Below, piece by piece: positions 1 to 64,000 of a stretch of 64,000 nucleotides of DNA (position 1 is its first letter; each line of letters begins with the position of its first letter). Made by a program: the position numbers and the translations under genes. The notes beneath the pieces are model-generated. The model was not told where the DNA came from. It searched no databases and saw nothing but the letters and a program-made list of their open reading frames with translations. The DNA comes from Dehalococcoidia bacterium (lineage in GTDB: Bacteria; Chloroflexota; Dehalococcoidia; Lucifugimonadales; Australimonadaceae): the NCBI GenBank assembly GCA_963579135.1, contig CAUZFB010000001.1, forward strand, positions 51,548 to 115,547, written 5' to 3'.

Positions 1-125
1 CTAATGCGTTCGGTGAAGTACAGCAGAGGGTAAATGGTAGTGACGACGGTGAAGCGACCATCCTGGGCGGCGTTGTCGCCGTCACCACCACACCCGCTGA
101 CGACGATTGCAAGCAACGCTACCAT
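1..125 (-). CDS. metal ABC transporter substrate-binding lipoprotein (ZnuA/TroA-like), N-terminal part only, runs off the left edge
   Basis: Reverse translation from ATG at 125 gives MVALLAIVVSGCGGDG...FTVVTTIYPLLYFTERI. It has a lipobox (VSGC) and the VVTTxYPL motif typical of metal-binding SBPs, and lies directly downstream of a Fur-family gene. Confidence 0.6.
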   Translation of the reverse strand, partial: MVALLAIVVSGCGGDGDNAAQDGRFTVVTTIYPLLYFTERI

Positions 126-178
126 GGCGCCTTTTTCAAGAAAGCATCTCAATAATTTACTGCGTACCTGTGGTGGTT

Positions 179-613
179 CTAATGCTGGGTGGAGGATCCT
201 TGAAGGCACTCATCACAGGTGATGAATATCTCCAGCCGATGGCCGACCACGGTACCGGACACATCGTTCTGCATGGCGCGGAGCATGCGCTCCACGGCGG
301 CGTGGCGAAACTCGCCGACCTTACCGCAGGTGGTGCAAACGACGTGGTGGTGATGCACGGGATCGTCACGCTTATAGCGTGGCGATCCGTCCGGCATCTG
401 CGTTTTGCATAGCGCCCCCGCGTCCACGAGGATCTTGAGCGTTCGGTAAATCGTGGCCCTGCCCACGCCTGGCAGGTCGGCCGTGATCTGTTCCGCGCTG
501 AAAGCGTCCTCTTTCGACTCCAGGTGCCGGGCGAGCAACATGCGCTGCCCTGTCATCCGTTGGCCCTGATCCTCCAGCGCTGCGAGAAGATCGGATCCTG
601 CATGGGTGGTCAT
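179..613 (-). CDS. Fur family transcriptional regulator (Zur-like by context)
   Basis: 144 aa ORF with a winged-helix segment (GRATIYRTLKILVDAG) and HHHHVVCTTCG...CDEC metal sites. GGAGGA Shine-Dalgarno before the ATG at 613. Confidence 0.85.
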   Translation of the reverse strand: MTTHAGSDLLAALEDQGQRMTGQRMLLARHLESKEDAFSAEQITADLPGVGRATIYRTLKILVDAGALCKTQMPDGSPRYKRDDPVHHHHVVCTTCGKVGEFRHAAVERMLRAMQNDVSGTVVGHRLEIFITCDECLQGSSTQH

Positions 614-747
614 TCGGTTGTCCTCCGCCCCCGGGCAGTTAAGCGGACATGCGGGGTCAAGTCAAGACTATGTCTCAATAAGGTTCACGGAGTCTCGTTT
701 GCGAGTCGCGGCTTCCGGGCGCTGCCGCACGGTGTACCCTCCACGAC

Positions 748-1822
748 ATGTCCGGCGAGGAACGGCAGGAATCAGCGGACGAGTGTGCAGCGGAATACGG
801 GACGCCCGAGCGTGGGGTGTTCTACGGCTGGGCGATCGTTGCCGTACTCGTTGTATTCACGGCGCGGGGAGTGGGGCTGGCGGGGGCGAATATCGCGGTG
901 TTCATCGAGCCGATGACGCGTGAGCAGGGGTGGAGTCGTGTGGCGTTCGGGTGGGCACAGATGGCACGGCTGGAGACGGTGATCATCGCGGGGCCCGTGT
1001 TTGGGCGGGTGATCGATAGGTACGGTCCCCAGGTGCCAGTGGCGATTGCGGGAGTGGTGATCTTCTATCCGCTGTCGCAGTTCGCGATCGACTCGATAGG
1101 TTGGCGTGACGCGTGCCTGGTACTCGGAATCGCGGGAGCAGTGGTGATCGGACCACTGTCGCTACTCGTGCTCCAGCGACAATCGGTAGACATAGGGATG
1201 CTACCGGATGGCGATGCTGTGGCGGCAGCGGAGGACGCAGGGGCTAGGATACCAGTGGCGGTGGAGGTTTCGTGGACATAGGGCGAGGCGGGGACCAGCC
1301 CAACGTTCTGGGTGCTGGTGCTTGGGTTTATGTTGTTCACCTATAGGTGGCCGACGATCACGATATTCCACGTACCGTACTTCATTGAGCGAGGGCTGGA
1401 TCCGACGTTGATGGCATTCGCTGTTGCGACGGACGCTGTGGTGGCGATCGTGGTGAGCGCGCTACTGGGCAGGCTGAGCGATCGAGTAGCATCTCGATAC
1501 ATATTGGTATTGGCTGCGACGGGATTGCTGATGAGTGCGGGCTCATTGCTGGTGGTCGATGGCGTTCTGTTTCTATTTATCGCGATGGGGTCAGGTTCCA
1601 GACGCGGCATGTGGCGCAGAGTGTGATGTGGGCCCATTACTACGGGCGTGGGCCTCTAGGGAAGAACAGGGGGCTGACACTTCCGCTAAGGTTCGCTCTA
1701 GGAGCGGCGGCTTTCCCCTGACGGGAATGATCCACGACGTGACGGGTACGTACACGCCAGCGTGGGTCGTTGCGGGTGTGGCGTTGGTCAGCATTCCTCC
1801 GCCAACGAAGCACCACGGCTAG
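748..1822 (+). pseudogene. degraded MFS transporter (oxalate/formate antiporter-like)
   Basis: ORFs 748..1281 and 1312..1626 share one frame and are separated only by an in-frame TAG at 1279-1281 (..VEVSWT*GEAGTSPTFWVLVLGF..). The C-terminal MFS-like text (YYGRGPLG..., FPLTGMIHDVTGTYTPAWVVAGVAL) is spread over two other frames between about 1600 and 1822. The N-terminal half looks too short for six TM helices. Confidence 0.65.
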
Positions 1823-1957
1823 GATGTCCCACCACATCGGTACCGAATCGTAACTGTCCTGCAACCGGGTTCAGTCTTGTTCTCTTTATATATAGTTTAA
1901 GTACAAATAGAAACCCTGATATGCTTTCTCGAAAGCTACAAAGAACGGAGGAACCCT

Positions 1958-2404
1958 ATGGCAGGAGCCGACACTCAACTGCACCGATCAATGACTGTTT
2001 TGGAAATGGGACACCGGGTTCGCCAAGAGCTGAACGCCAAGGCCACGAGTGCTGCAGGCCTGACCCTGAACCAGGCACTCGTACTCTCAGAGGTCATTGT
2101 TGCCAACGGGCGCTCAACGGTTTCTGAGCTCGCAACGACGCTAGGACGCGCCGTCCACACGCTGACTTCAGCGGTGAATGGGCTCGAACGCAAGAAGATG
2201 GTGGTCCGCCAGAGGATCAAGGGCGAGGACCGCAGAATCATCCGTATCGCGTCGACTCAGAAGGGCACCGAGGCGCTTGCAGCGTTTCGTGAGTCCATCG
2301 AGAGCGTGATCGACGTGGTCCGCTCCGGGCCGTTTGACGCTGCGCCTACCAAGGACGTGCAGCACGCGACAACGGCGATGATTCGCCTGCTGACTGACCC
2401 ATAA
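1958..2404 (+). CDS. MarR family transcriptional regulator
   Basis: 148 aa with a typical MarR winged-HTH core (LTLNQALVLSEVIVANGRSTVSELATTLGRAVHTLTSAVNGLERKKMVVRQ). GGAGGA before the ATG, and an AT-rich island at 1885-1913 upstream. Confidence 0.85.
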   Translation: MAGADTQLHRSMTVLEMGHRVRQELNAKATSAAGLTLNQALVLSEVIVANGRSTVSELATTLGRAVHTLTSAVNGLERKKMVVRQRIKGEDRRIIRIASTQKGTEALAAFRESIESVIDVVRSGPFDAAPTKDVQHATTAMIRLLTDP

Positions 2405-2930
2405 ATACCCGATAGCAACATCGAGAGTAAGAAGAACGGGCCACGCTTGAAGCATGGCCCGTTCGTTTGATTGCGGTATCGGCGGCTAAGGAGCGTCCTT
2501 CCTCCCACTGCTTGGTCAGGGTGGTGCATGACGCTGAGACTGATGCCGAGCTGGCGGAGGAGGGCGATGACGGCTCGGGTGGTGTACGTCAGGCGCGAGG
2601 CGACGGTAGGGAATCCGGGAGTCCTTGACAAGCCAATTCCTCCTGTGCGTTGAGAGAACTCCTTCATGTCCAGCGTGACCTGGAGGCCAGGGAGAATCAT
2701 TTCGTACGCGGTCCAGCAGGTCACCCCGTCCTGATCACAATCAATCTCACCGATGCTTTCTAGGGCAAGGGGGGGGGGGGGCACCCTGCGATACGTTCAG
2801 CACGAATCTCGCCATCCATAGCGTCTGCGCCACTAGTGACGTCCCGCTGCTGAAGTGAGCCAACCGTCGTATCTTTGGCGTCCATTTTCGACCGGACGCG
2901 GTACCTCCGGGTGATGAACATCACAGCCAC
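2405..2930 (-). pseudogene. unassigned reading frame broken at a 13-nt homopolymer (function unknown; HTH-like segment)
   Basis: A minus-strand frame (2930->2760) ends ..RIAGCPPPPLP*. The listed ORF 2257..2784 starts inside the same C13 run (PPPPLALESIG...) in the adjacent frame and contains an HTH-like stretch (VASRLTYTTRAVIALLRQLGIS). Its 3' end overlaps marR antisense and is probably not real. Confidence 0.25.
2769..2781. repeat. G13 homopolymer tract
   Basis: Counted directly: 13 consecutive G on the plus strand. Confidence 0.95.
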
Positions 2931-3057
2931 GACGAGGACAGCTATGAGGAGGCGGCTTCCATGAAATGAGCAGTATTGCTCTATAGCGTAATATCGTCGA
3001 CTTTAATAACGCCCACGAGGCAGCGCGGCGGTAGGTGCATGGGGAAGAGTGGGCAAA

Positions 3058-3134
3058 TGGTGGGCCACCCAAGAATCGAACTTGGGACCTCAGTCTTATC
3101 AGGACTGCGCTCTAACCGACTGAGCTAGTGGCCC
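3058..3134 (-). tRNA. tRNA-Ile (anticodon GAU), CCA encoded
   Basis: The reverse complement reads GGGCCAC TA GCTC AGTCGGTTA GAGC G CAGTC CTGATAA GACTG AGGTC CCAAG TTCGATT CTTGG GTGGCCC A CCA, a full cloverleaf with anticodon loop CU-GAU-AA. Confidence 0.95.
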
Positions 3135-3214
3135 ACGCAGGAACAGATTATACATCCCGTGCGGGGGGGGAAGTCAGAGGCCCAGCCTAATTGGCTGGGC
3201 CTCGCGTGCTTTAG

Positions 3215-3243
3215 CGAGTGAATAGTGGAAGGAAAGAGACGCC
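3215..3243 (-). other. 3' half of the 16S processing stem (pairs with 4940-4967)
   Basis: CGAGTGAATAGTGGAAGGAAAGAGACGCC here is near-perfectly complementary to GGCGCCTTTTCCTTCCACTATTCACTTG at 4940-4967. In the transcript the two form a roughly 28-bp helix bracketing the 16S. Confidence 0.7.
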
Positions 3244-3386
3244 GATAGGAAGTCGCTCGCGGTCCTTCCGAAGAAGGGCTAAAGAGTGAGGTTCTTGTCG
3301 GACGAGGGAGCAGAACTCTACCAATCGTCCAACGCCAACCGAACTCCACGAACGAACCGACCTAGGATTCCCCGAAGGGAACTCCC

Positions 3387-4890
<1,504 letters not shown>

Positions 4891-4939
4891 AAAAATAAAA
4901 AGAATCTCGAAAGATTCATAACGTTCAAAATTGAACGAA

Positions 4940-4967
4940 GGCGCCTTTTCCTTCCACTATTCACTTG
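4940..4967 (-). other. 5' half of the 16S processing stem (pairs with 3215-3243)
   Basis: See feature 3215-3243; the complementarity was read directly. Confidence 0.7.
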
Positions 4968-5039
4968 TTAAAGTACGGGTTGTGAGTGCTCTGCTGTAAC
5001 GCAGGCACTGCGCCCCACTGCGGGGCGGGTAACTCCAAT

Positions 5040-5068
5040 ACTTTACAGGACGACAGGAATCGCGTCAA
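5040..5068 (-). promoter_or_regulatory. putative sigma-70-type promoter of the 16S unit
   Basis: The minus strand reads TTGACG-(17 nt)-TAAAGT about 150 nt upstream of the mature 16S 5' end. The -10 context GTAAAGTATT is also found before recA. Confidence 0.6.
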
Positions 5069-5107
5069 TGGTCAAACTGGCAGGACGTGAGGGCCATGAG
5101 AAGCCGC

Positions 5108-5731
5108 CTACGTGGCGAGCAAGCCTTGGACGCGTTCCCAGATGGTTTCGTGCACGACATCGGCCTTTTCCGCGGCATCCACGGTCATCCAGCGTTCAGG
5201 ATTGCGTTTCGCGAGGCGGCGAAAGCCAGCTTTGACCCGGCGGTGAAAGGTCAAGGCTTCATCTTCGAATCGGCGGCCTCCGTCTTCCTCACGGCCTAGC
5301 GTGCGGTCAAGGGTCACGTTCAACGGCGCGTCCAACAGAAAGGTGACGTCGGGGATGAGCCCAGCGGAAGCCACATCGTTGGCGGCGCGGACGTGGGCCA
5401 CGGGTAATCCACGCCCGTAGCCTTGGTAGACGGTCGTCGAATCGGCATAGCGATCGAGCACGACATGGGTGCCAGAGGCGAGGGTCGGCTTGATCACGGT
5501 GCGCACCAGTTCTGCGCGCGCGGCGGCGAACAACAGCAGCTCTGCCTCAAAAGTGAGTGGCTGGTCTTCGGCCTTGAGCCAGGTACGGAGATAGTCACCG
5601 AGGGGGGTGCCTCCCGGCTCTCGTAGTGCCAACACTGTTCGACCAGTCTGCCCCAAGCGATCCACCAAGAGTCGCACTTGGGTGGTCTTGCCGGTGCCCT
5701 CCCCGCCTTCAAAGGTTATGAACAGTGCCAA
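5108..5731 (-). CDS. tmk: thymidylate kinase
   Basis: MALFITFEGGEGTGKTTQ P-loop, LDRYADST motif, 207 aa. Confidence 0.9.
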   Translation of the reverse strand: MALFITFEGGEGTGKTTQVRLLVDRLGQTGRTVLALREPGGTPLGDYLRTWLKAEDQPLTFEAELLLFAAARAELVRTVIKPTLASGTHVVLDRYADSTTVYQGYGRGLPVAHVRAANDVASAGLIPDVTFLLDAPLNVTLDRTLGREEDGGRRFEDEALTFHRRVKAGFRRLAKRNPERWMTVDAAEKADVVHETIWERVQGLLAT

Positions 5732-5739
5732 CGAGTGCC

Positions 5740-7194
5740 TCAGCTTCGACCGATGCGGCGGATGGTGACACGCCGGGCGGGCTCGCGTCCGACGCTGTAG
5801 GAGCGCAATTTGGATTGCTCCGCTATCTGGTGCTGGACGCGACGGACGAAGGAGCTCTGCGGTTGGAGTTCGACGCGATCGGAGTCACCGGTGAGGATGC
5901 GCTCAACACCGTCCTCAGCCTCGTTCGTGCCTGCTTCGATCGAGGCGCCTGAGCGGTCGCCCTCCCCTTCAGCAATTTGGTACAGGAAGCCGACGATCTG
6001 GCCAGGGGTGTTTTTGCGCAGGACGAAGATGGGCACGCCTTTCTCCTCGGCGGCCTGGAGCACGCCGGGGCGGCGTCTGAAGTGCGCTTTGGTGGTGAGC
6101 ACCATGTCGGCTTCGGCGACGCTGTCGGCGACTGCGACGTTGATCCCAGCATCCGCGGCAGCCTGGTGTAGCCGTTCACGACTGACGCCGAACGGGTGCA
6201 CGCGCTTCGCGGGAGGAGCCGCAGTGGCAATCTCCAGCGGCTCATCGAGGAGCAGATCGTCGTCGCGCTCAAAGGGAACAGGGCGCTCGGAAGGCATGGT
6301 TCGCTCGGAGCGAATCTTGCGCGTGGGGACTTCGTTGAACGGGGCGACTTCAAACTCGGGGGCACCTGCTGGGCGCTGGCGGCTCTTGCGCACGACGCCT
6401 GACGGGTCCAGCTCACGGATCTCGGGGCTGACCGGTCGTCCACGGAGGACTGCGTCAACGGTGCGCGCGACCTCCTCATGGACGGCGACGCGGTCCCAAC
6501 TCTGGATCTCAGCCAAGACATTAAAAGTGGGCGGAGCTTTACGCTCCAGGATGGTTTTCTGAGTGCGCCGGCGCCGGGCTTCTTCGTCCCCGAGCGTGAC
6601 TGTCTGAACCCCGCCGACGAGGTCAGAGAGGGTGGGGTTCATGAGAAGGTTTTCGAGAGTGTTGCCGTGGGCCGTTGCGATGAGCTGGACGCCTCGTTCG
6701 GCAATGGTCCGGGCGGCGGCGGCTTCAAGTTCCGTTCCCATCTCGTCAACGACGATGACTTGGGGCATGTGGTTCTCCACCGCTTCGATCATGACAGAGT
6801 GTTGGAGGCTAGGAGTCCGCACCTGCATGCGCCGAGCTTTGCCAATGGCCGGATGAGGGATGTCGCCGTCTCCGGCGATCTCGTTGGAGGTGTCGACGAT
6901 GACGACGCGCTTGCCGCTTTCGGCAAGCACACGCGCTAACTCACGCAGGACGGTGGTCTTGCCAACGCCAGGCCTGCCGACGAGCAGGACGCTCTTACCC
7001 GAAAGGGCGAGGTCTTCGACGACTCGGGCGCTGCCTTGGACGGCTCGTCCCACACGGCAGGTAAGGCCGATGACTGCGCCGCCTCGATTCCTGATGGCGG
7101 AGATACGGTGGAGCGTTCTCTCGATACCCGAGCGATTGTCATCACCGAAGGGGCTGATGCGCTCGATGATGTACTGGAGGTCGCCGGCAACCAC
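5740..7194 (-). CDS. R3H-domain AAA ATPase (ycf45 / SpoIIIAA-like); the true N-terminus probably lies upstream, up to about 7377
   Basis: GRPGVGKTT Walker A, VIVVDE Walker B, and a C-terminal R3H-like LQPQSSFVRRVQHQIAEQSKLRSYSVGREPARRV. The protein-like frame continues upstream of the listed GTG start. Confidence 0.8.
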   Translation of the reverse strand: MVAGDLQYIIERISPFGDDNRSGIERTLHRISAIRNRGGAVIGLTCRVGRAVQGSARVVEDLALSGKSVLLVGRPGVGKTTVLRELARVLAESGKRVVIVDTSNEIAGDGDIPHPAIGKARRMQVRTPSLQHSVMIEAVENHMPQVIVVDEMGTELEAAAARTIAERGVQLIATAHGNTLENLLMNPTLSDLVGGVQTVTLGDEEARRRRTQKTILERKAPPTFNVLAEIQSWDRVAVHEEVARTVDAVLRGRPVSPEIRELDPSGVVRKSRQRPAGAPEFEVAPFNEVPTRKIRSERTMPSERPVPFERDDDLLLDEPLEIATAAPPAKRVHPFGVSRERLHQAAADAGINVAVADSVAEADMVLTTKAHFRRRPGVLQAAEEKGVPIFVLRKNTPGQIVGFLYQIAEGEGDRSGASIEAGTNEAEDGVERILTGDSDRVELQPQSSFVRRVQHQIAEQSKLRSYSVGREPARRVTIRRIGRS

Positions 7195-7395
7195 TTCCTG
7201 GTCACCCAGGTAGACGTCGCCGTCAAAGAATCGTGCTTGGGGGAGTCTGCCTAGATCGAGGACAATCTCAAGCAGCCCTTCTGCGGGGCCGTCTGGGCCG
7301 AGGGCCTCGGTGATGCTCGGGGGTAGAACACTCAGGAGCGCTTGCAGCTCGCCGTTATCTGTCAGCCAGTCTTTGATCTCCCACCTCCATAATCC

Positions 7396-8316
7396 TTATG
7401 CCCGTGCTGGTGCCAATCTTGGTTCTCTGACAGGTGTCGCAACGACCCGTGCCATTACCGCATAGCTGCTCGAATGTTGCCATCCTCGTTCAATCAATAC
7501 TCGCCTGAGAGCGGGTTGATAATCGGGGACGATCCAGGATGGGTGCCGGTGCCCCCAGGCTAGCTGTGCGACGTAGGAGGCGAAGAGCGAGACGCGCTCA
7601 GATTCATCGGGATGGAGGATAGCGTCGACGACCACCGATGCGCGGTACTGGTCGAGCCTGAACCAACCACGGATCTGTTCTTGGTGAATCCAGACATATT
7701 CACGCACGCGCCCAAGGCCCTGCTCGTGAGCATCGTGCCACTGACCGAGGGTCAGGCCAATCATGGCGCGGGCGGCTGTAGGGAGAGTGGAGTTGTACAG
7801 CCGGAAGATGTCGTAGTCGTCGGCCGGAAGCGGTGGCCGGACGTTCAGGGACGGCCCGTGGAGATCACTGGCCATAGGCCGTGCGAGCGTGAACACGTCT
7901 TCTGCGTAGGCCCTACGGAAGCCGGAGCGTTCCGCGAGCTGCTGCGCTGCGCCGCCGAGGGGGACGCGTAGGAATAGGCGCTCGCCACGCTGGGAAGCGA
8001 CGAAGCCTACGGAGCGTTCGAGGAGGTCGGTGAGCGCGGTACTGGCGCCAACGACGGCGAATAGGTGGGCAATCTCCCAGGCTTTCGGGCCACAGCGTGG
8101 CCGGAGTACGGCGAGCGCATCGAGGCGTATGTTGCGTTCGGATGCGAGATGGTGCTCCTGCGTACGGAGGGCAAGGCTCCAGCGAGCGAGCTGGAGCGGC
8201 GAAAGCCGATGGGGACTACCCGACATCTCGTCACGCGTGGTGACGAGATCCTGGGCCGCGAGGCGTCCGGGAAGGAGTTGCAGCGGCACGTCGGTCAACC
8301 GCAACTCACGGATCAT
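7396..8316 (-). CDS. hypothetical protein, possibly a two-domain GNAT-like acetyltransferase fold
   Basis: 306 aa ORF. Two segments resemble GNAT C-terminal motifs (..AQQLAERSGFRRAY.., ..LRRVLIERGWQHSS..). No stronger assignment is possible by eye. Confidence 0.4.
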   Translation of the reverse strand: MIRELRLTDVPLQLLPGRLAAQDLVTTRDEMSGSPHRLSPLQLARWSLALRTQEHHLASERNIRLDALAVLRPRCGPKAWEIAHLFAVVGASTALTDLLERSVGFVASQRGERLFLRVPLGGAAQQLAERSGFRRAYAEDVFTLARPMASDLHGPSLNVRPPLPADDYDIFRLYNSTLPTAARAMIGLTLGQWHDAHEQGLGRVREYVWIHQEQIRGWFRLDQYRASVVVDAILHPDESERVSLFASYVAQLAWGHRHPSWIVPDYQPALRRVLIERGWQHSSSYAVMARVVATPVREPRLAPARA

Positions 8317-8903
8317 CGCGCGGCCACCTCGGGTGCCATGGTCAGGAAGAATCCATGGAGGCGGTCGTCAATGGTGAGTTCGGGATGGAAGGCTGTCACC
8401 AGCAGGTTGCGCTCTCTGGCGGCGACAATGATACCGTCGTCCAGGCTGGCAAGCACTTCTACGGAAGATCCCACCTCTAGAATCTTGGGTGCGCGGATGA
8501 ACAGAGCGTGGTACAGTCCGCCGTCGACGCCCACGACGTCAATCTCGGTCTCGAACGAATCTACCTGGCGGCCGAAGCCATTACGTTGGACGACGATATC
8601 CATAATCCCGAGAGGTTCGGGGCGATGCTCCAGCAGGCGAGCAGCGAGCAGAATGAGGCCGGCGCAGGTGCCCCAGACGGGCTTGCCCGAACGAGCGAAT
8701 GCTCTGAGGGGCTCGCGCAGGCCGTAGATATCCATGAGCTTCGCCATGGACGTGCTCTCCCCGCCGGGCATGATAAGGGAGTCAACCGAGGCGAGTTGGG
8801 CTTCGGTGCGAACTTCTCGCGTGTCAGCGCCAAGGCGGCGCAGCGATGCGATGTGCTCTTCAAAGTCACCTTGGAGCGCCAGCACTCCGATAAGTGGGCT
8901 CAC
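8313..8903 (-). CDS. pdxT: pyridoxal 5'-phosphate synthase, glutaminase subunit
   Basis: VSPLIGVLALQGDFEEH..., GTCAG active site, FHPE motif. The start was trimmed to the GTG at 8903, directly after the pdxS stop. Confidence 0.9.
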   Translation of the reverse strand: MSPLIGVLALQGDFEEHIASLRRLGADTREVRTEAQLASVDSLIMPGGESTSMAKLMDIYGLREPLRAFARSGKPVWGTCAGLILLAARLLEHRPEPLGIMDIVVQRNGFGRQVDSFETEIDVVGVDGGLYHALFIRAPKILEVGSSVEVLASLDDGIIVAARERNLLVTAFHPELTIDDRLHGFFLTMAPEVAAR

Positions 8904-8904
8904 G

Positions 8905-9819
8905 CTACCAACCTCGTGTGGCGAGTAGCTCCTCGGTGCCAATCGAGCGAGCACTGATTCCGACCATCGCTTCGCCAAGTCCTCGCGAGGCCTCGGCGAC
9001 TGCGGCCGGGTCATCGTAGTGAGTGACGGCCTTGACGATGGCTTTGGCGCGCAGGCTGGCTTCTTCGGTGGTGGCGGACCGGTTGGCGGCTTTGAAGACG
9101 CCGGAACCGACGAATACGCCGTCGGCGCCGAGGTGCATCATAAGCGCGGCGTCTGCGGGTGTTGCGACACCACCGGCGGCGAAGTTGACAACAGGCATGC
9201 GACCGAGGGTTTTGACCTGGCGGAGGAGATCGAGCGAGGCGCCAATGTCCTTCGCGAACGCGGAAAGCTCATCATCGCCCATGCCCTGGACGCGGCGCAT
9301 CTGCTTCATGACGGTGCGCATGTGGCGAACGGCCTCAACAACATCCCCGGTGCCAGCTTCCCCTTTAGTGCGAATCATGGCCGCGCCCTCACCGATGCGG
9401 CGGAGCGCTTCGCCGAGGTCGCGGCAACCACAGACGAAGGGGACTCTAAAGTCGTGCTTCCAGACGTGGTGCTCTTCGTCAGCGGGAGTGAGCACCTCTG
9501 ACTCATCGATATAATCGACACCGATCGCCTCCAAGATGCGGGCCTCGACGAAGTGGCCGATGCGCACCTTTGCCATGACGGGGATGGTGACGGCGTCTTT
9601 AATCTCTTCGATCATGCTAGGGTCGGACATGCGGGCGACACCGCCGTCCGCTCGGATGTCAGCCGGAACACGTTCGAGGGCCATAACGGAGCAGGCACCG
9701 GCATCTTCGGCGATCTTGGCCTGCTCTGCATTGACGACATCCATGATGACGCCACCTTTGAGCATCTGAGCCAAGCCCGTCTTCACCTGATAGGTGCCGG
9801 TTTCCTTGTCCGTCGCCAT
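8905..9819 (-). CDS. pdxS: pyridoxal 5'-phosphate synthase, lyase subunit
   Basis: [44 protein letters not shown] is a canonical PdxS sequence. The start was trimmed to MATDKETG. Confidence 0.95.
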
Positions 9820-10038
9820 GCATTTCACCTGCGCATTCTGGGTTGCTAACGTCACGATGAGTATAAGCGTGCGCGGAGGCGAAGCCAACGGCGAGAAGCA
9901 AAACTCTCGCCTTGATCGACGCTAGAGACTCGGCGAACGCTAGGAAGGGCCCTGCAGGTGGAGGGAACCAGTCAACCGCACTCGCTTAATATGCTCGTGA
10001 GTTATGGTCAACAGATCCACGTCATCCGGAGGAAGCTC

Positions 10039-10671
10039 ATGATCTACGATCTGCGCACGTACACGCTCAAGCCTCGATCGGTCCCGGCGGTCCTCAAGCT
10101 GTTTGAGGAGGCGATACCGACCCGAGAGAAGTACTCGCGGTTGGGCGCGTTCTTCCACACGGAGATCGGACCACTGAACCAGATCGTCCACATCTGGCCG
10201 TACGAAGACGCCAGCGAGATGCAGCGGGTGCGTGGAGAGGCATCGGCCGATCCCAGCGGGATGTGGCCGCCAAAGGGCCTGACGCCCCACATGGCGATCC
10301 AGTCTTCAGAGCTGATCCAGCCTGCGCCGTTCATGGAGGATTGGACGGGCCCGCAGAAGTTGGGCGAGCTATACGAGCTACGCATCTACGACCTAGTGCC
10401 AGGGACGCGCGGCGAGGTTCTGAAGGCCTGGTCGTCGAAGATAGACGGCCGCAGGGAGTACTCGCCACTGGCGGGTTGCTGGCTGAGCGCGGGCGTCGGT
10501 GGTCTAGGCAACAAGCTCTACCACCTCTGGGCGTACGACAACTTCGAGCACCGCGCTCGGGTGCGCGCAGAAACGACTGCTGCGGGCGTATGGCCTTCTG
10601 ACGACGGGAGCAACTACCTGAGACAGGAGAACAAGCTGCTGGTTCCTGCTAGCTTTTCGCCATTGCACTAG
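10039..10671 (+). CDS. NIPSNAP family protein (two NIPSNAP repeats)
   Basis: MIYDLRTYTLKP...IVHIWPYEDASEM and a second copy YELRIYDLVPG...LYHLWAYDNFEHR. Confidence 0.7.
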   Translation: MIYDLRTYTLKPRSVPAVLKLFEEAIPTREKYSRLGAFFHTEIGPLNQIVHIWPYEDASEMQRVRGEASADPSGMWPPKGLTPHMAIQSSELIQPAPFMEDWTGPQKLGELYELRIYDLVPGTRGEVLKAWSSKIDGRREYSPLAGCWLSAGVGGLGNKLYHLWAYDNFEHRARVRAETTAAGVWPSDDGSNYLRQENKLLVPASFSPLH

Positions 10672-10778
10672 AGCCCTTACGTCAGAACACCGGGGGCACC
10701 AACGTTAGACCCTCGGCCTCAACCAGCCGCCGGAGAGTACCTATCAGTACCGAGTCCGAAACAGCCAAACCGGGAGCA

Positions 10779-12020
10779 GTGCCTCCGTCCACACGAGGGT
10801 TCGCGAGAACTTTCGAGGCGTTGCACTACCGGGATTTCCGGTTCCTGTTCTTCGCGCAACTGACGAACGCCGCGGCGCAGTGGATGCAGATGATCGGATT
10901 GCCGATCTTGGTGCTGGCGGTGACGGAGAGTCCGGCGCACCTGGGCATGGTGATGATTTCGCGAACCCTACCCGCGATGGTGCTGGGGTTGGTGTCGGGC
11001 GTAGTGGCGGATACGTGGGACCGACGCACGATTCTGATCACGACGCGGATCGTCGGAACTGCGCTAGCGACGTGGTTCGCGATCATCAATGTGGCAACCT
11101 CGGTGTCGCTGACGGAGATCTACGTGTTCGCTGTGCTGCGGGGGGTGACGATGGCGTTCGATCAGGCGCCGCGCCGGGCGTTGATCCCGAGCATGGTGCC
11201 GCCGCACGTGGTGATGAACGCGATGGCGTTGTCGACGGGCGGGATGCAGGTGATGAGGATGATGGCGGCCGCGGTGGCGGGGACCTTGATAGCGGTGTGG
11301 GGAATCGAGGCTGCGTTCGTGGCGCTGGCGATCCTGTACTTTTCAGGCGTGCCACTGCTGCTGGCAATGCGAACACGGACTCACGAGCGGGCCGGATACC
11401 GCGGGATCCGCCAGATGGTTCGCGATGCGAAGAATGGAGTCGGGTTCGCGGTGACTACACCTGCGATGCGGGCGTCACTGATCATTGCGGCGTTCTTCTT
11501 CGTGTTCGGCATGTCGTTCTCAAACGTGTTCGCGCCGTTGTTGGCAGATGGGCCGCTAGGGCTGACCGAGGGTGGCCTAGGTTGGATGGTGGCGGTGATG
11601 GGGATCGGAGGGACGGCAGGGACGATCACGGTGGCGTACCTGAGTCCGTCACATCATCGAGGGATGGTGCTGATCGTGGCGCTGGGCGTGTTCGGGCTGC
11701 TACTGGCGGCGATGGCTGGCGCGACCTACTTACCGATGGCGTGGGCGGCATTCGTGGTGATTTTTTTCGTGGGGACGGGGCAGTCAGTGTTCATGCCGCT
11801 GCTGAGTACGATCGTGCTGCAGGCTGCTCCGGACCACATGCGGGGCCGGGCGATGGCGATCCTGGGTTGGGATCGTGCGCTGGTGTCTTTCGGGACGGTG
11901 ATCGCCGGGTTCGGGGCGGCGGCGTTCGGGGCACAGGTCACTCTGCTAGGTTTCGGTAGCGCATGCGTTATCGGGGCCCTACTCCTGGTGTCGTCTGGCA
12001 CGCTGCGCAAGATCGACTAG
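10779..12020 (+). CDS. MFS transporter (EntS/MFS_3-like)
   Basis: 413 aa, about 12 hydrophobic segments, and a GVVADTWDRR motif between TM2 and TM3. Confidence 0.8.
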   Translation: MPPSTRGFARTFEALHYRDFRFLFFAQLTNAAAQWMQMIGLPILVLAVTESPAHLGMVMISRTLPAMVLGLVSGVVADTWDRRTILITTRIVGTALATWFAIINVATSVSLTEIYVFAVLRGVTMAFDQAPRRALIPSMVPPHVVMNAMALSTGGMQVMRMMAAAVAGTLIAVWGIEAAFVALAILYFSGVPLLLAMRTRTHERAGYRGIRQMVRDAKNGVGFAVTTPAMRASLIIAAFFFVFGMSFSNVFAPLLADGPLGLTEGGLGWMVAVMGIGGTAGTITVAYLSPSHHRGMVLIVALGVFGLLLAAMAGATYLPMAWAAFVVIFFVGTGQSVFMPLLSTIVLQAAPDHMRGRAMAILGWDRALVSFGTVIAGFGAAAFGAQVTLLGFGSACVIGALLLVSSGTLRKID

Positions 12021-13726
12021 AGCTCGTCTTCAGAGAGGGCGGCGGCGATAGCCGCAGGGAGGTCGCCGTTGGGGACTTGGGAGGACTCGTCGTCGCGGCG
12101 ACGCTTGACCTCAACAACGCCGTTCTTGAGGTTGCGGGGGCTGATGACAACGCGCACGGGCAGCCCTAGCAGATCCACGTCGTTGAATTTCACGCCTGCG
12201 GATTCACCTGGACGGTCGTCGTAGAGCACGTCGTAGCCGAGCTCCAGGAGCAGGGCGTAGGTTTCATCTGCGGCAGCGGAAACTTCCTCTTTGTCGGCGT
12301 TCAGGGCGACAAGGTGCACCTGGAACGGAGCGATGGGCACCGGGTAGAGGATGCCTTTGTCGTCATGGTTCTGCTCTATAGCGGCGGCGAGCACGCGGGT
12401 GACGCCGATGCCGTAGCAGCCCATAACCATGGGTTTGAGCTTCCCCTCATCGTCCAAGTACTCGCCGCCGAAGGTGCGGGTGAAGAACGTACCGAGCTTG
12501 AAGACGTGTCCCACCTCGATGCCGCGTACCTCGCCGAGGGCTTCGCCGCAGTGAGGACAGCCGTCGCCGGCCTTGGACGTACCGACCTCGGCGATGGTGT
12601 CGACCTCGAAGTCGCGGGGGTAGTTGACGTTCTTGTAGTGCCTTTCGTCCTGATTGGCACCTGCGACGAAGTTGTTCCCCTGCTGGATGGATCGGTCACC
12701 GATGCGCTTGATGTCGGTAAGCCCGATGGGAGATGTGGAGCCGACGGTGAGGCCAGCGGCGACGGCCTCCTGGGCGGTGGCGAGCCGGAGCTCGCGGACG
12801 TCGAGCAGGTTCTTGAGCTTGACCTCATTGACCTCGATGTCGCCCCGGATAGTCACGAGGACAACCTCGTTGTCCGCGGCGTAGAAGACTGCTTTCAGGG
12901 CCTGGGCTTCGGTGATGCCCATGCTGTCGACGAGGTCGGCGATGGTCTTGGCGCCGGGGGTGTCGAACAGCGTCAGTTCTTGAGGGGAGCTTTCGGGCGC
13001 GGCCGGGATGACGGACGTCCCGCGCTCGGCGTTGGCCGCGTAGTCGCCGGTGGGACATACGAGGACGGTGTCCTCGCCTGACTCGGCGGGCATAATGAAT
13101 TCGTGCGAGTCCTTGCCACCAATGGCACCGGAGTCGGCTTCGACTTCAAGGGTGGGAAGGCCGCAGCGCTTGAAGATGTTGCGGTAGGCAACACGCATGC
13201 GTTGGTAGGTGACGTCGAGGGATTCCTGGTCCGTGTCGAAGGAGTAGGCGTCCTTCATGGTGAATTCGCGTCCGCGCAGGAGTCCTGCTCGGGGACGAGG
13301 TTCGTCCCTGAATTTGGTTTGAATCTGGTAGAGAAGGAGGGGGAGATCCCGGTAGCTTTCGACATTGCTCTTGGCGATGAGGGTGATGATTTCTTCGTGG
13401 GTGGGGGCGATGACCATTTCGCGTTTGCGGCGGTCGAAGACGTGGAACATGTTGTCGCCGAATGCGATGTCACGTCCAGACTGCTGCCAGGTTTCGATGG
13501 GCTGAAGGGCGGGCATGAGGACTTCCTGCCCACCTGCGGCGTCAATCTCTTCGCGAATGATGGCCTCAATCTTTTGGATGGACCGGAGGGCGAGGGGCAG
13601 GTAGGAGTAGATCCCTGCGCCGACTTGCATCATCATCCCGGCGCGGAGCATGAGGCGGTGGCTGGCGGATTCTGCTTCGCCGGGGTCTTGTCTAAGGGTT
13701 TTGGCTAGGGAGCGAGATACGCGCAA
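12017..13726 (-). CDS. proS: proline--tRNA ligase (bacterial type with INS editing domain)
   Basis: 569 aa with class II motifs (FRDEPRPRAGLLRGREFTMKDAYSF; GCYGIGVTR). TTG start. Confidence 0.95.
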   Translation of the reverse strand: MRVSRSLAKTLRQDPGEAESASHRLMLRAGMMMQVGAGIYSYLPLALRSIQKIEAIIREEIDAAGGQEVLMPALQPIETWQQSGRDIAFGDNMFHVFDRRKREMVIAPTHEEIITLIAKSNVESYRDLPLLLYQIQTKFRDEPRPRAGLLRGREFTMKDAYSFDTDQESLDVTYQRMRVAYRNIFKRCGLPTLEVEADSGAIGGKDSHEFIMPAESGEDTVLVCPTGDYAANAERGTSVIPAAPESSPQELTLFDTPGAKTIADLVDSMGITEAQALKAVFYAADNEVVLVTIRGDIEVNEVKLKNLLDVRELRLATAQEAVAAGLTVGSTSPIGLTDIKRIGDRSIQQGNNFVAGANQDERHYKNVNYPRDFEVDTIAEVGTSKAGDGCPHCGEALGEVRGIEVGHVFKLGTFFTRTFGGEYLDDEGKLKPMVMGCYGIGVTRVLAAAIEQNHDDKGILYPVPIAPFQVHLVALNADKEEVSAAADETYALLLELGYDVLYDDRPGESAGVKFNDVDLLGLPVRVVISPRNLKNGVVEVKRRRDDESSQVPNGDLPAAIAAALSEDEL

Positions 13727-13987
13727 ATTGGTGCCTTTTTCAGTCGGAGAGTGCGGTCAGGATATCTCAAGGGCACGGCCCTTGACCCAGCGGCTTGCCC
13801 CAAGACGACATCGAGCAAGCCTGGAACTATCGCTGGCCTTGGCGCTGCGCTCAGAGAATAGCTGGGCGAGGCCCCACAGGGGGCATGGGATTGACTCTCG
13901 CAGAAAGCGGGAATAACTTTGCCACGACTTCGCTTCGTCGGGCGGTATGCCTGAGTGGGCGTTGATCTAAGCAGGAGGAGGGCAGCA

Positions 13988-15163
13988 ATGACGACGAGTT
14001 TCGATCCAGATACCGCTCCAGTTTTCGAGCGGATCGATACATACGAAGAGTGGCAGAAGGACGAGGGAGTGAAGCTCCACGGTGGCCTTTACGTTAAGAA
14101 TCTCTTCACGCTGGAGCTCGAACACTGGGCGCGCATGGGTTGCGACGGTGCGGTGGTTTACTTGGATGGCGACGAGGAGACCAATGAGCACGTGATCGAG
14201 GTTGGGCCGGGGGGCAAGACGAACCCGGTGCACCACATGTTCAACGAGGTCATCTACGTACTAAGCGGTCGTGGTGCGACGTCGGTCTGGTACGACGAGG
14301 ACAAGAAGCAAACGTTCGAGTGGGCAGCGGGAGCGTACTTCTCGATCCCGATGAACGCTTGGTACCAGCACTTCAACGGTAGTGGCGCAGAGCCAACCAG
14401 GATGGTCTCAGTGACGAACATGCCAGGGATGATCCGCAAGTTCATCACTCCTGATTTCATCTGGAACAACCCGTATGTCTTCGACGACCGCATGAATGCT
14501 GACGAGGGTTGGGCCTCGGGTTCCGGTCAGATGTACAAGGGTCGCGTTTGGGAGACGAACTTCCTGCCCGACGCTGCGAACATGCCGATGCCGAACTGGG
14601 GTGAGCGCGGCGCAGGCGGCACGAACATCATGCTGTCGTTGTCGGACAACACGGTGTCGTCGCACATCTCGGAGTTCCCCATCGGTACGTACAAAAAAGC
14701 GCACCGACACGGGCCTGGGGCGCACCTGCTGATTACCGGCGGCGAGGGTTTCGCGCTAGTGTGGAAGAATGAGGATATGTCGGACATGGTGAAGGCAGAT
14801 TGGCAGGCCGGGAGTCTGTATCTGCCGACGCAGGACGCGGAGAACGAGTATTTCCACCAGCACTTCAACGTAGGCACGACACCTGCGCGGTACATCAACA
14901 TGGCGCCTTCGAACTCACGCAAGTACACGTACAAGCGAGGGATTAACGACCCCGGCAAACAGGCCGAGGTGCGCGCGATGGTGAGCATCAAGGAGGGCGG
15001 CATCCAGATGGAGTACGAGGATGAGCCGAGGCGCATCCACGAGATCTTCGAGGCGGAGCTGGCGGCGCACGGCCAGGAGTGCCGGATGAAGAATCTGGTG
15101 CCGTGGTGCACTGGCGTGGCGGGTCCTGAGAACAAAAAAGGGTCGCTGAAGGGTTACGCATAG
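13988..15163 (+). CDS. bicupin-domain protein (function unknown)
   Basis: Two cupin-like halves (..HHMFNEVIYVLSGRG.. and ..HRHGPGAHLLITGGEG..). GGAGGAGG before the ATG at 13988. Confidence 0.6.
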   Translation: MTTSFDPDTAPVFERIDTYEEWQKDEGVKLHGGLYVKNLFTLELEHWARMGCDGAVVYLDGDEETNEHVIEVGPGGKTNPVHHMFNEVIYVLSGRGATSVWYDEDKKQTFEWAAGAYFSIPMNAWYQHFNGSGAEPTRMVSVTNMPGMIRKFITPDFIWNNPYVFDDRMNADEGWASGSGQMYKGRVWETNFLPDAANMPMPNWGERGAGGTNIMLSLSDNTVSSHISEFPIGTYKKAHRHGPGAHLLITGGEGFALVWKNEDMSDMVKADWQAGSLYLPTQDAENEYFHQHFNVGTTPARYINMAPSNSRKYTYKRGINDPGKQAEVRAMVSIKEGGIQMEYEDEPRRIHEIFEAELAAHGQECRMKNLVPWCTGVAGPENKKGSLKGYA

Positions 15164-15295
15164 GGATTGTCTAGGGGAGCGGCCTTCTGCCGTTTACGGA
15201 TGGGGGGGGGGCGCGGGATTGTTCCCTCCTCGCCAGGGCCCCATTCGTCGTTTGCACAGGGCGAACGCGAAGGGGCGCACACGAGTCATGAAACA

Positions 15296-15331
15296 AACGC
15301 CCGCCGTATACAGCGGCGGGCGTTTTGTGTT
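15296..15331 (+). terminator. rho-independent terminator after the bicupin gene
   Basis: AACGCCCGCCG-(7 nt loop)-CGGCGGGCGTT followed by TTGTGTT. Confidence 0.6.
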
Positions 15332-15454
15332 GGTGCGGCTAGCGAGCGCCGTTCCCTCCTACACTGCGGGCCACGAAAGCGGCCTCATGGAAGCATTGGT
15401 TCAACTGAGAATCCCCAGGCGAAGGGTGCCAAGAGATGCATCGTGAGGAGCGAC

Positions 15455-15906
15455 ATGGAACTGATCAATAGCTTCCTGGTACCAAAGGCAACGGGCAAGG
15501 CGTTCTTGGTCAAAGCCGGACAAGTACTGCGGTTGACCCAACCCGAGGGGCCGCAGGTCATCTACTTCGACGCGTTCAGTCTCGAAGACCCTCGTGAGTA
15601 CCTGCTGACGTCAGCGACGCGACGGTACGAGAGCATCCACGTGACTGAAGGGCACCGATTGTGGAGTGGGGGATTGCGGAGTTCAGTTTGGGCCTTGAGC
15701 GCGTCCATGACCCATTCAACGTGTTCATGCGCACGGGGATGGACGCCAACGGCAAGATGATTTGGGAAGATCCCTTTGATGTGAAGCCCGGCGATTACAT
15801 AGATTTGCGTGCTGAGTTCGACGTGATAGCCGCTGGTTCAGCGTGCCACGGCCTATCGAGCGGACCGGGCGAGTGCCCGTTTGGTGTCGAGATCTACCAG
15901 GTCTAA
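15455..15906 (+). pseudogene. DUF1989-like (urea-carboxylase-associated family) gene with an internal deletion and frameshift
   Basis: The N-terminal frame (MELINSFLVPKATGKAFLVKAGQVLRLTQPEGPQV...GHRLWS) switches near 15665 to another frame (..FSLGLERVHDPFNVFMRTGMDANGKM...PGDYIDLRAEFDVIAAGSACH). The combined length is about 150 aa, short for the family. Confidence 0.55.
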
Positions 15907-16086
15907 CGACCCTCTGAGATCCACGCCGAAGTCTCTGAAGCATGCCGCAGGGAAGTCAAGCAACCTCCCCCTGCGCCCTGGTGCCCCGAAACGACCATAG
16001 GTTGTGCCCACCCACCCGGATACCCCGTGTCCCTGCCTGCGCAGTGCGAACGAGGGACACGCAATTCGACAGACGAATGACCTGCG

Positions 16087-16941
16087 CTAGCGAGCGGTTA
16101 TGAGGCGGTCGATGGGGATGGCGGGCTTGCTAAGGGCGGCGGCAGAGCTGGCAATGACGGTTTCGAAGTCTGCAGGGTCGAGACGTGCGGTGAAGCGGCT
16201 GTTGAGCGCTTCTACCGCGCGGTGGGCGCGGGCGGGAGTGACGTTCCACGTTGAGGCAATGAAATCGAGGACCTGGGGACGGGCTTCGTCGATCCAAGTG
16301 GCGACCTGGCGATGGGAGGAGATCATCGCGTCGAGGAGCTCAGGGCGTTCGGCGATGGTGCGCTCGGTGACGATGAGTCCGTGGACGAGGGTGTTGGGGT
16401 AGGCCTCGCAGAGGTCGACGAGGGTGTGGTAGCCCTTGGCTTCGAGCACTTCCTGTTCCAGGGTGCGAGCGATGACGGCGTCTTCTTCGGGGTCAGGGCC
16501 GTCTTCTTTCCAGCCGGGGTGCGCTCGTTGGTAGACGAGCTCGACATCGGCTTGGGGGTCGAGGCCGTTGGCCGTTAGCCACTTCTGAACCATGGCATCG
16601 GGCTCGCTGCCGGGTTGGGCGGCTTGGACTTTGCGGCCCCTCAGATCAACGGGGCTATTGATGGTGTCGTTGACCATGAGCCAGTGGGGAGCGTTGCGAT
16701 GGACGAGCAGCGCTACGCGCACGGGGGCGTCGTCTTGCATGATTGCGCGCACGGCAGCGCCGATGGAGACGACGAAGTCGAGGTCACCTGCGACCAGGGC
16801 GTCAATGCTTTCTTTGCCAGCGAGGGTGTCGAAGGATGAGGTGAGGCTGTTGTCGGCGTAGATGGCTGCGTGGTCGGCGAGGAGGAAGTCGAGCATGTTG
16901 ATGGTTCGGTTGATGATGCCGATGCGGACAGGGGTTGTCAT
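16087..16941 (-). CDS. NMT1/THI5-like periplasmic-binding-protein-fold protein, no signal peptide seen
   Basis: 284 aa with an SBP-like pattern (DLDFVVSIGAAV..., DLRGRKV...). Starts MTTPVRIGII with no hydrophobic leader. Confidence 0.55.
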   Translation of the reverse strand: MTTPVRIGIINRTINMLDFLLADHAAIYADNSLTSSFDTLAGKESIDALVAGDLDFVVSIGAAVRAIMQDDAPVRVALLVHRNAPHWLMVNDTINSPVDLRGRKVQAAQPGSEPDAMVQKWLTANGLDPQADVELVYQRAHPGWKEDGPDPEEDAVIARTLEQEVLEAKGYHTLVDLCEAYPNTLVHGLIVTERTIAERPELLDAMISSHRQVATWIDEARPQVLDFIASTWNVTPARAHRAVEALNSRFTARLDPADFETVIASSAAALSKPAIPIDRLITAR

Positions 16942-17069
16942 GGGGAGGGGCTCCGACGGGAGGAGTTGGGGTTGCGAAGGGATTCTACGGTAGCTGGAGG
17001 CAGCGCTGTCGGGGGGGAGTTACGAAACGCCCGCCACACACAGTGACGGGCATTTTATGTTGGGCGTGG

Positions 17070-17155
17070 GCGAGGGTGAGAGGTCACTGCGGGTACCTTG
17101 GGACAGGCTCTTCGACTACGCTTCGATGCGCTCAGGAAACAAAGGAGCGGGGGGC
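17070..17155 (+). repeat. copy E of the dispersed mosaic repeat family (Y module)
   Basis: GGGTGAGAGGTC...GCTCTTCGACTACGCTTCGATGCGCTCAGGAAACAAAGGAGCGGGG aligns with copy B (39680-39755). Confidence 0.55.
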
Positions 17156-17160
17156 GACGG

Positions 17161-17988
17161 CTAGACGTCGTCGCCCATGTCATGGTCGGTATGGTTAAGG
17201 GCGCCTTGCTTCCAGTATCCCTGGGTGCGGATGAGGGAGCGGTGGAGGTTGCGGTCCTCGAGGAGGTGCTTGCGGATCTCGCGCATGATTGACGCTTCGG
17301 CGCTGACCCATACGCGGCCGTCGCCTTCTGGGATGTCGGCATGGCGGATGGCGTGGGCGAGGAGGCGACCGGGGAGATCGTGGTCGTTGCCTCGGTGGAG
17401 CCAGGTGATATGGGTTCGCGCGGGGCTGGTGAGCTCCTGCTCTTCTGCAGCGTTAAGGACCTCGATGTATACGTGGGCCTGGATGGTGGCGGGTAGCGCC
17501 TCCAGCAGGGTGGCTATCGCTGGCAGCGCGGCTTCGTCGCCAAGGATGACGTACCAGTCGGCGCTGGGCTCGGGGAAGTAGGTACCGGAGGGTTGTCCGC
17601 CGACGACGGCAGTGTCACCAGCCTTGGCGGCGACGGCCCAAAGCGAGGCGGGGCCTTCACCGTGAATGACGAAGTCGACGTCTAGCTCATTGGTGTCGGC
17701 GTCCCAGCGGCGGGGGGTGTAGGCGCGGCTCTTGGGGCGCTCGACGTCCTCGGGGAATTCGAGGCCGTCAGGCCCAGGAACAGGGAGCGTGAACACGCCA
17801 GTTTCCTCGTGTGGGAGGTAGATGCGCACGTGTTCTGCTGGGCCCTTGCTGAAAAAGCCGGTCATGTTTTCACCACCGAAGGTAACGCGGATCATGTGGG
17901 GCGTGAGTTGGCTAACCCGCACGACCTCGGCGATTCGGGGCGAGGGACGCTTGCGGCGAGGCGCGGCGGATTCGGACAATGTGGTCAC
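17161..17988 (-). CDS. siderophore-interacting FAD-binding protein (SIP/ViuB family)
   Basis: RAYTPRRWD FAD-binding motif and a C-terminal ..QGYWKQG.. pattern, 275 aa. Confidence 0.8.
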   Translation of the reverse strand: MTTLSESAAPRRKRPSPRIAEVVRVSQLTPHMIRVTFGGENMTGFFSKGPAEHVRIYLPHEETGVFTLPVPGPDGLEFPEDVERPKSRAYTPRRWDADTNELDVDFVIHGEGPASLWAVAAKAGDTAVVGGQPSGTYFPEPSADWYVILGDEAALPAIATLLEALPATIQAHVYIEVLNAAEEQELTSPARTHITWLHRGNDHDLPGRLLAHAIRHADIPEGDGRVWVSAEASIMREIRKHLLEDRNLHRSLIRTQGYWKQGALNHTDHDMGDDV

Positions 17989-18143
17989 TGGAGATACCTC
18001 AGCGGCAGTGTTAGTTCCTGGTTATGATAACCGGACAAGCCTTTAATTGACCTGGCCTTAGGTTGAGGGGCGGGGTTGAAGGCTAACGTTTTCGACTTTG
18101 GCCCGTTACTGCTGTCGAGTCGAGCAGTTATGTTTGAGGAGCT

Positions 18144-19826
18144 ATGAGCAAATCGTCAGATGGAGTCCCACACGAAGCGGAGGGCACCCCTCACCGGGTT
18201 CTTCCTCCCGGACGGCGTGAGCCGGATGGAGATGGACCGGTGCCGTTGAGTCCAGCGCTTTCGCAGGCGATGCCGCGACGCGGTTTCTTGTTCCGTGCGG
18301 CGGCGGTCGGTATGACGGCGGTAGCTGCGCCATCGCTGTTGGCGGCGTGTGAGCAGATGGACGCGCCAACACTAGCGCCAACCGCTACGCCGTTCCCGAC
18401 ACCGACCCCGTTCGACGCAAGCGCGGTTACGCCGACGCCGCCTTTGGTTCCGACAGCAACAGTGACGGCGCCTCCGGTCCCAGCACCGACTGCTACACCC
18501 GGACCAGTGCTGAAGACGGAGGCATCTCGCGTGAGCCATCTGCTACGCCGAGCGAGCTTCGGGGCGTCGAAGAATGAGTTGGCGCGGTTCCGCAGCATGG
18601 GTCTACAGGGGACGATTGATCACTTGGCGGATTTCGATGGCGTGGATGACGGGGAGCTCGAAGAGCGCTTGGCGGGGCAGGACACGGACATCGAGCGTAG
18701 GGTGGATGTCCAATCGTGGTGGCTGCAGAGGATGGCGTACTCCAAGCGGCCGCTGCAGGAGAAGATGACGCTATTCTGGCACGGGATCCTGACGAGCTCG
18801 TCGTCGAAAACGGGGAAGAGCCCGGCAATGTTCGAGCAGAACGAATTATTCAGACGGATGGGGATGGGTCGCTACGACGCGATGCTGAAGGCGATCTCGC
18901 GAGACCCGGCGATGCTAATCTACCTGGACAGTCGAACGAACCGCAAGGCAGCACCCAACGAGAACTACTCGCGCGAGCTGATGGAGCTATTCACGCTAGG
19001 GGTCGGGCAGTACACGGAGGACGACGTTCGGGAGGCGGCGCGGTCGTTCACCGGTTGGCAAATCCGCAAGAAGACGGAGTTTCTGTTCAACGAGAGTCAG
19101 CACGATTTCGGAGATAAGACGTTCTTGGGTCAGACAGGGGCGTGGGATGGCGACAATGTGGTGGACATCATCATGCAGCAGCCCGCAGCAGGTGAGTACA
19201 TCGTGCGGCGTTTGTGGGAGTTCTTCGCGTACGCGGACCCCGAACCGGCGGTGATTACGCGGCTGGCGAAGGTATTCAACGAAAACGAGACGGAGATCCG
19301 GCCGGTGATGCGGGCGATGTTCGAATCTGAGGAGTTCTATTCGCCGAGGGCGTTCAAAGGCCTGATCAAGGGACCCGTGGAGCTAGTGGCTTCGACGGTG
19401 CGCACGCTGGGTATCAACACGACGTTCGCGCCGCTGCGCCGGCGCATTGAGGCGATGGGTCAAATACTACTGGACCCGCCGGACGTTTCGGGTTGGGACG
19501 GGGGAATCACGTGGATCAACAGTTCCACGCTGCTCGAACGAGTGAACCTTGCGAATGCGATCGCAGCGGGCCGATTGAGACAGCTGGAGTTCGATCCAGT
19601 GGCGCTGGCGGGCGATGCAGCTAAAACGTCTGAGACGCTGGTCGACTTTCTGGTCGATCTGCTGTTGGGCGGCGAAATCGCAGACGACACTCGCGCTGCG
19701 CTGCTAAAGCACGCCGAGGACCTGCGTGTACCGTCAGCGTTCTCTGGGCGTTCGGTGCCTGCTGACGAACGACAGCGGAGCCTGGTTTACCTAATCCTGG
19801 CTTCGCCAGACTACCAGTTGGCTTGA
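18144..19826 (+). CDS. DUF1800 family protein, Tat-signal lipoprotein
   Basis: RRGFLFRAAAVGMTAVAAPSLLAAC (twin-arginine plus lipobox), a T/P-rich linker, then the DUF1800-like core (SHLLRRASFG...MTLFWHGILTSS...NENYSRELMELFTLG). Confidence 0.8.
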   Translation: MSKSSDGVPHEAEGTPHRVLPPGRREPDGDGPVPLSPALSQAMPRRGFLFRAAAVGMTAVAAPSLLAACEQMDAPTLAPTATPFPTPTPFDASAVTPTPPLVPTATVTAPPVPAPTATPGPVLKTEASRVSHLLRRASFGASKNELARFRSMGLQGTIDHLADFDGVDDGELEERLAGQDTDIERRVDVQSWWLQRMAYSKRPLQEKMTLFWHGILTSSSSKTGKSPAMFEQNELFRRMGMGRYDAMLKAISRDPAMLIYLDSRTNRKAAPNENYSRELMELFTLGVGQYTEDDVREAARSFTGWQIRKKTEFLFNESQHDFGDKTFLGQTGAWDGDNVVDIIMQQPAAGEYIVRRLWEFFAYADPEPAVITRLAKVFNENETEIRPVMRAMFESEEFYSPRAFKGLIKGPVELVASTVRTLGINTTFAPLRRRIEAMGQILLDPPDVSGWDGGITWINSSTLLERVNLANAIAAGRLRQLEFDPVALAGDAAKTSETLVDFLVDLLLGGEIADDTRAALLKHAEDLRVPSAFSGRSVPADERQRSLVYLILASPDYQLA

Positions 19827-19834
19827 GGCGATCA

Positions 19835-21103
19835 ATGACCATCACTCGAAGGCAGTTCATCAAGTCGAGTTTAGCAGTGGCCCCTGCGGCCGCGCTAATG
19901 CCGACGGTTTTTACGCGGGCCGTGGCGGCTGCGATCAGCGAGCAGGCATCGCAGGGTAAGCGGGCGCTGGTGATTGTTCAGATGGCGGGCGGCAACGATG
20001 GATTGAACACCATCGTGCCCGCGAACGACGATCGTTACTACGAGGTACGGCCGACGGTGAACGTGCAACCGGAGGACACGCTAGCCATCAACCGTGAGGT
20101 GGGTTTCAATCCAGGGCTGGGCGCGTTCAAAGAACTGTGGAACGAGGGCGTTCTAGCCGCAGTGGAGGGCGTGGGATATCCAGGCCCAAGCTATTCGCAC
20201 TTCCAGTCGATGGATATCTGGCAGACGGCGGACCCTGAGAAGAGCGGAGGGTTCGAAGGCTGGGCGGGGAGGTACTTGGAAGGCGTGCCACAGGGGCCAG
20301 GCGACGGGATTCGATCGTTGGCGGTTGGCCGTAGCCTGCCGAGGGCCATGTTCACGCACAAAATGTCGGTGCCCATGGTGAACACGATTGAGGCGTATCA
20401 GTTCCAGGATCACCGGGGTGCCGTGGCGGACCAGGAACAGCGCACGCGTGCGCTGCTTGGTTTGTACCGAGCAGGGACGCCGGCGCGGCCATTCGGTGGA
20501 CACATGGACAGTACGATGCGTGCCGCCGAGAGCAGCTCGAAGGCGCTCATGGGCGCTCATGGGCGCTACAGATCAGCAGCGAAATACCCGGATACACGGT
20601 TGGGCAGGAGTATGAAGGTCGTCGCCGAGGCGGTTACAGGTGACTTGGGCCTAAGCGTGGCGCATGTGAAAATCGGTGGGTTCGATACGCACGCGTCGCA
20701 GCTTCCCGTACATGGCGATCTGCTTCGAGATACGGCGGACTCGATGCTGGCGTTCTACCGCGACATGCAGGCGCAGGGACGAGACCAGGAGGTGGTGCTG
20801 ATGACGTGGTCGGAGTTCGGGAGGCGCGTGACGGAGAATGGGAGTGGTGGTACGGACCACGGGTCGGCAGGGCCGATGTTCGTGCTAGGCACGCCGGTGA
20901 CGGGTGGGCTTTACGGGGAGCGCCCAAGCCTGACGGGCCTGGTGAAGAACAACTTCAAGTACACGACGGACTTCAGGCAGGTGTACGCGACGATGGTCGA
21001 GGGATGGCTTGGTGCGCCAGCGGAGGCCGTGCTCGGCGGGCGGTTCGAGCAAATCCCGCTGTTGCGGCGCGCGCCGGCAACCGCCAAGAGCGAGAACCGC
21101 TAG
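19835..21103 (+). CDS. DUF1501 family protein (sulfatase/phosphatase-like fold), Tat signal
   Basis: MTITRRQFIKSSLAVAPAAA, ..VIVQMAGGNDGLN.., ..GGFDTHA.., ..GTDHG.. The usual partner of DUF1800. Confidence 0.85.
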   Translation: MTITRRQFIKSSLAVAPAAALMPTVFTRAVAAAISEQASQGKRALVIVQMAGGNDGLNTIVPANDDRYYEVRPTVNVQPEDTLAINREVGFNPGLGAFKELWNEGVLAAVEGVGYPGPSYSHFQSMDIWQTADPEKSGGFEGWAGRYLEGVPQGPGDGIRSLAVGRSLPRAMFTHKMSVPMVNTIEAYQFQDHRGAVADQEQRTRALLGLYRAGTPARPFGGHMDSTMRAAESSSKALMGAHGRYRSAAKYPDTRLGRSMKVVAEAVTGDLGLSVAHVKIGGFDTHASQLPVHGDLLRDTADSMLAFYRDMQAQGRDQEVVLMTWSEFGRRVTENGSGGTDHGSAGPMFVLGTPVTGGLYGERPSLTGLVKNNFKYTTDFRQVYATMVEGWLGAPAEAVLGGRFEQIPLLRRAPATAKSENR

Positions 21104-21133
21104 TCAGCGGCCACCCGTAGGAACAACCGCTAG

Positions 21134-23002
21134 CTAGCGGGGGGACTCTTCTTCTGCGGCGCTTTCGTTTCCGGGCTCAGACTCCGCCTCATCGTCGTCG
21201 TCGTCCTCTAACTCAGCAGAAAGCTCATCGTCTCCAGGTTCGTCGTCCGCGTCGTCTTCGGCACCGTCCGGCTCATCGCTTTCTGCAGCTTCTGAGTCGT
21301 CAGGAGCATCATCAGTATCTTCGGTCTCGGGAGCCTCAGGCTCGTCGGCGGGCGCGTCGTCTTCGTCGACGGGGCCACCACGGTGGGGGTCGCCGTACAT
21401 GGCGAGGTTGATCGCCTCAAGTTTGTCGGAGCCTACGTGCTTGCGGATGGCGTCGAAGAACTCCATGTCCCACTCGCCAACGAAAGTTACGGCAGTGCCG
21501 TCGCGGCCCATGCGGGCGGTGCGGCCGATGCGGTGGACGTACTCTTCGACCTGCTCCGGGCAGTCGTAGTTGATGACGTGGGCAACGGCGGGAACGTCGA
21601 TGCCACGAGAGGTGAGGTTGGTGGAGACCAGGATTTTTAGCTTACCATCGCGGAAGGCCTGCATGACAGTGTTCCGTTCGCTCTGGCGCAATCCACCGTG
21701 GATGGCTTCCGCGGGAAGGCGACGTTGCTTGAGCATTTTCACCAGCCAGTCAACGTCACCCTGGGTACGGCGGAAGACGAGGGTCTGCTCACCGGCGTCG
21801 ATGGTCTCGAAGACCTCTTTAAGGGCGTCGAGCTTGTCGCGGCGGGCCACCTCGCAGTACATCTGGCGGACGTTCTCAGCAGGCTCGGATTCCTCGCCCA
21901 CGCGAATCGTCTTGGGCTCCTTGAGATAGGAGTAGATGAGGCGCCGAATCTGGGTTGGGACAGTGGCGGTGAAGAGCGCGGTCTGGCGATCGCGTGAGGT
22001 CTGTCGAAGGATGGTCCGGATGTCGGGAAGGAACCCGATGTCCAGCATCTGATCGGCCTCGTCGAGGATGACGGTGCTGGCCTTGTCGAGCCGCAGGTTG
22101 CCTCGATTGAGCAGATCGATTACGCGACCGGGAGTGCCAACGATCAAGTGAGCGTTGGCTTCGAGGCCGGCGATCTGCTTGGCTATGGGTGCGCCGCCGT
22201 ACACGGCGACGATGTTGATGCCACGGTACTTGAAGATGCGGGCTATCTCATCGGTGACCTGCTGGGCCAATTCGCGGGTTGGCACGAGAACGATGGCTTG
22301 GATGTAATCCTGGGAACCGTCAATGGCCTCTGCGAGGGGGATACCGAACCCGGCGGTCTTGCCAGTGCCGGTTTGCGCTTGGCCGACGAGGTCTTCGCCA
22401 GCGAGCATAGGCACGATGACTTCGGCCTGGATGGGCGTGGGTTCTGTGTATCCCATATCGGCAAGGGCGGCTGCGACGGGCTTTGATACGCGAAGGTCGC
22501 CGAAGTATTCGGTGCGGGGCTGCGGGCCGGTGACGGCCTCTACGGATTGGTTGCGAGCCCGTGAACGCGGTTGCTGGGGGGCGCGGGGTTCGTCATCGTG
22601 CGTTGGACGCGGTTCATCGTCGGAAGAACGTTCGCTTTGAGGCTCCGCACCCACAGAGGATTGAGATTGGGTTTCGGGGCTCGCCGGCCCATTGGGATTG
22701 GTACCGGTGGGCTTGCGACGGCGCCTGCGCCGCTTCTTGGGGGCGTCCCCATCGGCTGGCGTCTGCTGCGCGGCTTGGCGGTCTCCCTGCGGGCGTTCGC
22801 CTTGGGGACGCTCCTGACGCTGGTCGCCCTGCTGTCGCTCGCCCGCAGGCTTGCGGGGACGGCGACGACGAGTAGCGCTACGCCGTTCATCAGCGGAAGA
22901 CGGGCTGTCGAGCTTTCGGGGGGCCGGCTGGGGGGCTGCGGACGGGGACTTGGAAAAGAGGGAACGAATCTTCTTAAACATCGGGGTTGATTGTACCACC
23001 AA
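21134..23002 (-). CDS. DEAD-box ATP-dependent RNA helicase with long charged N- and C-terminal tails
   Basis: Q motif, AQTGTGKT, DEAD, SAT and HRIGRTAR motifs. A roughly 170-aa R/Q/P/E-rich N-terminus and a roughly 90-aa D/E-rich C-terminus. Confidence 0.9.
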   Translation of the reverse strand: MVVQSTPMFKKIRSLFSKSPSAAPQPAPRKLDSPSSADERRSATRRRRPRKPAGERQQGDQRQERPQGERPQGDRQAAQQTPADGDAPKKRRRRRRKPTGTNPNGPASPETQSQSSVGAEPQSERSSDDEPRPTHDDEPRAPQQPRSRARNQSVEAVTGPQPRTEYFGDLRVSKPVAAALADMGYTEPTPIQAEVIVPMLAGEDLVGQAQTGTGKTAGFGIPLAEAIDGSQDYIQAIVLVPTRELAQQVTDEIARIFKYRGINIVAVYGGAPIAKQIAGLEANAHLIVGTPGRVIDLLNRGNLRLDKASTVILDEADQMLDIGFLPDIRTILRQTSRDRQTALFTATVPTQIRRLIYSYLKEPKTIRVGEESEPAENVRQMYCEVARRDKLDALKEVFETIDAGEQTLVFRRTQGDVDWLVKMLKQRRLPAEAIHGGLRQSERNTVMQAFRDGKLKILVSTNLTSRGIDVPAVAHVINYDCPEQVEEYVHRIGRTARMGRDGTAVTFVGEWDMEFFDAIRKHVGSDKLEAINLAMYGDPHRGGPVDEDDAPADEPEAPETEDTDDAPDDSEAAESDEPDGAEDDADDEPGDDELSAELEDDDDDEAESEPGNESAAEEESPR

Positions 23003-23106
23003 GGTGACGGATAGTCCGAAGTAGGGTCGGATGGATGGCAGCGGGTTAGCGCTGTTGCGTTCGGGCGCGAGGAGCCAGATGTGCTGGTGTAAGGAGCGGT
23101 GGAATC

Positions 23107-23919
23107 ATGAGCGAGCAGGACCTTAGGTCAACTGTCCGAACGGCATACGCGAAGATCGCACTGGAATCTGCAGATGCGTGCTGCGTATCGGGGGAGACGC
23201 CCGGGAGCACAGCGTTGGTAATCGGTTACACGGAGGAACAGCTCGCGGCGTTGCCGGAGGGGGCGAATCTGGGCTTAGGCTGCGGGAATCCGCTGGCGCT
23301 GGCGTCGATCCGCGAGGGCGATACGGTCTTAGACCTGGGCTCTGGCGCGGGCATCGATTGTTTCTTGGCGGCGCATGGGGCGGGAGCGACGGGTCACGTC
23401 ATCGGCGTGGATATGACGATGGAGATGCTGGATAGGGCGAATCACAATAAGGCGGCGGTCGGCGCGACGAACGTTGAGTTCCGGTACGGCGAGCTTGAGG
23501 CATTACCGGTAGACGATAGCTCTGTGGACCTGGTGATCTCGAACTGCGTAATCAACTTGGTACCGGATAGAGATCAGGTGTACCGAGAGGTGATGCGAGT
23601 GCTAAAGCCCGGCGGTCGGGTCTCGGTGTCGGATACGATTCAGACGATGGCGCTCCCGCAGGCGCTCATGGAGACGGAAGCTGCGAAAGCGGCGTGCATC
23701 TCGGCGGCGGTGACGAAGGAGGTCTACCTGGCGTCGTTGACGGACGCAGGGTTCGAGGATGTGGCGATCGAGAGCGAGGTGCCCTACCCGGCCGACCTAG
23801 GTTTCGAGCAGGCGCTCTTGGAGGGGCTGCGCGATAACCAGGGGATCCCGGAAGAGATAATCAAGGCCGCTGCGCGGTCGATGGTGAGCATCGCAGTCAC
23901 AGCGACGAAGGCGGTCTAG
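23107..23919 (+). CDS. SAM-dependent methyltransferase, arsenite methyltransferase (ArsM)-like
   Basis: VLDLGSGAGID SAM motif plus conserved Cys positions (ADACC, LGCGNP, SNCVINL). Confidence 0.7.
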   Translation: MSEQDLRSTVRTAYAKIALESADACCVSGETPGSTALVIGYTEEQLAALPEGANLGLGCGNPLALASIREGDTVLDLGSGAGIDCFLAAHGAGATGHVIGVDMTMEMLDRANHNKAAVGATNVEFRYGELEALPVDDSSVDLVISNCVINLVPDRDQVYREVMRVLKPGGRVSVSDTIQTMALPQALMETEAAKAACISAAVTKEVYLASLTDAGFEDVAIESEVPYPADLGFEQALLEGLRDNQGIPEEIIKAAARSMVSIAVTATKAV

Positions 23920-24180
23920 GCATCTGGGCCACTGTGGGGCCGAGGGCTGACGCTCAGCGGTGGCGGACGTTCAGGGGAAGACGTAAGCCCTTGAAACAAA
24001 GTCCTCGATACAGCCGAGCGAGGTCCTCTCCTAGATATGATCGTTGTCGAGAGACACCAGGGCCCACAGGATGACCCGTAACGTTCGCGGAACTAATCCG
24101 CCCGTATTTCATTATCGCAGATTGTCAATGAGCCGAATCAAGGGTATATGCCATAGGAACTCCAACACCTGGTCGCATGA

Positions 24181-25332
24181 TCACTCGTTCCTGTCCATGG
24201 CGTCGGCGACGAGTTGGACCTCTTCCATCAGGGCGGTGAGCATGTCGGCTTCGTCGACAACGCGTGCTTTGACTCCCTTGCGGAAGATGACGGCGCGACC
24301 GTTGCCTGCGGCGAGGCCGACGTCGGCGTCTTTGGCTTCGCCAGGGCCGTTGACTTCGCAACCCATGACGGCGACTTTGACGGGGGCATTCATGGTGCGC
24401 AGGAGCTCGTCAACGGTGTTGGCGAGCTTACGGATGTCGACGTCCGCGCGCCCGCATGATGGGCAGGCGACCATTTTGACGCCTTTTTTGCGGAGATCGA
24501 GCGCTTTGAGGATCTCGTAGCCGACCTCAATCTCCTGCTTGGAGTCGTCGGAGAGGGACACGCGGATGGTGTCGCCAATGCCTTCGTAGAGCAGGATGCC
24601 CAGGCCGATGGCGCTGCGGAGCGAACCGGTGCGGCTGGTACCGGCTTCGGTGATGCCGAGGTGGAATGGGTAAGGGACCATGGGTGCCAGCTTGCGGTAG
24701 GCCTCTACAGTGGTGTCGATGTCATAGGCCTTGAGGGAGATCTTGATGAGGTCGAAGTCGAGGTCTTCGAGGAGTTTGATCTCCCAGAGACCGGTAGCGA
24801 CCATGTGGTCGACGACGGAGATGCCCGCGCCCTCGCCTGCTGCGTCGGAGCCTTTGATGAGCTGGTTAACGCCGTCGACGCTCCGGTGCTGTCCGCGGGT
24901 GACACCGATGGCACCGACGGGGGGGAGGCTGCCGAAGTTGACGCCGATGCGGATGGGCACCTGGCGAACTTTGGCCTCGGACACGATTTGGGTAACGCGA
25001 TCGGCGTCGCGAATGTTGCCGGGGTTGAGCCGCAGGCAATCGACACCCTGATAGAGGGATTCGAGAGCCAACTGATAGTGGAAGTGGATGTCAGCGACCA
25101 ACGGGATATTGATCTGGCGCTTGATCTCACCGAGGGCCTTGGCGGCTTCCATGTCGGGGACGGCACAACGGATAATCTCGCAGCCGGCCGCTTCAAGCTC
25201 ATGGATCTGACGCACAGTGGCTGCGACATCACGGGTGTCGGTCTTGGTCATGGTCTGGACGGTGATGGGGGCATCACCACCCACCTGCACACCGCCAACG
25301 AAGATGGGCTTGGTAACGCGGCGCTTAGCCAT
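24181..25332 (-). CDS. ispG: 4-hydroxy-3-methylbut-2-enyl diphosphate synthase
   Basis: VQVGGDAPITVQTMT..., CPSCGR, GCEVNGPGE. Confidence 0.95.
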   Translation of the reverse strand: MAKRRVTKPIFVGGVQVGGDAPITVQTMTKTDTRDVAATVRQIHELEAAGCEIIRCAVPDMEAAKALGEIKRQINIPLVADIHFHYQLALESLYQGVDCLRLNPGNIRDADRVTQIVSEAKVRQVPIRIGVNFGSLPPVGAIGVTRGQHRSVDGVNQLIKGSDAAGEGAGISVVDHMVATGLWEIKLLEDLDFDLIKISLKAYDIDTTVEAYRKLAPMVPYPFHLGITEAGTSRTGSLRSAIGLGILLYEGIGDTIRVSLSDDSKQEIEVGYEILKALDLRKKGVKMVACPSCGRADVDIRKLANTVDELLRTMNAPVKVAVMGCEVNGPGEAKDADVGLAAGNGRAVIFRKGVKARVVDEADMLTALMEEVQLVADAMDRNE

Positions 25333-25365
25333 ATCAGATCCACCAATCTAGCTTGAAAGGCCGGC

Positions 25366-26733
25366 CTAGCGGAAGAAACTTCCTCCGCTGAGCAGCCGTT
25401 GAATGTCGTTCGCGGTGACGAGGACGATGGCGAACAAGAGCATGCCAAAGCCCACCAAGTGCACCAGCCGCTCCTTTTCGGGAGCAATCCGCCGTCCACC
25501 GCGGGCCAATTCTAGCAAGACGAACGTGATGCGCCCACCATCGAGGGCGGGCAGTGGGAGGATGTTGACGATGGCGAGGTTGATGGACAGAAGCGCCGCC
25601 CAGGTCACGAGGGGGGCGAGGCCCGCCTCGACAACTTCGCCGGTGATCTGGGCGATGCCGAGAGGACCCGCTAGCTCCAGGCCAGCTCCGCCAGAGATGA
25701 TCCTGCCGATCTCGTTGCGGAAGGTGACGAGGATGTCGCCAAGCTGACTGAAGGCGCCAGGCACGGCGTCGAAGAGATTGTCGGACTGAGTAACCTCTGG
25801 ACGCACGTCAACGGTGTAGCCGCCGAGCTCGGCGAGGGGGGGGGCATAGGCGAGCTGCAAGTAGCTGCCGCTGCGCAACACCTCGACACGCACTGAGGAG
25901 GTGGGGTCTGTCGCAAGAGATGAAGCGATGGCGGTGGTGGCGTCGCCGTCGTCGAGGATCATGGAATCGCGGATGCGTAGGAAGAGGTCGCCAACGCGCA
26001 GGCCGAGGGCCTCGGCGGTGGAGCCAACCGCGACGCTGGCGACGGTAACGCGGGCGTTGGTGAGGGTTATGCCGGTGGCACCCTGGCCGGGCGGGGGATT
26101 GACCCGAACCTCAGGGATATGTACCTCAAGACGCGTGGCAGCACGGCGGATGATCCAGTCCATGTCAGCGCCACGGCGGGTCTGTATGGCGCCCTGAAGC
26201 GTCGTAGAATTGACGATGTCGTGGCCCTGTGCGACTTGGATGATGTCACCGACCTGGACGCCCGCAGAGGCTGCGGGGGAGTCAGGTACGACGCCGACGA
26301 CTACGACGTCGGTCTCGGTGACCTGGCGCGGAATCATGAGGGCGATGGTGAGGAGGAGGATCGGTAGCACAGCGTTCATGCCAGGGCCAGCGATGAGGAC
26401 AGCGAGCCTCTTCCAGGCGTTCTGGGCGGCGAAGCTACGAGCGTCGCCAGGGTCCTCTTCTCCCAGCATTTTAACGAAGCCACCCAGGGGGAGCCAATTG
26501 ACGGTGTACTCGGTCTCGCCACGCCAGATGCCGAAGGCTTTGGGCGGAATGCCGACGCCGAATTCGAGAACCTTGATGCCGGAGAGCTTGGCGACGGTGA
26601 AGTGGCCAAGCTCATGAAAGACGACGAGGAAGAGCAAGATGCCAATGAAGGCGACGGCCGTGACGATGAAGTCGAATCCGTTGCGGTAAACGAGGACTGC
26701 TAGGCCGGCGGTGACGGGTACGAGGTAGCGCAT
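25366..26733 (-). CDS. rseP: RIP metalloprotease RseP (M50 site-2 protease with PDZ domains)
   Basis: HELGH motif, LPLPALDGG motif, central PDZ-like segments. Confidence 0.85.
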   Translation of the reverse strand: MRYLVPVTAGLAVLVYRNGFDFIVTAVAFIGILLFLVVFHELGHFTVAKLSGIKVLEFGVGIPPKAFGIWRGETEYTVNWLPLGGFVKMLGEEDPGDARSFAAQNAWKRLAVLIAGPGMNAVLPILLLTIALMIPRQVTETDVVVVGVVPDSPAASAGVQVGDIIQVAQGHDIVNSTTLQGAIQTRRGADMDWIIRRAATRLEVHIPEVRVNPPPGQGATGITLTNARVTVASVAVGSTAEALGLRVGDLFLRIRDSMILDDGDATTAIASSLATDPTSSVRVEVLRSGSYLQLAYAPPLAELGGYTVDVRPEVTQSDNLFDAVPGAFSQLGDILVTFRNEIGRIISGGAGLELAGPLGIAQITGEVVEAGLAPLVTWAALLSINLAIVNILPLPALDGGRITFVLLELARGGRRIAPEKERLVHLVGFGMLLFAIVLVTANDIQRLLSGGSFFR

Positions 26734-26744
26734 GCTGTCAGGTA

Positions 26745-27926
26745 CTACGTCCGGACCAGAGATTCGACTTGCTCGCGCGCCCAGGCATCGGCTTCGAGGA
26801 TGGCCTCGAGGGTCGCGTCGGCAATGGGTTCGTGGCGGTCGAGGACGCCTGCGACGACGCTGGCGATGTCGTTGAATCCGATGCGACCGTCGAGAAAGAG
26901 GTGGACGGCTTCTTCGTCGGCGGCGGAGAGGACAGCGGGGTAGGTCTGGCCCTGGCGACCGGCGTCGACGGCGGTGGCGAAGCAGGGGTAGCGCTGCGGC
27001 TCCAGCTCGTGGAAGGTGAGCGCGGGGTAGGCGATGGGGTTGAAGCGAGGTATGACGGGGCTGGCGACACGCTCGGGGTAGAGCATGGCGTACTGGATAG
27101 GCAGGCGCATGTCGGGAGGGCCCATCTGCGCTTTCACGGAGCCGTCGGCGAATTCGACCATGGAATGGATGACGCTCTGGGGGTGCACGACGACGTCTAT
27201 CTGATCATAGGTGACATCGAAGAGCCAGTGGCTCTCGATGACTTCGAAGCCTTTGTTCATGAGAGTCGACGAGTCGATGGTGATCTTCTTGCCCATGACC
27301 CATGTGGGGTGTTTTAAGGCTTGGGCTGGAGTGACGGCGGCTATCTCACCGATCGGGCGGTCTTTGAAGGGACCACCGGATGCGGTGATGATGAGCTTGC
27401 GGACAGGCTGGGCCTCGCCCTGCATACATTGCCAGATGGCGGAGGGTTCGCTGTCGACGGGGAGGAGGGGCGCGTTGTGCTCACGGGCGGCGGCGGTGAC
27501 GAGATCACCAGCCATGATGACGACCTCTTTGTTGCAGAGGGCGACCTCTTTGCCAAGGCGCAACGCTTCAAGTGTGGGGCTGAGGCCCACTCGACCGGTG
27601 GTGGCGACCATGACGTGGTCGACGTCGGGCTCCTGGACCATGCGGTCCATGGAGACGACGGTGGCGGCGCCTGCGATGGCGGCGGCGGCGCTGGGATCCG
27701 CCGCCCAGACCATGCGTGGTTTGAATTCGGCGATCTGGTCGCGGAGGAGATCGAGGCGAGTGCCTGCCGCGAGGCCTACGACCCGGAACCGGTCGGGCAA
27801 CGCGCGGATGACGTCGAGTGTCTGCGTGCCGATAGAGCCGGTGGAGCCGAGGACGACAATCCCTTTCGGATGGCGGGCGGAGAGGTGCTCAGGGTCCGTC
27901 GCCGGAGGGTGGTTTTCGGAGGGCAC
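26745..27926 (-). CDS. dxr: 1-deoxy-D-xylulose 5-phosphate reductoisomerase
   Basis: VVLGSTGSIGTQTLDV, LLPVDSEPSAI, HPTWVMG. Confidence 0.95.
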   Translation of the reverse strand: MPSENHPPATDPEHLSARHPKGIVVLGSTGSIGTQTLDVIRALPDRFRVVGLAAGTRLDLLRDQIAEFKPRMVWAADPSAAAAIAGAATVVSMDRMVQEPDVDHVMVATTGRVGLSPTLEALRLGKEVALCNKEVVIMAGDLVTAAAREHNAPLLPVDSEPSAIWQCMQGEAQPVRKLIITASGGPFKDRPIGEIAAVTPAQALKHPTWVMGKKITIDSSTLMNKGFEVIESHWLFDVTYDQIDVVVHPQSVIHSMVEFADGSVKAQMGPPDMRLPIQYAMLYPERVASPVIPRFNPIAYPALTFHELEPQRYPCFATAVDAGRQGQTYPAVLSAADEEAVHLFLDGRIGFNDIASVVAGVLDRHEPIADATLEAILEADAWAREQVESLVRT

Positions 27927-27967
27927 ATGGCCTCTTAATCGCTAATGCGCAGGGAGGTCGATCAGGG

Positions 27968-28837
27968 CTAGACCGAAGGCCAGACCTTGGAGGCATAGTA
28001 GACGAGGGGGAAGACCAGGACAAGGCTGTCGAGCCGGTCGAGGAGGCCGCCGTGGCCGGGGATGAGGGTGCCTGAGTCTTTGACCCGGGCGATGCGTTTG
28101 AGTTTGGATTCGGCGAGGTCACCGATCTGGCCGACGACGCCAATGCCCGTGCCGAGCAGGGCGGCCTGCCAGATGGCGGTGGTGATGTCGCCGAGGAGCG
28201 CTGCGAGGGCGATGGCGGCGCCGATAGCAGCAAACAGGCCACCCGCTGCACCTTCCCAGGTCTTGCCAGGGCTGATGCTGGGCGCCATCTTATGTTTACC
28301 GACGAGTCTCCCGACGGCGTAGGCGCCGGTATCGAGAGCAAAGGTGGCGGCAAAGGCAAGGATGAGCCACTCAAGGCCAGCGGGTCCGTCACGCAGGAGG
28401 ACGATGGCGGCCAGCGGGAGGGCAACGTAGAGGACTGGAAGCAGGGTGAGGACGAAGTCACCGACGAATCGGGCGTTACGCCGAATACCGCCTGCGGCGA
28501 CGAACAGCGCTCCTGCGACGCCTGCGGTGGCGAGTAGGACCGTTTGGCCGTCGAACGCGGCGGCAGCGGTGACGAACACGCCAAGGATGACGCCCTCATG
28601 GCGCAGAGGGCGCCAACCAGCACAGCGCACGAGCAAAAGGATTTCGTAGAGTCCCACAAGGGCTGCGAGGGATGCGACGACAGCAACCGTGACGCCGCCA
28701 GCCCAAGCGACGATTACCAGCAGGGGGATGAGGATGGCGGCGCTGATAAGCCTCGCGGGGAGGTCAGACTTCGCAGATCTAGCGGGGTTGGGAGCGAGCG
28801 ACGCTCGCCAGGGATTCCGGGTGAAGTTGCTCATCAA
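27968..28837 (-). CDS. cdsA: phosphatidate cytidylyltransferase
   Basis: SKLKRIARVKDSGTLIPGHGGLLDRLDS signature, multi-pass membrane protein. Confidence 0.9.
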   Translation of the reverse strand: MMSNFTRNPWRASLAPNPARSAKSDLPARLISAAILIPLLVIVAWAGGVTVAVVASLAALVGLYEILLLVRCAGWRPLRHEGVILGVFVTAAAAFDGQTVLLATAGVAGALFVAAGGIRRNARFVGDFVLTLLPVLYVALPLAAIVLLRDGPAGLEWLILAFAATFALDTGAYAVGRLVGKHKMAPSISPGKTWEGAAGGLFAAIGAAIALAALLGDITTAIWQAALLGTGIGVVGQIGDLAESKLKRIARVKDSGTLIPGHGGLLDRLDSLVLVFPLVYYASKVWPSV

Positions 28838-29574
28838 TCCACGTCGGGCAGACGCCCGAACCGACGCTGACGCCGGCCGTACTCATCGATGGCTCTTTGG
28901 ACCTCTGCGGCATCGAAGTCGGGCCAGCAGATGTCGGTGGAATAGTACTCGCTGTAGGCAGCTTGCCAGATGAGGAAGTTGCTAATGCGTTGCTCACCAG
29001 CGGTACGGATGATGAGGTCGGGCTCAGGAACGTCGGCCAGGTAGAGCCTCGCGGAGATGGCAGCCTCGTCAATCTGATTAGGGGGCGTGCCCGCTACGAT
29101 GAGGTTACGGACGGCATCAACAATCTCAGCACGCCCGCCGTAGTCAAACGCAACGCAGAGGTTGAGTCCTGTGTTGCTCTTGGTCATATCCACGGCCTCG
29201 ACGATGGACTTAGCGAGGACGTCGGGCAGACGATCCAGCACCCCGAGGTGGCGGATGCGGACGTTCTGCTCGTGGAGGGCGGCGGCTTCTTCACGTATGA
29301 CCGAGTGGAGGATCTCCAAAAGGCCGGCGACTTCAGAGTCGGGCCTGCCCCAGTTTTCGGTGGAGAAGGCGTAGAGGGTGAGGTACTCGATGCCCGCTTT
29401 GTACGAGGCTCCTAGGATGCGACGGATATTCTCAGTTCCGGCGCGGTGGCCGGCGAGCCGAGGGAGGCCCTGGCGCTCCGCCCAGCGGCCGTTGCCGTCC
29501 ATGATGATGGCGACGTGGCGCGGGATGCTCCTGTCGCGAGCGAGGTGTACCGCGATTTCAGTCTCTCGGGTCAT
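28834..29574 (-). CDS. uppS: isoprenyl transferase (undecaprenyl diphosphate synthase)
   Basis: HVAIIMDGNGRWA, LTLYAFSTENW, IRTAGEQRISNFLIWQAAYSE. There is a 4-nt overlap with cdsA. Confidence 0.95.
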   Translation of the reverse strand: MTRETEIAVHLARDRSIPRHVAIIMDGNGRWAERQGLPRLAGHRAGTENIRRILGASYKAGIEYLTLYAFSTENWGRPDSEVAGLLEILHSVIREEAAALHEQNVRIRHLGVLDRLPDVLAKSIVEAVDMTKSNTGLNLCVAFDYGGRAEIVDAVRNLIVAGTPPNQIDEAAISARLYLADVPEPDLIIRTAGEQRISNFLIWQAAYSEYYSTDICWPDFDAAEVQRAIDEYGRRQRRFGRLPDVD

Positions 29575-29579
29575 CGAGG

Positions 29580-30152
29580 CTAGACCTCCGACAACTCGGC
29601 CTCTTTGCGCGAGCCGACAGCGTCGGCCTTGGCCACGTGCTCATCGGTGAGCTTCTGAAGCTGCTCTTGGTAACGATGCAGTTCGTCCTGGGAGATCGCC
29701 TTGTCCTTCTCGAGGCTTCGGAGATGCTCCAGGATGTCCCGGCGTACATTCCTGACGGCGACGTGGGCGTCTTCCTGCAAGCGCTTGAGGCGTTTGATCA
29801 TGTCGTGGCGTCGTTCCTGGGTCATGGGCGGTATGGGCAGCCGGATAACGGTGCCGTCCGAGTTAGGGGTGAGGCCGAGGTCGGACTTCAGGAGCTCTCG
29901 CTCGATGGTGCCGACGGTGCTCTTGTCGAAGGGCTGGACCGCGAGGAGGCGGGCGTCAGGTGCGGTGATGGTGGCGACCTGATTGAGCTGCATGGTGGTG
30001 CCGTAGAGGTCAATCTTTACAGACTCAAGCATGGAGGGGTTGGCGCGGCCGGTCCGCATGCCTTCGGACTCGGTACGGAAGAAGCCGACGGATTTCTCCA
30101 TCCGCTCCTCGGCGTCTATGAAAATCAGTTCTATCTCTTCGGCGTCTGCCAT
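29580..30152 (-). CDS. frr: ribosome recycling factor
   Basis: 190 aa, RTGRANPSMLE..., IRLPIPPMTQERR. Confidence 0.95.
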   Translation of the reverse strand: MADAEEIELIFIDAEERMEKSVGFFRTESEGMRTGRANPSMLESVKIDLYGTTMQLNQVATITAPDARLLAVQPFDKSTVGTIERELLKSDLGLTPNSDGTVIRLPIPPMTQERRHDMIKRLKRLQEDAHVAVRNVRRDILEHLRSLEKDKAISQDELHRYQEQLQKLTDEHVAKADAVGSRKEAELSEV

Positions 30153-30179
30153 TGCTGGCCCTCGTATTCCGCGCGCCGC

Positions 30180-31449
<1,270 letters not shown>

Positions 31450-31479
31450 TCGGATACCTCTTTAGGTTATTCGCGTTTT

Positions 31480-32436
31480 CTAATTGCCCGATTCGTCGGC
31501 GGCCGGGGGCTCTGCTGCTGGCGCCACCACTTCAGCAACAGGCGCTGCTTCGGCAACAGAAGCTGCAGGGACGGGGGGCTCGTCGGTGGGGGAGGCGACG
31601 GCGAACGCTGAAACGTCGGCGACGCTGTCCTCACCCTCAGCGAGTTCTTCGCCGACGTCGCTATAGCCACCACGGGTCGCGAGCCACTCGTTGTTGCCCT
31701 GGAGGGCAGAGTTGGCGATGTGGGCGCTGACCAACCGGATGGACCGGATGGCATCGTCGTTGCCGGGGATGGGCCAGTCGATGAGGGTTGGGTCACAGTC
31801 GGTATCGGTAAGGGCGATAATCGGAATGCCAGCTCGACGGGCCTCGGCAACGGCGATGTTCTCGCGCCCCACGTCCACGATGAAGAGTGCGCCGGGCAGC
31901 GTGGTCATCTCTTTGATGCCACCGAGGTAGCGGTTCATCTTGTCCATGAGAGTGCCAAGTTTGAGGGCTTCCTTCTTGGGGAGGCGCTCGAACTGGCCAT
32001 GAGCCTGACGCTCTTCGAGACTAACGAGGTAGTCGATGCGTGTTTGGATGGTGGAGAAGTTGGTGATGGTACCGCCCAACCAACGTTGGTTGATGTAGTA
32101 CTGGCCACCACGGACTGCCTCTTCGCGGACGGCGTCCTGCGCCTGCTTTTTGGTGCCGACCATCAGAATCTTCTTGCCTGAAGCCGCCACTTCTGCGGCG
32201 AATCTGCAGGCTTGCTCCAGCAGGTCCATGGTCTGCTGAAGATCCACGATGTGGATCCCGTTGCGCTGGGCGAAGATGAATCGCCTCATGCGGGGGTTCC
32301 AACGGTGGGTTTGGTGACCGAAATGCACTCCTGCTTCGAGAAGCGCTTTCATGGTCAAGGGCTCTGTACTGGGATCATACGGTAGCCGGACTGGCGGCGG
32401 AGCTGAGACGCGGGGGTCGGTAGTCTGCTGAACCAT
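31480..32436 (-). CDS. rpsB: 30S ribosomal protein S2 with an A/E/P-rich C-terminal extension
   Basis: [19 protein letters not shown]..., [33 protein letters not shown]. The last 60 aa or so are low complexity. Confidence 0.95.
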
Positions 32437-32512
32437 GGCACCTGCCTTTCTGTTGATCTAAGAGTTTTCCACCCGGCTCAACGGTCCTGGCGGCTTGATA
32501 GACATCCGGGGA

Positions 32513-32521
32513 AGTATAGCA
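32513..32521 (-). promoter_or_regulatory. candidate extended -10 promoter (TGcTATACT) for the rpsB operon
   Basis: The minus strand reads cgTGcTATACT about 75 nt upstream of the rpsB ATG. There is no good -35. Confidence 0.35.
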
Positions 32522-32639
32522 CGAGAGGGAGGGTCATCCGGAGCGTTTGCACTCGCTTTGCCCTCCCGACGACAGGCTGCCAACGTGCGGTACGGCGCTC
32601 CTAGGTAGGGTGGGGATAGGTGGGGTCTGGACCCCCCCT

Positions 32640-32742
32640 GGTGTCCCCCTTAGTAAGCGGGACATCTGTTGACTTCTGTGGATTAGGGGGAACACCGATT
32701 GATTAAGAGGGGACACCGATGAAGGGATCTGGGGGCACCGTA
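32640..32742. repeat. four copies of a GGGG(A)CACCGAT-type 12-mer (three direct at 21-23 bp spacing, one inverted)
   Basis: GGTGTCCCCC (32640-32649, inverted), GGGGGAACACCGAT (32686-32699), GGGGACACCGAT (32709-32720), GGGGGCACCGTA (32731-32742). Confidence 0.8.
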
Positions 32743-32801
32743 CACCGGCGGGGGCTCGAGCGGTTGGTGGCGGTCATGGCCCGAACCGAGCACGAAGGCG
32801 A

Positions 32802-33521
32802 TCAGGCGGTAGTGTTCAGGAATGCGGTGACGGAGTCGAAGACGGCGTTGAGTTGGGGGGCAGTAAGGCGTCCTGTGTTGGTGTTACGGGGGCTGGGGTG
32901 ATAGGTAGCGAACAGTGTGGGCAGTCCCTCACCAAGATCGTAGCGCCCGCCGTGCTTGAACCCGTGGCGTAGGGGCAGGCCTGTGCGCTCTCGCATGGCC
33001 CGGATGAAGTTGTCGAACGCGACGCGCCCGAACGCAAGGGCTGCTTTGAGATTAGGGAGCAGGTTGAGCTCTTCATGGATGTAGGGGCGGCAGGCCCGCT
33101 GCTCTTCGGGGGTGGCTTTGTCGTTGGGCGGTGCGCAGCGGACGACGGCGATCTCGAAGGCGTCATGGAGGGTGAGTCCGTCCTCGCGGCTAAGCGAGGT
33201 CGGTTGGGAGGCGAAACCCGCGCGATGGAGGGCTGTCGCCAGGAAGTCCGCTGTGGGGTCGCCGGTGAACATGCGTCCGGTGCGGTTGGCGCCGTGGGAG
33301 GCCGGGGCGAGGCCTACGAGGAGCAATCGAGCGTTCGGGTCACCGTGGCTGGGGACGGGAGCACCCCAGTAGTCCCATTCCTTGAAGCTGGCGCGGCGTT
33401 CATCGGTCGCCTTGCGCTGGCGATACTCAACGAGGCGTGGGCAATGGCGGCAAGCGACGATGCGCTGCTGAAGCTGGCGCATGGGGCCCTGGAGCGGGCC
33501 GTCGTACTCTCTCGTAATCAT
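32802..33521 (-). CDS. uracil-DNA glycosylase, family 5 (UDGb)-like
   Basis: VGLAPASHGANRTGRMFTGD (family 5 GLAPA motif rather than family 4 GEAPG) and ..TYHPSPRN.. Confidence 0.8.
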   Translation of the reverse strand: MITREYDGPLQGPMRQLQQRIVACRHCPRLVEYRQRKATDERRASFKEWDYWGAPVPSHGDPNARLLLVGLAPASHGANRTGRMFTGDPTADFLATALHRAGFASQPTSLSREDGLTLHDAFEIAVVRCAPPNDKATPEEQRACRPYIHEELNLLPNLKAALAFGRVAFDNFIRAMRERTGLPLRHGFKHGGRYDLGEGLPTLFATYHPSPRNTNTGRLTAPQLNAVFDSVTAFLNTTA

Positions 33522-33556
33522 AGTTCAGGACCTCGGCGGGTATGGCGGGCCAGATA

Positions 33557-33590
33557 GGCCAGTCGGCCAGTCGGCCAGTCGGCCAGTCGG
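33557..33590. repeat. tandem octamer repeat (GGCCAGTC)x4 plus GG
   Basis: Read directly: ggccagtc ggccagtc ggccagtc ggccagtc gg, in the divergent udg/apt spacer. Confidence 0.95.
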
Positions 33591-33640
33591 ATTGATAGAA
33601 TGAGAGCCTATCGCATCCCGAACTCGTGTGAGGCTCCGCC

Positions 33641-34159
33641 ATGGCAACCGACTACCGATCGCTTATCAGAGATATCCCCGATTTCCCGCAAGCGGGGATC
33701 GTGTTCCGGGACATCACTCCTTTGCTGGGCGATGCCGAAGCATACCGAGGGGCGATTCAGGAGTTGGCCGAGCCTTTCCGTAGCGCTGGGATCCACCAGG
33801 TGGCGGCGATCGAGGCGCGTGGCTATATGCTGGGCTGCCCGCTGGCGATGGAACTGGGTGCGGGGTTCGTTCCCGTGCGCAAGGTGGGCAAGCTGCCTTT
33901 CGAGACGTACAAGGCGGAGTACGCACTGGAATACGGGGAAGCGGCGATTGAAGTACATCGCGACGGGCTGCTTGCGCACCACCGTGTGCTGCTAATCGAC
34001 GATGTGCTGGCAACGGGCGGCACGATGGCTGCGACAATCGACCTTGTGCAGCAGTCGGGTGCGACGGTCGCTGGGGTAGCGGTGTTGATTGAGCTGGCGG
34101 CGCTGGACGGCCGGAAGGCGTTAGGCGGTCAGGACGTGTTTTCGCTGATCACACTGTAG
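33641..34159 (+). CDS. apt: adenine phosphoribosyltransferase
   Basis: IPDFPQAGIVFRDITPLL and the VLLIDDVLATGGT PRPP motif, 172 aa. Confidence 0.93.
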   Translation: MATDYRSLIRDIPDFPQAGIVFRDITPLLGDAEAYRGAIQELAEPFRSAGIHQVAAIEARGYMLGCPLAMELGAGFVPVRKVGKLPFETYKAEYALEYGEAAIEVHRDGLLAHHRVLLIDDVLATGGTMAATIDLVQQSGATVAGVAVLIELAALDGRKALGGQDVFSLITL

Positions 34160-34497
34160 CGCTTGACGGCGTCGAGGGCTTCACGACGGATTCCCGAACA
34201 AGCGCACGCACACCACACGCGGAAGATTTGGTGCGGCGACAGTAGGGTTAGCCTGCGATTGAGGTGTCATGTTCTGGAACGCGAGGAGCTCGCTGGAGTG
34301 GTGTTTGGGGCCGGACTCATAGTCGCGTTGGGATCATTGGCCTAGGCGCGGGTTATCCACTGGCTTACATCTTTCTGGAGGTAGGCGTTCAGTGTGATGG
34401 CGCTAGGGGTCGCTTGGTGGAAGCTACTGAAGCGCCATGGCCTGTATGCAAGATTGTCAACAAGACAGCCTGAACTCCTCGTCTAAGTTCCTATCTG

Positions 34498-34526
34498 TTG
34501 ACGGAAATCGTCACGGGTGCTAGCGT
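34498..34526 (+). promoter_or_regulatory. candidate promoter of the T-box leader
   Basis: TTGACG-(17 nt)-TAGCGT with TGc directly before the -10, a few nt upstream of Stem I. Confidence 0.4.
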
Positions 34527-34532
34527 TCTCAA

Positions 34533-34817
34533 CAATGGCCGTGATGGAGATGAGTAGGCAGGTTCCCCGACGAACAGCGAACCGGAGTTGGTGCGAGTCC
34601 GGTGTGTCGGCCCTAGCCGAAGATCCCTCCTGAGCCGTCAGCCGAAACCCTGTTCTTTATCGTCTAGGAGAGGGGGAGTAGACCTGACCGGGGTGCCGCC
34701 CGTTACCAGTGGCGAGAGCGTGTTGGCGCTCTACAGAGTGCTCTCCGGCCGGCCGGAGGGAACGAGGGTGGTACCGCGGGTAATTCGTAACCCGTCCCTT
34801 TTGAGGGACGGTTTTTT
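34533..34817 (+). promoter_or_regulatory. T-box riboswitch leader (tRNA-sensing transcription attenuator)
   Basis: Stem I elements: GA/K-turn (GUGAUGGAG..CUCCUGAGCC), AGUA S-turn, AGCGA bulge, distal loop UUGGUGCGAG. The T-box sequence AGGGTGGTACCGCG is at 34765-34778. Terminator: CCGTCCCT-TTTG-AGGGACGG-TTTTTT at 34792-34817. Confidence 0.85.
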
Positions 34818-34869
34818 GTTGGTCATTTTTCGCCGCTAAATGCGGATGGTGAGTCGAAAAGAGGACACC

Positions 34870-36456
34870 ATGAGTGAATTTACGCTGTACGACACGACTC
34901 TGCGCGATGGTACACAGATGGAGGGGATCAGCCTGTCTGTGGAGGACAAACTGAACATAGCGGAGCGCTTGGATCAGCTGGGGGTGCATTTCATTGAGGG
35001 CGGCTGGCCAGGGTCGAACCCCAAAGACGAGGAGTTCTTCCAACGGGCGAAGGATCTGAAGCTGAGCAATGCGAAAATCGTTGCCTTCGGATCCACGAGG
35101 CGTGCGAATACGCGTCCCGAGGACGACCCGAATCTGCAGGCACTCGTTGACTCCGGCGTGACGGTGGTGACGCTGGTGGGCAAGGCGTCAGATGCGCAAG
35201 TGACGCAGGTACTGGAAACATCGCTGGAGGAGAACCTGGCGATGATCCGGGAGTCAATCGAGTACCTACGGTCGAAGGGGCTGCGGGTGATCTTCGACGC
35301 TGAGCACTTCTTCGACGGCTACGCTGCAAACCAGGAATATGCAATGGCATGCGTGAAGACGGCATCCGAGGCTGGCGCAGAGCAGGTGGTGTTGTGCGAT
35401 ACGAACGGCGGCACGATGCCGGTGGATGTGTTTGCGACGGTGAGCGCAGTGCGGGGTGCGGTGGACGGCGGTATCGGTATCCACTGCCACAACGATGCTG
35501 ATGTGGCGGTGGCGAACAGCATCGCAGCAGTGCAAGCGGGCGCGACACAGGTGCAGGGGACGATCAATGGCTACGGGGAACGCTGCGGCAATGCGAATCT
35601 GGTTTCGGTGATCGCGAATCTGAAGCTGAAATTGGGCATGGATGTGGTGAGCAACGAGCAACTGGGGCACCTGACAGAGGTGCACCGGTTCGTGGCGGAG
35701 CTGGCGAACATGCCACGCAGCCGGTACCAGCCTTACGTGGGCGACAGCGCATTCACGCATAAGGGGGGCCTGCATGCGTCGGCGACGGCGAAGATGGATA
35801 TGGCTTACCAACACATCGAGCCGGGGCTCGTGGGCAATGCGAAGCGCGTTGTGATTTCGGAGATGGCGGGTCGCGCGAACATCGCAATTAAGCTTGAGGA
35901 GCAGGGTCTAACGGCAGATGTGCCGAAAGAACGATTGGGTGATCTTCTGACGCTGGTGAAAACACAGGAGGCGCATGGGTTCCAGTACGAGGGCGCTGAG
36001 GCGTCGTTCCAATTGCTGGTCCGGCGTACGCTGCCGAATTACTCCCGCCCATTCGATCTGGTCGACTACATGGTGGTGATGGAGAAGCGCCGCCGCCAGA
36101 ACAGTTTGCTGGATAACGGAGATGAGACGTTGTGCGAGGCGATGGTGAAGGTGCGCGTGAACGGCGAGGTGATGCATACGGTGGCCGAGGGCAACGGGCC
36201 GGTCAACGCCATCGACGCTGCGCTGCGCAAGGGCCTGATTCAGGCGTACCCGCAGGTGGCGAACGTACAACTAACGGACTACAAGGTCCGCGTGGTGGAG
36301 CAGGGACCGGATGGCACGGGCGCTGTGGTGCGCGTGCTGGTGGAGTCGACGGACGGCGAGCACTACTGGAATACGGTGGGGGCCTCCACGAACATCATCG
36401 AGGCTTCATGGCAGGCGCTCACGGACAGCCTGGAGTACGCGCTTCTCGCGAAGTAA
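34870..36456 (+). CDS. citramalate synthase-type LeuA family enzyme (2-isopropylmalate/citramalate synthase)
   Basis: MSEFTLYDTTLRDGTQMEGISLSVEDKLNIAERLDQLGVHFIEGGWPGSNPKD, HCHND, and a C-terminal LeuA-dimer-like domain. The approximately 529 aa length matches the CimA-type subfamily. Confidence 0.8.
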   Translation: MSEFTLYDTTLRDGTQMEGISLSVEDKLNIAERLDQLGVHFIEGGWPGSNPKDEEFFQRAKDLKLSNAKIVAFGSTRRANTRPEDDPNLQALVDSGVTVVTLVGKASDAQVTQVLETSLEENLAMIRESIEYLRSKGLRVIFDAEHFFDGYAANQEYAMACVKTASEAGAEQVVLCDTNGGTMPVDVFATVSAVRGAVDGGIGIHCHNDADVAVANSIAAVQAGATQVQGTINGYGERCGNANLVSVIANLKLKLGMDVVSNEQLGHLTEVHRFVAELANMPRSRYQPYVGDSAFTHKGGLHASATAKMDMAYQHIEPGLVGNAKRVVISEMAGRANIAIKLEEQGLTADVPKERLGDLLTLVKTQEAHGFQYEGAEASFQLLVRRTLPNYSRPFDLVDYMVVMEKRRRQNSLLDNGDETLCEAMVKVRVNGEVMHTVAEGNGPVNAIDAALRKGLIQAYPQVANVQLTDYKVRVVEQGPDGTGAVVRVLVESTDGEHYWNTVGASTNIIEASWQALTDSLEYALLAK

Positions 36457-36468
36457 GCTATACCAACC

Positions 36469-36903
36469 ATGACCAATGAACGCATCTTTTATTCTGACTC
36501 CAACGGTATCCGCATCGGAACCACGGAGATGACATTCGCGGCCCATAAGTACGGGACGCGGAACGTGTCGTCGGCGAGCATCGAGACGGAGAGCCGCCGG
36601 AAGTGGCCGGGGATGATGATGATGGTTATCGGTTGGGCGTTGTTAGTTGGTGGTTTCTGGGCGGATTCGTTCCAGACGATGATGATGGGGGCGGCAGGCT
36701 TCGCGGGTGGGTCGTTCTACTTCTCCCGCCGTAAACCGACGTACGGGCTGCGGTTGAACACGGGGAAGGGACCGGTGTTCGTGGTGGCGTCCCGCCGAAA
36801 AGAGTTCCTGGAGCAAATCAAGGAGGCGGTCGATCGGTCGATCGACGCTTCTCGGTCTTCCAGCCAGTCCAACGTTAGCGCGGGGATCGAACCTCAGGCG
36901 TAA
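36469..36903 (+). CDS. hypothetical small membrane protein
   Basis: 144 aa with two central hydrophobic helices (WPGMMMMVIGWALLVGGFW.., MMMGAAGFAGGSFYF). No recognisable catalytic motif. Confidence 0.5.
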   Translation: MTNERIFYSDSNGIRIGTTEMTFAAHKYGTRNVSSASIETESRRKWPGMMMMVIGWALLVGGFWADSFQTMMMGAAGFAGGSFYFSRRKPTYGLRLNTGKGPVFVVASRRKEFLEQIKEAVDRSIDASRSSSQSNVSAGIEPQA

Positions 36904-38177
36904 GCCATGTCGAGGGCGAGGGCAGACCAGCCGAACGATCGGGCGCCCATGCCCTGCCCGCTGAGAGGATTGTAGTACTCGTGAAGGCCTTGCTTGGCGA
37001 CAAGCTCAACTGTGCGAGCGGCGAGGTGCTCGGCGTTTTCACTGTGCCCGTGGGCGCGCATGCCACGCCAGACGAGCCAGTTCGTGTTGATCCAAGTGGG
37101 ACCCCGCCAGATGAGCTTATCCTCGCGGGGGTCGAAAGCGCTTTCGGTGGCTGCGACAGAGGGGATGGGATAGCGCAGCCAGAATTTGTCGCGGCGGAGA
37201 ATGTGCCTGTCGACTATCTCGTCGACGATGTCCTGAGGGATATTGGGCATAACGAGGGGTACGAGCGCGCCGACGGTGAGGGGCTGCACGCGACGCTCGT
37301 CAGCACCGATGAGGCTCATGAAGCCGCCATTGGCGCGATCGAGCATCTTATCGAGCATGGACGAAGTGACCTTGGCCGCCATGGCGTCGTAGGCGACGGC
37401 TGATCGGCTGTTGCCCTGACTGCGGTGCATGCGGGCCATGGTGGCGAGAGAGTCGGCGTAAACGCCGTTGACCAGCGCTTCCTTGACGTAGAAGCGGCGC
37501 TTGCTGAGCATCTTGGCGCTGTTGTAGCCGGCGAGCCAGTTCAGGACGTCGATGCGCCGATTCTTGAACCCTGCCCTCCAACGACCGGGGGCGCTCTTGA
37601 ACCCGAGGACTTCGTCAAAGACGGGGGACTGGTCGGTGCCAGCTTCGTAAGGTGAAACGATGACGATGAGCCCGTCGTCGTCGGGGACACGGTTGGTCGA
37701 GAGCCACTCGTGGTAGGTGTCGAGGGCGTGCATGAAGCGCGGCGGGATGGCGACGTCGCCGATGATCTCGCCGACGCGCTCGACTGCTTGGGCCAGGACT
37801 GGGGGCTGGATTAGGCCAGAACTGCGCAAGCGTTCGCCAGGAACGGCTTGGCCGTAGGCCCAGGGGTGGGCGATGCCGCCAAGCTTGGAACCCCAGAAGT
37901 GCATGTGCCCGATGAATCCATCGTCACGCTGAGTGGCGACGAGGGTCTCAAGCTCGCGTAGGGCTTGGTCGGGGTCGACGTGGGCAATGGCGATGGCATG
38001 GAAGCAGGAGTCCCAGAACCATTGCCACTGGTACTCGTGGGGGGAAGGGCAGAGGTAGGAATAGTCGAAGTTGAGGCTGTGGTCGTGGCCTTGCTTTAGG
38101 TTGCTCTTGGCCATGCGCTTTACGAGGGCGGTGATCTGCTGGACGTCTGGGCTTTCCATGAGAAAAGTATGGCGCAA
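36894..38177 (-). CDS. (alpha/alpha)6-barrel glycoside hydrolase, GH63 / MGH1-like
   Basis: YQWQWFWDSCFHAIA..., ..SPYEAGTDQSP.., ..GPTWINTNWLVWRG.. patterns typical of GH63-like glucosidases. Confidence 0.6.
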   Translation of the reverse strand: MRHTFLMESPDVQQITALVKRMAKSNLKQGHDHSLNFDYSYLCPSPHEYQWQWFWDSCFHAIAIAHVDPDQALRELETLVATQRDDGFIGHMHFWGSKLGGIAHPWAYGQAVPGERLRSSGLIQPPVLAQAVERVGEIIGDVAIPPRFMHALDTYHEWLSTNRVPDDDGLIVIVSPYEAGTDQSPVFDEVLGFKSAPGRWRAGFKNRRIDVLNWLAGYNSAKMLSKRRFYVKEALVNGVYADSLATMARMHRSQGNSRSAVAYDAMAAKVTSSMLDKMLDRANGGFMSLIGADERRVQPLTVGALVPLVMPNIPQDIVDEIVDRHILRRDKFWLRYPIPSVAATESAFDPREDKLIWRGPTWINTNWLVWRGMRAHGHSENAEHLAARTVELVAKQGLHEYYNPLSGQGMGARSFGWSALALDMAYA

Positions 38178-38229
38178 CGAACGGACGAGAAGGAATGGCT
38201 TCTCGTTCCCGGTAGATGCCGGTCTCCGT

Positions 38230-38359
38230 GGAGGCTCAATCGTTGATCTCTTGGCCGAGGGAGTGTGAAAGACCCGTTCAACTGCGCTACGCTCCGCTCA
38301 GGAACAGGGGGCGCGGCGGGAAGTGAAGGTCGCCCGGCGCTCCGGGAAGGCGTGCGCGC
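38230..38359 (+). repeat. copy A of the dispersed mosaic repeat family
   Basis: ..CCCGTTCAACTGCGCTACGCTCCGCTCAGGAACAGGGGGCG.. followed by ..CGCCCGGCGCTCCGGGAAGG. Confidence 0.7.
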
Positions 38360-38596
38360 AGGGGTAGCAGCCGAGATGAACGTCATCGGGATAGCGACGC
38401 CGTTCACGGAATACTCACCACAGCGTGAGCTTCCGGTTCCCGCCGAGTGGGTTGCGCGCGACCCGGCATAGCTCAGCGACGTGATGCGACGGAAAATCAA
38501 AGAACACAACGCGACCGCTCACCCAGGCCAGGCGACGTAGGGGACGCACACGGGAGGTCGTCTCGCAAGGCGCTGGGGCGTGGCCCCTGGCGCGCG

Positions 38597-39406
38597 TTAG
38601 TACTTGCCTTGGCTGGCCCAGGCAGCGCCGTCGACAGGAAGGCCGATGCCGCTGATGAATCCTGCTTCGTCGGAGTGGAGGAAGAGGGCCGCGTAGGCGA
38701 CGTCCCAGGCCGTGCCCATGCGGTTGCCGAGGGGGACACGGGCGTTGCGCATGGCGATAAGCTCTTCGCGTGGCATGCCTGCGGCGACGCGGGCTTCGAT
38801 GGCCATGGGTGTGTTCATGAGGCCGGGGAGGATGGCGTTGACTCGAACGCCGCCGTCGGCGTGAGCCATAGCGAGGTTCTGGGTGAGGGCGATGACGGCG
38901 GTCTTCATGGTCTTGTAGCCGATGTAGGGGTAGGCCTCAAGGACGGCGAGCGATGAAATGTTGACGATGGAGCCGCCCCCCTGCCCTCGCATGATGGGGA
39001 TGGCGTGTTTGCAGGCCATCCAGTGGCTCTTGAGGTTCACGGCGAAGCTGCGGTCGAAGGCTTCCTCTGTCATATCGACGGCTACAGCGTCCCCGAGGGC
39101 AACGCTGGCGCCGACGTTGTTGTGGAGGATGTCGAGGGAGCCGTAACGGCTCGCGATGTCGGTGATGAGCGCCTTCACAGAGATCTCGTCGGTGGCGTCA
39201 ATCTGCACGGCGGCGGAGTCGTTTCCTTCTATACTGATGAGATCGACGGTATCCTGTGCTGACTCGAGGTCACGATCGGCGACGATGACGCGGGCGCCTT
39301 CTCGTGCGAGTGCGATGGCGGTGGCCCTGCCGTTGCCGATGGTTTCGCCGGGGGTCTGCCCGCCGCCTACGATGATCGCGACCTTGCCTTCAACGCGTCC
39401 TGCCAT
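38597..39406 (-). CDS. SDR family oxidoreductase
   Basis: GKVAIIVGGGQTPGETIGNG, NNVG, and a Y..K catalytic pair. The start was trimmed to the ATG at 39406 because the long upstream ORF extension runs through a repeat. Confidence 0.85.
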   Translation of the reverse strand: MAGRVEGKVAIIVGGGQTPGETIGNGRATAIALAREGARVIVADRDLESAQDTVDLISIEGNDSAAVQIDATDEISVKALITDIASRYGSLDILHNNVGASVALGDAVAVDMTEEAFDRSFAVNLKSHWMACKHAIPIMRGQGGGSIVNISSLAVLEAYPYIGYKTMKTAVIALTQNLAMAHADGGVRVNAILPGLMNTPMAIEARVAAGMPREELIAMRNARVPLGNRMGTAWDVAYAALFLHSDEAGFISGIGLPVDGAAWASQGKY

Positions 39407-39578
39407 GATGTTTGTCTCCGTGGGGCTTGGTTGGGGAAAGGATAAAAGATTGCGGGCCGCTGTGGGTGGGTGGTGGCGGCGGACGTGGGTCGCCGGGCTG
39501 TTAGACGCTCGCCAGCTCTGGGCTGGGGGAGAGACAGGACGGTCGTGGTTGAATCTTATGGCCTGGACCCCCCCCCCC

Positions 39579-39755
39579 GGGCTCGGTGGAGGCCCGGTTG
39601 TGGATGAGATCGGTGCGAGCCCTCGGATCTCTTGGACTTCGCCCGCTGGGACTAAGGGTCGCTCGGCACTCCGGAAATTGGGAAGGGTGAGAGGTCCCTT
39701 CGCGTGACTTAAGGGCACGCTCTTCGACTAAGCTGCGCTCAGGAAAGAGGGGCGG
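39579..39755 (+). repeat. copy B of the dispersed mosaic repeat family (full length)
   Basis: GGGCTCGGTGGAGGCCCGGTTGTGGATG...GCGAGCCCTCGGATCTC...TCGCTCGGCACTCCGG...GGGAAGGGTGAGAGGTCCCTTCG...GCTGCGCTCAGGAAAGAGGGG. Confidence 0.75.
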
Positions 39756-39791
39756 CGTGCCGGGCGCGAAGTGTCGATGGTACGCGTCAGT

Positions 39792-40571
39792 TCAGTACTT
39801 GTGGATGAAGTCGAGGACCATGCGGTTCCAGGTCTCCGGCTGCTCCCAATGAGCGGCGTGCCCGGCTTCTGGTACGAGGGCGAACTTGCTGTTGGGGATG
39901 CGGCTAGCCATGGTCTGGATCATGGGCGGTGCGGCGTAGAGATCAGCTCCGCTGGCCAGTATGAGGGTTGGTGTCTCTATGGTTTCGAGGAGATTGAGCG
40001 TGAAGTCGTTGCGCATCTTCTCACGCTGGGCTGTGGCGTGCCGGCTGGCCTCCTCGATCTGGACCCAGCGGTCAACGCCAGCCGAGTGCGCCGTACGGTA
40101 GCTCGGCCCAAGCTCGCGGAACCATGCCGGCAGCGATTGAAACTCAGGAATCGTTTCGTATCTGCTTCCGCTGCGCGCGTATTCCGGATCCCGACGCAGG
40201 ATGCCGCCGCCCCAATGAGAGATAACCAGGCTGCGGAGGGCCTCTGGATACGTCAATGTGTAGTCGAGCGCTGCCGAACCTCCCGCGGCGGTGCTTACGA
40301 GGTGTAGGCAGGCGAGGCCAAGGTGGTGGACAAGGGAGTGAAGGTCATCGGCGGCGTAGGTGGTCAGCTGCTCCGCTGAGGTACTTTTGGACTGGCCCCA
40401 GCCTCGACGATCGTAGGTGATACAGCGATAGCCAGCCTGAGTGAAGGCGGGGAGTTGCTGCTCCCATGCTTGGGTGTTGCCGGAGGTGGCGTGCAGGAAG
40501 ACGACGGGTGTGTTGTTGCCGCCAGTGTCCTGGTACCAAAGGTCTGCGCCGGGAAGGTGTAGGTGGGGCAT
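39792..40571 (-). CDS. alpha/beta hydrolase
   Basis: VVFLHATSGNTQAWEQQLP...; a nucleophile elbow region; ..GHAAHWEQPE.. near the C-terminus. Confidence 0.85.
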   Translation of the reverse strand: MPHLHLPGADLWYQDTGGNNTPVVFLHATSGNTQAWEQQLPAFTQAGYRCITYDRRGWGQSKSTSAEQLTTYAADDLHSLVHHLGLACLHLVSTAAGGSAALDYTLTYPEALRSLVISHWGGGILRRDPEYARSGSRYETIPEFQSLPAWFRELGPSYRTAHSAGVDRWVQIEEASRHATAQREKMRNDFTLNLLETIETPTLILASGADLYAAPPMIQTMASRIPNSKFALVPEAGHAAHWEQPETWNRMVLDFIHKY

Positions 40572-40778
40572 GTTGGCTTTCGGAGAGGGGGGTAGGGAAC
40601 GTTAAGGCGAACGGACTTGCAAGAACACTTCGCATCGTATCGTGTCATACGTGCCAAATCGTGCCATTACCAAGTTCTGGTATATTTCCGGCGCCCGGCC
40701 GATATAGATGCTATTAGAGACGTTGAGCAGCATTTGCCGCCGCTCGCATCAAAGGATACGCACCTGCTGATGATCTGA

Positions 40779-40913
40779 TTGGGGACCTTCACTCTTATCG
40801 CAATAGCCATCCTTCTATCGGCGGGTTCTACATCTGCCACGGCCGACGCAGGTGTCTCCATCGCAAGCTCTCACGCCTGCGGCTTGACCGCGACCGGCGG
40901 CGTGCAGTGTTAG
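40779..40913 (+). pseudogene. 44-codon remnant: signal peptide plus the first RCC1-like blade, then a stop
   Basis: TTG-initiated MGTFTLIAIAILLSAGSTSATADAGVSIASSHACGLTATGGVQC*. The SxHxCxLTxxGxVxC text resembles an RCC1/ATS1 repeat. Too short to appear in the ORF track. Confidence 0.35.
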
Positions 40914-40950
40914 TGTGATTCGAGTCGATTGCGGGTACATTAAGCCAGTG

Positions 40951-43128
40951 ATGGCTAATTCGAGTACCAAGGCAATAATCGATTCCCACGTTGCAACGAT
41001 TGCAGCGGAGCTGGGCGTGCGCGCCGGGCAGGTGCGGGCAACGGTGGAGATGCTGGATGGCGGGGCGACGATGCCGTTCATCGCTCGCTATCGCAAGGAA
41101 GCGACGGGCGAGCTAGACGAGGTGGCGGTGGGGTCGGTACGGGACAGGATCGCCCAATTACGCGAACTGGATGAGCGTTGTCAGGCGATAGTGGCGTCGC
41201 TGGAGGAGCGAGGGCTGCTCACGGATGAACTGTGCGAGCAGCTCATGGCGGCGCGGTCGATGGCGAAGCTTGAGGACGTGTACCTACCGTTCCGGCCAAA
41301 GCGCCGGACGAGGGCGACAATCGCGCGGGAGCGCGGGCTGGAGCCCCTGTCGGAGTTACTGTGGGCACAGGAGCCGGGCACGGATGTAAACGCTGCGGCG
41401 CGGGCGTACGTGGATCCTGAGAATCGAGTGGCGGACGAGGCGGCTGCGCTGGCGGGGGCGCGCGACATCATGGCAGAGTGGGTGAGTGAGGATGCGTGGG
41501 CCCGAGCGACGTCGCGCGATCTGTTCGCGCGACGGGGTCTGCTCCGCTCGCAGGTGGCGAAGGGCAAGCAGGAGGAGGGGGCAAAGTTTCGCGATTACTT
41601 TGACGCCGAAGAGCTTGCGTGGAAGGCCCCGTCACACCGGGTGCTTGCGATGTTCCGCGGGGAACAAGAGGGCATGCTCTCGGTGCAGTTGGAACCGTCA
41701 GAGGCGGAGGTGGTCGAAGCGCTGGGTCGGCATTTTCTGGTGGAGGGCGCCGGCGGCCCGGACGCGAATGAGGCGTCGGGACAGGTGGAGACGGCGCTGA
41801 TGGATGGCTACAAGCGGTTGCTGGGGCCGTCGATGGAGACGGAGATGCGGAACGCGCTGAAGGAGCGCGCGGATGCGACGGCGATAGCGGTGTTCGCGGA
41901 GAACCTGCGCAAGCTGTTGCTGGCGGCGCCGCTGGGCCAGAAGGCGATCCTGGCGATTGACCCGGGGTTTCGGACGGGGTGCAAGGTGGTTTGCCTTAAT
42001 CGGCAAGGGGCGCTGCTGCACTCGGACACGGTGTACCTGCACCTGGGTGCGGAGCGCGAGGCGATAGAGGCCCAAAAGATCGTTGAGATGGCGAAGCGCT
42101 ACAAGATCCAGGCGATCGCGATCGGCAATGGGACGGCGGGGCGCGAGACCGAGGCTGTGGTACGCAAGCTCAAGTTCCAGTCACCCGTGGCGATCGTGAT
42201 GGTCAACGAGAGCGGAGCGTCGGTGTACTCAGCGTCGGCGGTGGCACGCGAGGAGTTCCCAGATCACGATCTGACGGTACGCGGCGCGGTGTCGATTGGG
42301 AGGCGTTTGATGGACCCGCTGGCGGAGCTGGTAAAGATTGATGCGAAGGCAATCGGCGTGGGGCAATACCAACACGATGTTGACCAGACGGCGCTGGTAC
42401 AGCGCCTGCACGACGTGGTGGTGAGCTGCGTGAATCTGGTAGGCGTCGATCTGAATACGGCAAGCCCGAAGCTGCTGGCGTTCGTGTCCGGTCTGGGGCC
42501 CTCGCTGGCGAAGTCGATTGTGCAATACCGTGACAAGCAGGGCGCGTTCAAGTCGCGCGCTGATCTCCTGCAGGTGCCGCGCTTGGGGCCGAAGGCGTAC
42601 GAGCAAGCGGCGGGGTTTCTCCGTATACCAGGGAGAGCGAATCCGCTCGATTGCAGCGGTGTGCACCCGGAGAGCTATGGAGTGGTGCGTCAGATGGCGA
42701 AGGACCTAGGGTGCGACGTGTCGCAGCTGATGAGCGACGAGGACTCACGGACGCTGGTGGACGTTGCGGACTACGTCACAGAGTCGGTGGGCCTGCCAAC
42801 GCTGGCGGACATCATGGCTGAGCTTGCGAAACCCGGTCGCGATCCACGCGATGCGTTCGCAGCCTTCAGCTTTTCAAACGAGGTGCACTCGATCGAGGAC
42901 CTGCGGCAGGGGATGGAACTCCCTGGCGTAGTGACGAACGTTACGGCGTTCGGCGCGTTCGTGGATGTGGGAGTGCACGGCGATGGGCTGGTGCACATCA
43001 GCAGGCTGGCGAACCGATTCGTGAGCGACCCGAACGACGTTGTGTCAGTGGGCCAGCAGGTATCGGTGACAGTGTTGGAGATCGACCTGGAACGCAGGCG
43101 AGTGTCGCTGTCGATGGTGGGCGTTTAA
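40951..43128 (+). CDS. tex: Tex-like transcription accessory protein (S1 RNA-binding domain)
   Basis: ATMPFIARYRKEATG, a YqgF/RNase H-like core, HhH motifs and a C-terminal S1 domain (GVVTNVTAFGAFVDVG). Confidence 0.9.
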   Translation: MANSSTKAIIDSHVATIAAELGVRAGQVRATVEMLDGGATMPFIARYRKEATGELDEVAVGSVRDRIAQLRELDERCQAIVASLEERGLLTDELCEQLMAARSMAKLEDVYLPFRPKRRTRATIARERGLEPLSELLWAQEPGTDVNAAARAYVDPENRVADEAAALAGARDIMAEWVSEDAWARATSRDLFARRGLLRSQVAKGKQEEGAKFRDYFDAEELAWKAPSHRVLAMFRGEQEGMLSVQLEPSEAEVVEALGRHFLVEGAGGPDANEASGQVETALMDGYKRLLGPSMETEMRNALKERADATAIAVFAENLRKLLLAAPLGQKAILAIDPGFRTGCKVVCLNRQGALLHSDTVYLHLGAEREAIEAQKIVEMAKRYKIQAIAIGNGTAGRETEAVVRKLKFQSPVAIVMVNESGASVYSASAVAREEFPDHDLTVRGAVSIGRRLMDPLAELVKIDAKAIGVGQYQHDVDQTALVQRLHDVVVSCVNLVGVDLNTASPKLLAFVSGLGPSLAKSIVQYRDKQGAFKSRADLLQVPRLGPKAYEQAAGFLRIPGRANPLDCSGVHPESYGVVRQMAKDLGCDVSQLMSDEDSRTLVDVADYVTESVGLPTLADIMAELAKPGRDPRDAFAAFSFSNEVHSIEDLRQGMELPGVVTNVTAFGAFVDVGVHGDGLVHISRLANRFVSDPNDVVSVGQQVSVTVLEIDLERRRVSLSMVGV

Positions 43129-43516
43129 GCGGAGTTCCGGGGGACGTGGGACAAAGAGAAGGCAGATGGATGTTGGTTTCGCCCCGGCTGTTTAAGTTAT
43201 TCAGTTCCCTGCTAGCCGTTGGCTCCGTTCCTACCGGGGGTCGTACCCGGATGGCGCGCCCTCAGTTGAGAGGTTCTTGCTTGCGTGTAGGTCGTTTTCA
43301 CGGAGCTTCCGAGGGTTTCCTGTTGCCCGATCGCTCGATGCTCATGCGCACCGGAGGCGGGCTGCCAGCGGATAGTCCCACTGGTGGTTCAGGATGTCTA
43401 TTTTTTCCCTGACCATATGGCGCCTCCTAACACTTCTGGGTCTTCGTACTGTCGTGGGAGGGTACTCCGGCTCCCTTGCGACAGAAGGCGCTTACGTAAG
43501 GGTCACATAGGCTCTG

Positions 43517-44320
43517 CTACTTGGTGAGGACGGCGACGACGGGGACGAGGAGGCCTCGCTGGGCAGAGGCGAGGACGTTTTTCATGAGGACGCCAAAGTC
43601 GGGGAAACGCATGATGACGCTGAAGTTGAGACTGGGGCTGGAAAAGGTGGGGGGCCGGGACGGGCCAGCACGTGATTCTTCCCAGGCAGTGATGGTGAAC
43701 CCCGCGTCAGTGGTGGTTCTCTGGAAATCGGCGGAAGTGACGAGGAAGTCGATGTCGGCAGAGGGTGCCCAGGGAACGGGGTAGTCGCGCGCACCGGGGT
43801 TGTCCTCCATGACAGCCTGCATCACGAGCGTGCCGCCAGGCTTCAGGATGCGGTGGGCCTCCTTGAGTGCGGCGGCCTTGTCCTCGATGTTCATGAGGAC
43901 GTTCTGGCTCCAGACGACGTCGAATGCGTCGCCGTCGAGCCCGGTGGTGGCGATGTCACCAACAGCGCAGGAGACCTTGTCGGCCAGGCCCAAGAGGACA
44001 TTAAGGGGGCCAGCCGCTTCGATAAAGTCATCGGCGAGATCCATGCCGACGACGTTGCAGCCGTAGGTCTTGGCGAGGAAGCGGGCTGGCCCGCCGATGC
44101 CACACCCCGCGTCGAAAACTTGCGAATCCGAGTTGATCTCGCTGCGTTCGGCGAGGGCTTTGGTGGCAGGTAAGCCACCGGTGTGGAACTGGTCGATGGG
44201 CGCGAGGTCTTCGATGGTGGCGGTCGCTGGGTCGATGTCAGCTTGGCGGAGCGCGGTGAGGATACGGCGGTAGATATCGTCGTGCCCGTAGTGCGCTTTG
44301 ATTTCGGGGCTGAGGTCCAC
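43517..44320 (-). CDS. class I SAM-dependent methyltransferase
   Basis: VFDAGCGIGGPARFLA and LKPGGTLV. The start was trimmed to the GTG at 44320 to avoid overlap with the upstream gene. Confidence 0.75.
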   Translation of the reverse strand: MDLSPEIKAHYGHDDIYRRILTALRQADIDPATATIEDLAPIDQFHTGGLPATKALAERSEINSDSQVFDAGCGIGGPARFLAKTYGCNVVGMDLADDFIEAAGPLNVLLGLADKVSCAVGDIATTGLDGDAFDVVWSQNVLMNIEDKAAALKEAHRILKPGGTLVMQAVMEDNPGARDYPVPWAPSADIDFLVTSADFQRTTTDAGFTITAWEESRAGPSRPPTFSSPSLNFSVIMRFPDFGVLMKNVLASAQRGLLVPVVAVLTK

Positions 44321-44417
44321 CGCTGTTCCTTTGCCACTTAGATAGCCACTGACAGGAGGCGGGCGCCGGATAGTTTTCGGCGCCCGCTCTCGTGATGATT
44401 CGCGCTTCCAGGCGACG

Positions 44418-45359
44418 CTAGCTGAGGCCATGCGTGCTAGGGGCGAAGAGGTCATCGATGGACGGAATGGCGCTGATGACGCCTTGGTCGAGAGAGTACT
44501 CAGCGATCATCTCGAGGGCTTTGCGGTTGGACTCGATGCCGATGGGCAGCGGGTCGCCTCCAACGATGTCGGCGTTGCGCTTGTCAGCCTCTTCGTCACG
44601 CGCCTGGGGGCCCTGCGCGGCGAGGCGTTGGAGGTAGAGGGATTTGGATTGCTTGTAGGCGGCGAAGAACGATTCGGCGATATCAGGGTTCGCTGCGAGG
44701 ACTTCGTCACGCATGACGATGCAGTTGTTGATGGGGAAGACGCTGGTTTTCGCGAACCAATCGGCGGTGGCCTGTTTGGCGTTGGCAATGAGGGGCTTGA
44801 CGTCGGGTGAATTCACGTCCTGGACGCCGATGCCAGCGTCGATCTCACCGGAGGTGATGAGATCCGGGAGCTTGTCGCCCTTGCGGGATACAGTGTTGGA
44901 GGGATTGGGGATCTCGTCGAGGTGCTCGATGTCGGTGAGAACCCAGGTGACCTTGGTGTGATCGACGCCGTACTCGGATGCGAGCAGGCCACGTGCCCAG
45001 ACGCCCGCGGTGCCTGCGTAGGCGCGGACTCCGATCTTCTTGCCTTCGAGGTCTTTGGGCATGGCGACGCCTGAGTTGACGTTGTAGGTGACGGCGCCCT
45101 GAGGAAAGGCGCGCATGGGAAAGATGGGGATGGCTGTGAAGGCTTGTCCCAGCTCTTTCAGCTGGAGGTAGGTGACGATGGCCATCTCGGAGATGTCGAA
45201 TTCGAGATCCTGGATCATGCGGTCGAAGAGCTTTGGCATGGGGGAAACTTCGACGATCTCAAGGGTGGCGCCCTGGAGCTTGACGATGCCTTCCTTGAGG
45301 GCAGCGTACTGTGACCGGGCTACGATGCCGAGCTTGATAGTTCTGTGAGCGGTGGTCAT
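44418..45359 (-). CDS. periplasmic-binding-protein-fold protein (NMT1/PhnD-like), cytoplasmic (no signal peptide)
   Basis: 313 aa with SBP-like alternation (DLEGKKIGVRAYAGTAGVWARGLL). Precise function not assignable by eye. Confidence 0.5.
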   Translation of the reverse strand: MTTAHRTIKLGIVARSQYAALKEGIVKLQGATLEIVEVSPMPKLFDRMIQDLEFDISEMAIVTYLQLKELGQAFTAIPIFPMRAFPQGAVTYNVNSGVAMPKDLEGKKIGVRAYAGTAGVWARGLLASEYGVDHTKVTWVLTDIEHLDEIPNPSNTVSRKGDKLPDLITSGEIDAGIGVQDVNSPDVKPLIANAKQATADWFAKTSVFPINNCIVMRDEVLAANPDIAESFFAAYKQSKSLYLQRLAAQGPQARDEEADKRNADIVGGDPLPIGIESNRKALEMIAEYSLDQGVISAIPSIDDLFAPSTHGLS

Positions 45360-45557
45360 GACGTTTGCCTCTCAGATGTCGATGCATTGCTAAGCTGCAA
45401 GGCATTATCTACGGATTTGGCCACCGGGCCAACGGGCGCTTGCCGTGGGGGGTGGGTCTTGCTGCGCGGTGGGTTTGACTTATCATCGTGCGGAGGCGCG
45501 GTGCGCCGAAGTCCGGCGGTTGCACGAGCAATCGCACGTCAAAGGAGATCAAGCGCT

Positions 45558-46751
45558 ATGGCGAACCCAAAGGAAGTTGTGATCATCAATGGCATGAGGA
45601 CGCCCGTGGGCCGGTTCGGCGGGGCGTTCAAGGATATGCGTACATCTGATCTCGGGGCAATCGCCATCAGGGCGGCGCTGGAGCGTTCAGGGGTGTCTCC
45701 AGAGGCGGTTGATGAGGTCATCATGGGCAATGTGCTGCAGGCGGCTGAGACAGGCTACACGGCTCGTCGAGCGATGCTCGCAGCGGGTATTCCGGATCAC
45801 GTGCCGGCGATGACAATCAATCGGGCGTGCTCGTCAGGGCTGGAGTCGATTAATCTAGCGGTGCAGGCCATCCTGACGGGGGAGTCCGAGGTGGTGGTCG
45901 CTGGCGGCATGGACAGCATGAGCCAGGCGCCGTACCTGATGACGGGCAATCGCTTCGAAGGTCCGCGCATGGGCGATGTGACGATGACCGACAGCTTGGT
46001 GATGGGCCTGAGCTGTCCTATCTACGACTATCACATGGGCGTGACGGCGGAGAACGTGGCGGAGCGCTTTGAGGTCACGCGGGCGTCGCAAGACGAGCTT
46101 GCGGTGATGAGCCACGAGCGCGCCGTGGCCGCGCAAGAGGCAGGTTATTTCGATTCGCAGATCGCGCCGGTCTCCGTACCGCAACGCCGAGGCGATGCGA
46201 TGGTAGTGACCCGCGATGAGCACCCGAGGCCGGGCACGACCATGGAGGGGTTGGCCAAGCTGAAGCCGGTGTTCAAGGACGGCGGTACGGTGACGGCTGG
46301 TAACTCGGCTGGCATCAACGATGCTGCCGCTGCGGTGGTGGTGATGTCGGCAGAGCGCGCCGCTGCGGAGGGCCTGACGCCACGGTTGCGCTGGGTGGGC
46401 CGCGGTGTTTCGGGCGTAGATCCATCGATCATGGGCATCGGGCCGGTGCCGTCGACCCGCAAGGTGCTGGAGAAGACGGGTATGTCCATCAATGATCTGG
46501 ATCAGATTGAGCTGAACGAGGCGTTCGCTTCGCAGGCGCTGTATGTGATCCGCGAGCTAGGAATGGACATAGAGAAGACGAATGTGAATGGGTCGGGTAT
46601 CTCGTTGGGTCATCCCGTTGGCGCGACGGGGGCGATTATGACGGTGAAGCTGATGGAGGAGTTGACCCGCCGCGATCAGCAGCATGGGTTGGTGACGATG
46701 TGCGTGGGCGGCGGCCAAGGAGTTTCCACTATCTTCGAGCGCATCAACTAG
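45558..46751 (+). CDS. acetyl-CoA C-acetyltransferase (thiolase II)
   Basis: INRACSSGLESI (Cys nucleophile), NGSGISLGHPVGATG, CVGGGQG. The start was trimmed to MANPKEVVII with an AAAGGAG SD. Confidence 0.92.
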   Translation: MANPKEVVIINGMRTPVGRFGGAFKDMRTSDLGAIAIRAALERSGVSPEAVDEVIMGNVLQAAETGYTARRAMLAAGIPDHVPAMTINRACSSGLESINLAVQAILTGESEVVVAGGMDSMSQAPYLMTGNRFEGPRMGDVTMTDSLVMGLSCPIYDYHMGVTAENVAERFEVTRASQDELAVMSHERAVAAQEAGYFDSQIAPVSVPQRRGDAMVVTRDEHPRPGTTMEGLAKLKPVFKDGGTVTAGNSAGINDAAAAVVVMSAERAAAEGLTPRLRWVGRGVSGVDPSIMGIGPVPSTRKVLEKTGMSINDLDQIELNEAFASQALYVIRELGMDIEKTNVNGSGISLGHPVGATGAIMTVKLMEELTRRDQQHGLVTMCVGGGQGVSTIFERIN

Positions 46752-46809
46752 CAAGGCGCGCCCTGCACCCACGTGCGACGTTCGGCGGGGACGGCTGACG
46801 AGAGTGTCG

Positions 46810-47066
46810 GGGTTCTACGCGCGGACGTTCGAGGGGCATGATGCGGAGGGCGGGGAAGAGGGGCTGGCTCAATGGGTGTTAAGCCTTCAGAGTGCCTCGT
46901 GATCGAGGACCGCTACGAGGGCGTGAGCGCGGCTCTAGCGGCAGGGATGCTGGCGCTGGCCTACACGCCGAACGGGGATGTCGACAAGCTCAGGTCGCTG
47001 GGTGTGGGGCTGATCAATCATCACGACCGATTACCTGAGACGGTGGGGTCCTTGCGGATCTGCTAG
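46810..47066 (+). pseudogene. HAD-IA hydrolase C-terminal remnant
   Basis: Only the last 60 aa or so of a HAD fold are present (GVKPSECLVIEDRYEGVSAALAAGMLAL). Upstream HAD-like text lies in a different frame, and the N-terminal DxD motif region is absent. Confidence 0.5.
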
Positions 47067-47134
47067 GAGAGAACCCTCTCCTCAGTCCTTAATTCTTTCC
47101 CTCAGGAGAGGAGGGCCGAGCGGGAACCGTGGCG

Positions 47135-47225
47135 GGGGATGTGAGATCTTGCCTTCGAGCGGAACATCGGCAACGCCGAAGGGTTCTTCGGCTCCGCTAG
47201 CGCTTCGCTCAAGAAGCAGGGAGAT
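47135..47225 (+). repeat. copy F (diverged) of the dispersed mosaic repeat family
   Basis: ..GCCTTCGAGCGG...GGGTTCTTCGGCTCCGCTAGCGCTTCGCTCAAGAAGCAGGGAG aligns loosely with the Y module. Confidence 0.4.
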
Positions 47226-47323
47226 TCTTCACGGACGTCGTCTCGTGTCGGAATGACGTTAGGAGCGGCTTCGCGGTTCCGGCGGCTTTCATCCGCTCGT
47301 ACATACTGGCGCTCTACTAAAGC

Positions 47324-48121
47324 TTAGAGAGCGAAGGTGCGCTCGGCGGTGCTAGGGAGTACCGCAGCTTGCTGATTTGTGCTGTAGCGGCTTAGGTAGG
47401 CCTTGAGGTACGAGAAGACGTTGGAGTAGCCCTCGCGCCTGGCCGAGAGCGGCCAGTCGGTAGCGAGCATGAGACGGTGGGCGCCGAAGGTTTGCATGGC
47501 GCGGTCGATGTGGTCCGGCGCTTGCTCGACGTCGAACGTGGGGTTTCGGAGGGGGGAGGGGCGCGGTATGAGCTCCCCCAGGCCGTGAATTTTCATGGTG
47601 ACGTTGGGGAAGCGAGCGAACTCCAGCAGTTTTTCATAAGCCTCCTCCTGCTGATCCTCACGCAGGCGCAGGAATCCATAGTGCTCGAGGATGAGCTGTA
47701 GATCCGGTAGCTCTTCGATAAGCGCTTGGAAGGACGGCGCGCTTATTTCGAGGGCGTTCGATGGGCTGCTGACGGGCATGCCGAGCTCGGCAGCCTTGCG
47801 CCAGAGTGCCACCGGGTCACTGCGATTGGCGACGAACGCAGCACCTGGCGGGGCGAACAGGCGCACGGAACCGACACCTCGAGCGTGCCAGGCAGCCAGC
47901 GTTTCAGGGGCATCAGGCAACGTGGGATCCACCATGCCCATGACGGCGAAACGGCCTAAGTGCTGTTCAGCACATGCAAGCAGATATGAGTTGTCGTACT
48001 CGCCTCCGTGCTGGACGAGGACGGCTTTGTCGACGCCGTAGGTGTCCATCTGGAAGAGCAGCATTTCGACCGGTTCGAGCCAGGAGAGGGACGCGTGGCA
48101 GTGGGCATCGACGATGGCCAT
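47324..48121 (-). CDS. amidohydrolase-2 family metal-dependent hydrolase (TIM barrel)
   Basis: MAIVDAHCH..., ..LATDWP.. motifs. Confidence 0.75.
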   Translation of the reverse strand: MAIVDAHCHASLSWLEPVEMLLFQMDTYGVDKAVLVQHGGEYDNSYLLACAEQHLGRFAVMGMVDPTLPDAPETLAAWHARGVGSVRLFAPPGAAFVANRSDPVALWRKAAELGMPVSSPSNALEISAPSFQALIEELPDLQLILEHYGFLRLREDQQEEAYEKLLEFARFPNVTMKIHGLGELIPRPSPLRNPTFDVEQAPDHIDRAMQTFGAHRLMLATDWPLSARREGYSNVFSYLKAYLSRYSTNQQAAVLPSTAERTFAL

Positions 48122-48126
48122 GACGC

Positions 48127-49596
48127 CTATCCTAGGAAGCGGCGGAGGCGGGCTGCTTCTTCAATATAATGGGGCACGTTGGCGTGTCCGTCACGCTGGA
48201 GACCGGCCCAAATAGCACTGGTAAGCCCTTCGTGGATGCGGTCGATCGAACGACCGTGGCGCATGACGACATCGGAGTAGGCGTCACCGAGCAGGCTGCG
48301 GACGCGGGACTCGTTAGCGTACGTGGCGGCGACAGCGAGGTCGTCGTCAAGGCTAGGGTAGATCTCGCGCACGAACGCGAGATCATCGTCGTCGAGGGCA
48401 GTCATGCCGAGGATCTCGGGCGGGACGCCGATGGAGTAGAGCGACGCAGCGAAGGCGATAGCGCGAGGCAGCGTGACATCGCTGGAGCCGGCGAGGGATC
48501 GTCCATAGCCGAACAGGCCAACGTGCAACTTGCGGTCGCGTCTACGCGGCACGCAGGCGGAAGCTTCCGTGATGAAGGGCACGAGCTTCCGCACGCACTG
48601 CTGGTACTCTGCGGCGAACTTATCGATGATTAGGCGAGCGCGCGCTTCATCGATGGGCTTGGCGGGCGCTTGCTCATGCGCGAGGATCTGCTGGATGCCG
48701 TTACGTACATCGTCAGGCGCGTAGTCGTACTTGAAGGCGGACTGGACGGTGAACGTTTGGATGCTCGGGTACTCGGTGAACGCCCTATCCAGGTTCAGGG
48801 GAGTGAGATGTCCCCGGAACGGGACGGAGCCCGCACCGATGATGGGGTACATGGGCACGCCCAGCTCAACTCCAAGGCGATCTAGCCGCTGCAGGGAGAC
48901 CTGGAGCATGAGCTCCGCGCCGACCATGCCATAGTTGAGCGCGGGGTCGCTGCGGGCGAGGAACACGCGCTGGTACGGCAGGTCGCGCCCGCGGCAGTAA
49001 TCGCGCACGATGGTGTCGGCGGTGAGCATCTGCTCAAGGTCCTCGATTAGGGGAATCATGCGGATCTGCTTGGGGTTGAACTCGCCGATCCAATCTTTGA
49101 CACGGCGGCCGCCGGACATGGCCTGGGTTTCCTGTCCAACGACGAATCGTTCGTAATATTCAGCGATGAGCGCAACCTCATCGCCAGTGGTGGTCATGGG
49201 TAGGATAACCTCTTGGATAGGTGCATCCATGGGGTCGCCGTAGAAGCCGCGGGCGACATCCCACGCTGAGGGGATGCTATGAAGCGCCTCCACCACAGAC
49301 TTGCGCATATCAATCTCGATGGCCGGATTGGGCACGCGCAAGGTGATGGTGCAGTCGGTGCCGAGGCGCCGCTCGTTGCGGAAAAAGTCAGGGTAGTTGG
49401 AGAGAAGTTTCTGGACGACCTGTCCATCGGCGTCCTTGCCCTCGGAATCCCACATCTGCTCATCGCAGCCCATGCCGAAGACATCCACGGCTTCGACGAT
49501 TTCTCCCTCGCCCTTGATGACGCCGTTGACAGCGAAGGGCGGCGGCGATGCGTTGTCGGGATGCTGAGTGCTCATGCACTTGGGAATGAGCGGCAT
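48127..49596 (-). CDS. ppcA: archaeal-type phosphoenolpyruvate carboxylase (PepcA family)
   Basis: MSTQHPDN, EQMWDSEGKD, LLSNYPDFF, VILPMTT, VFLARSDPALNYG, PFRGHL, QSAFKYDY, PRRRDRKLHVGLFGYGR, C-terminal IRRFLG. About 489 aa, not the roughly 900-aa bacterial Ppc. Confidence 0.88.
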   Translation of the reverse strand: MPLIPKCMSTQHPDNASPPPFAVNGVIKGEGEIVEAVDVFGMGCDEQMWDSEGKDADGQVVQKLLSNYPDFFRNERRLGTDCTITLRVPNPAIEIDMRKSVVEALHSIPSAWDVARGFYGDPMDAPIQEVILPMTTTGDEVALIAEYYERFVVGQETQAMSGGRRVKDWIGEFNPKQIRMIPLIEDLEQMLTADTIVRDYCRGRDLPYQRVFLARSDPALNYGMVGAELMLQVSLQRLDRLGVELGVPMYPIIGAGSVPFRGHLTPLNLDRAFTEYPSIQTFTVQSAFKYDYAPDDVRNGIQQILAHEQAPAKPIDEARARLIIDKFAAEYQQCVRKLVPFITEASACVPRRRDRKLHVGLFGYGRSLAGSSDVTLPRAIAFAASLYSIGVPPEILGMTALDDDDLAFVREIYPSLDDDLAVAATYANESRVRSLLGDAYSDVVMRHGRSIDRIHEGLTSAIWAGLQRDGHANVPHYIEEAARLRRFLG

Positions 49597-49668
49597 GGCG
49601 TCTGCTCCAAGGGGGCTGATAGAGGCATGATACGGCGGGAATGGGGATGACGCATAACCATTTTACTG

Positions 49669-49719
49669 GCAAACCAGTTTGCAACAAAACTTGACACCCT
49701 GTTTGCTGCGGACTAAGTT
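49669..49719 (+). promoter_or_regulatory. parA promoter with operator-like repeats
   Basis: GCAAAC-CA-GTTTGC inverted repeat (49669-49682), TTGACA (49691-49696), a third GTTTGC (49701-49706) inside the 17-nt spacer, and TAAGTT (49714-49719). Confidence 0.5.
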
Positions 49720-49806
49720 ATGGGTCGTCCAGAGTCGAACCCAGGCGTGCTAGCCGGGTATGCCAGTCATGTAACGAGGAGGGTACCTCCACGAGGGCAC
49801 GAGTTT

Positions 49807-50595
49807 ATGGTAGGCGAATCACAGCCAACAATCATAGCGGTCGCGAACCAAAAAGGTGGGGTCGCAAAGACCACCACGTCAGTCAACCTAACGGCGCTTC
49901 TGGCGGCAGCGGGCAAGCGCGTATTGCTAGTGGACATGGATCCCCAGGGCGGCTGTGCCGTGTGCCTGGGAATGGACACGACGACGATGGAACGATCGAT
50001 CTACGATGCGCTGGTGAAGCAGGACGTGGGGATCGCCGATGTGGTGGTGCCTACGGCGTTCGCTTTCGATCTGGCGCCGGCGAATATCGATCTGGCGGGC
50101 GCTGAGATCGAACTGAAGCAGGCGCTGGCCGCGGAAACGGTGCTGCAACGCAAGCTGAAACCGATGCTCGATCGCTACGACTACGTAGTAATAGATACGC
50201 CGCCTTCGTTGGGCATCCTGACAGTGAATAGCCTGACGGCGGCCGACAAGGTGCTCATTCCTATTTCAGCCGAGTACATGGCGCTGCGCGGTCTGCGTAT
50301 GCTGCTGGACACTCTGGAGAACGTGCGCGAGGTGACGAACCCGGGCCTGAACATCATGGGAATCCTGGCGACGCGCTACGATGGGCGAACGATCAATAGC
50401 CGAGAGGTTTACGCGTATCTCCGCGAGTTCTGCGAGCGCGAGGGGATCCACCTCTTCCCGCAAGTCATCAAGCAATCTGTCCGGTTCGCTGAAGCGCCCG
50501 GATATCAGACACCGGTGGTTCTTTGGCGCAAGGATCTGGATGGAGCGAAGCAGTACCAGAAGGTCGCGGAGGAGGTGATTGATGGCAAAGTCTAA
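49807..50595 (+). CDS. parA: ParA/Soj-family ATPase
   Basis: IIAVANQKGGVAKTTT deviant Walker A, VVIDTPPSLG. 262 aa with no N-terminal HTH domain. Confidence 0.85.
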   Translation: MVGESQPTIIAVANQKGGVAKTTTSVNLTALLAAAGKRVLLVDMDPQGGCAVCLGMDTTTMERSIYDALVKQDVGIADVVVPTAFAFDLAPANIDLAGAEIELKQALAAETVLQRKLKPMLDRYDYVVIDTPPSLGILTVNSLTAADKVLIPISAEYMALRGLRMLLDTLENVREVTNPGLNIMGILATRYDGRTINSREVYAYLREFCEREGIHLFPQVIKQSVRFAEAPGYQTPVVLWRKDLDGAKQYQKVAEEVIDGKV

Positions 50596-50920
50596 GCGTC
50601 CAGCGTTCGTATTCCCAGAGCTGGAAAGCCGGGGACGACGTACAATTCTCCGTTCCACGGAAGAGGTGTCTGCCGAATTGGACGCGCTGCACCAGGCCGA
50701 GGAGGAACCCAAGGAGCGAGTGAAGGTGACGTACCGGTTCCAGCCTGAGGCGGTGGAGGCGGTAGAGGATATACGCCGCATCCTTCGCCGACAGTATGGG
50801 GTCCGAAAGGTGAACCGCGAGGATATCGCGCAGGCAGCGGTGCTTGAGGCGCTGCGTGACTTGGAGAGGAACGGCGCTTCAAGTTACTTGGCCCGCGAAT
50901 TTGGCGAAGCTGGAAGCTAA
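50582..50920 (+). CDS. small basic/acidic partner protein of ParA (possible ribbon-helix-helix, ParG-like)
   Basis: 112 aa, overlapping the parA stop by 14 nt. Basic N-terminus MAKSKRPAFVF. The central KVTYRFQPEAVEAVEDIRRILRR fits a strand-helix-helix pattern. No ParB/HTH domain is recognisable. Confidence 0.45.
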   Translation: MAKSKRPAFVFPELESRGRRTILRSTEEVSAELDALHQAEEEPKERVKVTYRFQPEAVEAVEDIRRILRRQYGVRKVNREDIAQAAVLEALRDLERNGASSYLAREFGEAGS

Positions 50921-50934
50921 CCCCCGGATGCCCC

Positions 50935-51113
50935 GGACTCGGCGGAGGATCGAGCGCGCATGAGGTCGGGGCGAGCTCTCGAATCTCTTGGCTTCGCCGC
51001 TGGGGCTGAAGGTTGCTCGGCGCTCCGGGGAAGGGCACTAAGAGAGTTCATTGGCTTGGAGGGACCTGATGGATTCCCTTCGAGTGACTCAGGACAGGCT
51101 CGCGGGCAGCGCC
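50935..51113 (+). repeat. copy C of the dispersed mosaic repeat family (full length)
   Basis: GGACTCGGCGGAGG...GCGAGCTCTCGAATCTCTTGG...TTGCTCGGCGCTCCGGGGAAGGG...TTCCCTTCGAGTGACTCAGGACAGGCTCGCGGG. Confidence 0.7.
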
Positions 51114-51233
51114 TGGTGCCAGAGTGACGTTAATCGCAACGGATATTGCCCCGCAGCGGCATGTGGTGTGGGGCACCCTTGCCTAGGGGTACTCCGGCTT
51201 CGCGGTCGCAAACAACGTTCATCGAAATTACAG

Positions 51234-52160
51234 CTAGGCAGGGATGAACGGGGCTCGGGAGCCATCGAAAAGGAGGCTTGAGGGTAGGAGTTTGGCGAGT
51301 TCTTCGACGGTCCATTTGCCTTTGTTGCGCCAGTCTTTGTTGATGGTGCGTACCTCGGTGGGGTGCGAGTAGACGCCGATCTTGCCGGAGCCGGACCGGA
51401 AGATGAGGCCGTTGACACCTGCGGCGAGGTCCGAGGCGAGATAGACGACTATGGGCGAGACGTGCTCGCCACCTGGGCGGTCAGTCGTGAGTTCGTCACC
51501 GGCTTTCTTGGCGGCGAGGCCCGCGTCCGCGAGCATCTCCGGGTGACGATAGTTGTCGAAGGCGCGGGTCTGGGCCATTGGGGCGATAGCGTTGACGGTG
51601 ATGCCGTGGTTCCGCAACTCGAACGCAAGATCCCAGGTGAGACTAACGATTGCACCCTTGGCTGCCGCATAGGCTGGCCGGCCTTCCGGGTTGCGCCACT
51701 GGCTGGATGCGGTGTTGATGATGCGGCCCGCACCCTGCTCCATCATGATGGGCACCGCGTGGCGGCAAGTGTTGAACGTGCCCTTGAGGTGCACACCCAC
51801 GACGGTGTCGAAGTCGGCCTCGTTGATTTGATGGAACAGTCCATCGCGAGCGACACCTGCGTTGTTCATGAGAATGTCGAGCCTGCCATAGTTCTCGATA
51901 GCAGTGCCGATGAGCTGCTCGGCCTGGCCAAAGTCGGCGACGGAGTGGTAGTCGGCAACTGCTTCGCCACCGTTCTCGCGAATCAACGCGACGACCTCAT
52001 CGGCCGGGGCTCGCGTGCCTCCAGTGCCGTTGCGCTCCACGCCAGGGTCGTTGACGACGACTTTGGCGCCCTCGGCTGCGAGGGCCATGGCGTGGGCACG
52101 ACCGATGCCTCGCCCGCTGCCGGTGACGATCGCTACTTTATTTTTCAGATATTCGCCCAT
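51234..52160 (-). CDS. SDR family oxidoreductase (308 aa, extended C-terminus), paralog 1
   Basis: VAIVTGSGRGIGRAHA, NNAG, YAAAKGAIVSL. About two thirds of positions match the next gene by eye. Confidence 0.85.
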   Translation of the reverse strand: MGEYLKNKVAIVTGSGRGIGRAHAMALAAEGAKVVVNDPGVERNGTGGTRAPADEVVALIRENGGEAVADYHSVADFGQAEQLIGTAIENYGRLDILMNNAGVARDGLFHQINEADFDTVVGVHLKGTFNTCRHAVPIMMEQGAGRIINTASSQWRNPEGRPAYAAAKGAIVSLTWDLAFELRNHGITVNAIAPMAQTRAFDNYRHPEMLADAGLAAKKAGDELTTDRPGGEHVSPIVVYLASDLAAGVNGLIFRSGSGKIGVYSHPTEVRTINKDWRNKGKWTVEELAKLLPSSLLFDGSRAPFIPA

Positions 52161-52210
52161 GATTTTTCTCTTTTGCGCTGCGCAGATTGGCCACTTCTAG
52201 GATCCGGCGT

Positions 52211-53134
52211 CTAGGGAATGAACGGGGCCTTCGTATCGCCTGCAAGCAGGGTATTCGGAAGGATGGTTTCGAGCTCGGCGATGGGCCAGGTGCCTTCGGT
52301 CTTCCAATCTCGATAGATGGTATTCATCTCGGTGGGGTGGCTGTACCGGCCCACCTTGCCGGAGCCGACCCTAAACACGATGCCATTGATGTCCTTGGCC
52401 TGCTCAGACGCCAGGTAGACGACGGTCGGAGAGACGAACTCGGGTGCGGCGCGGTTGGTGCCCTGCTCGGCGGGGTCCTTCTTCCTCTCGAGGCCGGCAT
52501 CCACGAGCATGTCGCGATAGGCAGTATCGCCGAAGGCCCGGGTAGCACCCATGGGTGCGATGGAGTTGACGGTGATCCCGTGGTTGCGGAGCTCGAAGGC
52601 GAGCGCCCAGGTGAGGCTGACGATGCCACCCTTGGCGGCGCCGTAGTTGGCTCGCCCTTCAGGGTTCCGCCATTGGCTGGATGAGGTGTTGATGATGCGG
52701 CCGTAGCCCTGCTCCATCATGACTGGGACAGCGTGATGGCAAGTGTTGAAGGTGCCCTTCAGGTGCACGCCAATGACATTGTCCCAGTCTTCCTCGGTTA
52801 GCTCCCAGAAGAGTTGGTGGCGAAAGATGCCGGCGTTGTTGACGAGTATGTCGAGCCGACCATAGTTGTCGACTGCGGCTGCGATGATACGGCCAGCGGC
52901 GGCGTAGTCAGCGACCGACTCGTAGTTGGCGACAGCCTCGCCACCACGTTCGCGAATCAAGGCGACGACTTCGTCGGCGGGGGCGCCTGTGCCGCCCGTT
53001 CCGTCTCGCTCAACGCCGAGGTCGTTGACGACGACGGAGGCTCCTTCAGCGGCGAGGGCGATGGCGTGTTCACGTCCTAGGCCCCTCCCTGCGCCGGTGA
53101 CGATGGCTACGCGGCCTTTGAGCAGATCACCCAT
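52211..53134 (-). CDS. SDR family oxidoreductase (307 aa), paralog 2
   Basis: VAIVTGAGRGLGREHA, NNAG, YGAAKGGIVSL. Tandem paralog of 51234..52160. Confidence 0.85.
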   Translation of the reverse strand: MGDLLKGRVAIVTGAGRGLGREHAIALAAEGASVVVNDLGVERDGTGGTGAPADEVVALIRERGGEAVANYESVADYAAAGRIIAAAVDNYGRLDILVNNAGIFRHQLFWELTEEDWDNVIGVHLKGTFNTCHHAVPVMMEQGYGRIINTSSSQWRNPEGRANYGAAKGGIVSLTWALAFELRNHGITVNSIAPMGATRAFGDTAYRDMLVDAGLERKKDPAEQGTNRAAPEFVSPTVVYLASEQAKDINGIVFRVGSGKVGRYSHPTEMNTIYRDWKTEGTWPIAELETILPNTLLAGDTKAPFIP

Positions 53135-53189
53135 GCGTGTCCTCCTGGGATTGCGATCGGTGGGGTTATATCACGTCTCAAGATTCTAC

Positions 53190-53338
53190 GGGCTCGTCGG
53201 AGGTCCGATTGTGGATGGCGGATGGGCGAGCCTCGAATCGCCGAACTCAAGGCCGCTAGGCGCTCCGGGGAGACGATGGGAAGGTAAGCGGTCCTTCGGC
53301 TGCGCTACGCTCTGCTCAGGAAACAGAGGGGCAGGGAG
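53190..53338 (+). repeat. copy D of the dispersed mosaic repeat family
   Basis: GGGCTCGTCGGAGGTCCGATTGTGGATG...GCGAGCCTCGAATCGCC...GCTAGGCGCTCCGGGGAG...GGGAAGGTAAGCGGTCCTTCGGCTGCGCTACGCTCTGCTCAGGAAACAGAGGGGCAGGGAG. Confidence 0.75.
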
Positions 53339-53353
53339 CTCCAGGGAGACGCC

Positions 53354-53824
53354 CTAGCGGCGGGGACGGTCGCCGCTGTCAAGGGTAATGGTGACCGGGC
53401 CATCGTTATCCAAGGCGACGTTCATGTGCGCTTGGAAAACGCCTGCCTGAACGGTGAGGCCGGTCGCTTTGAAGCGGTCGACGACAGTGGCGAACGTTGC
53501 GGCGGCGATCTCGGGGGCTGCAGCCTCGGTGAAGCTGGGGCGACGGCCCTTGCGGGTGTCGGCGTAGAGGGTGAATTGGCTGATGAGGAGGAGTTCTGCG
53601 CCGACGTCTAGGGCGGAGCGGTCAAATCGACCGGTGCCATCGTCAGCACCGGGAAAGATGCGGAGGTGGGCGATCTTGTCGACAAGGTAGGTGGTGTCTT
53701 CGGGGGTATCATCGCGGCCGACCCCGAGCAGGATAACGAGGCCAACGCCAATGGAGCCGACGGGGGCGCTATCACCGGCGAGCGTGACGCTGGCTTGTGT
53801 GACGCGCTGAACGACGGCGCGCAT
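53354..53824 (-). CDS. dtd: D-aminoacyl-tRNA deacylase
   Basis: MRAVVQRV..., [24 protein letters not shown]. Confidence 0.93.
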
Positions 53825-53828
53825 GGAG

Positions 53829-54206
53829 TTAATCGCTGGAGGGAGCGGAGGAGGAGGAAGAGCTGCTGCTGCTGGAGTTGTCGCTGCTGGAAGGCGACGA
53901 GATGCTTGAGCTCTCGGAGCTGATGGAGGCTGACGTGGAGGAGTCAGAGGACGAGTCCGACGAATCTGACGATGACGAACTGGACGAAGACCCGGTGGAG
54001 GTGTTGGCTCCGCCGCTGGATTTCTCTTTCCGCGCGTAGTCAGTGGTATAGAACCCGGACCCCTTGTAAATCACCGGGGGGGCGTGGAACTGGCGCCTAG
54101 CAATGTGCTGGCACTTGGGGCATTCGTATCGGGGCTCACTGTTGAAGCTCTGCCGAACGTCGAATTCGTTCTTGCAGTTGTCGCAACGGTATCCGTAGGT
54201 AGGCAC
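53829..54206 (-). CDS. FmdB/CxxC zinc-ribbon family protein with a roughly 60-aa Ser-rich tail
   Basis: [17 protein letters not shown]...YECPKCQ is a typical FmdB N-terminus. The C-terminal half is almost pure S/D/T. Confidence 0.75.
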
Positions 54207-54418
54207 TGTAAATGTCGCTCCGGGTTAGCAGTCGACGCTGCCAACTGCTAATGAAGATAGCTGTTCAGGCGCTGAAATGTCAATAACACACACACTCGAT
54301 AAGCTACTATTTGTCCTCTGAGTTGAGCGCCGTTTTGGTGGTTTTGCAGGTGGGTTACTCACATGATAAGATTCCGAACGGCCCAACGCGATGCGTAAGT
54401 ACGGGCTGTGGAGTGCAA

Positions 54419-54607
54419 ATGGCGTTCGTAACGATTCGAGATGGCGAACCCCCTGAGGGGATCGTAAGCCGGTTCAGGGCTGCCGTGACTCGTGGTGGAA
54501 TCCTGAAGGAGCACAAGGACCGCAGGTTCTTCCGATCGAAGGGTGAGAAGGAACGTCTGGCCGCTAGGCGGTCCGCGCGCCGCCGTCGTCGTGTCACCGC
54601 CCGCTAG
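54419..54607 (+). CDS. rpsU: 30S ribosomal protein S21
   Basis: 62 aa, very basic: ..ILKEHKDRRFFRSKGEKERLAARRSARRRRR. Confidence 0.85.
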   Translation: MAFVTIRDGEPPEGIVSRFRAAVTRGGILKEHKDRRFFRSKGEKERLAARRSARRRRRVTAR

Positions 54608-54625
54608 GCGGTAACTCGGCAGACA

Positions 54626-54681
54626 GCAAATCACAAAATAAAGCGTCCTTCTGACGAAGGACGCTTTATTTTGTGATTTGC
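54626..54681 (+). terminator. 26-bp perfect AT-rich hairpin after rpsU (terminator-like, potentially bidirectional)
   Basis: GCAAATCACAAAATAAAGCGTCCTTC-TGAC-GAAGGACGCTTTATTTTGTGATTTGC, read directly with no mismatch. Confidence 0.8.
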
Positions 54682-54744
54682 TTCACACAGACCGCCCGCC
54701 CGCATGCTAGCATTCGTCCTCAACGCTTCCCTTTTTAGGTAGTC

Positions 54745-56517
54745 ATGCGACCCCTCAGATTGGCCCTCGCTCAGATGAACCCTACCGTCGGCGACCTGAT
54801 AGGTAACGCCGACCGTATCATCGCGCTGCTGGGCGAGGCGAAGGCCCAGCAGGCAGACCTGGTGGCGTTCCCCGAACTCGCTATCACGGGATATCCCCCC
54901 GAGGACCTACTCTTCAAGCCACAGTTCCTCGCTGAGACAGAGCTTCAGCTTGAGCGCATCGCAGCGGCGAGCGACGGGTTGGTTGTAGTCGTCGGCGCGC
55001 CACACCTGGTGGATGGGCCGGTGTTCAACGCCGCCAAGGCCGAGACGCCAGATGCGATGACGGGTGCTTTGTACAACGCGGCTGCGGTGCTTACGGCCGG
55101 GCATGTGCTGGGCAGGTACCACAAGATCTTCCTGCCCAACTATGGAGTTTTCGATGAGCGACGCTACTTCACGCAGGGTGACATATGCCCTGTTTACGAA
55201 ATCAACGGTGTCAACGTTGGCGTGAACGTGTGCGAAGACATCTGGCATGACAACGGTCCAACGAACGTGCAACGGACGGCTGGGGCCGAGGTGATCCTCA
55301 ACATCAACGCGTCGCCGTACCACCAGTTGAAAGGTGCGCAACGCGAGGCGATGTTATCCAAGCGTGCGACCGCCAATGGAGTATTCGTGGCGTACCTCAA
55401 CACAGTGGGTGGCCAGGATGAGTTGGTGTTCGACGGCCAGAGCCTGGTGGTAGACCCGACGGGGGCAATAGTGGCTCGCGGTCCGCAGTTCGAGGAAGCA
55501 CTACTTATGGTCGACGTTGACGCCGACGACGCCCACCCAGCGGCGGTCTCCACCGAAGGACTGGAACCCGTGGGTCGCGCGACGAACGTCCACATCTCGC
55601 CGAGGGACAGCACGCGTGTGCGCCAGCCGGTCACGGCGCCGATGGCGGAGCCGCTCGACGAGCTCACCGAGGTGTATCGAGCGTTGGTGACAGGCACGCG
55701 GGACTACGTGCGGAAGAGCGGGTTCCCAGGTGCGATTATCGGTCTGTCGGGCGGCATCGACTCAGCGCTGACGGTGGCTATCGCTGCTGAAGCGCTGGGG
55801 CCAGAGAATGTCACGGCGTTCTTCATGCCATCCCAGTACACGAAAGATCAGTCGAACAACGACTCGGTGAAGCTCACGGCCAATCTAGGCGTGCGTTTGG
55901 TGACGCTGCCCATCAAGAATCTGTTCGATCAGTACTTAGATGAGCTGGCACCCCTGTTCCAGGGTCGCCAGGCGGACACCACCGAAGAGAATCTGCAGGC
56001 CCGCATCCGTGGCAATATGCTGATGGCGGCCTCGAACAAGTTCGGCTGGATCGTGCTGACGACCGGAAACAAGAGCGAGATGGCGACGGGCTATGCGACG
56101 CTCTACGGCGATATGGCGGGCGGGTTCGCGGTGATCAAAGACGTACCCAAGATGCTGGTGACGGCGCTCGCGCGGCACGTGAATGTGCTGGCAGACCGCG
56201 AGGTCATTCCTGAGTCGATTATCGTGCGTCCACCCACAGCTGAGTTGCGGCCCAATCAGGAGGACGAGGATTCTCTGCCGCCGTATTCGGTGCTTGATCC
56301 GATCATCGAGGCATATGTGGAGCACGACTGGCACGTGTCGGAGATGCTTGAGGCTGGAATGCCGGCGGATGCGGTGGAGCTGACGATGCGCCTGGTGGAC
56401 CGCAGCGAGTACAAGCGGCGGCAGGCCCCACCAGGCGTCAAAATAACGCGGCGCAATTTCGGCCGCGATCGGCGTCTTCCGCTGGTCAACCAATACCGGC
56501 CATCTGCCAAGCTCTAG
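54745..56517 (+). CDS. nadE: glutamine-dependent NAD+ synthetase
   Basis: An N-terminal CN-hydrolase domain (FPELAITGYPPEDL) plus the NAD synthetase domain (GLSGGIDSA, TTGNKSEMATGYATLYGD). Confidence 0.93.
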   Translation: MRPLRLALAQMNPTVGDLIGNADRIIALLGEAKAQQADLVAFPELAITGYPPEDLLFKPQFLAETELQLERIAAASDGLVVVVGAPHLVDGPVFNAAKAETPDAMTGALYNAAAVLTAGHVLGRYHKIFLPNYGVFDERRYFTQGDICPVYEINGVNVGVNVCEDIWHDNGPTNVQRTAGAEVILNINASPYHQLKGAQREAMLSKRATANGVFVAYLNTVGGQDELVFDGQSLVVDPTGAIVARGPQFEEALLMVDVDADDAHPAAVSTEGLEPVGRATNVHISPRDSTRVRQPVTAPMAEPLDELTEVYRALVTGTRDYVRKSGFPGAIIGLSGGIDSALTVAIAAEALGPENVTAFFMPSQYTKDQSNNDSVKLTANLGVRLVTLPIKNLFDQYLDELAPLFQGRQADTTEENLQARIRGNMLMAASNKFGWIVLTTGNKSEMATGYATLYGDMAGGFAVIKDVPKMLVTALARHVNVLADREVIPESIIVRPPTAELRPNQEDEDSLPPYSVLDPIIEAYVEHDWHVSEMLEAGMPADAVELTMRLVDRSEYKRRQAPPGVKITRRNFGRDRRLPLVNQYRPSAKL

Positions 56518-56567
56518 ACCAATCTCACAGATCCGTGGGAAACAGTGTCATTTGCGGGTTGCGATTA

Positions 56568-56579
56568 GAACATCTGTTC
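56568..56579 (+). promoter_or_regulatory. LexA-type SOS box (GAAC-N4-GTTC)
   Basis: GAACATCTGTTC lies 84 nt upstream of the recA start codon, within the spacer after a TTGCGA -35-like hexamer. Confidence 0.6.
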
Positions 56580-56662
56580 CCTCACACTTGGCGCTACCGC
56601 GCGCTAGATTCTCTATGTGGTAAAGTATTCTTCGGTAGTGGCGGTAGAGAGACGAGGCCAAA

Positions 56663-57727
56663 GTGTCTGAGAAGGAACAAGCATTAGAGCTGGCCCTCGG
56701 TCAAATTGAACGCCAATTCGGTCGTGGCTCGATTATGCGCATGGGTGAAGTAGCCCAGGCCATGAAAGTGGAGGCGATTCCAACTGGCTCCATCTCCTTG
56801 GATCTCGCATTAGGCGTCGGCGGCATACCCCGCGGCCGCATCGTGGAGATCTACGGAGCAGAGTCGGCGGGGAAATCCACCCTCTGTCACCACATTGTTG
56901 CTGAGGCGCAGCGCCTTGGCGGCACCGCCGCATACATCGATGCGGAACACGCGATGGACCCGGTCTACGCTGGCAAGTGTGGCGTGGATACCGAAAATCT
57001 CTTGATTTCCCAGCCGGATTCAGCGGAGCAGGCACTCGAAATCGTCGAGTACCTGGTGCGCAGTGGCGCGCTTGACGTTGTCGTGATTGACAGCGTTGCG
57101 GCGCTAGCGCCACGGGCCGAGCTTGAGGGCGACATGGGTGACGCTCATGTCGGTCTTCAGGCGCGACTCATGTCACAAGCACTGCGCAAATTGACAGCGG
57201 CAACGCACCACTCAAACACAGCGGTGGTTTTCGTCAATCAGCTTCGCGAGAAGGTCGGTGTTTTCTTCGGTAGCCCCGAAGTCACGCCAGGGGGACGGGC
57301 CCTCAAGTTCTACAGTTCAGTGCGCATCGACTTGCGGCGTATCGAGACCATCAAGCAACAGACCGAAGCGGTTGGCAATCGAGTCCGAGCCAAGGTCGTG
57401 AAGAACAAAGTTGCGCCTCCGTTCAAACAGGCGGAGTTCGACATCATGTTCTCGCTTGGCATCAGCAAATCAGGTGACCTTTTGGACCTGGGTACGGAGA
57501 TGGGCATCCTCCGGAAATCCGGAGCGAACTACTCGTTCGGTGAGACCCGTCTTGGCCAGGGCCGAGAAAAGTCCAAAGAGTTCCTCAACACGAACCCCGA
57601 GATCGCGCAGGCTTTGGAACGCCAGATACGCGGACTTGACGATGCGTCAGCGGAATCCAACGGTCACAGCACCGAGGCGGTCGCTGATCTCCCAGAACTC
57701 GAAGGGGTGCCAGTAGGCACTTCCTAG
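56663..57727 (+). CDS. recA: recombinase A
   Basis: [29 protein letters not shown], canonical RecA throughout. GTG start. Confidence 0.97.
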
Positions 57728-57769
57728 AGCCTGACCACGTAGACGCTCAGGCCTGAGCCCCGTTTCGAT

Positions 57770-57804
57770 AGTGCCACCACCGCCAATATTGGCCGGTGGT
57801 GGCA
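57770..57804 (+). terminator. 35-nt near-perfect palindrome after recA (no T-run)
   Basis: GTGCCACCACCG-CCAATATTGGC-CGGTGGTGGCAC. Confidence 0.45.
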
Positions 57805-58012
57805 CCCGTTAAGCGCTAGCACGAACCCGTCGAGCACGGCCGAGACGTAGCCGGTACCAACGTTGGACAGGTAGACGCTAGGTAGAAGGAGTCACGAGGG
57901 GCCGGCCCCAGATAACGCGCCGAGAAATTGGTGCATGAATCCGGTAACGGTTCCGCCCGTCCGATCCCGAAGGCCGGGAAGCGAGCGCAGGTGGGACAGA
58001 AAGAGAGAATCC

Positions 58013-59560
58013 ATGGACGCTATTATTGCAGTGATTGCCGCAGTCGTTGGGATAGGAGTTGGTGTCGGTGCAGGGTTCGTCGTCAAGAACGCGATGCTGA
58101 AACGCGATGCCGATTCCGCAGGTTCAGTGGCAGAGCGAATCATCAGTGAAGCAGAGGATGGCAAGAAGAGAACTCTGCTTGAAGCTAAAGAGGAGGCGCT
58201 CCAGGAGCGTCGGAATGCAGAGAACGACATCCGGGACCGCCGACGAGAGGCTCAGCGCGCCGAAGACCGGCTTACGACCCGTGAAGAGAGCCTGGACAAG
58301 CGCGAGGACAGTCAGGACAAGCGCCAAGAAACGATTGAACTGCGCGAGGACCGACTCACGGACCGTGAGCAGGAAGCCGAAGAGGCTCGCGACCAGGCCG
58401 AGGCGCTCAAGGTGGAGCAGGGCACGAAGCTGGAAGCGATTGCTGGTCTGACGATCACTGAGGCAAAAGATCAGATTATGCAGACCGCTGAGGGTGAGAT
58501 GGAGCACGAGCTCGCCAAGCGATATTACAATCTCGAACAGCAGATGCTGGCAGAGGTGGACGATAAGGCGAAGAAGGTGATCTCGCTGGCGATCCAGCGA
58601 CTTGCAGCCGACGTGACGTCAGAGACGACGACATCGATCGTGCCGCTGCCGAGCGACGAGATGAAGGGACGATTGATCGGTCGCGAGGGCCGCAATATCA
58701 GGGCAATCGAGGCGGCGACGGGAGTGGATCTGATCATCGACGATACACCGGAAGCGATAACTATCTCGTGCTTCGAGCCGGTACGCAGGGAGGTGGCTCG
58801 CCTCGCGCTGACATCGCTCATCCAAGACGGACGTATCCACCCGGCACGCATCGAGGAGTCGGTGGAGAAGGCTCAGCAGGAAGTCGACGAGGCGATGCGC
58901 CGCGCCGGCGAGCAAGCGGTGCTCGACGCAGCGGTGCACGGTCTGCACCCGGACCTGATCAAGTTAATCGGGCGCTTGCAGTTCCGGACGAGCTACGGCG
59001 AGAACATTCTCCAGCACTCGGTGGAGGTTTCCAGGATCTGTGGCATGTTGGCCACCGAGATCGAGGCCAACGTCGAGGTGGCGAAGGCGGGCGGTCTGTT
59101 GCATGACATCGGCAAGGCCCTCGACCACGAGTTCGAGGGTTCGCACATCGAGCTGGGTGACGAGATCGCAGACCGATACCACCTGCCCGCAGCGGTGAAG
59201 GCGGCCATCTCCGAGCACCACGACGACGATCGCGGGTCGGTAGAGGCGTTCCTGGTTGCCGCGGCGGACGCGATGAGCGCAGCACGGCCTGGATCCCGCC
59301 GCGACACGGTGGAGCTATACCTGAAGCGGCTCGAGGCCCTGGAGGACGTGGCGAATAGCTTTCCCGGTGTGGAGCGCTCGTTCGCAATCCAGGCAGGGCG
59401 TGAGGTGCGGATCCTGGTGGAGCCTGAACAAATCGACGACATCGGCGCGTCGAACCTGGCCAGGAACGTGGTAAAGAAGATTGAGGAAAATCTGGTCTAC
59501 CCTGGCCAGATTAAAGTGACGGTGGTCCGCGAGACCCGCGCCACCGAAACCGCCAAATAA
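58013..59560 (+). CDS. rny: ribonuclease Y
   Basis: An N-terminal TM helix, coiled coil, KH domain (GRLIGREGRNIRAIE) and HD domain (LLHDIGKA). Confidence 0.93.
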   Translation: MDAIIAVIAAVVGIGVGVGAGFVVKNAMLKRDADSAGSVAERIISEAEDGKKRTLLEAKEEALQERRNAENDIRDRRREAQRAEDRLTTREESLDKREDSQDKRQETIELREDRLTDREQEAEEARDQAEALKVEQGTKLEAIAGLTITEAKDQIMQTAEGEMEHELAKRYYNLEQQMLAEVDDKAKKVISLAIQRLAADVTSETTTSIVPLPSDEMKGRLIGREGRNIRAIEAATGVDLIIDDTPEAITISCFEPVRREVARLALTSLIQDGRIHPARIEESVEKAQQEVDEAMRRAGEQAVLDAAVHGLHPDLIKLIGRLQFRTSYGENILQHSVEVSRICGMLATEIEANVEVAKAGGLLHDIGKALDHEFEGSHIELGDEIADRYHLPAAVKAAISEHHDDDRGSVEAFLVAAADAMSAARPGSRRDTVELYLKRLEALEDVANSFPGVERSFAIQAGREVRILVEPEQIDDIGASNLARNVVKKIEENLVYPGQIKVTVVRETRATETAK

Positions 59561-59699
59561 GCGGCGGAGTGCCATGTCCTCGCACGGTGGGGGCTGCCGT
59601 TGGGCTGTGGCGGACGTTTGGTGCAGCAAATGCGAGGGATTCGCTTGGCGCCAGTGGCTCAGCGAATCCCTTGGTGAAACAGCAGATCGAAAGCAGAGC

Positions 59700-60491
59700 A
59701 TGAAGATATTGATGGTTGGCGATGTGGTGGGTAAGCCAGGACGCAAGATGTTGCGACGCGTGCTTCCCGAGCTGAAGCGTGAGCTAGAGCTCGACTTCGT
59801 GGTCGTCAATGGCGAGAACGCGGCTGCGGGCTTCGGGCTGACGGAGGGAACGGCGGATGAGATATTCGATGCGGGCGCGAATGTGATTTCCGGTGGCAAT
59901 CACACGTTCGATCAGAGGGATTTCATTCCCGCGTTGGACGGTGAGTGGCCGGTGTTACGCCCCGCGAATTACCCGGAGGGTACGCCTGGCCGGGGAATCG
60001 CTCGCGTGGGCAAAGTGGCGGTGATTAACGTGCAGGGGCGCGTGTTCATGCCCGAGGGACTGGATTCGCCGTTCATCGTTGCGAATCGGTTGATTGAGGA
60101 GATGGAAGGCGATCCGCCGTTGGTGACGTTGGTGGATTTCCATACGGAAGCGACCTCCGAGCAAGCCGCCCTTGGGTGGTACCTGGACGGCCGAGTAACG
60201 GCGGTCGTGGGTACGCACACGCACGTGGGAACAGCCGACACGAAGATCCTGCCTCGCGGGACGGCGTTCGTGACTGACCTCGGCATGACCGGCCCGGTAA
60301 ATTCGGTGATCGGTAGCCGCGTGGAAGACGTGCTGGGACGGTTCCTGACGGCTATGCCGCGCAGGCTGAACGTAGCGGACGAACCAGGCCCCGCACAGTT
60401 CAACGCCGTGATGATTGATGTGGATGAGCGCTCAGGACTGGCGAAGAGCATCGAGCGTGTCGACCGGTTCCTGGATCTTAGAGAGGACTGA
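59700..60491 (+). CDS. ymdB: YmdB-type (TIGR00282-like) metallophosphoesterase
   Basis: MKILMVGDVVGKPGR..., VVNGENAAAGFG, DFHTEATSE. Follows rny as in Bacillus. Confidence 0.85.
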   Translation: MKILMVGDVVGKPGRKMLRRVLPELKRELELDFVVVNGENAAAGFGLTEGTADEIFDAGANVISGGNHTFDQRDFIPALDGEWPVLRPANYPEGTPGRGIARVGKVAVINVQGRVFMPEGLDSPFIVANRLIEEMEGDPPLVTLVDFHTEATSEQAALGWYLDGRVTAVVGTHTHVGTADTKILPRGTAFVTDLGMTGPVNSVIGSRVEDVLGRFLTAMPRRLNVADEPGPAQFNAVMIDVDERSGLAKSIERVDRFLDLRED

Positions 60492-60550
60492 CGGAGAGAC
60501 GCCTGAGAGAACGGCGCCTAAACGATGAGCAAGATAGCGAGGATTAGCGT

Positions 60551-61396
60551 TTGAAGATAGATCTGCACATGCACACGACGTACTCGGACGGCAAGCTGAC
60601 GCCGACTGAGCTCATACGTTTGCTTCACGACCGTGGCCTAGATATCGCTGCGGTGTCGGATCATGATTCGATGGAGGGCATCACGGAGGCGCTGGAAGCC
60701 GCTGAGGCGTACCCAGACCTGCGTATCGTCCCTGCGGTCGAAATCAGCGCGGACCACCCTACCGACCCCAAGGGCGACGTCCACGTGTTGGGGTACTTCC
60801 TGGACCATCACCACGCCGAACTCGGAAGGACGTTGGCGTCGTTCCGGGACAACCGCTTGTACCGTGGCGAGAAAATGGTGGAACGCCTGAACGAACTCGG
60901 CTACAAAGTCGAGTGGGAGCACGTTTTGGAGATCGCCGGGAAAGCGGGGATCGGTCGGCCGCACGTCGCGCAAGCGTTGGTGGACGGAGGGTATATCGCG
61001 CAGATCAAAGACGCGTTCGACGGCATCCTCAACGACGACGGTGTGGCGTTCGTGGACAGGCCGCATATCTCGATGGTCGAATCGGCAGCGTTGATACGTG
61101 CTGCCGGTGGCGTGGCGGTGCTTGCGCACCCGGTATTCATCCCAGACTACGAGACGTTACTCCCACAGATAGAGGGGATGGGATTCGTGGGCTTCGAGGT
61201 CCACTACGGCGACTTCGACACTGAACTCCGCTCCTCATTGCTGGCGCTCGCTACTCAGTACCACATGCTGCCCTGCGGGGGAAGCGATTATCACGCGATG
61301 GGCCACGCGGGCGAGCACCTGCCTGGTACGGCTGGCCCTCCCCTAGAGGTATTCGAGGAGCTAGAGCGCCGAGCCATGGTCGGTCGTGCGTCGTAG
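60551..61396 (+). CDS. PHP-domain metal-dependent phosphoesterase (TrpH/YciV-like)
   Basis: MKIDLHMHTTYSDG..., AVSDHDS, VLAHP, GGSDYH. Confidence 0.8.
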   Translation: MKIDLHMHTTYSDGKLTPTELIRLLHDRGLDIAAVSDHDSMEGITEALEAAEAYPDLRIVPAVEISADHPTDPKGDVHVLGYFLDHHHAELGRTLASFRDNRLYRGEKMVERLNELGYKVEWEHVLEIAGKAGIGRPHVAQALVDGGYIAQIKDAFDGILNDDGVAFVDRPHISMVESAALIRAAGGVAVLAHPVFIPDYETLLPQIEGMGFVGFEVHYGDFDTELRSSLLALATQYHMLPCGGSDYHAMGHAGEHLPGTAGPPLEVFEELERRAMVGRAS

Positions 61397-61411
61397 CGCT
61401 CACGAGTAACG

Positions 61412-62083
61412 ATGGATGAAAGCATTGCGATAGCTGGTGTATTGGCGTACGGGTACCTGCTGGGGTCGATTCCCATCTCCTACGTCATCGCCCGGCTGGT
61501 CAAAGGCGTAGATCTGCGCAAGGTGGGCAGCGGCACGGTTGGCGCGTCGAACGTTTGGTACAACGTGGGACACGCTTGGATATTCCCTGTCGGTGTGTTC
61601 GACGTGTTCGTGAAGGGGATGACCCCTGCCCTGCTGGCGCGGGCATTCGATCTGGAGCTGGGACCGCAGGTAGGGGCGTCTTTGCTAGCGATCATAGGAC
61701 ATAATTGGCCCGTGTATCTAAAGTTTCGAGGGGGGCGTGGTGTAGCACCGACGGTCGGCGTACTGTTATCGCTAGGGCGCTTGGAATTGGCGGTGTTCCT
61801 CGTGATGGCGACGGCGGGCTGGCAGCTTACGCAGTCGGCAGCGGTGTGGGTGCTGATAGCGTTCGGCTCACTGCCGTTGCTGGCACTTTGGTGGGGCCGT
61901 CCTGCGGAAATCGTTGGTCTGATGGCAGGAGTACTTCTAATCACCGGCGGTAAGCGACTTGCATCCAACTCTCTGAGTAGCCCCGGCGTGCCGTTCCCCC
62001 GGCTGATGCTGAACCGATTGTTGTTCGACCGCGACATCGCGGACCACGACGCTTGGATCAGACGCAATACGGCGTCCGAATGA
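61412..62083 (+). CDS. plsY: glycerol-3-phosphate acyltransferase PlsY
   Basis: YLLGSIPISYVIARL, GSGTVGASNV, HNWPVYLKFRGGRGVA. Confidence 0.88.
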   Translation: MDESIAIAGVLAYGYLLGSIPISYVIARLVKGVDLRKVGSGTVGASNVWYNVGHAWIFPVGVFDVFVKGMTPALLARAFDLELGPQVGASLLAIIGHNWPVYLKFRGGRGVAPTVGVLLSLGRLELAVFLVMATAGWQLTQSAAVWVLIAFGSLPLLALWWGRPAEIVGLMAGVLLITGGKRLASNSLSSPGVPFPRLMLNRLLFDRDIADHDAWIRRNTASE

Positions 62084-62153
62084 GCACAGGTAAGGATGCG
62101 CAGCACGAGGCCAGACCGACGGGCTTTGGGTCTCCGGACTTTTAGAAGGATGT

Positions 62154-62648
62154 ATGGCGACTGAGGCGTGTCATTGGCACCCGGACCGCGAGACGGGCCT
62201 GCATTGCAGCAGGTGCGGAAAGGCGATCTGCGTGGAATGCCTGCGCCAGCACCCGGTGGGCATCAGGTGCAAGGAGTGCACAGTCGAGGCGCGCTTGCCG
62301 GTGTTCCAGGTGTCGCGCGCGTATTACGTGAAGGGAATCTCGGCGGCGCTGGGGCTTGGTTTCGCGGGGTTGATCGCCCTGGGCGTGATCTCTCAGATCA
62401 TTCCGGCTGCAGGGTTCTTTTTCTTCATTCTGATGGGCGGGCTAGGCTACGCCATCGGCGAAGGCGTGGGCTATGCGGTCAACCGTCGCAGAGGACGTCC
62501 GTACCAGTACATGGCACTCGGCGGCGTGCTGCTGGCGACGGCGCCTATAGCGCTGTTCAGTCTTTTGGCGCTGAGTATCGGGGCGCTGCTGAATCTCGTT
62601 GGCATAGGGATCGCGCTCAGCGTTGCCTGGCAACGACGCGCGCCCTAA
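62154..62648 (+). CDS. B-box-type zinc-finger membrane protein (function unknown)
   Basis: CHWHPDRETGLHCSRCGKAICVECLRQHPVGIRCKEC followed by about four hydrophobic helices. Confidence 0.5.
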   Translation: MATEACHWHPDRETGLHCSRCGKAICVECLRQHPVGIRCKECTVEARLPVFQVSRAYYVKGISAALGLGFAGLIALGVISQIIPAAGFFFFILMGGLGYAIGEGVGYAVNRRRGRPYQYMALGGVLLATAPIALFSLLALSIGALLNLVGIGIALSVAWQRRAP

Positions 62649-62757
62649 GCAGACAGGGCGGAAAGAGGGCTGCCGCTTGGTGACGGCGGGGCGTTCCCTA
62701 CGGCGTGGGGAGGCTGGGGGACGGCAGACGTGTCACGCTGGTAAACTGGCGAATAGT

Positions 62758-62832
62758 GCGGGCGTAGCTCAGTGGTAGAGCTTCTGCTTCCCAAGCAGAC
62801 GGCCGTGGGTTCGATCCCCATCGCCCGCTCCA
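62758..62832 (+). tRNA. tRNA-Gly (anticodon CCC), CCA encoded
   Basis: GCGGGCG TA GCTC AGTGGTA GAGC T TCTGC TTCCCAA GCAGA CGGCC GTGGG TTCGATC CCCAT CGCCCGC T CCA. It is preceded by cTGgTAAACT (extended -10) at about 62738-62746. Confidence 0.95.
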
Positions 62833-62957
62833 TTTTTCTTTTCCATTGGTGAGCTGACCGTGAGGCCTCTCGGTTGTCGACGGCGATCTCCGGTCTCGGT
62901 TCCGTCTCTCACCGTCCTTATTGCCCCGCATCAACGCCAAAGGATCGTTCCCTACAC

Positions 62958-63845
62958 GTGACAGACCAACACCACAGCGGATTCGTAGCTATCGTCGGGC
63001 GGGCAAACGTTGGCAAGTCCACGCTGATGAACGCGTTGATTGGCCAGAAGCTCTCCATCGTTAGCCCCAAGCCGCACACCACCCGGCACAAGTTGCTGGG
63101 GGTACTGAATGGCGACGATTTCCAGGTGGCGCTACTGGACACGCCAGGCTTCCTCCGCAATGGGCGGGATCAGCTGGACGCCGCGATGTCCCGGCAGATG
63201 GCGTCGGCGCTCGCGGACGCTGATCTGGCGTTGCTCGTGGTGGAGCCTCGCATGCCAGGCGACGTGGAGATCCACCTGATGGAGCAACTGGCGAAGGCAA
63301 AGACACCCGCCATCCTGGTGCTGAACAAGGTCGATAGCGTGGCGAAGTTCAAGCTGCTGCCCATCATGCAGCACTACTCGGACGCGCTATCATTCCGGGA
63401 GATCGTCCCAGTATCAGGGCTTGAGGGTGATGGACTGGGTACGCTGCTGGAGCAGATCGTCGGGCACCTGCCTGAGCAGGAGGCAATCTTCCCGCCAAAC
63501 ATGCTGACCGATCGCTCGATGAGTTTCGTATGCGCGGAGATCATTCGCGAGAAGGTTTTCCTGCTCTACGAACACGAGATTCCGTACGACGTCGCTGTCG
63601 AGATCGACGAGTATGCCGAGCGCGAGGGCACGCAGCCGGACCTCGTGCGCGCGACAATCTATGTGGACAAGCATTCACAGAAGCGACTGCTGATCGGCAC
63701 GGGTGGCCAGGCGCTGAAAGAGGTGGGCACGCTGGCGCGCGAGGAGATCGTGCAAATCGTCGAACGTCCCGTGTTCGTGGAGCTGTGGGTGAAGGTGAAC
63801 CCGAAGTGGCGCCGCAAGGCGGGATTTATCCAGCGCACCCTTTGA
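62958..63845 (+). CDS. era: GTPase Era
   Basis: SGFVAIVGRANVGKSTL, DTPG, NKVD and a C-terminal KH domain. The start was set at the in-frame GTG at 62958 (uncertain). Confidence 0.9.
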   Translation: MTDQHHSGFVAIVGRANVGKSTLMNALIGQKLSIVSPKPHTTRHKLLGVLNGDDFQVALLDTPGFLRNGRDQLDAAMSRQMASALADADLALLVVEPRMPGDVEIHLMEQLAKAKTPAILVLNKVDSVAKFKLLPIMQHYSDALSFREIVPVSGLEGDGLGTLLEQIVGHLPEQEAIFPPNMLTDRSMSFVCAEIIREKVFLLYEHEIPYDVAVEIDEYAEREGTQPDLVRATIYVDKHSQKRLLIGTGGQALKEVGTLAREEIVQIVERPVFVELWVKVNPKWRRKAGFIQRTL

Positions 63846-64000
63846 CGTGCGTGGTGAAGCGAGATCGCGTGCAGGCGTCGCTGGGTGCTACGTGCCAGAC
63901 GCACTTAGCAGGAACCGGGGGTCTCAGAAACAAGCTAGATTGTGCCCACCCACCCCACCCATGGTTGCTGCTCCTCACGCTGTGCCACTGAACTGGGTCG

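Follow-up and report, generated by a model that had tools for sequence, protein, structure and literature searches.

Scattered through the spacers of the window, by which we mean the whole 64,000-nucleotide stretch of DNA analysed, is a family of short repeats built from three modules, here termed 5′, X and Y. The copies are non-coding repeat DNA, neither genes nor structured RNAs. The reading we prefer, with a probability of about 0.5, is that the family is selfish DNA whose spread or retention proceeds through single-stranded DNA at the replication fork, with local tandem duplication as its means of expansion. The observations that form the basis for this are dispersal of copies to unrelated spacers, turnover between related genomes, changes in tandem copy number and a strand polarity that is independent of transcription.

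The window has a G+C content of 59-64%, a GC skew that is positive throughout, and carries a 16S rRNA gene, two tRNAs and one T-box leader. The names of homologues suggest that it derives from a marine, Dehalococcoidia/SAR202-like lineage of the Chloroflexota. A GH63-like protein encoded beside one copy of the repeat, copy A, has a 100% identical counterpart on JGI and ENA metagenome contigs, and its nearest named homologues, at 52-56% identity, carry the labels SAR202 cluster or Dehalococcoidia. Two sets of related sequences were informative. Nine loci (L029-L034 and L038-L040) represent the window's own population with approximately 99.98% identity. A metagenome scan with a pattern for module X provided a further 15 loci (L041-L055), 13 of which come from one assembly, ERZ890510, with genes that share 80-86% DNA identity with those of the window. 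The same type of scan with the 5′ module gave no match.

Six copies, A to F, had been read by eye in the initial annotation. All are real, lie within or close to the intervals originally proposed and are on the + strand. Self-BLAST of the six regions aligns B 39575-39674 with C 50931-51028 (80% identity over 100 nt, E=1.6e-13), B with E (80% over 51 nt, E=2.8e-4) and A with D (96% over 23 nt, E=1.5e-5), and every match between copies is in the + orientation. An independent repeat search placed module X in A, B, C and D and module Y in A, D and E. Module HMMs give matches in B, C and D for the 5′ module (3e-16 to 7e-12), in A, B, C and D for X (about 1e-8 to 1e-7) and in A, B, D, E and F for Y, and no other significant site over the 64 kb. 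Leave-one-out profiles regain each Y copy, the diverged F included, with E values between 5e-10 and 3e-5, and the best non-family site in the window with these profiles has an E value of at least 0.15. The copies and their parts, including a seventh copy (G) just past the right end of the window, are as follows.

Copy E, 17069-17156, + strand: a hairpin-like piece, a short arm and a long Y arm, with neither 5′ module nor X (E=1.6e-24 with the HY model, built from B and E; Y leave-one-out E=1.2e-6); neighbours are a terminator-like hairpin at 17025-17063 and the stop of a siderophore-interacting-protein gene (17161, - strand).
Copy A, rearranged, 38212-38356, + strand: a truncated 5′ module at approximately 38212-38262 (weak, E=0.72), Y at 38269-38318 (E=7e-7), then X at 38318-38354; neighbours are an SDR stop (38598) and the GH63-like gene start (38160), both on the - strand.
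Copy B, 39550-39760, + strand: unit HMM E=1.3e-21, Y regained at E=2.8e-5; neighbours are an alpha/beta-hydrolase stop (39792, - strand) and an SDR start (39407, - strand).
39550-39574, + strand: leader of copy B, common to copy G, with a C11 run at 39568-39578.
39575-39684, + strand: 5′ module and X unit of copy B.
39682-39701, + strand: small hairpin of copy B, GAAGGG/CCCTTC.
39696-39722 and 39723-39759, + strand: short Y-type arm and long Y arm, respectively, of copy B.
Copy F, diverged, 47152-47228, + strand: a palindrome, CCTTCGAGCG...CGCCGAAGGG, at 47152-47183, then a Y arm at 47184-47228 (a model that leaves F out regains it at E=9.5e-6); in a convergent spacer, upstream (+ strand) of the stop of an amidohydrolase gene (47324, - strand).
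Copy C, 50923-51113, + strand: unit at 50931-51038 (unit HMM E=2.6e-22), approximately 40 nt, then a short Y-type arm, CCCTTCGAGTGACTCAGGACAGGCTC, at 51075-51101, which alone is non-significant (E=0.21); downstream of an SDR stop (51234, - strand).
Copy D, 53186-53340, + strand: unit at 53186-53278 with an internal deletion of approximately 16 nt (unit HMM E=1.4e-11), a small hairpin and a Y arm at 53288-53338 (Y E=5e-10); neighbours are a D-Tyr-tRNA deacylase stop (53354, - strand) and an SDR start (53134, - strand).
Copy G, 15088-15198 of contig L038, + strand: 5′ module and X, approximately 3 kb past the right end of the window, in a divergent promoter region.

The genes adjacent to the copies encode SDRs, the GH63-like enzyme, hydrolases, D-Tyr-tRNA deacylase, a siderophore-interacting protein, MFS transporters, a luciferase-like monooxygenase and a cupin protein, a functionally unrelated set. 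The unrelated flanks agree with the original description of a dispersed, non-coding, modular or mosaic intergenic family and not a simple duplication, as does module order, Y preceding X in copy A. What did not survive was the claim that the family makes up most of the unassigned spacer DNA, since it covers 887 of approximately 10,556 intergenic bases (8%), in six of the 24 spacers of at least 150 nt. Two proposed fragments also fall away, that at 13841-13866 having E values of about 0.7-1.5 and that at 23946-23993 giving no match. Thus the observation itself is confirmed and its interpretation partly supported. Missed at that stage were the fact that the 5′ module and X are one unit of approximately 103 nt, the orientation that follows GC skew, and the membership of Y in a multi-phylum family.

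The terminator-like hairpin directly 5′ of copy E, AAACGCCCGCC...GGCGGGCGTTTTGTGTTGG, is itself repeated in the window, at 15295-15333 and 17025-17063 with 82% identity, and a similar hairpin is placed 5′ of the unit in L042.

The unit formed by the 5′ module and X is 102-105 nt long and lineage-specific, and its two parts always occur together in the 15 loci identified with the X pattern. The consensus begins with (C)CCCGGGCTCG, followed by approximately 24 variable nucleotides and then by two highly conserved blocks, GTCGGGGC(TC/GA)GCCCTCGGA and GGACTAAAGGTCGCTnGGCGCTCCGGGGA. The ends of the unit are CCCCGGGCTCG and CTCCGGGGA. Single units are all that the window contains. In the relatives, units are single or in head-to-tail arrays of two or three, the arrays being carried by L045, L050, L052 and L055; that in L045 is assigned by TRF a period of 136 with 2.7 copies and 95% matches. 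Some arrays are homogeneous, which indicates local duplication, and others join different subtypes.

Comparison of orthologous regions reveals turnover. L043 and L045 are orthologous and derive from different samples, and they display one unit against three and one unit against two. L042 is orthologous to the 16-21 kb section of the window and lacks copy E in the matching spacer; in the next spacer it carries a unit that is absent from the window's counterpart. A more distant relative (L035, 81% protein identity) retains just two X pieces, in tandem and upstream of its orthologue of the SDR gene, and no family pieces were found in L036 and L037. Unit-to-unit identity is 71-79% in the window genome, and these values give no sign of recent mobility there; in ERZ890510 the mean is 82% and the maximum 95%. 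Among the 99.98% identical contigs of the same species there is no presence/absence polymorphism, the copies being fixed, and variation is limited to one SNP and to poly-C length (C10, C11 and C14 at 39568). The latter occurs at the 5′ boundary of copy B and may be the result of homopolymer slippage or assembly noise.

Homology between the L043 and L045 contigs ends at the repeat array (approximately 1793 and 8018, respectively), which makes the array a synteny breakpoint. A second repeat of approximately 330-700 nt, taatcgcggctgat...ctcatttctgcccatttctgcccatttacctc, is joined to the 3′ side of units in the relative, at L047 4087-4419, L050 2081-2764, L053 188-524, L055 9270-10022 and L054 1296-1558. 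It is located in gene-poor stretches of 1.6-2.7 kb and is absent from the window.

All seven copies of the window genome are on the G-rich strand, presumably the leading strand. With the elements masked, element orientation and the sign of GC skew agree for every locus (14/14) and every cluster (19/19), with a binomial p of 6e-5 by locus when the window is counted once; L044 was excluded as it has essentially no skew. Some caution is appropriate in reading this value. The loci from relatives were chosen for carrying the element, L043 and L045 are orthologous and not independent, and L050 may be orthologous to an ERZ890510 locus. When such dependence is discounted approximately 12 loci are left, so the result is still strong. 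Replication direction is approximated here by GC skew; neither an origin nor a terminus was seen in the DNA.

The polarity does not follow the genes. Orientation of the element relative to its flanking genes is mixed, and gene strand and skew are uncorrelated in these loci. Antisense stop codons are frequently found next to the 3′ end of the element (no more than 40 nt away in at least 10 cases), and window copies B, D and E are among those near stops; in four cases the 5′ end abuts the stop codon of a sense gene. Some copies occupy divergent or tandem-sense spacers. The wider Y family is without polarity, 12 loci agreeing with the skew and 10 disagreeing. Orientation bias coupled to replication is an established signature of single-strand, or ‘peel and paste’, transposition of the IS200/IS605 type (PMC5027513).

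The polarity of the unit would be explained, we suggest, if its G-rich strand entered the lagging-strand template, or was kept there, in single-stranded form. HUH (Y1) enzymes handle IS200/IS605-type elements and REPs and, by analogy, the unit may be handled in the same way. Arrays would grow and shrink by local slippage or by unequal recombination or exchange, and spacers at the 3′ ends of genes would merely be places that tolerate insertion. In the window genome the family would be old and eroding into mosaics through deletions and rearrangement. Several points count against a selfish element. One is the lack of fresh presence/absence variation in the same-species contigs. Others are that neither a mobilising enzyme nor a target sequence nor a target duplication was found. 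With respect to the enzyme, tblastn over 261 kb with approximate IS200 TnpA and E. coli RAYT queries, a weak test, gave no match to an HUH/Y1 transposase better than E=0.5. The left flanks of units vary (AAGGG, AAATC, AGGGA, CTGCT, GAATT and others) and neither a conserved target sequence nor a consistent subterminal hairpin was seen at unit ends. Target-site duplications, which the initial annotation had put forward as something to look for, are absent at approximately 20 insertion sites, and there are no terminal inverted repeats beyond CCCCGG/CCGGGG, 6 nt in length and itself palindromic.

Several questions arise in weighing this reading. Is the unit a functional, replication-oriented DNA signal in the manner of Chi, KOPS/SRS or other architecture-imparting sequences? 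Is it part of a transcript? Could it be a conventional transposon, or have been carried along with neighbouring genes? In the first case a DNA-tracking machine with a role in recombination, segregation, priming or fork handling would read the unit, which would consequently be kept on one strand with respect to fork direction. The orientation perfectly coupled to GC skew is compatible with this, as are GGGNAGGG-like strings at the 3′ ends of several X modules (GGGAAGGG in B and C), the Chi-resembling TTGGTGG in the variable part of some units and a density in the window of roughly one copy per 10 kb. However, known polar signals are 5-9-mers that are also found inside genes, whereas the unit is approximately 103 nt and confined to spacers, and copies are present in just six of the 24 large spacers. 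DnaA-box, KOPS and Chi look-alikes in the modules were rejected since the strings vary across units. Copy number also varies at orthologous loci and copies are lost between relatives, which fits drift better than an essential signal. We regard a polar signal as unlikely. The third case, a classical double-strand MITE or flanks duplicated together with paralogous genes such as the SDR genes near A to D, is very improbable. Copy lengths of 90-210 nt are typical of MITEs, and four of the long copies do flank SDR genes, in the layouts [B]-SDR-[A] and [D]-SDR-SDR-[C]. Yet SDR1 and SDR3 share 34% protein identity while the adjacent repeats share 70-86% DNA identity, a comparison that led us to reject co-duplication, and other copies flank unrelated genes. 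The missing terminal inverted repeats and target-site duplications are also unfavourable to a MITE, and strict strand polarity would not be expected of cut-and-paste elements.

A transcribed element, whether cis-acting (a 3′-UTR stabiliser or attenuator, or a leader) or a small RNA such as a sponge, is also improbable. REP/BIME elements can affect mRNA decay and termination, and here the cases within 1-40 nt of stop codons, together with the position of copy E between a stop codon and the terminator-like hairpin, would suit such a role. Against it, orientation tracks the DNA strand and not gene direction, so that some transcripts would contain the sense form of the element and others the antisense form. 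At the gathering threshold no Rfam family overlaps the copies, and there is nothing at E<=10 over 38000-54000. Single copies fold with z values of about 0 against dinucleotide shuffles on both strands; for 24 units z averages +0.19 (+ strand) and -0.10 (- strand). The recurrent hairpins are of 4-6 bp only. The RNAalifold covariation term is about 0, and alignments of three and of 21 sequences reveal no covariation in excess of shuffles; in the latter, both the number of paired cells and the covariation are at the level of the shuffles. Of 21 units, 14 have the main candidate stem, GGGCTCG/CGAGCCC, disrupted by a GA to TC flip or its reverse. On these grounds a structured RNA was rejected. A small TGG(A)-CTTCG-(T)CCG hairpin displays three compensatory-looking variants, an anecdotal hint of some structural constraint. 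The GGAGG-N11-ATG motif conserved among the window units is missing from those of the relatives, and what follows it, 11-55 amino acids in differing frames, is not conserved, so a small ORF or leader peptide was discarded. The original remark that no consistent reading frame is shared holds, since the copies differ by frame-shifting indels; the unit lengths (102-105 nt) and the array period (136 nt) are not regularly divisible by three. A promoter or intrinsic terminator role was likewise dismissed, there being no consensus sites within the copies.

The layout of copies around the SDR genes also gave a cassette-like look. Integron attC-like boundaries were rejected because the copies are not palindromic and copy G is in a divergent promoter region. 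The two tandem SDR paralogues between copies D and C (51234-53134) share 67% protein identity, and the wider data do not support a cassette reading.

Module Y has a different distribution. A degenerate Y pattern of approximately 46 bits, scanned over one genome per species, matched 28 loci, with a chance expectation far below one. The hosts are Anaerolineae, Dehalococcoidia, Patescibacteria, Acidobacteriota, Sphingomonas, Lysobacteraceae, Thermodesulfobacteriota, Methylacidiphilales and others, and the Y-type element is found in at least eight phyla. Neither the 5′ module nor X was found in these Y-type loci, and the possibility that X derives from Y, as a diverged copy in direct or inverted orientation, was rejected on alignment scores no higher than those of shuffles. 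The motif has a period of five nucleotides, TTCGA CTNCG CTNCG CTNCG CTCAGG, with a conserved CC before it. An inverted partner, CCTGAGC...GTCGAAGG, is present within 160 nt for 13 of 29 motifs in a strict test, and more are seen by eye once short-form partners are included. The three window matches have no inverted partner. In the window Y is a solitary intergenic arm, usually 3′ of X, with a short-form arm directly upstream in B and E, and in C the short arm is alone.

In several genomes of other phyla (L003-L007 and L022) a long ORF reads in frame through the Y-type element. Pfam domains of a GT4 glycosyltransferase, a RecQ helicase and MnmA are present on both sides of the insert, the GT4 insert being at an identical site in two Anaerolineae genomes, and in two PMT_2-family proteins the sole Pfam match is N-terminal to the insert. 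Such in-frame copies inside genes of other phyla demonstrate that the wider family of Y is invasive. It is possible that a single selfish, palindromic element, with the Y arm, CCTTCGAC-(CTNCG)n-CTCAGGA, as one of its parts, is present in at least eight phyla, from Patescibacteria to Acidobacteriota and Proteobacteria. Rfam gave no match over 18 loci that carry the motif, and our literature search found no paper with Y-motif sequences or their peptide translations, nor with such repeats in SAR202.

How do these elements relate to known systems? The initial annotation likened them to BIME/REP elements, and as interspersed intergenic repeats the likeness stands; they are short, GC-rich, non-coding, multi-copy, confined to spacers, concentrated at the 3′ ends of genes and modular or mosaic. 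For the present units, processing as single strands by an HUH enzyme is suspected and would be another point in common. The defining features do not agree. REPs are imperfect-palindrome stem-loops of approximately 20-40 nt, with a GTAG (or CGTC) tag left unpaired at the end, and their clusters have units in alternating orientation. The present units are not stem-loops of that size and lack the terminal tag, GTAG being internal only and on the reverse strand of Y; their clusters are head-to-tail, never alternating, with orientation locked to GC skew. Genomes with REPs have a RAYT (TnpA-REP) gene, often flanked by REPs, and no such gene was seen in the 261 kb with the approximate query sequences.

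IS200/IS605-derived elements (PATEs) and REPINs resemble the unit in having no inverted terminal repeats and no target duplications. They possess a conserved 4-5-nt target 5′ of the left end and subterminal hairpins at both ends, unlike the present unit, for which neither a conserved target of that type nor consistent hairpins are evident. Tandem arrays such as those of the relatives are not typical of them, and no cognate TnpA was found for the units over the 261 kb with the approximate queries. A strong orientation bias with respect to replication is shared (PMC5027513), assessed here through GC skew as a proxy.

The unit also has parallels with the MIRUs of mycobacteria and BOX elements of pneumococci, intergenic units that form head-to-tail arrays with strain-variable copy number (VNTR), BOX being in addition modular. 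The likeness is in intergenic units of 40-100 nt and in head-to-tail arrays of variable copy number, here in the relatives with none in the window. MIRUs share the direction of their operon and contain small ORFs overlapping the operon's stop and start codons, whereas the present unit is oriented by DNA strand irrespective of the genes and has no conserved ORF. For the Y-type element the closest comparison in behaviour is with Rickettsia palindromic elements (RPEs), which are palindromic and selfish and occur both between genes and in frame inside intact protein-coding genes. The Y-type element is palindromic and in frame in GT4, RecQ, MnmA and PMT_2 genes. It differs in being distributed over at least eight phyla as opposed to one genus, and the window has single intergenic arms lacking the inverted partner. 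The CGTC REPs of Di Nocera et al. (2013) have 8-9-bp stems, 4-5-nt loops and no associated transposase (PMC3733652). A CGTC tag does precede the CCTGAGC arm of the Y-type element in four loci from other phyla (L014, L017, L018 and L024), whereas the window copies carry TGTT or CTTT at this position. The Y motif is absent from the text and supplements of that paper (PMC3733652).

Dispersed repeats are common and the existence of the present family alone would be ordinary. The orientation lock and the pan-phylum Y-type element, which differs little from phylum to phylum and is in frame within housekeeping genes, lift it above that level. The unit of approximately 103 nt may represent a repeat class with insertion or retention strictly coupled to the replication strand and without the end hallmarks of REP or IS200/IS605 elements. 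If so, it would point to an unknown single-strand mobilisation or annealing mechanism, or to a polar chromosomal function, in marine SAR202-like Chloroflexota. The lock, perfect in the loci examined, connects the biology of the replication fork with a non-coding repeat, and does so in a marine lineage that is uncultured and of ecological importance. If the Y-type element is what it appears to be, it would be an RPE-like phenomenon with a phylogenetic reach far wider than any described and, should it be confirmed and truly undescribed, there would be questions as to how it moves between phyla and what mobilises it. That the replication-strand-coupled unit class and the pan-phylum Y-type selfish element are both undescribed is a tentative proposition, which we consider doubtful. 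In practical terms such repeats interrupt assemblies, give rise to spurious ORFs and coincide with synteny breakpoints in metagenome-derived SAR202 genomes.

Other features of the window were noted. The T-box leader (34532-34802, 96.5 bits) is upstream of a leuA-like gene (HMGL/LeuA_dimer) at 34841-36457. The 16S rRNA gene (3390-4895, - strand) is flanked by a 31-nt inverted repeat with 90% complementarity, 3205-3235 and 4947-4977, which is probably an rRNA processing stem. The divergent spacer between a uracil-DNA glycosylase gene and a phosphoribosyltransferase gene contains an 8-nt tandem repeat, GGCCAGTC, of 5.2 copies at 33548-33590. Finally, a perfect, AT-rich inverted repeat of 27 nt with a 4-nt loop (54625-54682), which could be an operator or a terminator, is positioned approximately 60 nt upstream of an NAD-synthase-like ORF that starts at 54745.

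Follow-up and report, generated by a model that had tools for sequence, protein, structure and literature searches.

A ParA cassette with plasmid relatives and a small partner protein in Dehalococcoidia chromosomes

In known systems, ParA ATPases work with small RHH-type adaptors on plasmids and, among chromosomes, on those of archaea (SegAB); examples of the plasmid form, type Ib, are TP228 ParF–ParG–parH, pSM19035 delta–omega and pB171 par2. In type Ib systems, a small Walker ParA without a helix–turn–helix (HTH) domain is followed directly downstream by the gene for a partner with a basic, flexible N-terminal tail and a dimeric DNA-binding C-terminal domain, and short direct and inverted repeats lie at the system's own promoter (in part from PMC8682754). 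The SegAB system of Sulfolobus combines a chromosomal ParA with a partner of about 110 amino acids and has its binding sites just upstream of the ATPase gene; the unstructured N terminus of SegB activates the ATPase, and the remainder of the protein is ordered α1-β1-α2-α3-α4 (RHH) (PMC8682754).

Here we analyse a gene pair of related layout in a 64-kb stretch of Dehalococcoidia DNA (the window). Overall, it is a variation on a well-known type of system, with a partner that was previously undescribed. We hold, with moderate confidence, that the cassette is a type-Ib-like ParA module for partition and autoregulation, of plasmid ancestry, that a Dehalococcoidia clade now carries as a fixed part of its chromosome.

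The gene pair and described partition systems

49807–50595, + strand: parA, encoding a 262-aa deviant-Walker-A ATPase with the motif KGGVAKTT and no N-terminal HTH
50566–50573, + strand: Shine–Dalgarno-like GGAGGAGG for the partner gene, within the 3′ end of parA (sequence reading)

The parA frame, read from the sequence, opens with the ATG at 49807 and stops at 50595, and the partner frame runs from the ATG at 50582 to the stop at 50920, encoding 112 amino acids that begin MAKSKRPAFVFPELE. The two genes overlap by 14 nt, and GGAGGAGG lies 8–9 nt before the partner ATG. An earlier sequence-only reading of this DNA had claimed a 262-aa ParA that lacks an N-terminal DNA-binding domain and a 112-aa partner, overlapping parA by 14 nt, that has neither a ParB nor an HTH domain. 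The reading frame and Pfam bear out the first claim (the ParA core begins at residue 8), the overlap is present in the sequence, and Pfam and NCBIfam agree on the partner. All other sequence claims of that reading (coordinates, hexamers and repeats) could also be verified, apart from promoter strength. Its word 'orphan' holds for a ParA without ParB and fails otherwise.

In Pfam, the ParA matches AAA_31 (3.3 × 10−59) and CbiA (3.7 × 10−24); its Walker A motif spans residues 15–22, and the signature lysine together with the two domain matches identifies it as a deviant Walker-A ATPase of the ParA/MinD type. A PDB search returned Soj/ParA-type structures at 1 × 10−47 to 1 × 10−53. The aligned counterparts of Arg194 (in YDGRT) are the Arg in FDSRA of the ParA in PDB entry 8ray and an Arg of Soj. 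In Bacillus subtilis Soj, R189 is a basic residue for non-specific DNA binding. The similarity to Soj and the aligned Arg make this a predicted DNA-segregating (Soj-like) ParA.

The locus resembles type Ib systems in its small HTH-less ParA, the adjoining downstream partner, the basic N-terminal tail and the promoter repeats. It differs from them in three respects: neither by sequence nor by fold does the partner detectably match ParG, omega or CopG; the ParA is Soj-like (about 45% identity) and nested among HTH_17–ParA proteins; and the locus is carried on the chromosome and passed on vertically. With type Ia it shares neither a ParA-borne HTH nor a ParBc partner, although its nearest relatives do carry HTH_17. 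SegAB is similar in architecture only, in its chromosomal ParA, the size of its partner and the order of elements; the locus studied here is bacterial, and its ParA matches 7dut (an S. solfataricus 'SOJ protein' chain, which we take to be SegA) at 1.5 × 10−20, compared with 1 × 10−53 for bacterial Soj. PDB profile searches with the partner found no SegB chain at E ≤ 10. The likeness to SegAB is convergent or very remote. The gene divergent from parA encodes an archaeal-type PEPC, as the sequence-only reading had proposed (PF14010, 2.5 × 10−163); an archaeal origin of parA together with this gene was rejected, since 7dut resembles the ParA far less than bacterial Soj does.

With ParABS, the cassette shares a ParA core that is 44–46% identical to Soj and the Arg aligned to one in Soj, but neither a ParB/Srx nor an HTH domain is present in the partner, the window holds no Spo0J-like open reading frame, and gidB does not adjoin the locus. 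Within the 64-kb window, ParB, canonical parS and a second ParA are all lacking: tblastn of the window with Spo0J/ParB queries gave no match, and parS matches did not exceed chance.

Promoter block and chromosomal setting

Conservation across 17–18 Dehalococcoidia species genomes extends to both genes, their overlap and a 65-bp promoter/operator block. In the window, the block has the following parts.

49658–49721, + strand: promoter/operator block, with the cross-species consensus CCAGTTTGCTGGCAAAACAGTTTGCAAcAAATCTTGACAtCagGnTTGCcG....aTAGCGT
49669–49682, no strand: inverted repeat GCAAAC-CA-GTTTGC, immediately 5′ of the −35
49691–49696, + strand: −35 hexamer TTGACA (sequence reading); CTTGAC in 16 of 17 aligned loci
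49701–49709, + strand: third motif copy GTTTGCTGC, in the 17-nt spacer, with 8 of 9 matches to GTTT[G/T]CT[G/T]G
49714–49719, + strand: −10-like hexamer TAAGTT, with 3 of 6 matches to TATAAT

The half-sites GCAAAC (49669–49674) and GTTTGC (49677–49682) are separated by CA, and a third GTTTGC occupies 49701–49706 in the spacer; both the inverted repeat and this third copy are where the sequence-only reading had placed them. Related loci have TTTGC-TG-GCAAA-ACAG-TTTGC at the position of the inverted repeat and keep the third copy as (G)nTTGC. Their −10 reads TAGCGT or TAGGTT at unchanged spacing, such that the −35 and a TAnnnT −10 are both conserved. The promoter had been called strong: its hexamers and 17-nt spacer stand, whereas its strength does not, the −10 having only three of six matches and a consensus promoter and terminator scan of 49400–51400 having called neither. 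Over the whole window GTTTGC is not enriched (22 occurrences, 27 expected); three copies inside 38 nt are unusual, with an estimated chance of about 2 × 10−3.

Across 16 species, mean pairwise identity is 64% in the 65 columns of the block, compared with 27–33% in the flanking columns and 44% at four-fold degenerate sites of parA; conservation of the block is well above the neutral baseline. The block is also retained at loci in which the upstream gene is not PEPC, which rules out that it is the PEPC promoter. The GTTTGC-type repeats are probably binding sites of the partner.

The pairing proposed by the sequence-only reading holds in relatives: a partner homologue lies directly 3′ of parA in 18 of 18 related loci, and the overlap is always 8–23 nt. 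Identity of ParA and the partner across species is 72–92%, compared with 63–92% for the adjacent PEPC. The locus keeps a syntenic position in at least 17 species, and its neighbours are chromosomal housekeeping genes (Tex, thiolase, PEPC, SDRs, Dtd, NadE, RecA, RNase Y and a 16S rRNA gene). The cassette in this clade is, judged from sequence, chromosomal and vertically inherited, and an integrated mobile element in the window was rejected on the basis of these neighbours and the conserved synteny. A bacterial chromosome has kept a ParA–adaptor module over a long evolutionary time, in at least 17 species. Literature searches on ParA/RHH in Chloroflexi and on ParB in Dehalococcoidia found nothing relevant. 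A 100-bp unit 3′ of the partner gene folds no better than its shuffles (z = 0.67), and the window has no further copy of it.

The partner protein

50582–50656, + strand: residues 1–25, conserved basic N-terminal peptide KRPxFxFPELExRGRRxILR, predicted to be disordered
50657–50710, + strand: residues 26–43, short helix (26–39 in AF2) and acidic linker
50711–50920, + strand: residues 44–112 and stop, C-terminal domain with extended KVTYRF and helices 55–72, 79–100 and 102–110

The N-terminal peptide (pLDDT of 53–60 in AF2) has the invariant residues R6, P7, F11, P12, E13, L14, G18, R19, L23 and R24, and it is a putative ParA-contacting and ATPase-activating segment. In an alignment with relatives on mobile elements, the linker region that follows is expanded to 30–110 residues. 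The C-terminal domain is modelled with pLDDT of 93–98 (residues 51–110) in an AF2 prediction of the monomer, in which the strand region appears as coil; K48 is invariant, and T50 and Y51 nearly so, among 42 diverse members. The modelled order of a disordered tail, a helix, a strand and three helices is that reported for SegB, and we regard the domain as a putative RHH-like dimeric DNA-binding domain. The partner is under strong purifying selection (dN/dS = 0.03–0.13).

Profile and fold searches did not place the protein in a described family. The partner of the window has no match in Pfam or NCBIfam; among 42 diverse partners, Pfam and PHROGs yielded RHH_1 for one (E = 0.0014) and a CopG-like phrog for one only, and Pfam gave nothing significant for sibling partner classes. 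PDB profile searches with three alignments returned nothing significant; their best match was TTHA0139 (E = 0.083, then 0.031), which is itself unannotated and on which a literature search found nothing relevant. With hhalign, ParG, omega, Arc, Mnt, CopG and ParD reached probabilities of at most 1.5%, no better than the Cro, Fis, HU and Rop controls. Foldseek comparisons of both AF2 models with the PDB, and of the first model with BFVD, all gave E > 1. The partners, with no Pfam, NCBIfam or PDB entry, are a new adaptor family.

The same N-terminal peptide precedes C-terminal domains of at least seven remotely related classes (the class found in the window and at least six others), and the three partners of other classes for which the gene context is known all follow an HTH_17–ParA. 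The partner is clearly modular in build, with interchangeable C-terminal domains behind one ParA-specific N-terminal peptide.

Plasmid relatives and a shared DNA motif

Orthologues of the ParA are 70–91% identical and 254–275 amino acids long, and none has PF12728. The next tier consists of 313-aa HTH_17–ParA fusions, and Soj follows at about 45% (44–46%). The ParA accordingly does not cluster with origin-type Soj proteins encoded beside ParB, in keeping with the sequence-only reading; its nearest non-orthologues are HTH_17–ParAs on plasmid-like elements. Behind each close HTH_17–ParA relative comes a homologous partner, and mostly then a replication-initiator-like gene (Phage_rep_O, HTH_36/RepA_N or DnaA_N). 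The 55-kb circular plasmid NZ_CP128403.1 of 'Candidatus Chlorohelix allophototropha' carries one related cassette. No member of the long-linker partner family turned up among IMG/VR viral contigs, making plasmids or ICEs likelier hosts of this family than phages.

These uncharacterized Chloroflexota cassettes are true homologues (ParA 60–72% and partner 37–50% identical) and have in common with the chromosomal locus the N-terminal peptide, the C-terminal domain, overlapping genes and the motif GTTT[G/T]CT[G/T]G. They differ from it in the HTH_17 of their ParA, the long partner linkers and, mostly, a rep-like gene next in line; in the version found in the window, both the HTH and the long linker have been lost and no rep gene adjoins the pair. 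The HTH-less chromosomal copy appears to descend from HTH_17–ParA plasmid cassettes.

The motif co-occurs with class-A partner C-terminal domains. We defined it post hoc from locus L025 and the chromosomal operator, with loci L019, L021, L026, L027 and L028 as independent tests. It is strongly enriched at L019 and L025 to L028 (3–6 matches compared with 0.06–0.7 expected, and no shuffle equalled the observed number), and L021 has two matches. At seven chromosomal loci, the promoter block holds the only match to be found up to about 6 kb from the partner gene. Two loci that combine an HTH_17–ParA with a different partner C-terminal domain have no copy of the motif in the par region, and they are the only negative controls behind the correlation. 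The family now has a candidate DNA recognition motif.

The repeats could instead be read by another factor, such as an HTH_17 protein, leaving the partner as an activator or adaptor of the ATPase that has no DNA specificity. The ParA of most relatives carries HTH_17, which could bind the operator by analogy with type Ia, and locus L024 combines an HTH on ParA with a chromosomal-type operator. However, the operator is conserved in at least 16 species whose ParA has no HTH, and the two control loci keep HTH_17 yet have no motif in the par region; we judge this reading quite unlikely.

Even less probable to us is protein-cargo positioning as in McdAB, PpfA or ParC, in which the C-terminal domain of the partner would hold a protein assembly and not DNA. 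McdAB likewise pairs a ParA-type ATPase with a small partner that has a disordered N terminus; a disordered N terminus with a helical domain is common among adaptors (PMC10241942). The partner has no recognizable DNA-binding domain, and the locus is away from the origin-type gidB/parB site, both of which would suit this idea. Yet the ParA, which keeps the signature lysine, matches McdA at only 1 × 10−19 and Soj at 1 × 10−53; no microcompartment genes lie near the locus, and no candidate cargo genes are conserved beside the pair. Homologous partners occur in plasmid-borne parA–partner–rep modules, in which the cargo must be DNA, and the motif follows the class of C-terminal domain. On these last two grounds, the type-Ib-like reading, which had been raised alongside the McdAB-like one, is preferred.

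In the type-Ib-like reading, a sigma-70-like promoter would drive parA and then, by translational coupling, the 112-aa adaptor. The C-terminal domain of the adaptor (a β-strand and three helices, probably an RHH-like dimer) would bind the GTTTGC-type repeats lying beside and within the promoter, which would both repress the operon and form a small nucleoprotein complex. Its disordered basic N-terminal peptide would touch nucleoid-bound ParA–ATP dimers and trigger ATP hydrolysis, and a ParA gradient would then transport or position the DNA that bears the sites.

In the operator of the window, every copy of the 9-mer is degenerate (6–8 of 9 matches), and the 3–4 sites, all at the promoter, are few for a centromere. 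Together with the clear plasmid ancestry and the lack of an adjoining rep gene, this would fit a domesticated relic that does not position the chromosome and acts only as an autoregulated unit, or as an incompatibility or exclusion determinant against related Chloroflexota plasmids that share its ParA, partner and motif. We consider this unlikely: the two proteins are conserved as strongly as PEPC or more so, every ATPase motif is intact, and synteny of this extent is unusual for a mere relic.

A bolder version of the type-Ib-like reading is that in this clade the plasmid-derived cassette, rather than ParABS, is the chromosome segregation machine, a bacterial counterpart of SegAB that would rely on the handful of GTTTGC-type sites in its promoter, and perhaps on dispersed sites such as ACAGTTTGCTGG. 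We offer this as a tentative idea with a small chance of being right. Such hypotheses on chromosome organization are concrete ones for an uncultured and environmentally abundant class. Elsewhere in the 64-kb window there is no enrichment of the motif; an exact ACAGTTTGCTGG is found at 36101–36112.

In the relatives on mobile elements, the motif lies upstream of parA and also inside the partner gene, where it occurs in all three frames. Their partners have long Q/N/P/E-rich linkers with embedded motif copies, and the low-complexity 'PENQ' linker may be a translated array of centromere-like, putative binding sites. In these plasmid relatives, protein-binding DNA repeats may thus shape the sequence of a disordered linker, a possible case of dual coding.

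The parA–partner pair and its conservation

The pair consists of a ParA-type ATPase gene (Pfam AAA_31, 3e-59) and a gene for a small partner protein that has zero Pfam matches; NCBIfam was concordant. Its anatomy is that described in the sequence-only reading, from the 262-aa ParA with no N-terminal DNA-binding domain and the overlapping 112-aa partner ORF to the inverted repeat and the third repeat copy in the promoter spacer.

Features of the parA–partner locus (window coordinates)
49669–49682, inverted repeat GCAAAC-CA-GTTTGC, upstream of parA
49691–49696, TTGACA (−35)
49701–49706, third GTTTGC, within the 17-nt spacer
49714–49719, TAAGTT (−10), 3/6 consensus matches
49807 (ATG) to 50595 (stop), parA, 262 aa, KGGVAKTT, without N-terminal extension
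directly 5′ of the partner ATG, GGAGGAGG
50582 (ATG) to 50920 (stop), partner gene, 112 aa, N terminus MAKSKRPAFVFPELE, 14-nt overlap with parA

Across the window GTTTGC is not enriched (22 observed versus 27 expected), so the three copies in 38 nt form a local cluster. A TTGACA-17-TAAGTT promoter is present as claimed, but 'strong' was an overcall, because only half of its −10 matches the consensus and a consensus promoter scan called no promoter at the locus. The divergent gene encodes an archaeal-type PEPC (PF14010, 2.5e-163), as had been recognized. The locus is chromosomal, belonging to neither a plasmid nor an island, because its neighbours in the window are Tex, thiolase, amidohydrolase, PEPC, two short-chain dehydrogenases (SDRs), Dtd, NadE, RecA, RNase Y and a 16S rRNA gene; the housekeeping setting first proposed is thus upheld.

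The 117 homolog clusters of the partner (54–95% identity) come exclusively from metagenome bins of Chloroflexota/Dehalococcoidia, and one related bin is that of Ca. Australimonas (GTDB order UBA2963). Sampling one genome per GTDB species, we found the partner encoded at 18 loci, with a ParA gene (63–92% identical) immediately 5′ in 18/18, and a gene overlap of 8–23 nt, mostly 14, in 17 orthologous loci and the window. PEPC is divergent at 11 of the 18. Loci without it have other upstream sequence, which at two of them (L005 and L017) is the 3′-terminal part of a coding region, and still keep the parA promoter block. The partner ORF has a dN/dS of 0.03–0.13, with dS saturated. The 65-column promoter block (repeats, −35 and −10; consensus CCAGTTTGCTGGCAAAACAGTTTGCAAcAAATCTTGACAtCagGnTTGCcG....aTAGCGT) has a mean pairwise identity of 64% in 16 species, compared with 27–33% for its flanks and 44% for ParA four-fold degenerate sites.

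The two SDR genes of the window are tandem paralogs, 67% identical (51234–53134, minus strand), and an SDR pair lies 3′ of the par pair at four surveyed loci. Just 3′ of the partner gene, an approximately 100-bp unit (50921–51030) occurs once in the window, and the closest relative has 4.1 copies of it in tandem with 91% matches (L001 6341–6746); neither a GTTTGC motif nor any excess of RNA structure was found in the unit.

Mobile-element relatives and ancestry of the ParA

Searching 1.8 billion representatives by profile returned 126 related small proteins. In every retrieved context the small gene lies directly 3′ of a ParA gene and overlaps it, and the upstream ParA, wherever complete, carries an N-terminal HTH_17 fusion (PF12728; HTH_17-ParA). 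In most cassettes a replication-initiator-like gene comes next (Phage_rep_O in L020; HTH_36/RepA_N in L022 and L025; DnaA_N in L018 and L023) or mobile-element genes lie around; one contig has SSB, FtsK/SpoIIIE, an antirepressor and Replic_Relax. The cultured Ca. Chlorohelix allophototropha carries such a cassette on a circular plasmid of 55 kb (NZ_CP128403.1; L025), its ParA 60% and its partner 37% identical to those of the window. Such cassettes are the partition modules of mobile elements, and in a module of this kind DNA has to be what the partner carries. That is our chief reason for doubting the McdA/McdB-like layout that had also been suggested, and we consider a protein-cargo system very unlikely. 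The same plasmid has two further small AAA-ATPase genes (L025 729–2908), one followed by a 'hypothetical protein' and the other by a 'CopG family transcriptional regulator'; it would hold up to three ParA-type cassettes.

The best solved-structure matches of the window's ParA are the chromosomal Soj-type ParAs 8ray, 1wcv and 6iub (1e-47 to 1e-53); McdA, delta protein and 7dut (S. solfataricus 'SOJ protein', which we take to be SegA) match far more weakly. Orthologs in a large protein collection are 70–91% identical and 254–275 aa long, and the next tier (60–72% identity) is almost entirely 313 aa with N-terminal HTH_17. In a neighbour-joining tree rooted on two Soj sequences, the HTH-less ParAs and one HTH_17 protein (P0282) form a single clade that nests within HTH_17-ParA diversity. 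Given this nesting and the HTH_17 tier being next closest, the window's ParA is, judging by sequence, an HTH-less offshoot of a Chloroflexota HTH_17-ParA lineage and not a canonical Soj. The 64-kb window contains no Spo0J-like ORF, second ParA or parS. The type-Ib-like interpretation came through both tests set for it in the sequence-only reading: the small ORF has conserved homologs beside ParA genes, and the ParA does not cluster firmly with origin-proximal Soj. On the P0282 contig (L024 1–1243), the HTH_17-ParA shares 72% identity with the ParA of the window and is joined by a short-linker partner; the promoter of this contig appears to resemble the chromosomal operator/promoter block, and it is likely an evolutionary intermediate.

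Partner architecture and the DNA motif

Alignments divide the partner into three parts. The N-terminal peptide, KRPxFxFPELExRGRxAILR, is basic, invariant and predicted to be disordered (pLDDT 53–60); the linker, in the window an acidic helix of short length, expands to 30–110 Q/N/P/E-rich residues in mobile-element members; and the C-terminal domain has an extended segment, KVTYRF (Lys invariant, Thr-Tyr nearly so), followed by AF2 helices at 55–72, 79–100 and 102–110 (pLDDT 93–98; input, 42 diverse sequences). Because at least six other C-domain classes follow this same N-peptide, and most of them align in register with the window's class in hhalign (probabilities of 94%, 93.5%, 82% and 48% for four), the partner is one ParA-specific tail plus an exchangeable domain, which is probably DNA-specific. 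This build agrees with the rule that ParA/MinD partners generally address their ATPase via a charged, disordered N terminus (PMC10241942). Its order of elements (disordered tail, helix, strand and three helices in ~110 aa) matches that reported for SegB, an RHH protein whose tail activates SegA (PMC8682754). An RHH fold of the partner is putative, and all sequence, profile and fold searches were non-significant. Should the same genomes lack ParABS, the pair would be a bacterial analogue of SegAB, a reading that seems unlikely to us.

On the Chlorohelix plasmid the TTCTGGAA/TTCTTGAA-type motif occurs 12 times versus 2.2 expected, clustering upstream of parA and at the partner gene 3′ end, and when extended to GTTTTCTGGAATT it is similar to AGTTTGCTGGCAA, the operator on the chromosome. 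The search pattern GTTT[G/T]CT[G/T]G, derived post hoc, has 6 matches in the plasmid stretch (0.68 expected), and at seven chromosomal loci its sole match within ~6 kb of the partner gene lies in the promoter block.

Pattern matches in five contigs left out of the pattern definition (the first four strongly enriched, with shuffles never reaching the observed count), and spans of motif copies in the partner linker and C-tail (3–6 each)
L019: 4 matches versus 0.07 expected; copies at 216–594
L026: 6 versus 0.07; copies at 307–668
L027: 5 versus 0.06; copies at 347–809
L028: 3 versus 0.09; copies at 1575–1859
L021: 2 matches
L025 (Chlorohelix plasmid): copies at 7148–7426

The most unusual feature that we saw is this placement within coding sequence. 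Matches fall in the partner gene in all three frames (PEN, PAN and QEN in frame 0; SRKL, SSKL and ARKP in frame 1; NQKT in frame 2) and on both strands (KFSG on the opposite one); an 8-nt tandem CCAGAAAACCAGAAAAC among them encodes PENQKT. Non-coding copies lie 5′ of the −35 in L025 and L028. That the copies disregard the frame points to selection acting on the DNA itself, and the 'G-x-PENQ' low-complexity peptide repeats look like putative translated arrays of binding sites, since copies occur in all frames and both orientations. The pattern has zero matches in the par region of two HTH_17-ParA loci whose partners have a different C-domain (controls, n = 2 only). The motif associates with the partner's C-domain class and the operator persists in HTH-less species, which together argue for the partner, and not the ParA HTH, as reader of the repeats; that some other factor reads them is distinctly improbable.

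Copies in the window are degenerate:
49661–49669, 7/9
49666–49674, minus strand, 7/9
49677–49685, 6/9
49701–49709, 8/9

An exact 12-mer matching the operator consensus, ACAGTTTGCTGG, lies at 36101–36112 inside ORF 34840–36456, 13.6 kb from the par locus. As the window's sole exact 9-mer copy, it may reflect chance or mark a secondary site.

The analysis establishes the anatomy, conservation and ancestry of the locus; binding, activation and the cellular role we infer, and the mechanism as a whole is reasonably probable. A sigma-70-like promoter would drive parA and, by coupling, the partner, whose dimers would occupy the GTTTGC-type sites abutting the −35 and in the spacer, repressing transcription and forming a small complex. 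The partner's basic tail would promote ATP hydrolysis by nucleoid-bound ParA, which possesses both the signature lysine and the aligned Arg194, and the resulting ParA gradient would position the site-bearing DNA. As a machine it is of a familiar type (ParA, small adaptor, operator/centromere); new here are the undescribed adaptor family, the chromosomal location and an ancestry traceable to plasmids. That the pair is instead a relic, retained for a regulatory role or for incompatibility against related plasmids, we regard as quite unlikely.

Other features of the window

Across almost all of the window (1–64000) the plus strand has a positive GC skew (average ~+0.13), and the cumulative curve rises steadily, yet ORFs lie on both strands; as there is no skew switch, the window contains no origin or terminus. 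Related loci of other species have a skew near zero. A 16S rRNA gene and then tRNA-Ile(GAT) (3058–4895, minus strand) lie opposite to the leading strand suggested by the skew, and no 23S rRNA was detected beside the 16S rRNA gene, an unlinked arrangement. A T-box leader (34532–34802; 96.5 bits, just over the gathering score) lies 5′ of the 538-aa ORF at 34840–36456. A small Cys-rich protein (53829–54206, minus strand), which with its two CxxC pairs looks like a zinc ribbon, has an extremely serine-rich C-terminal tail of ~60 residues.
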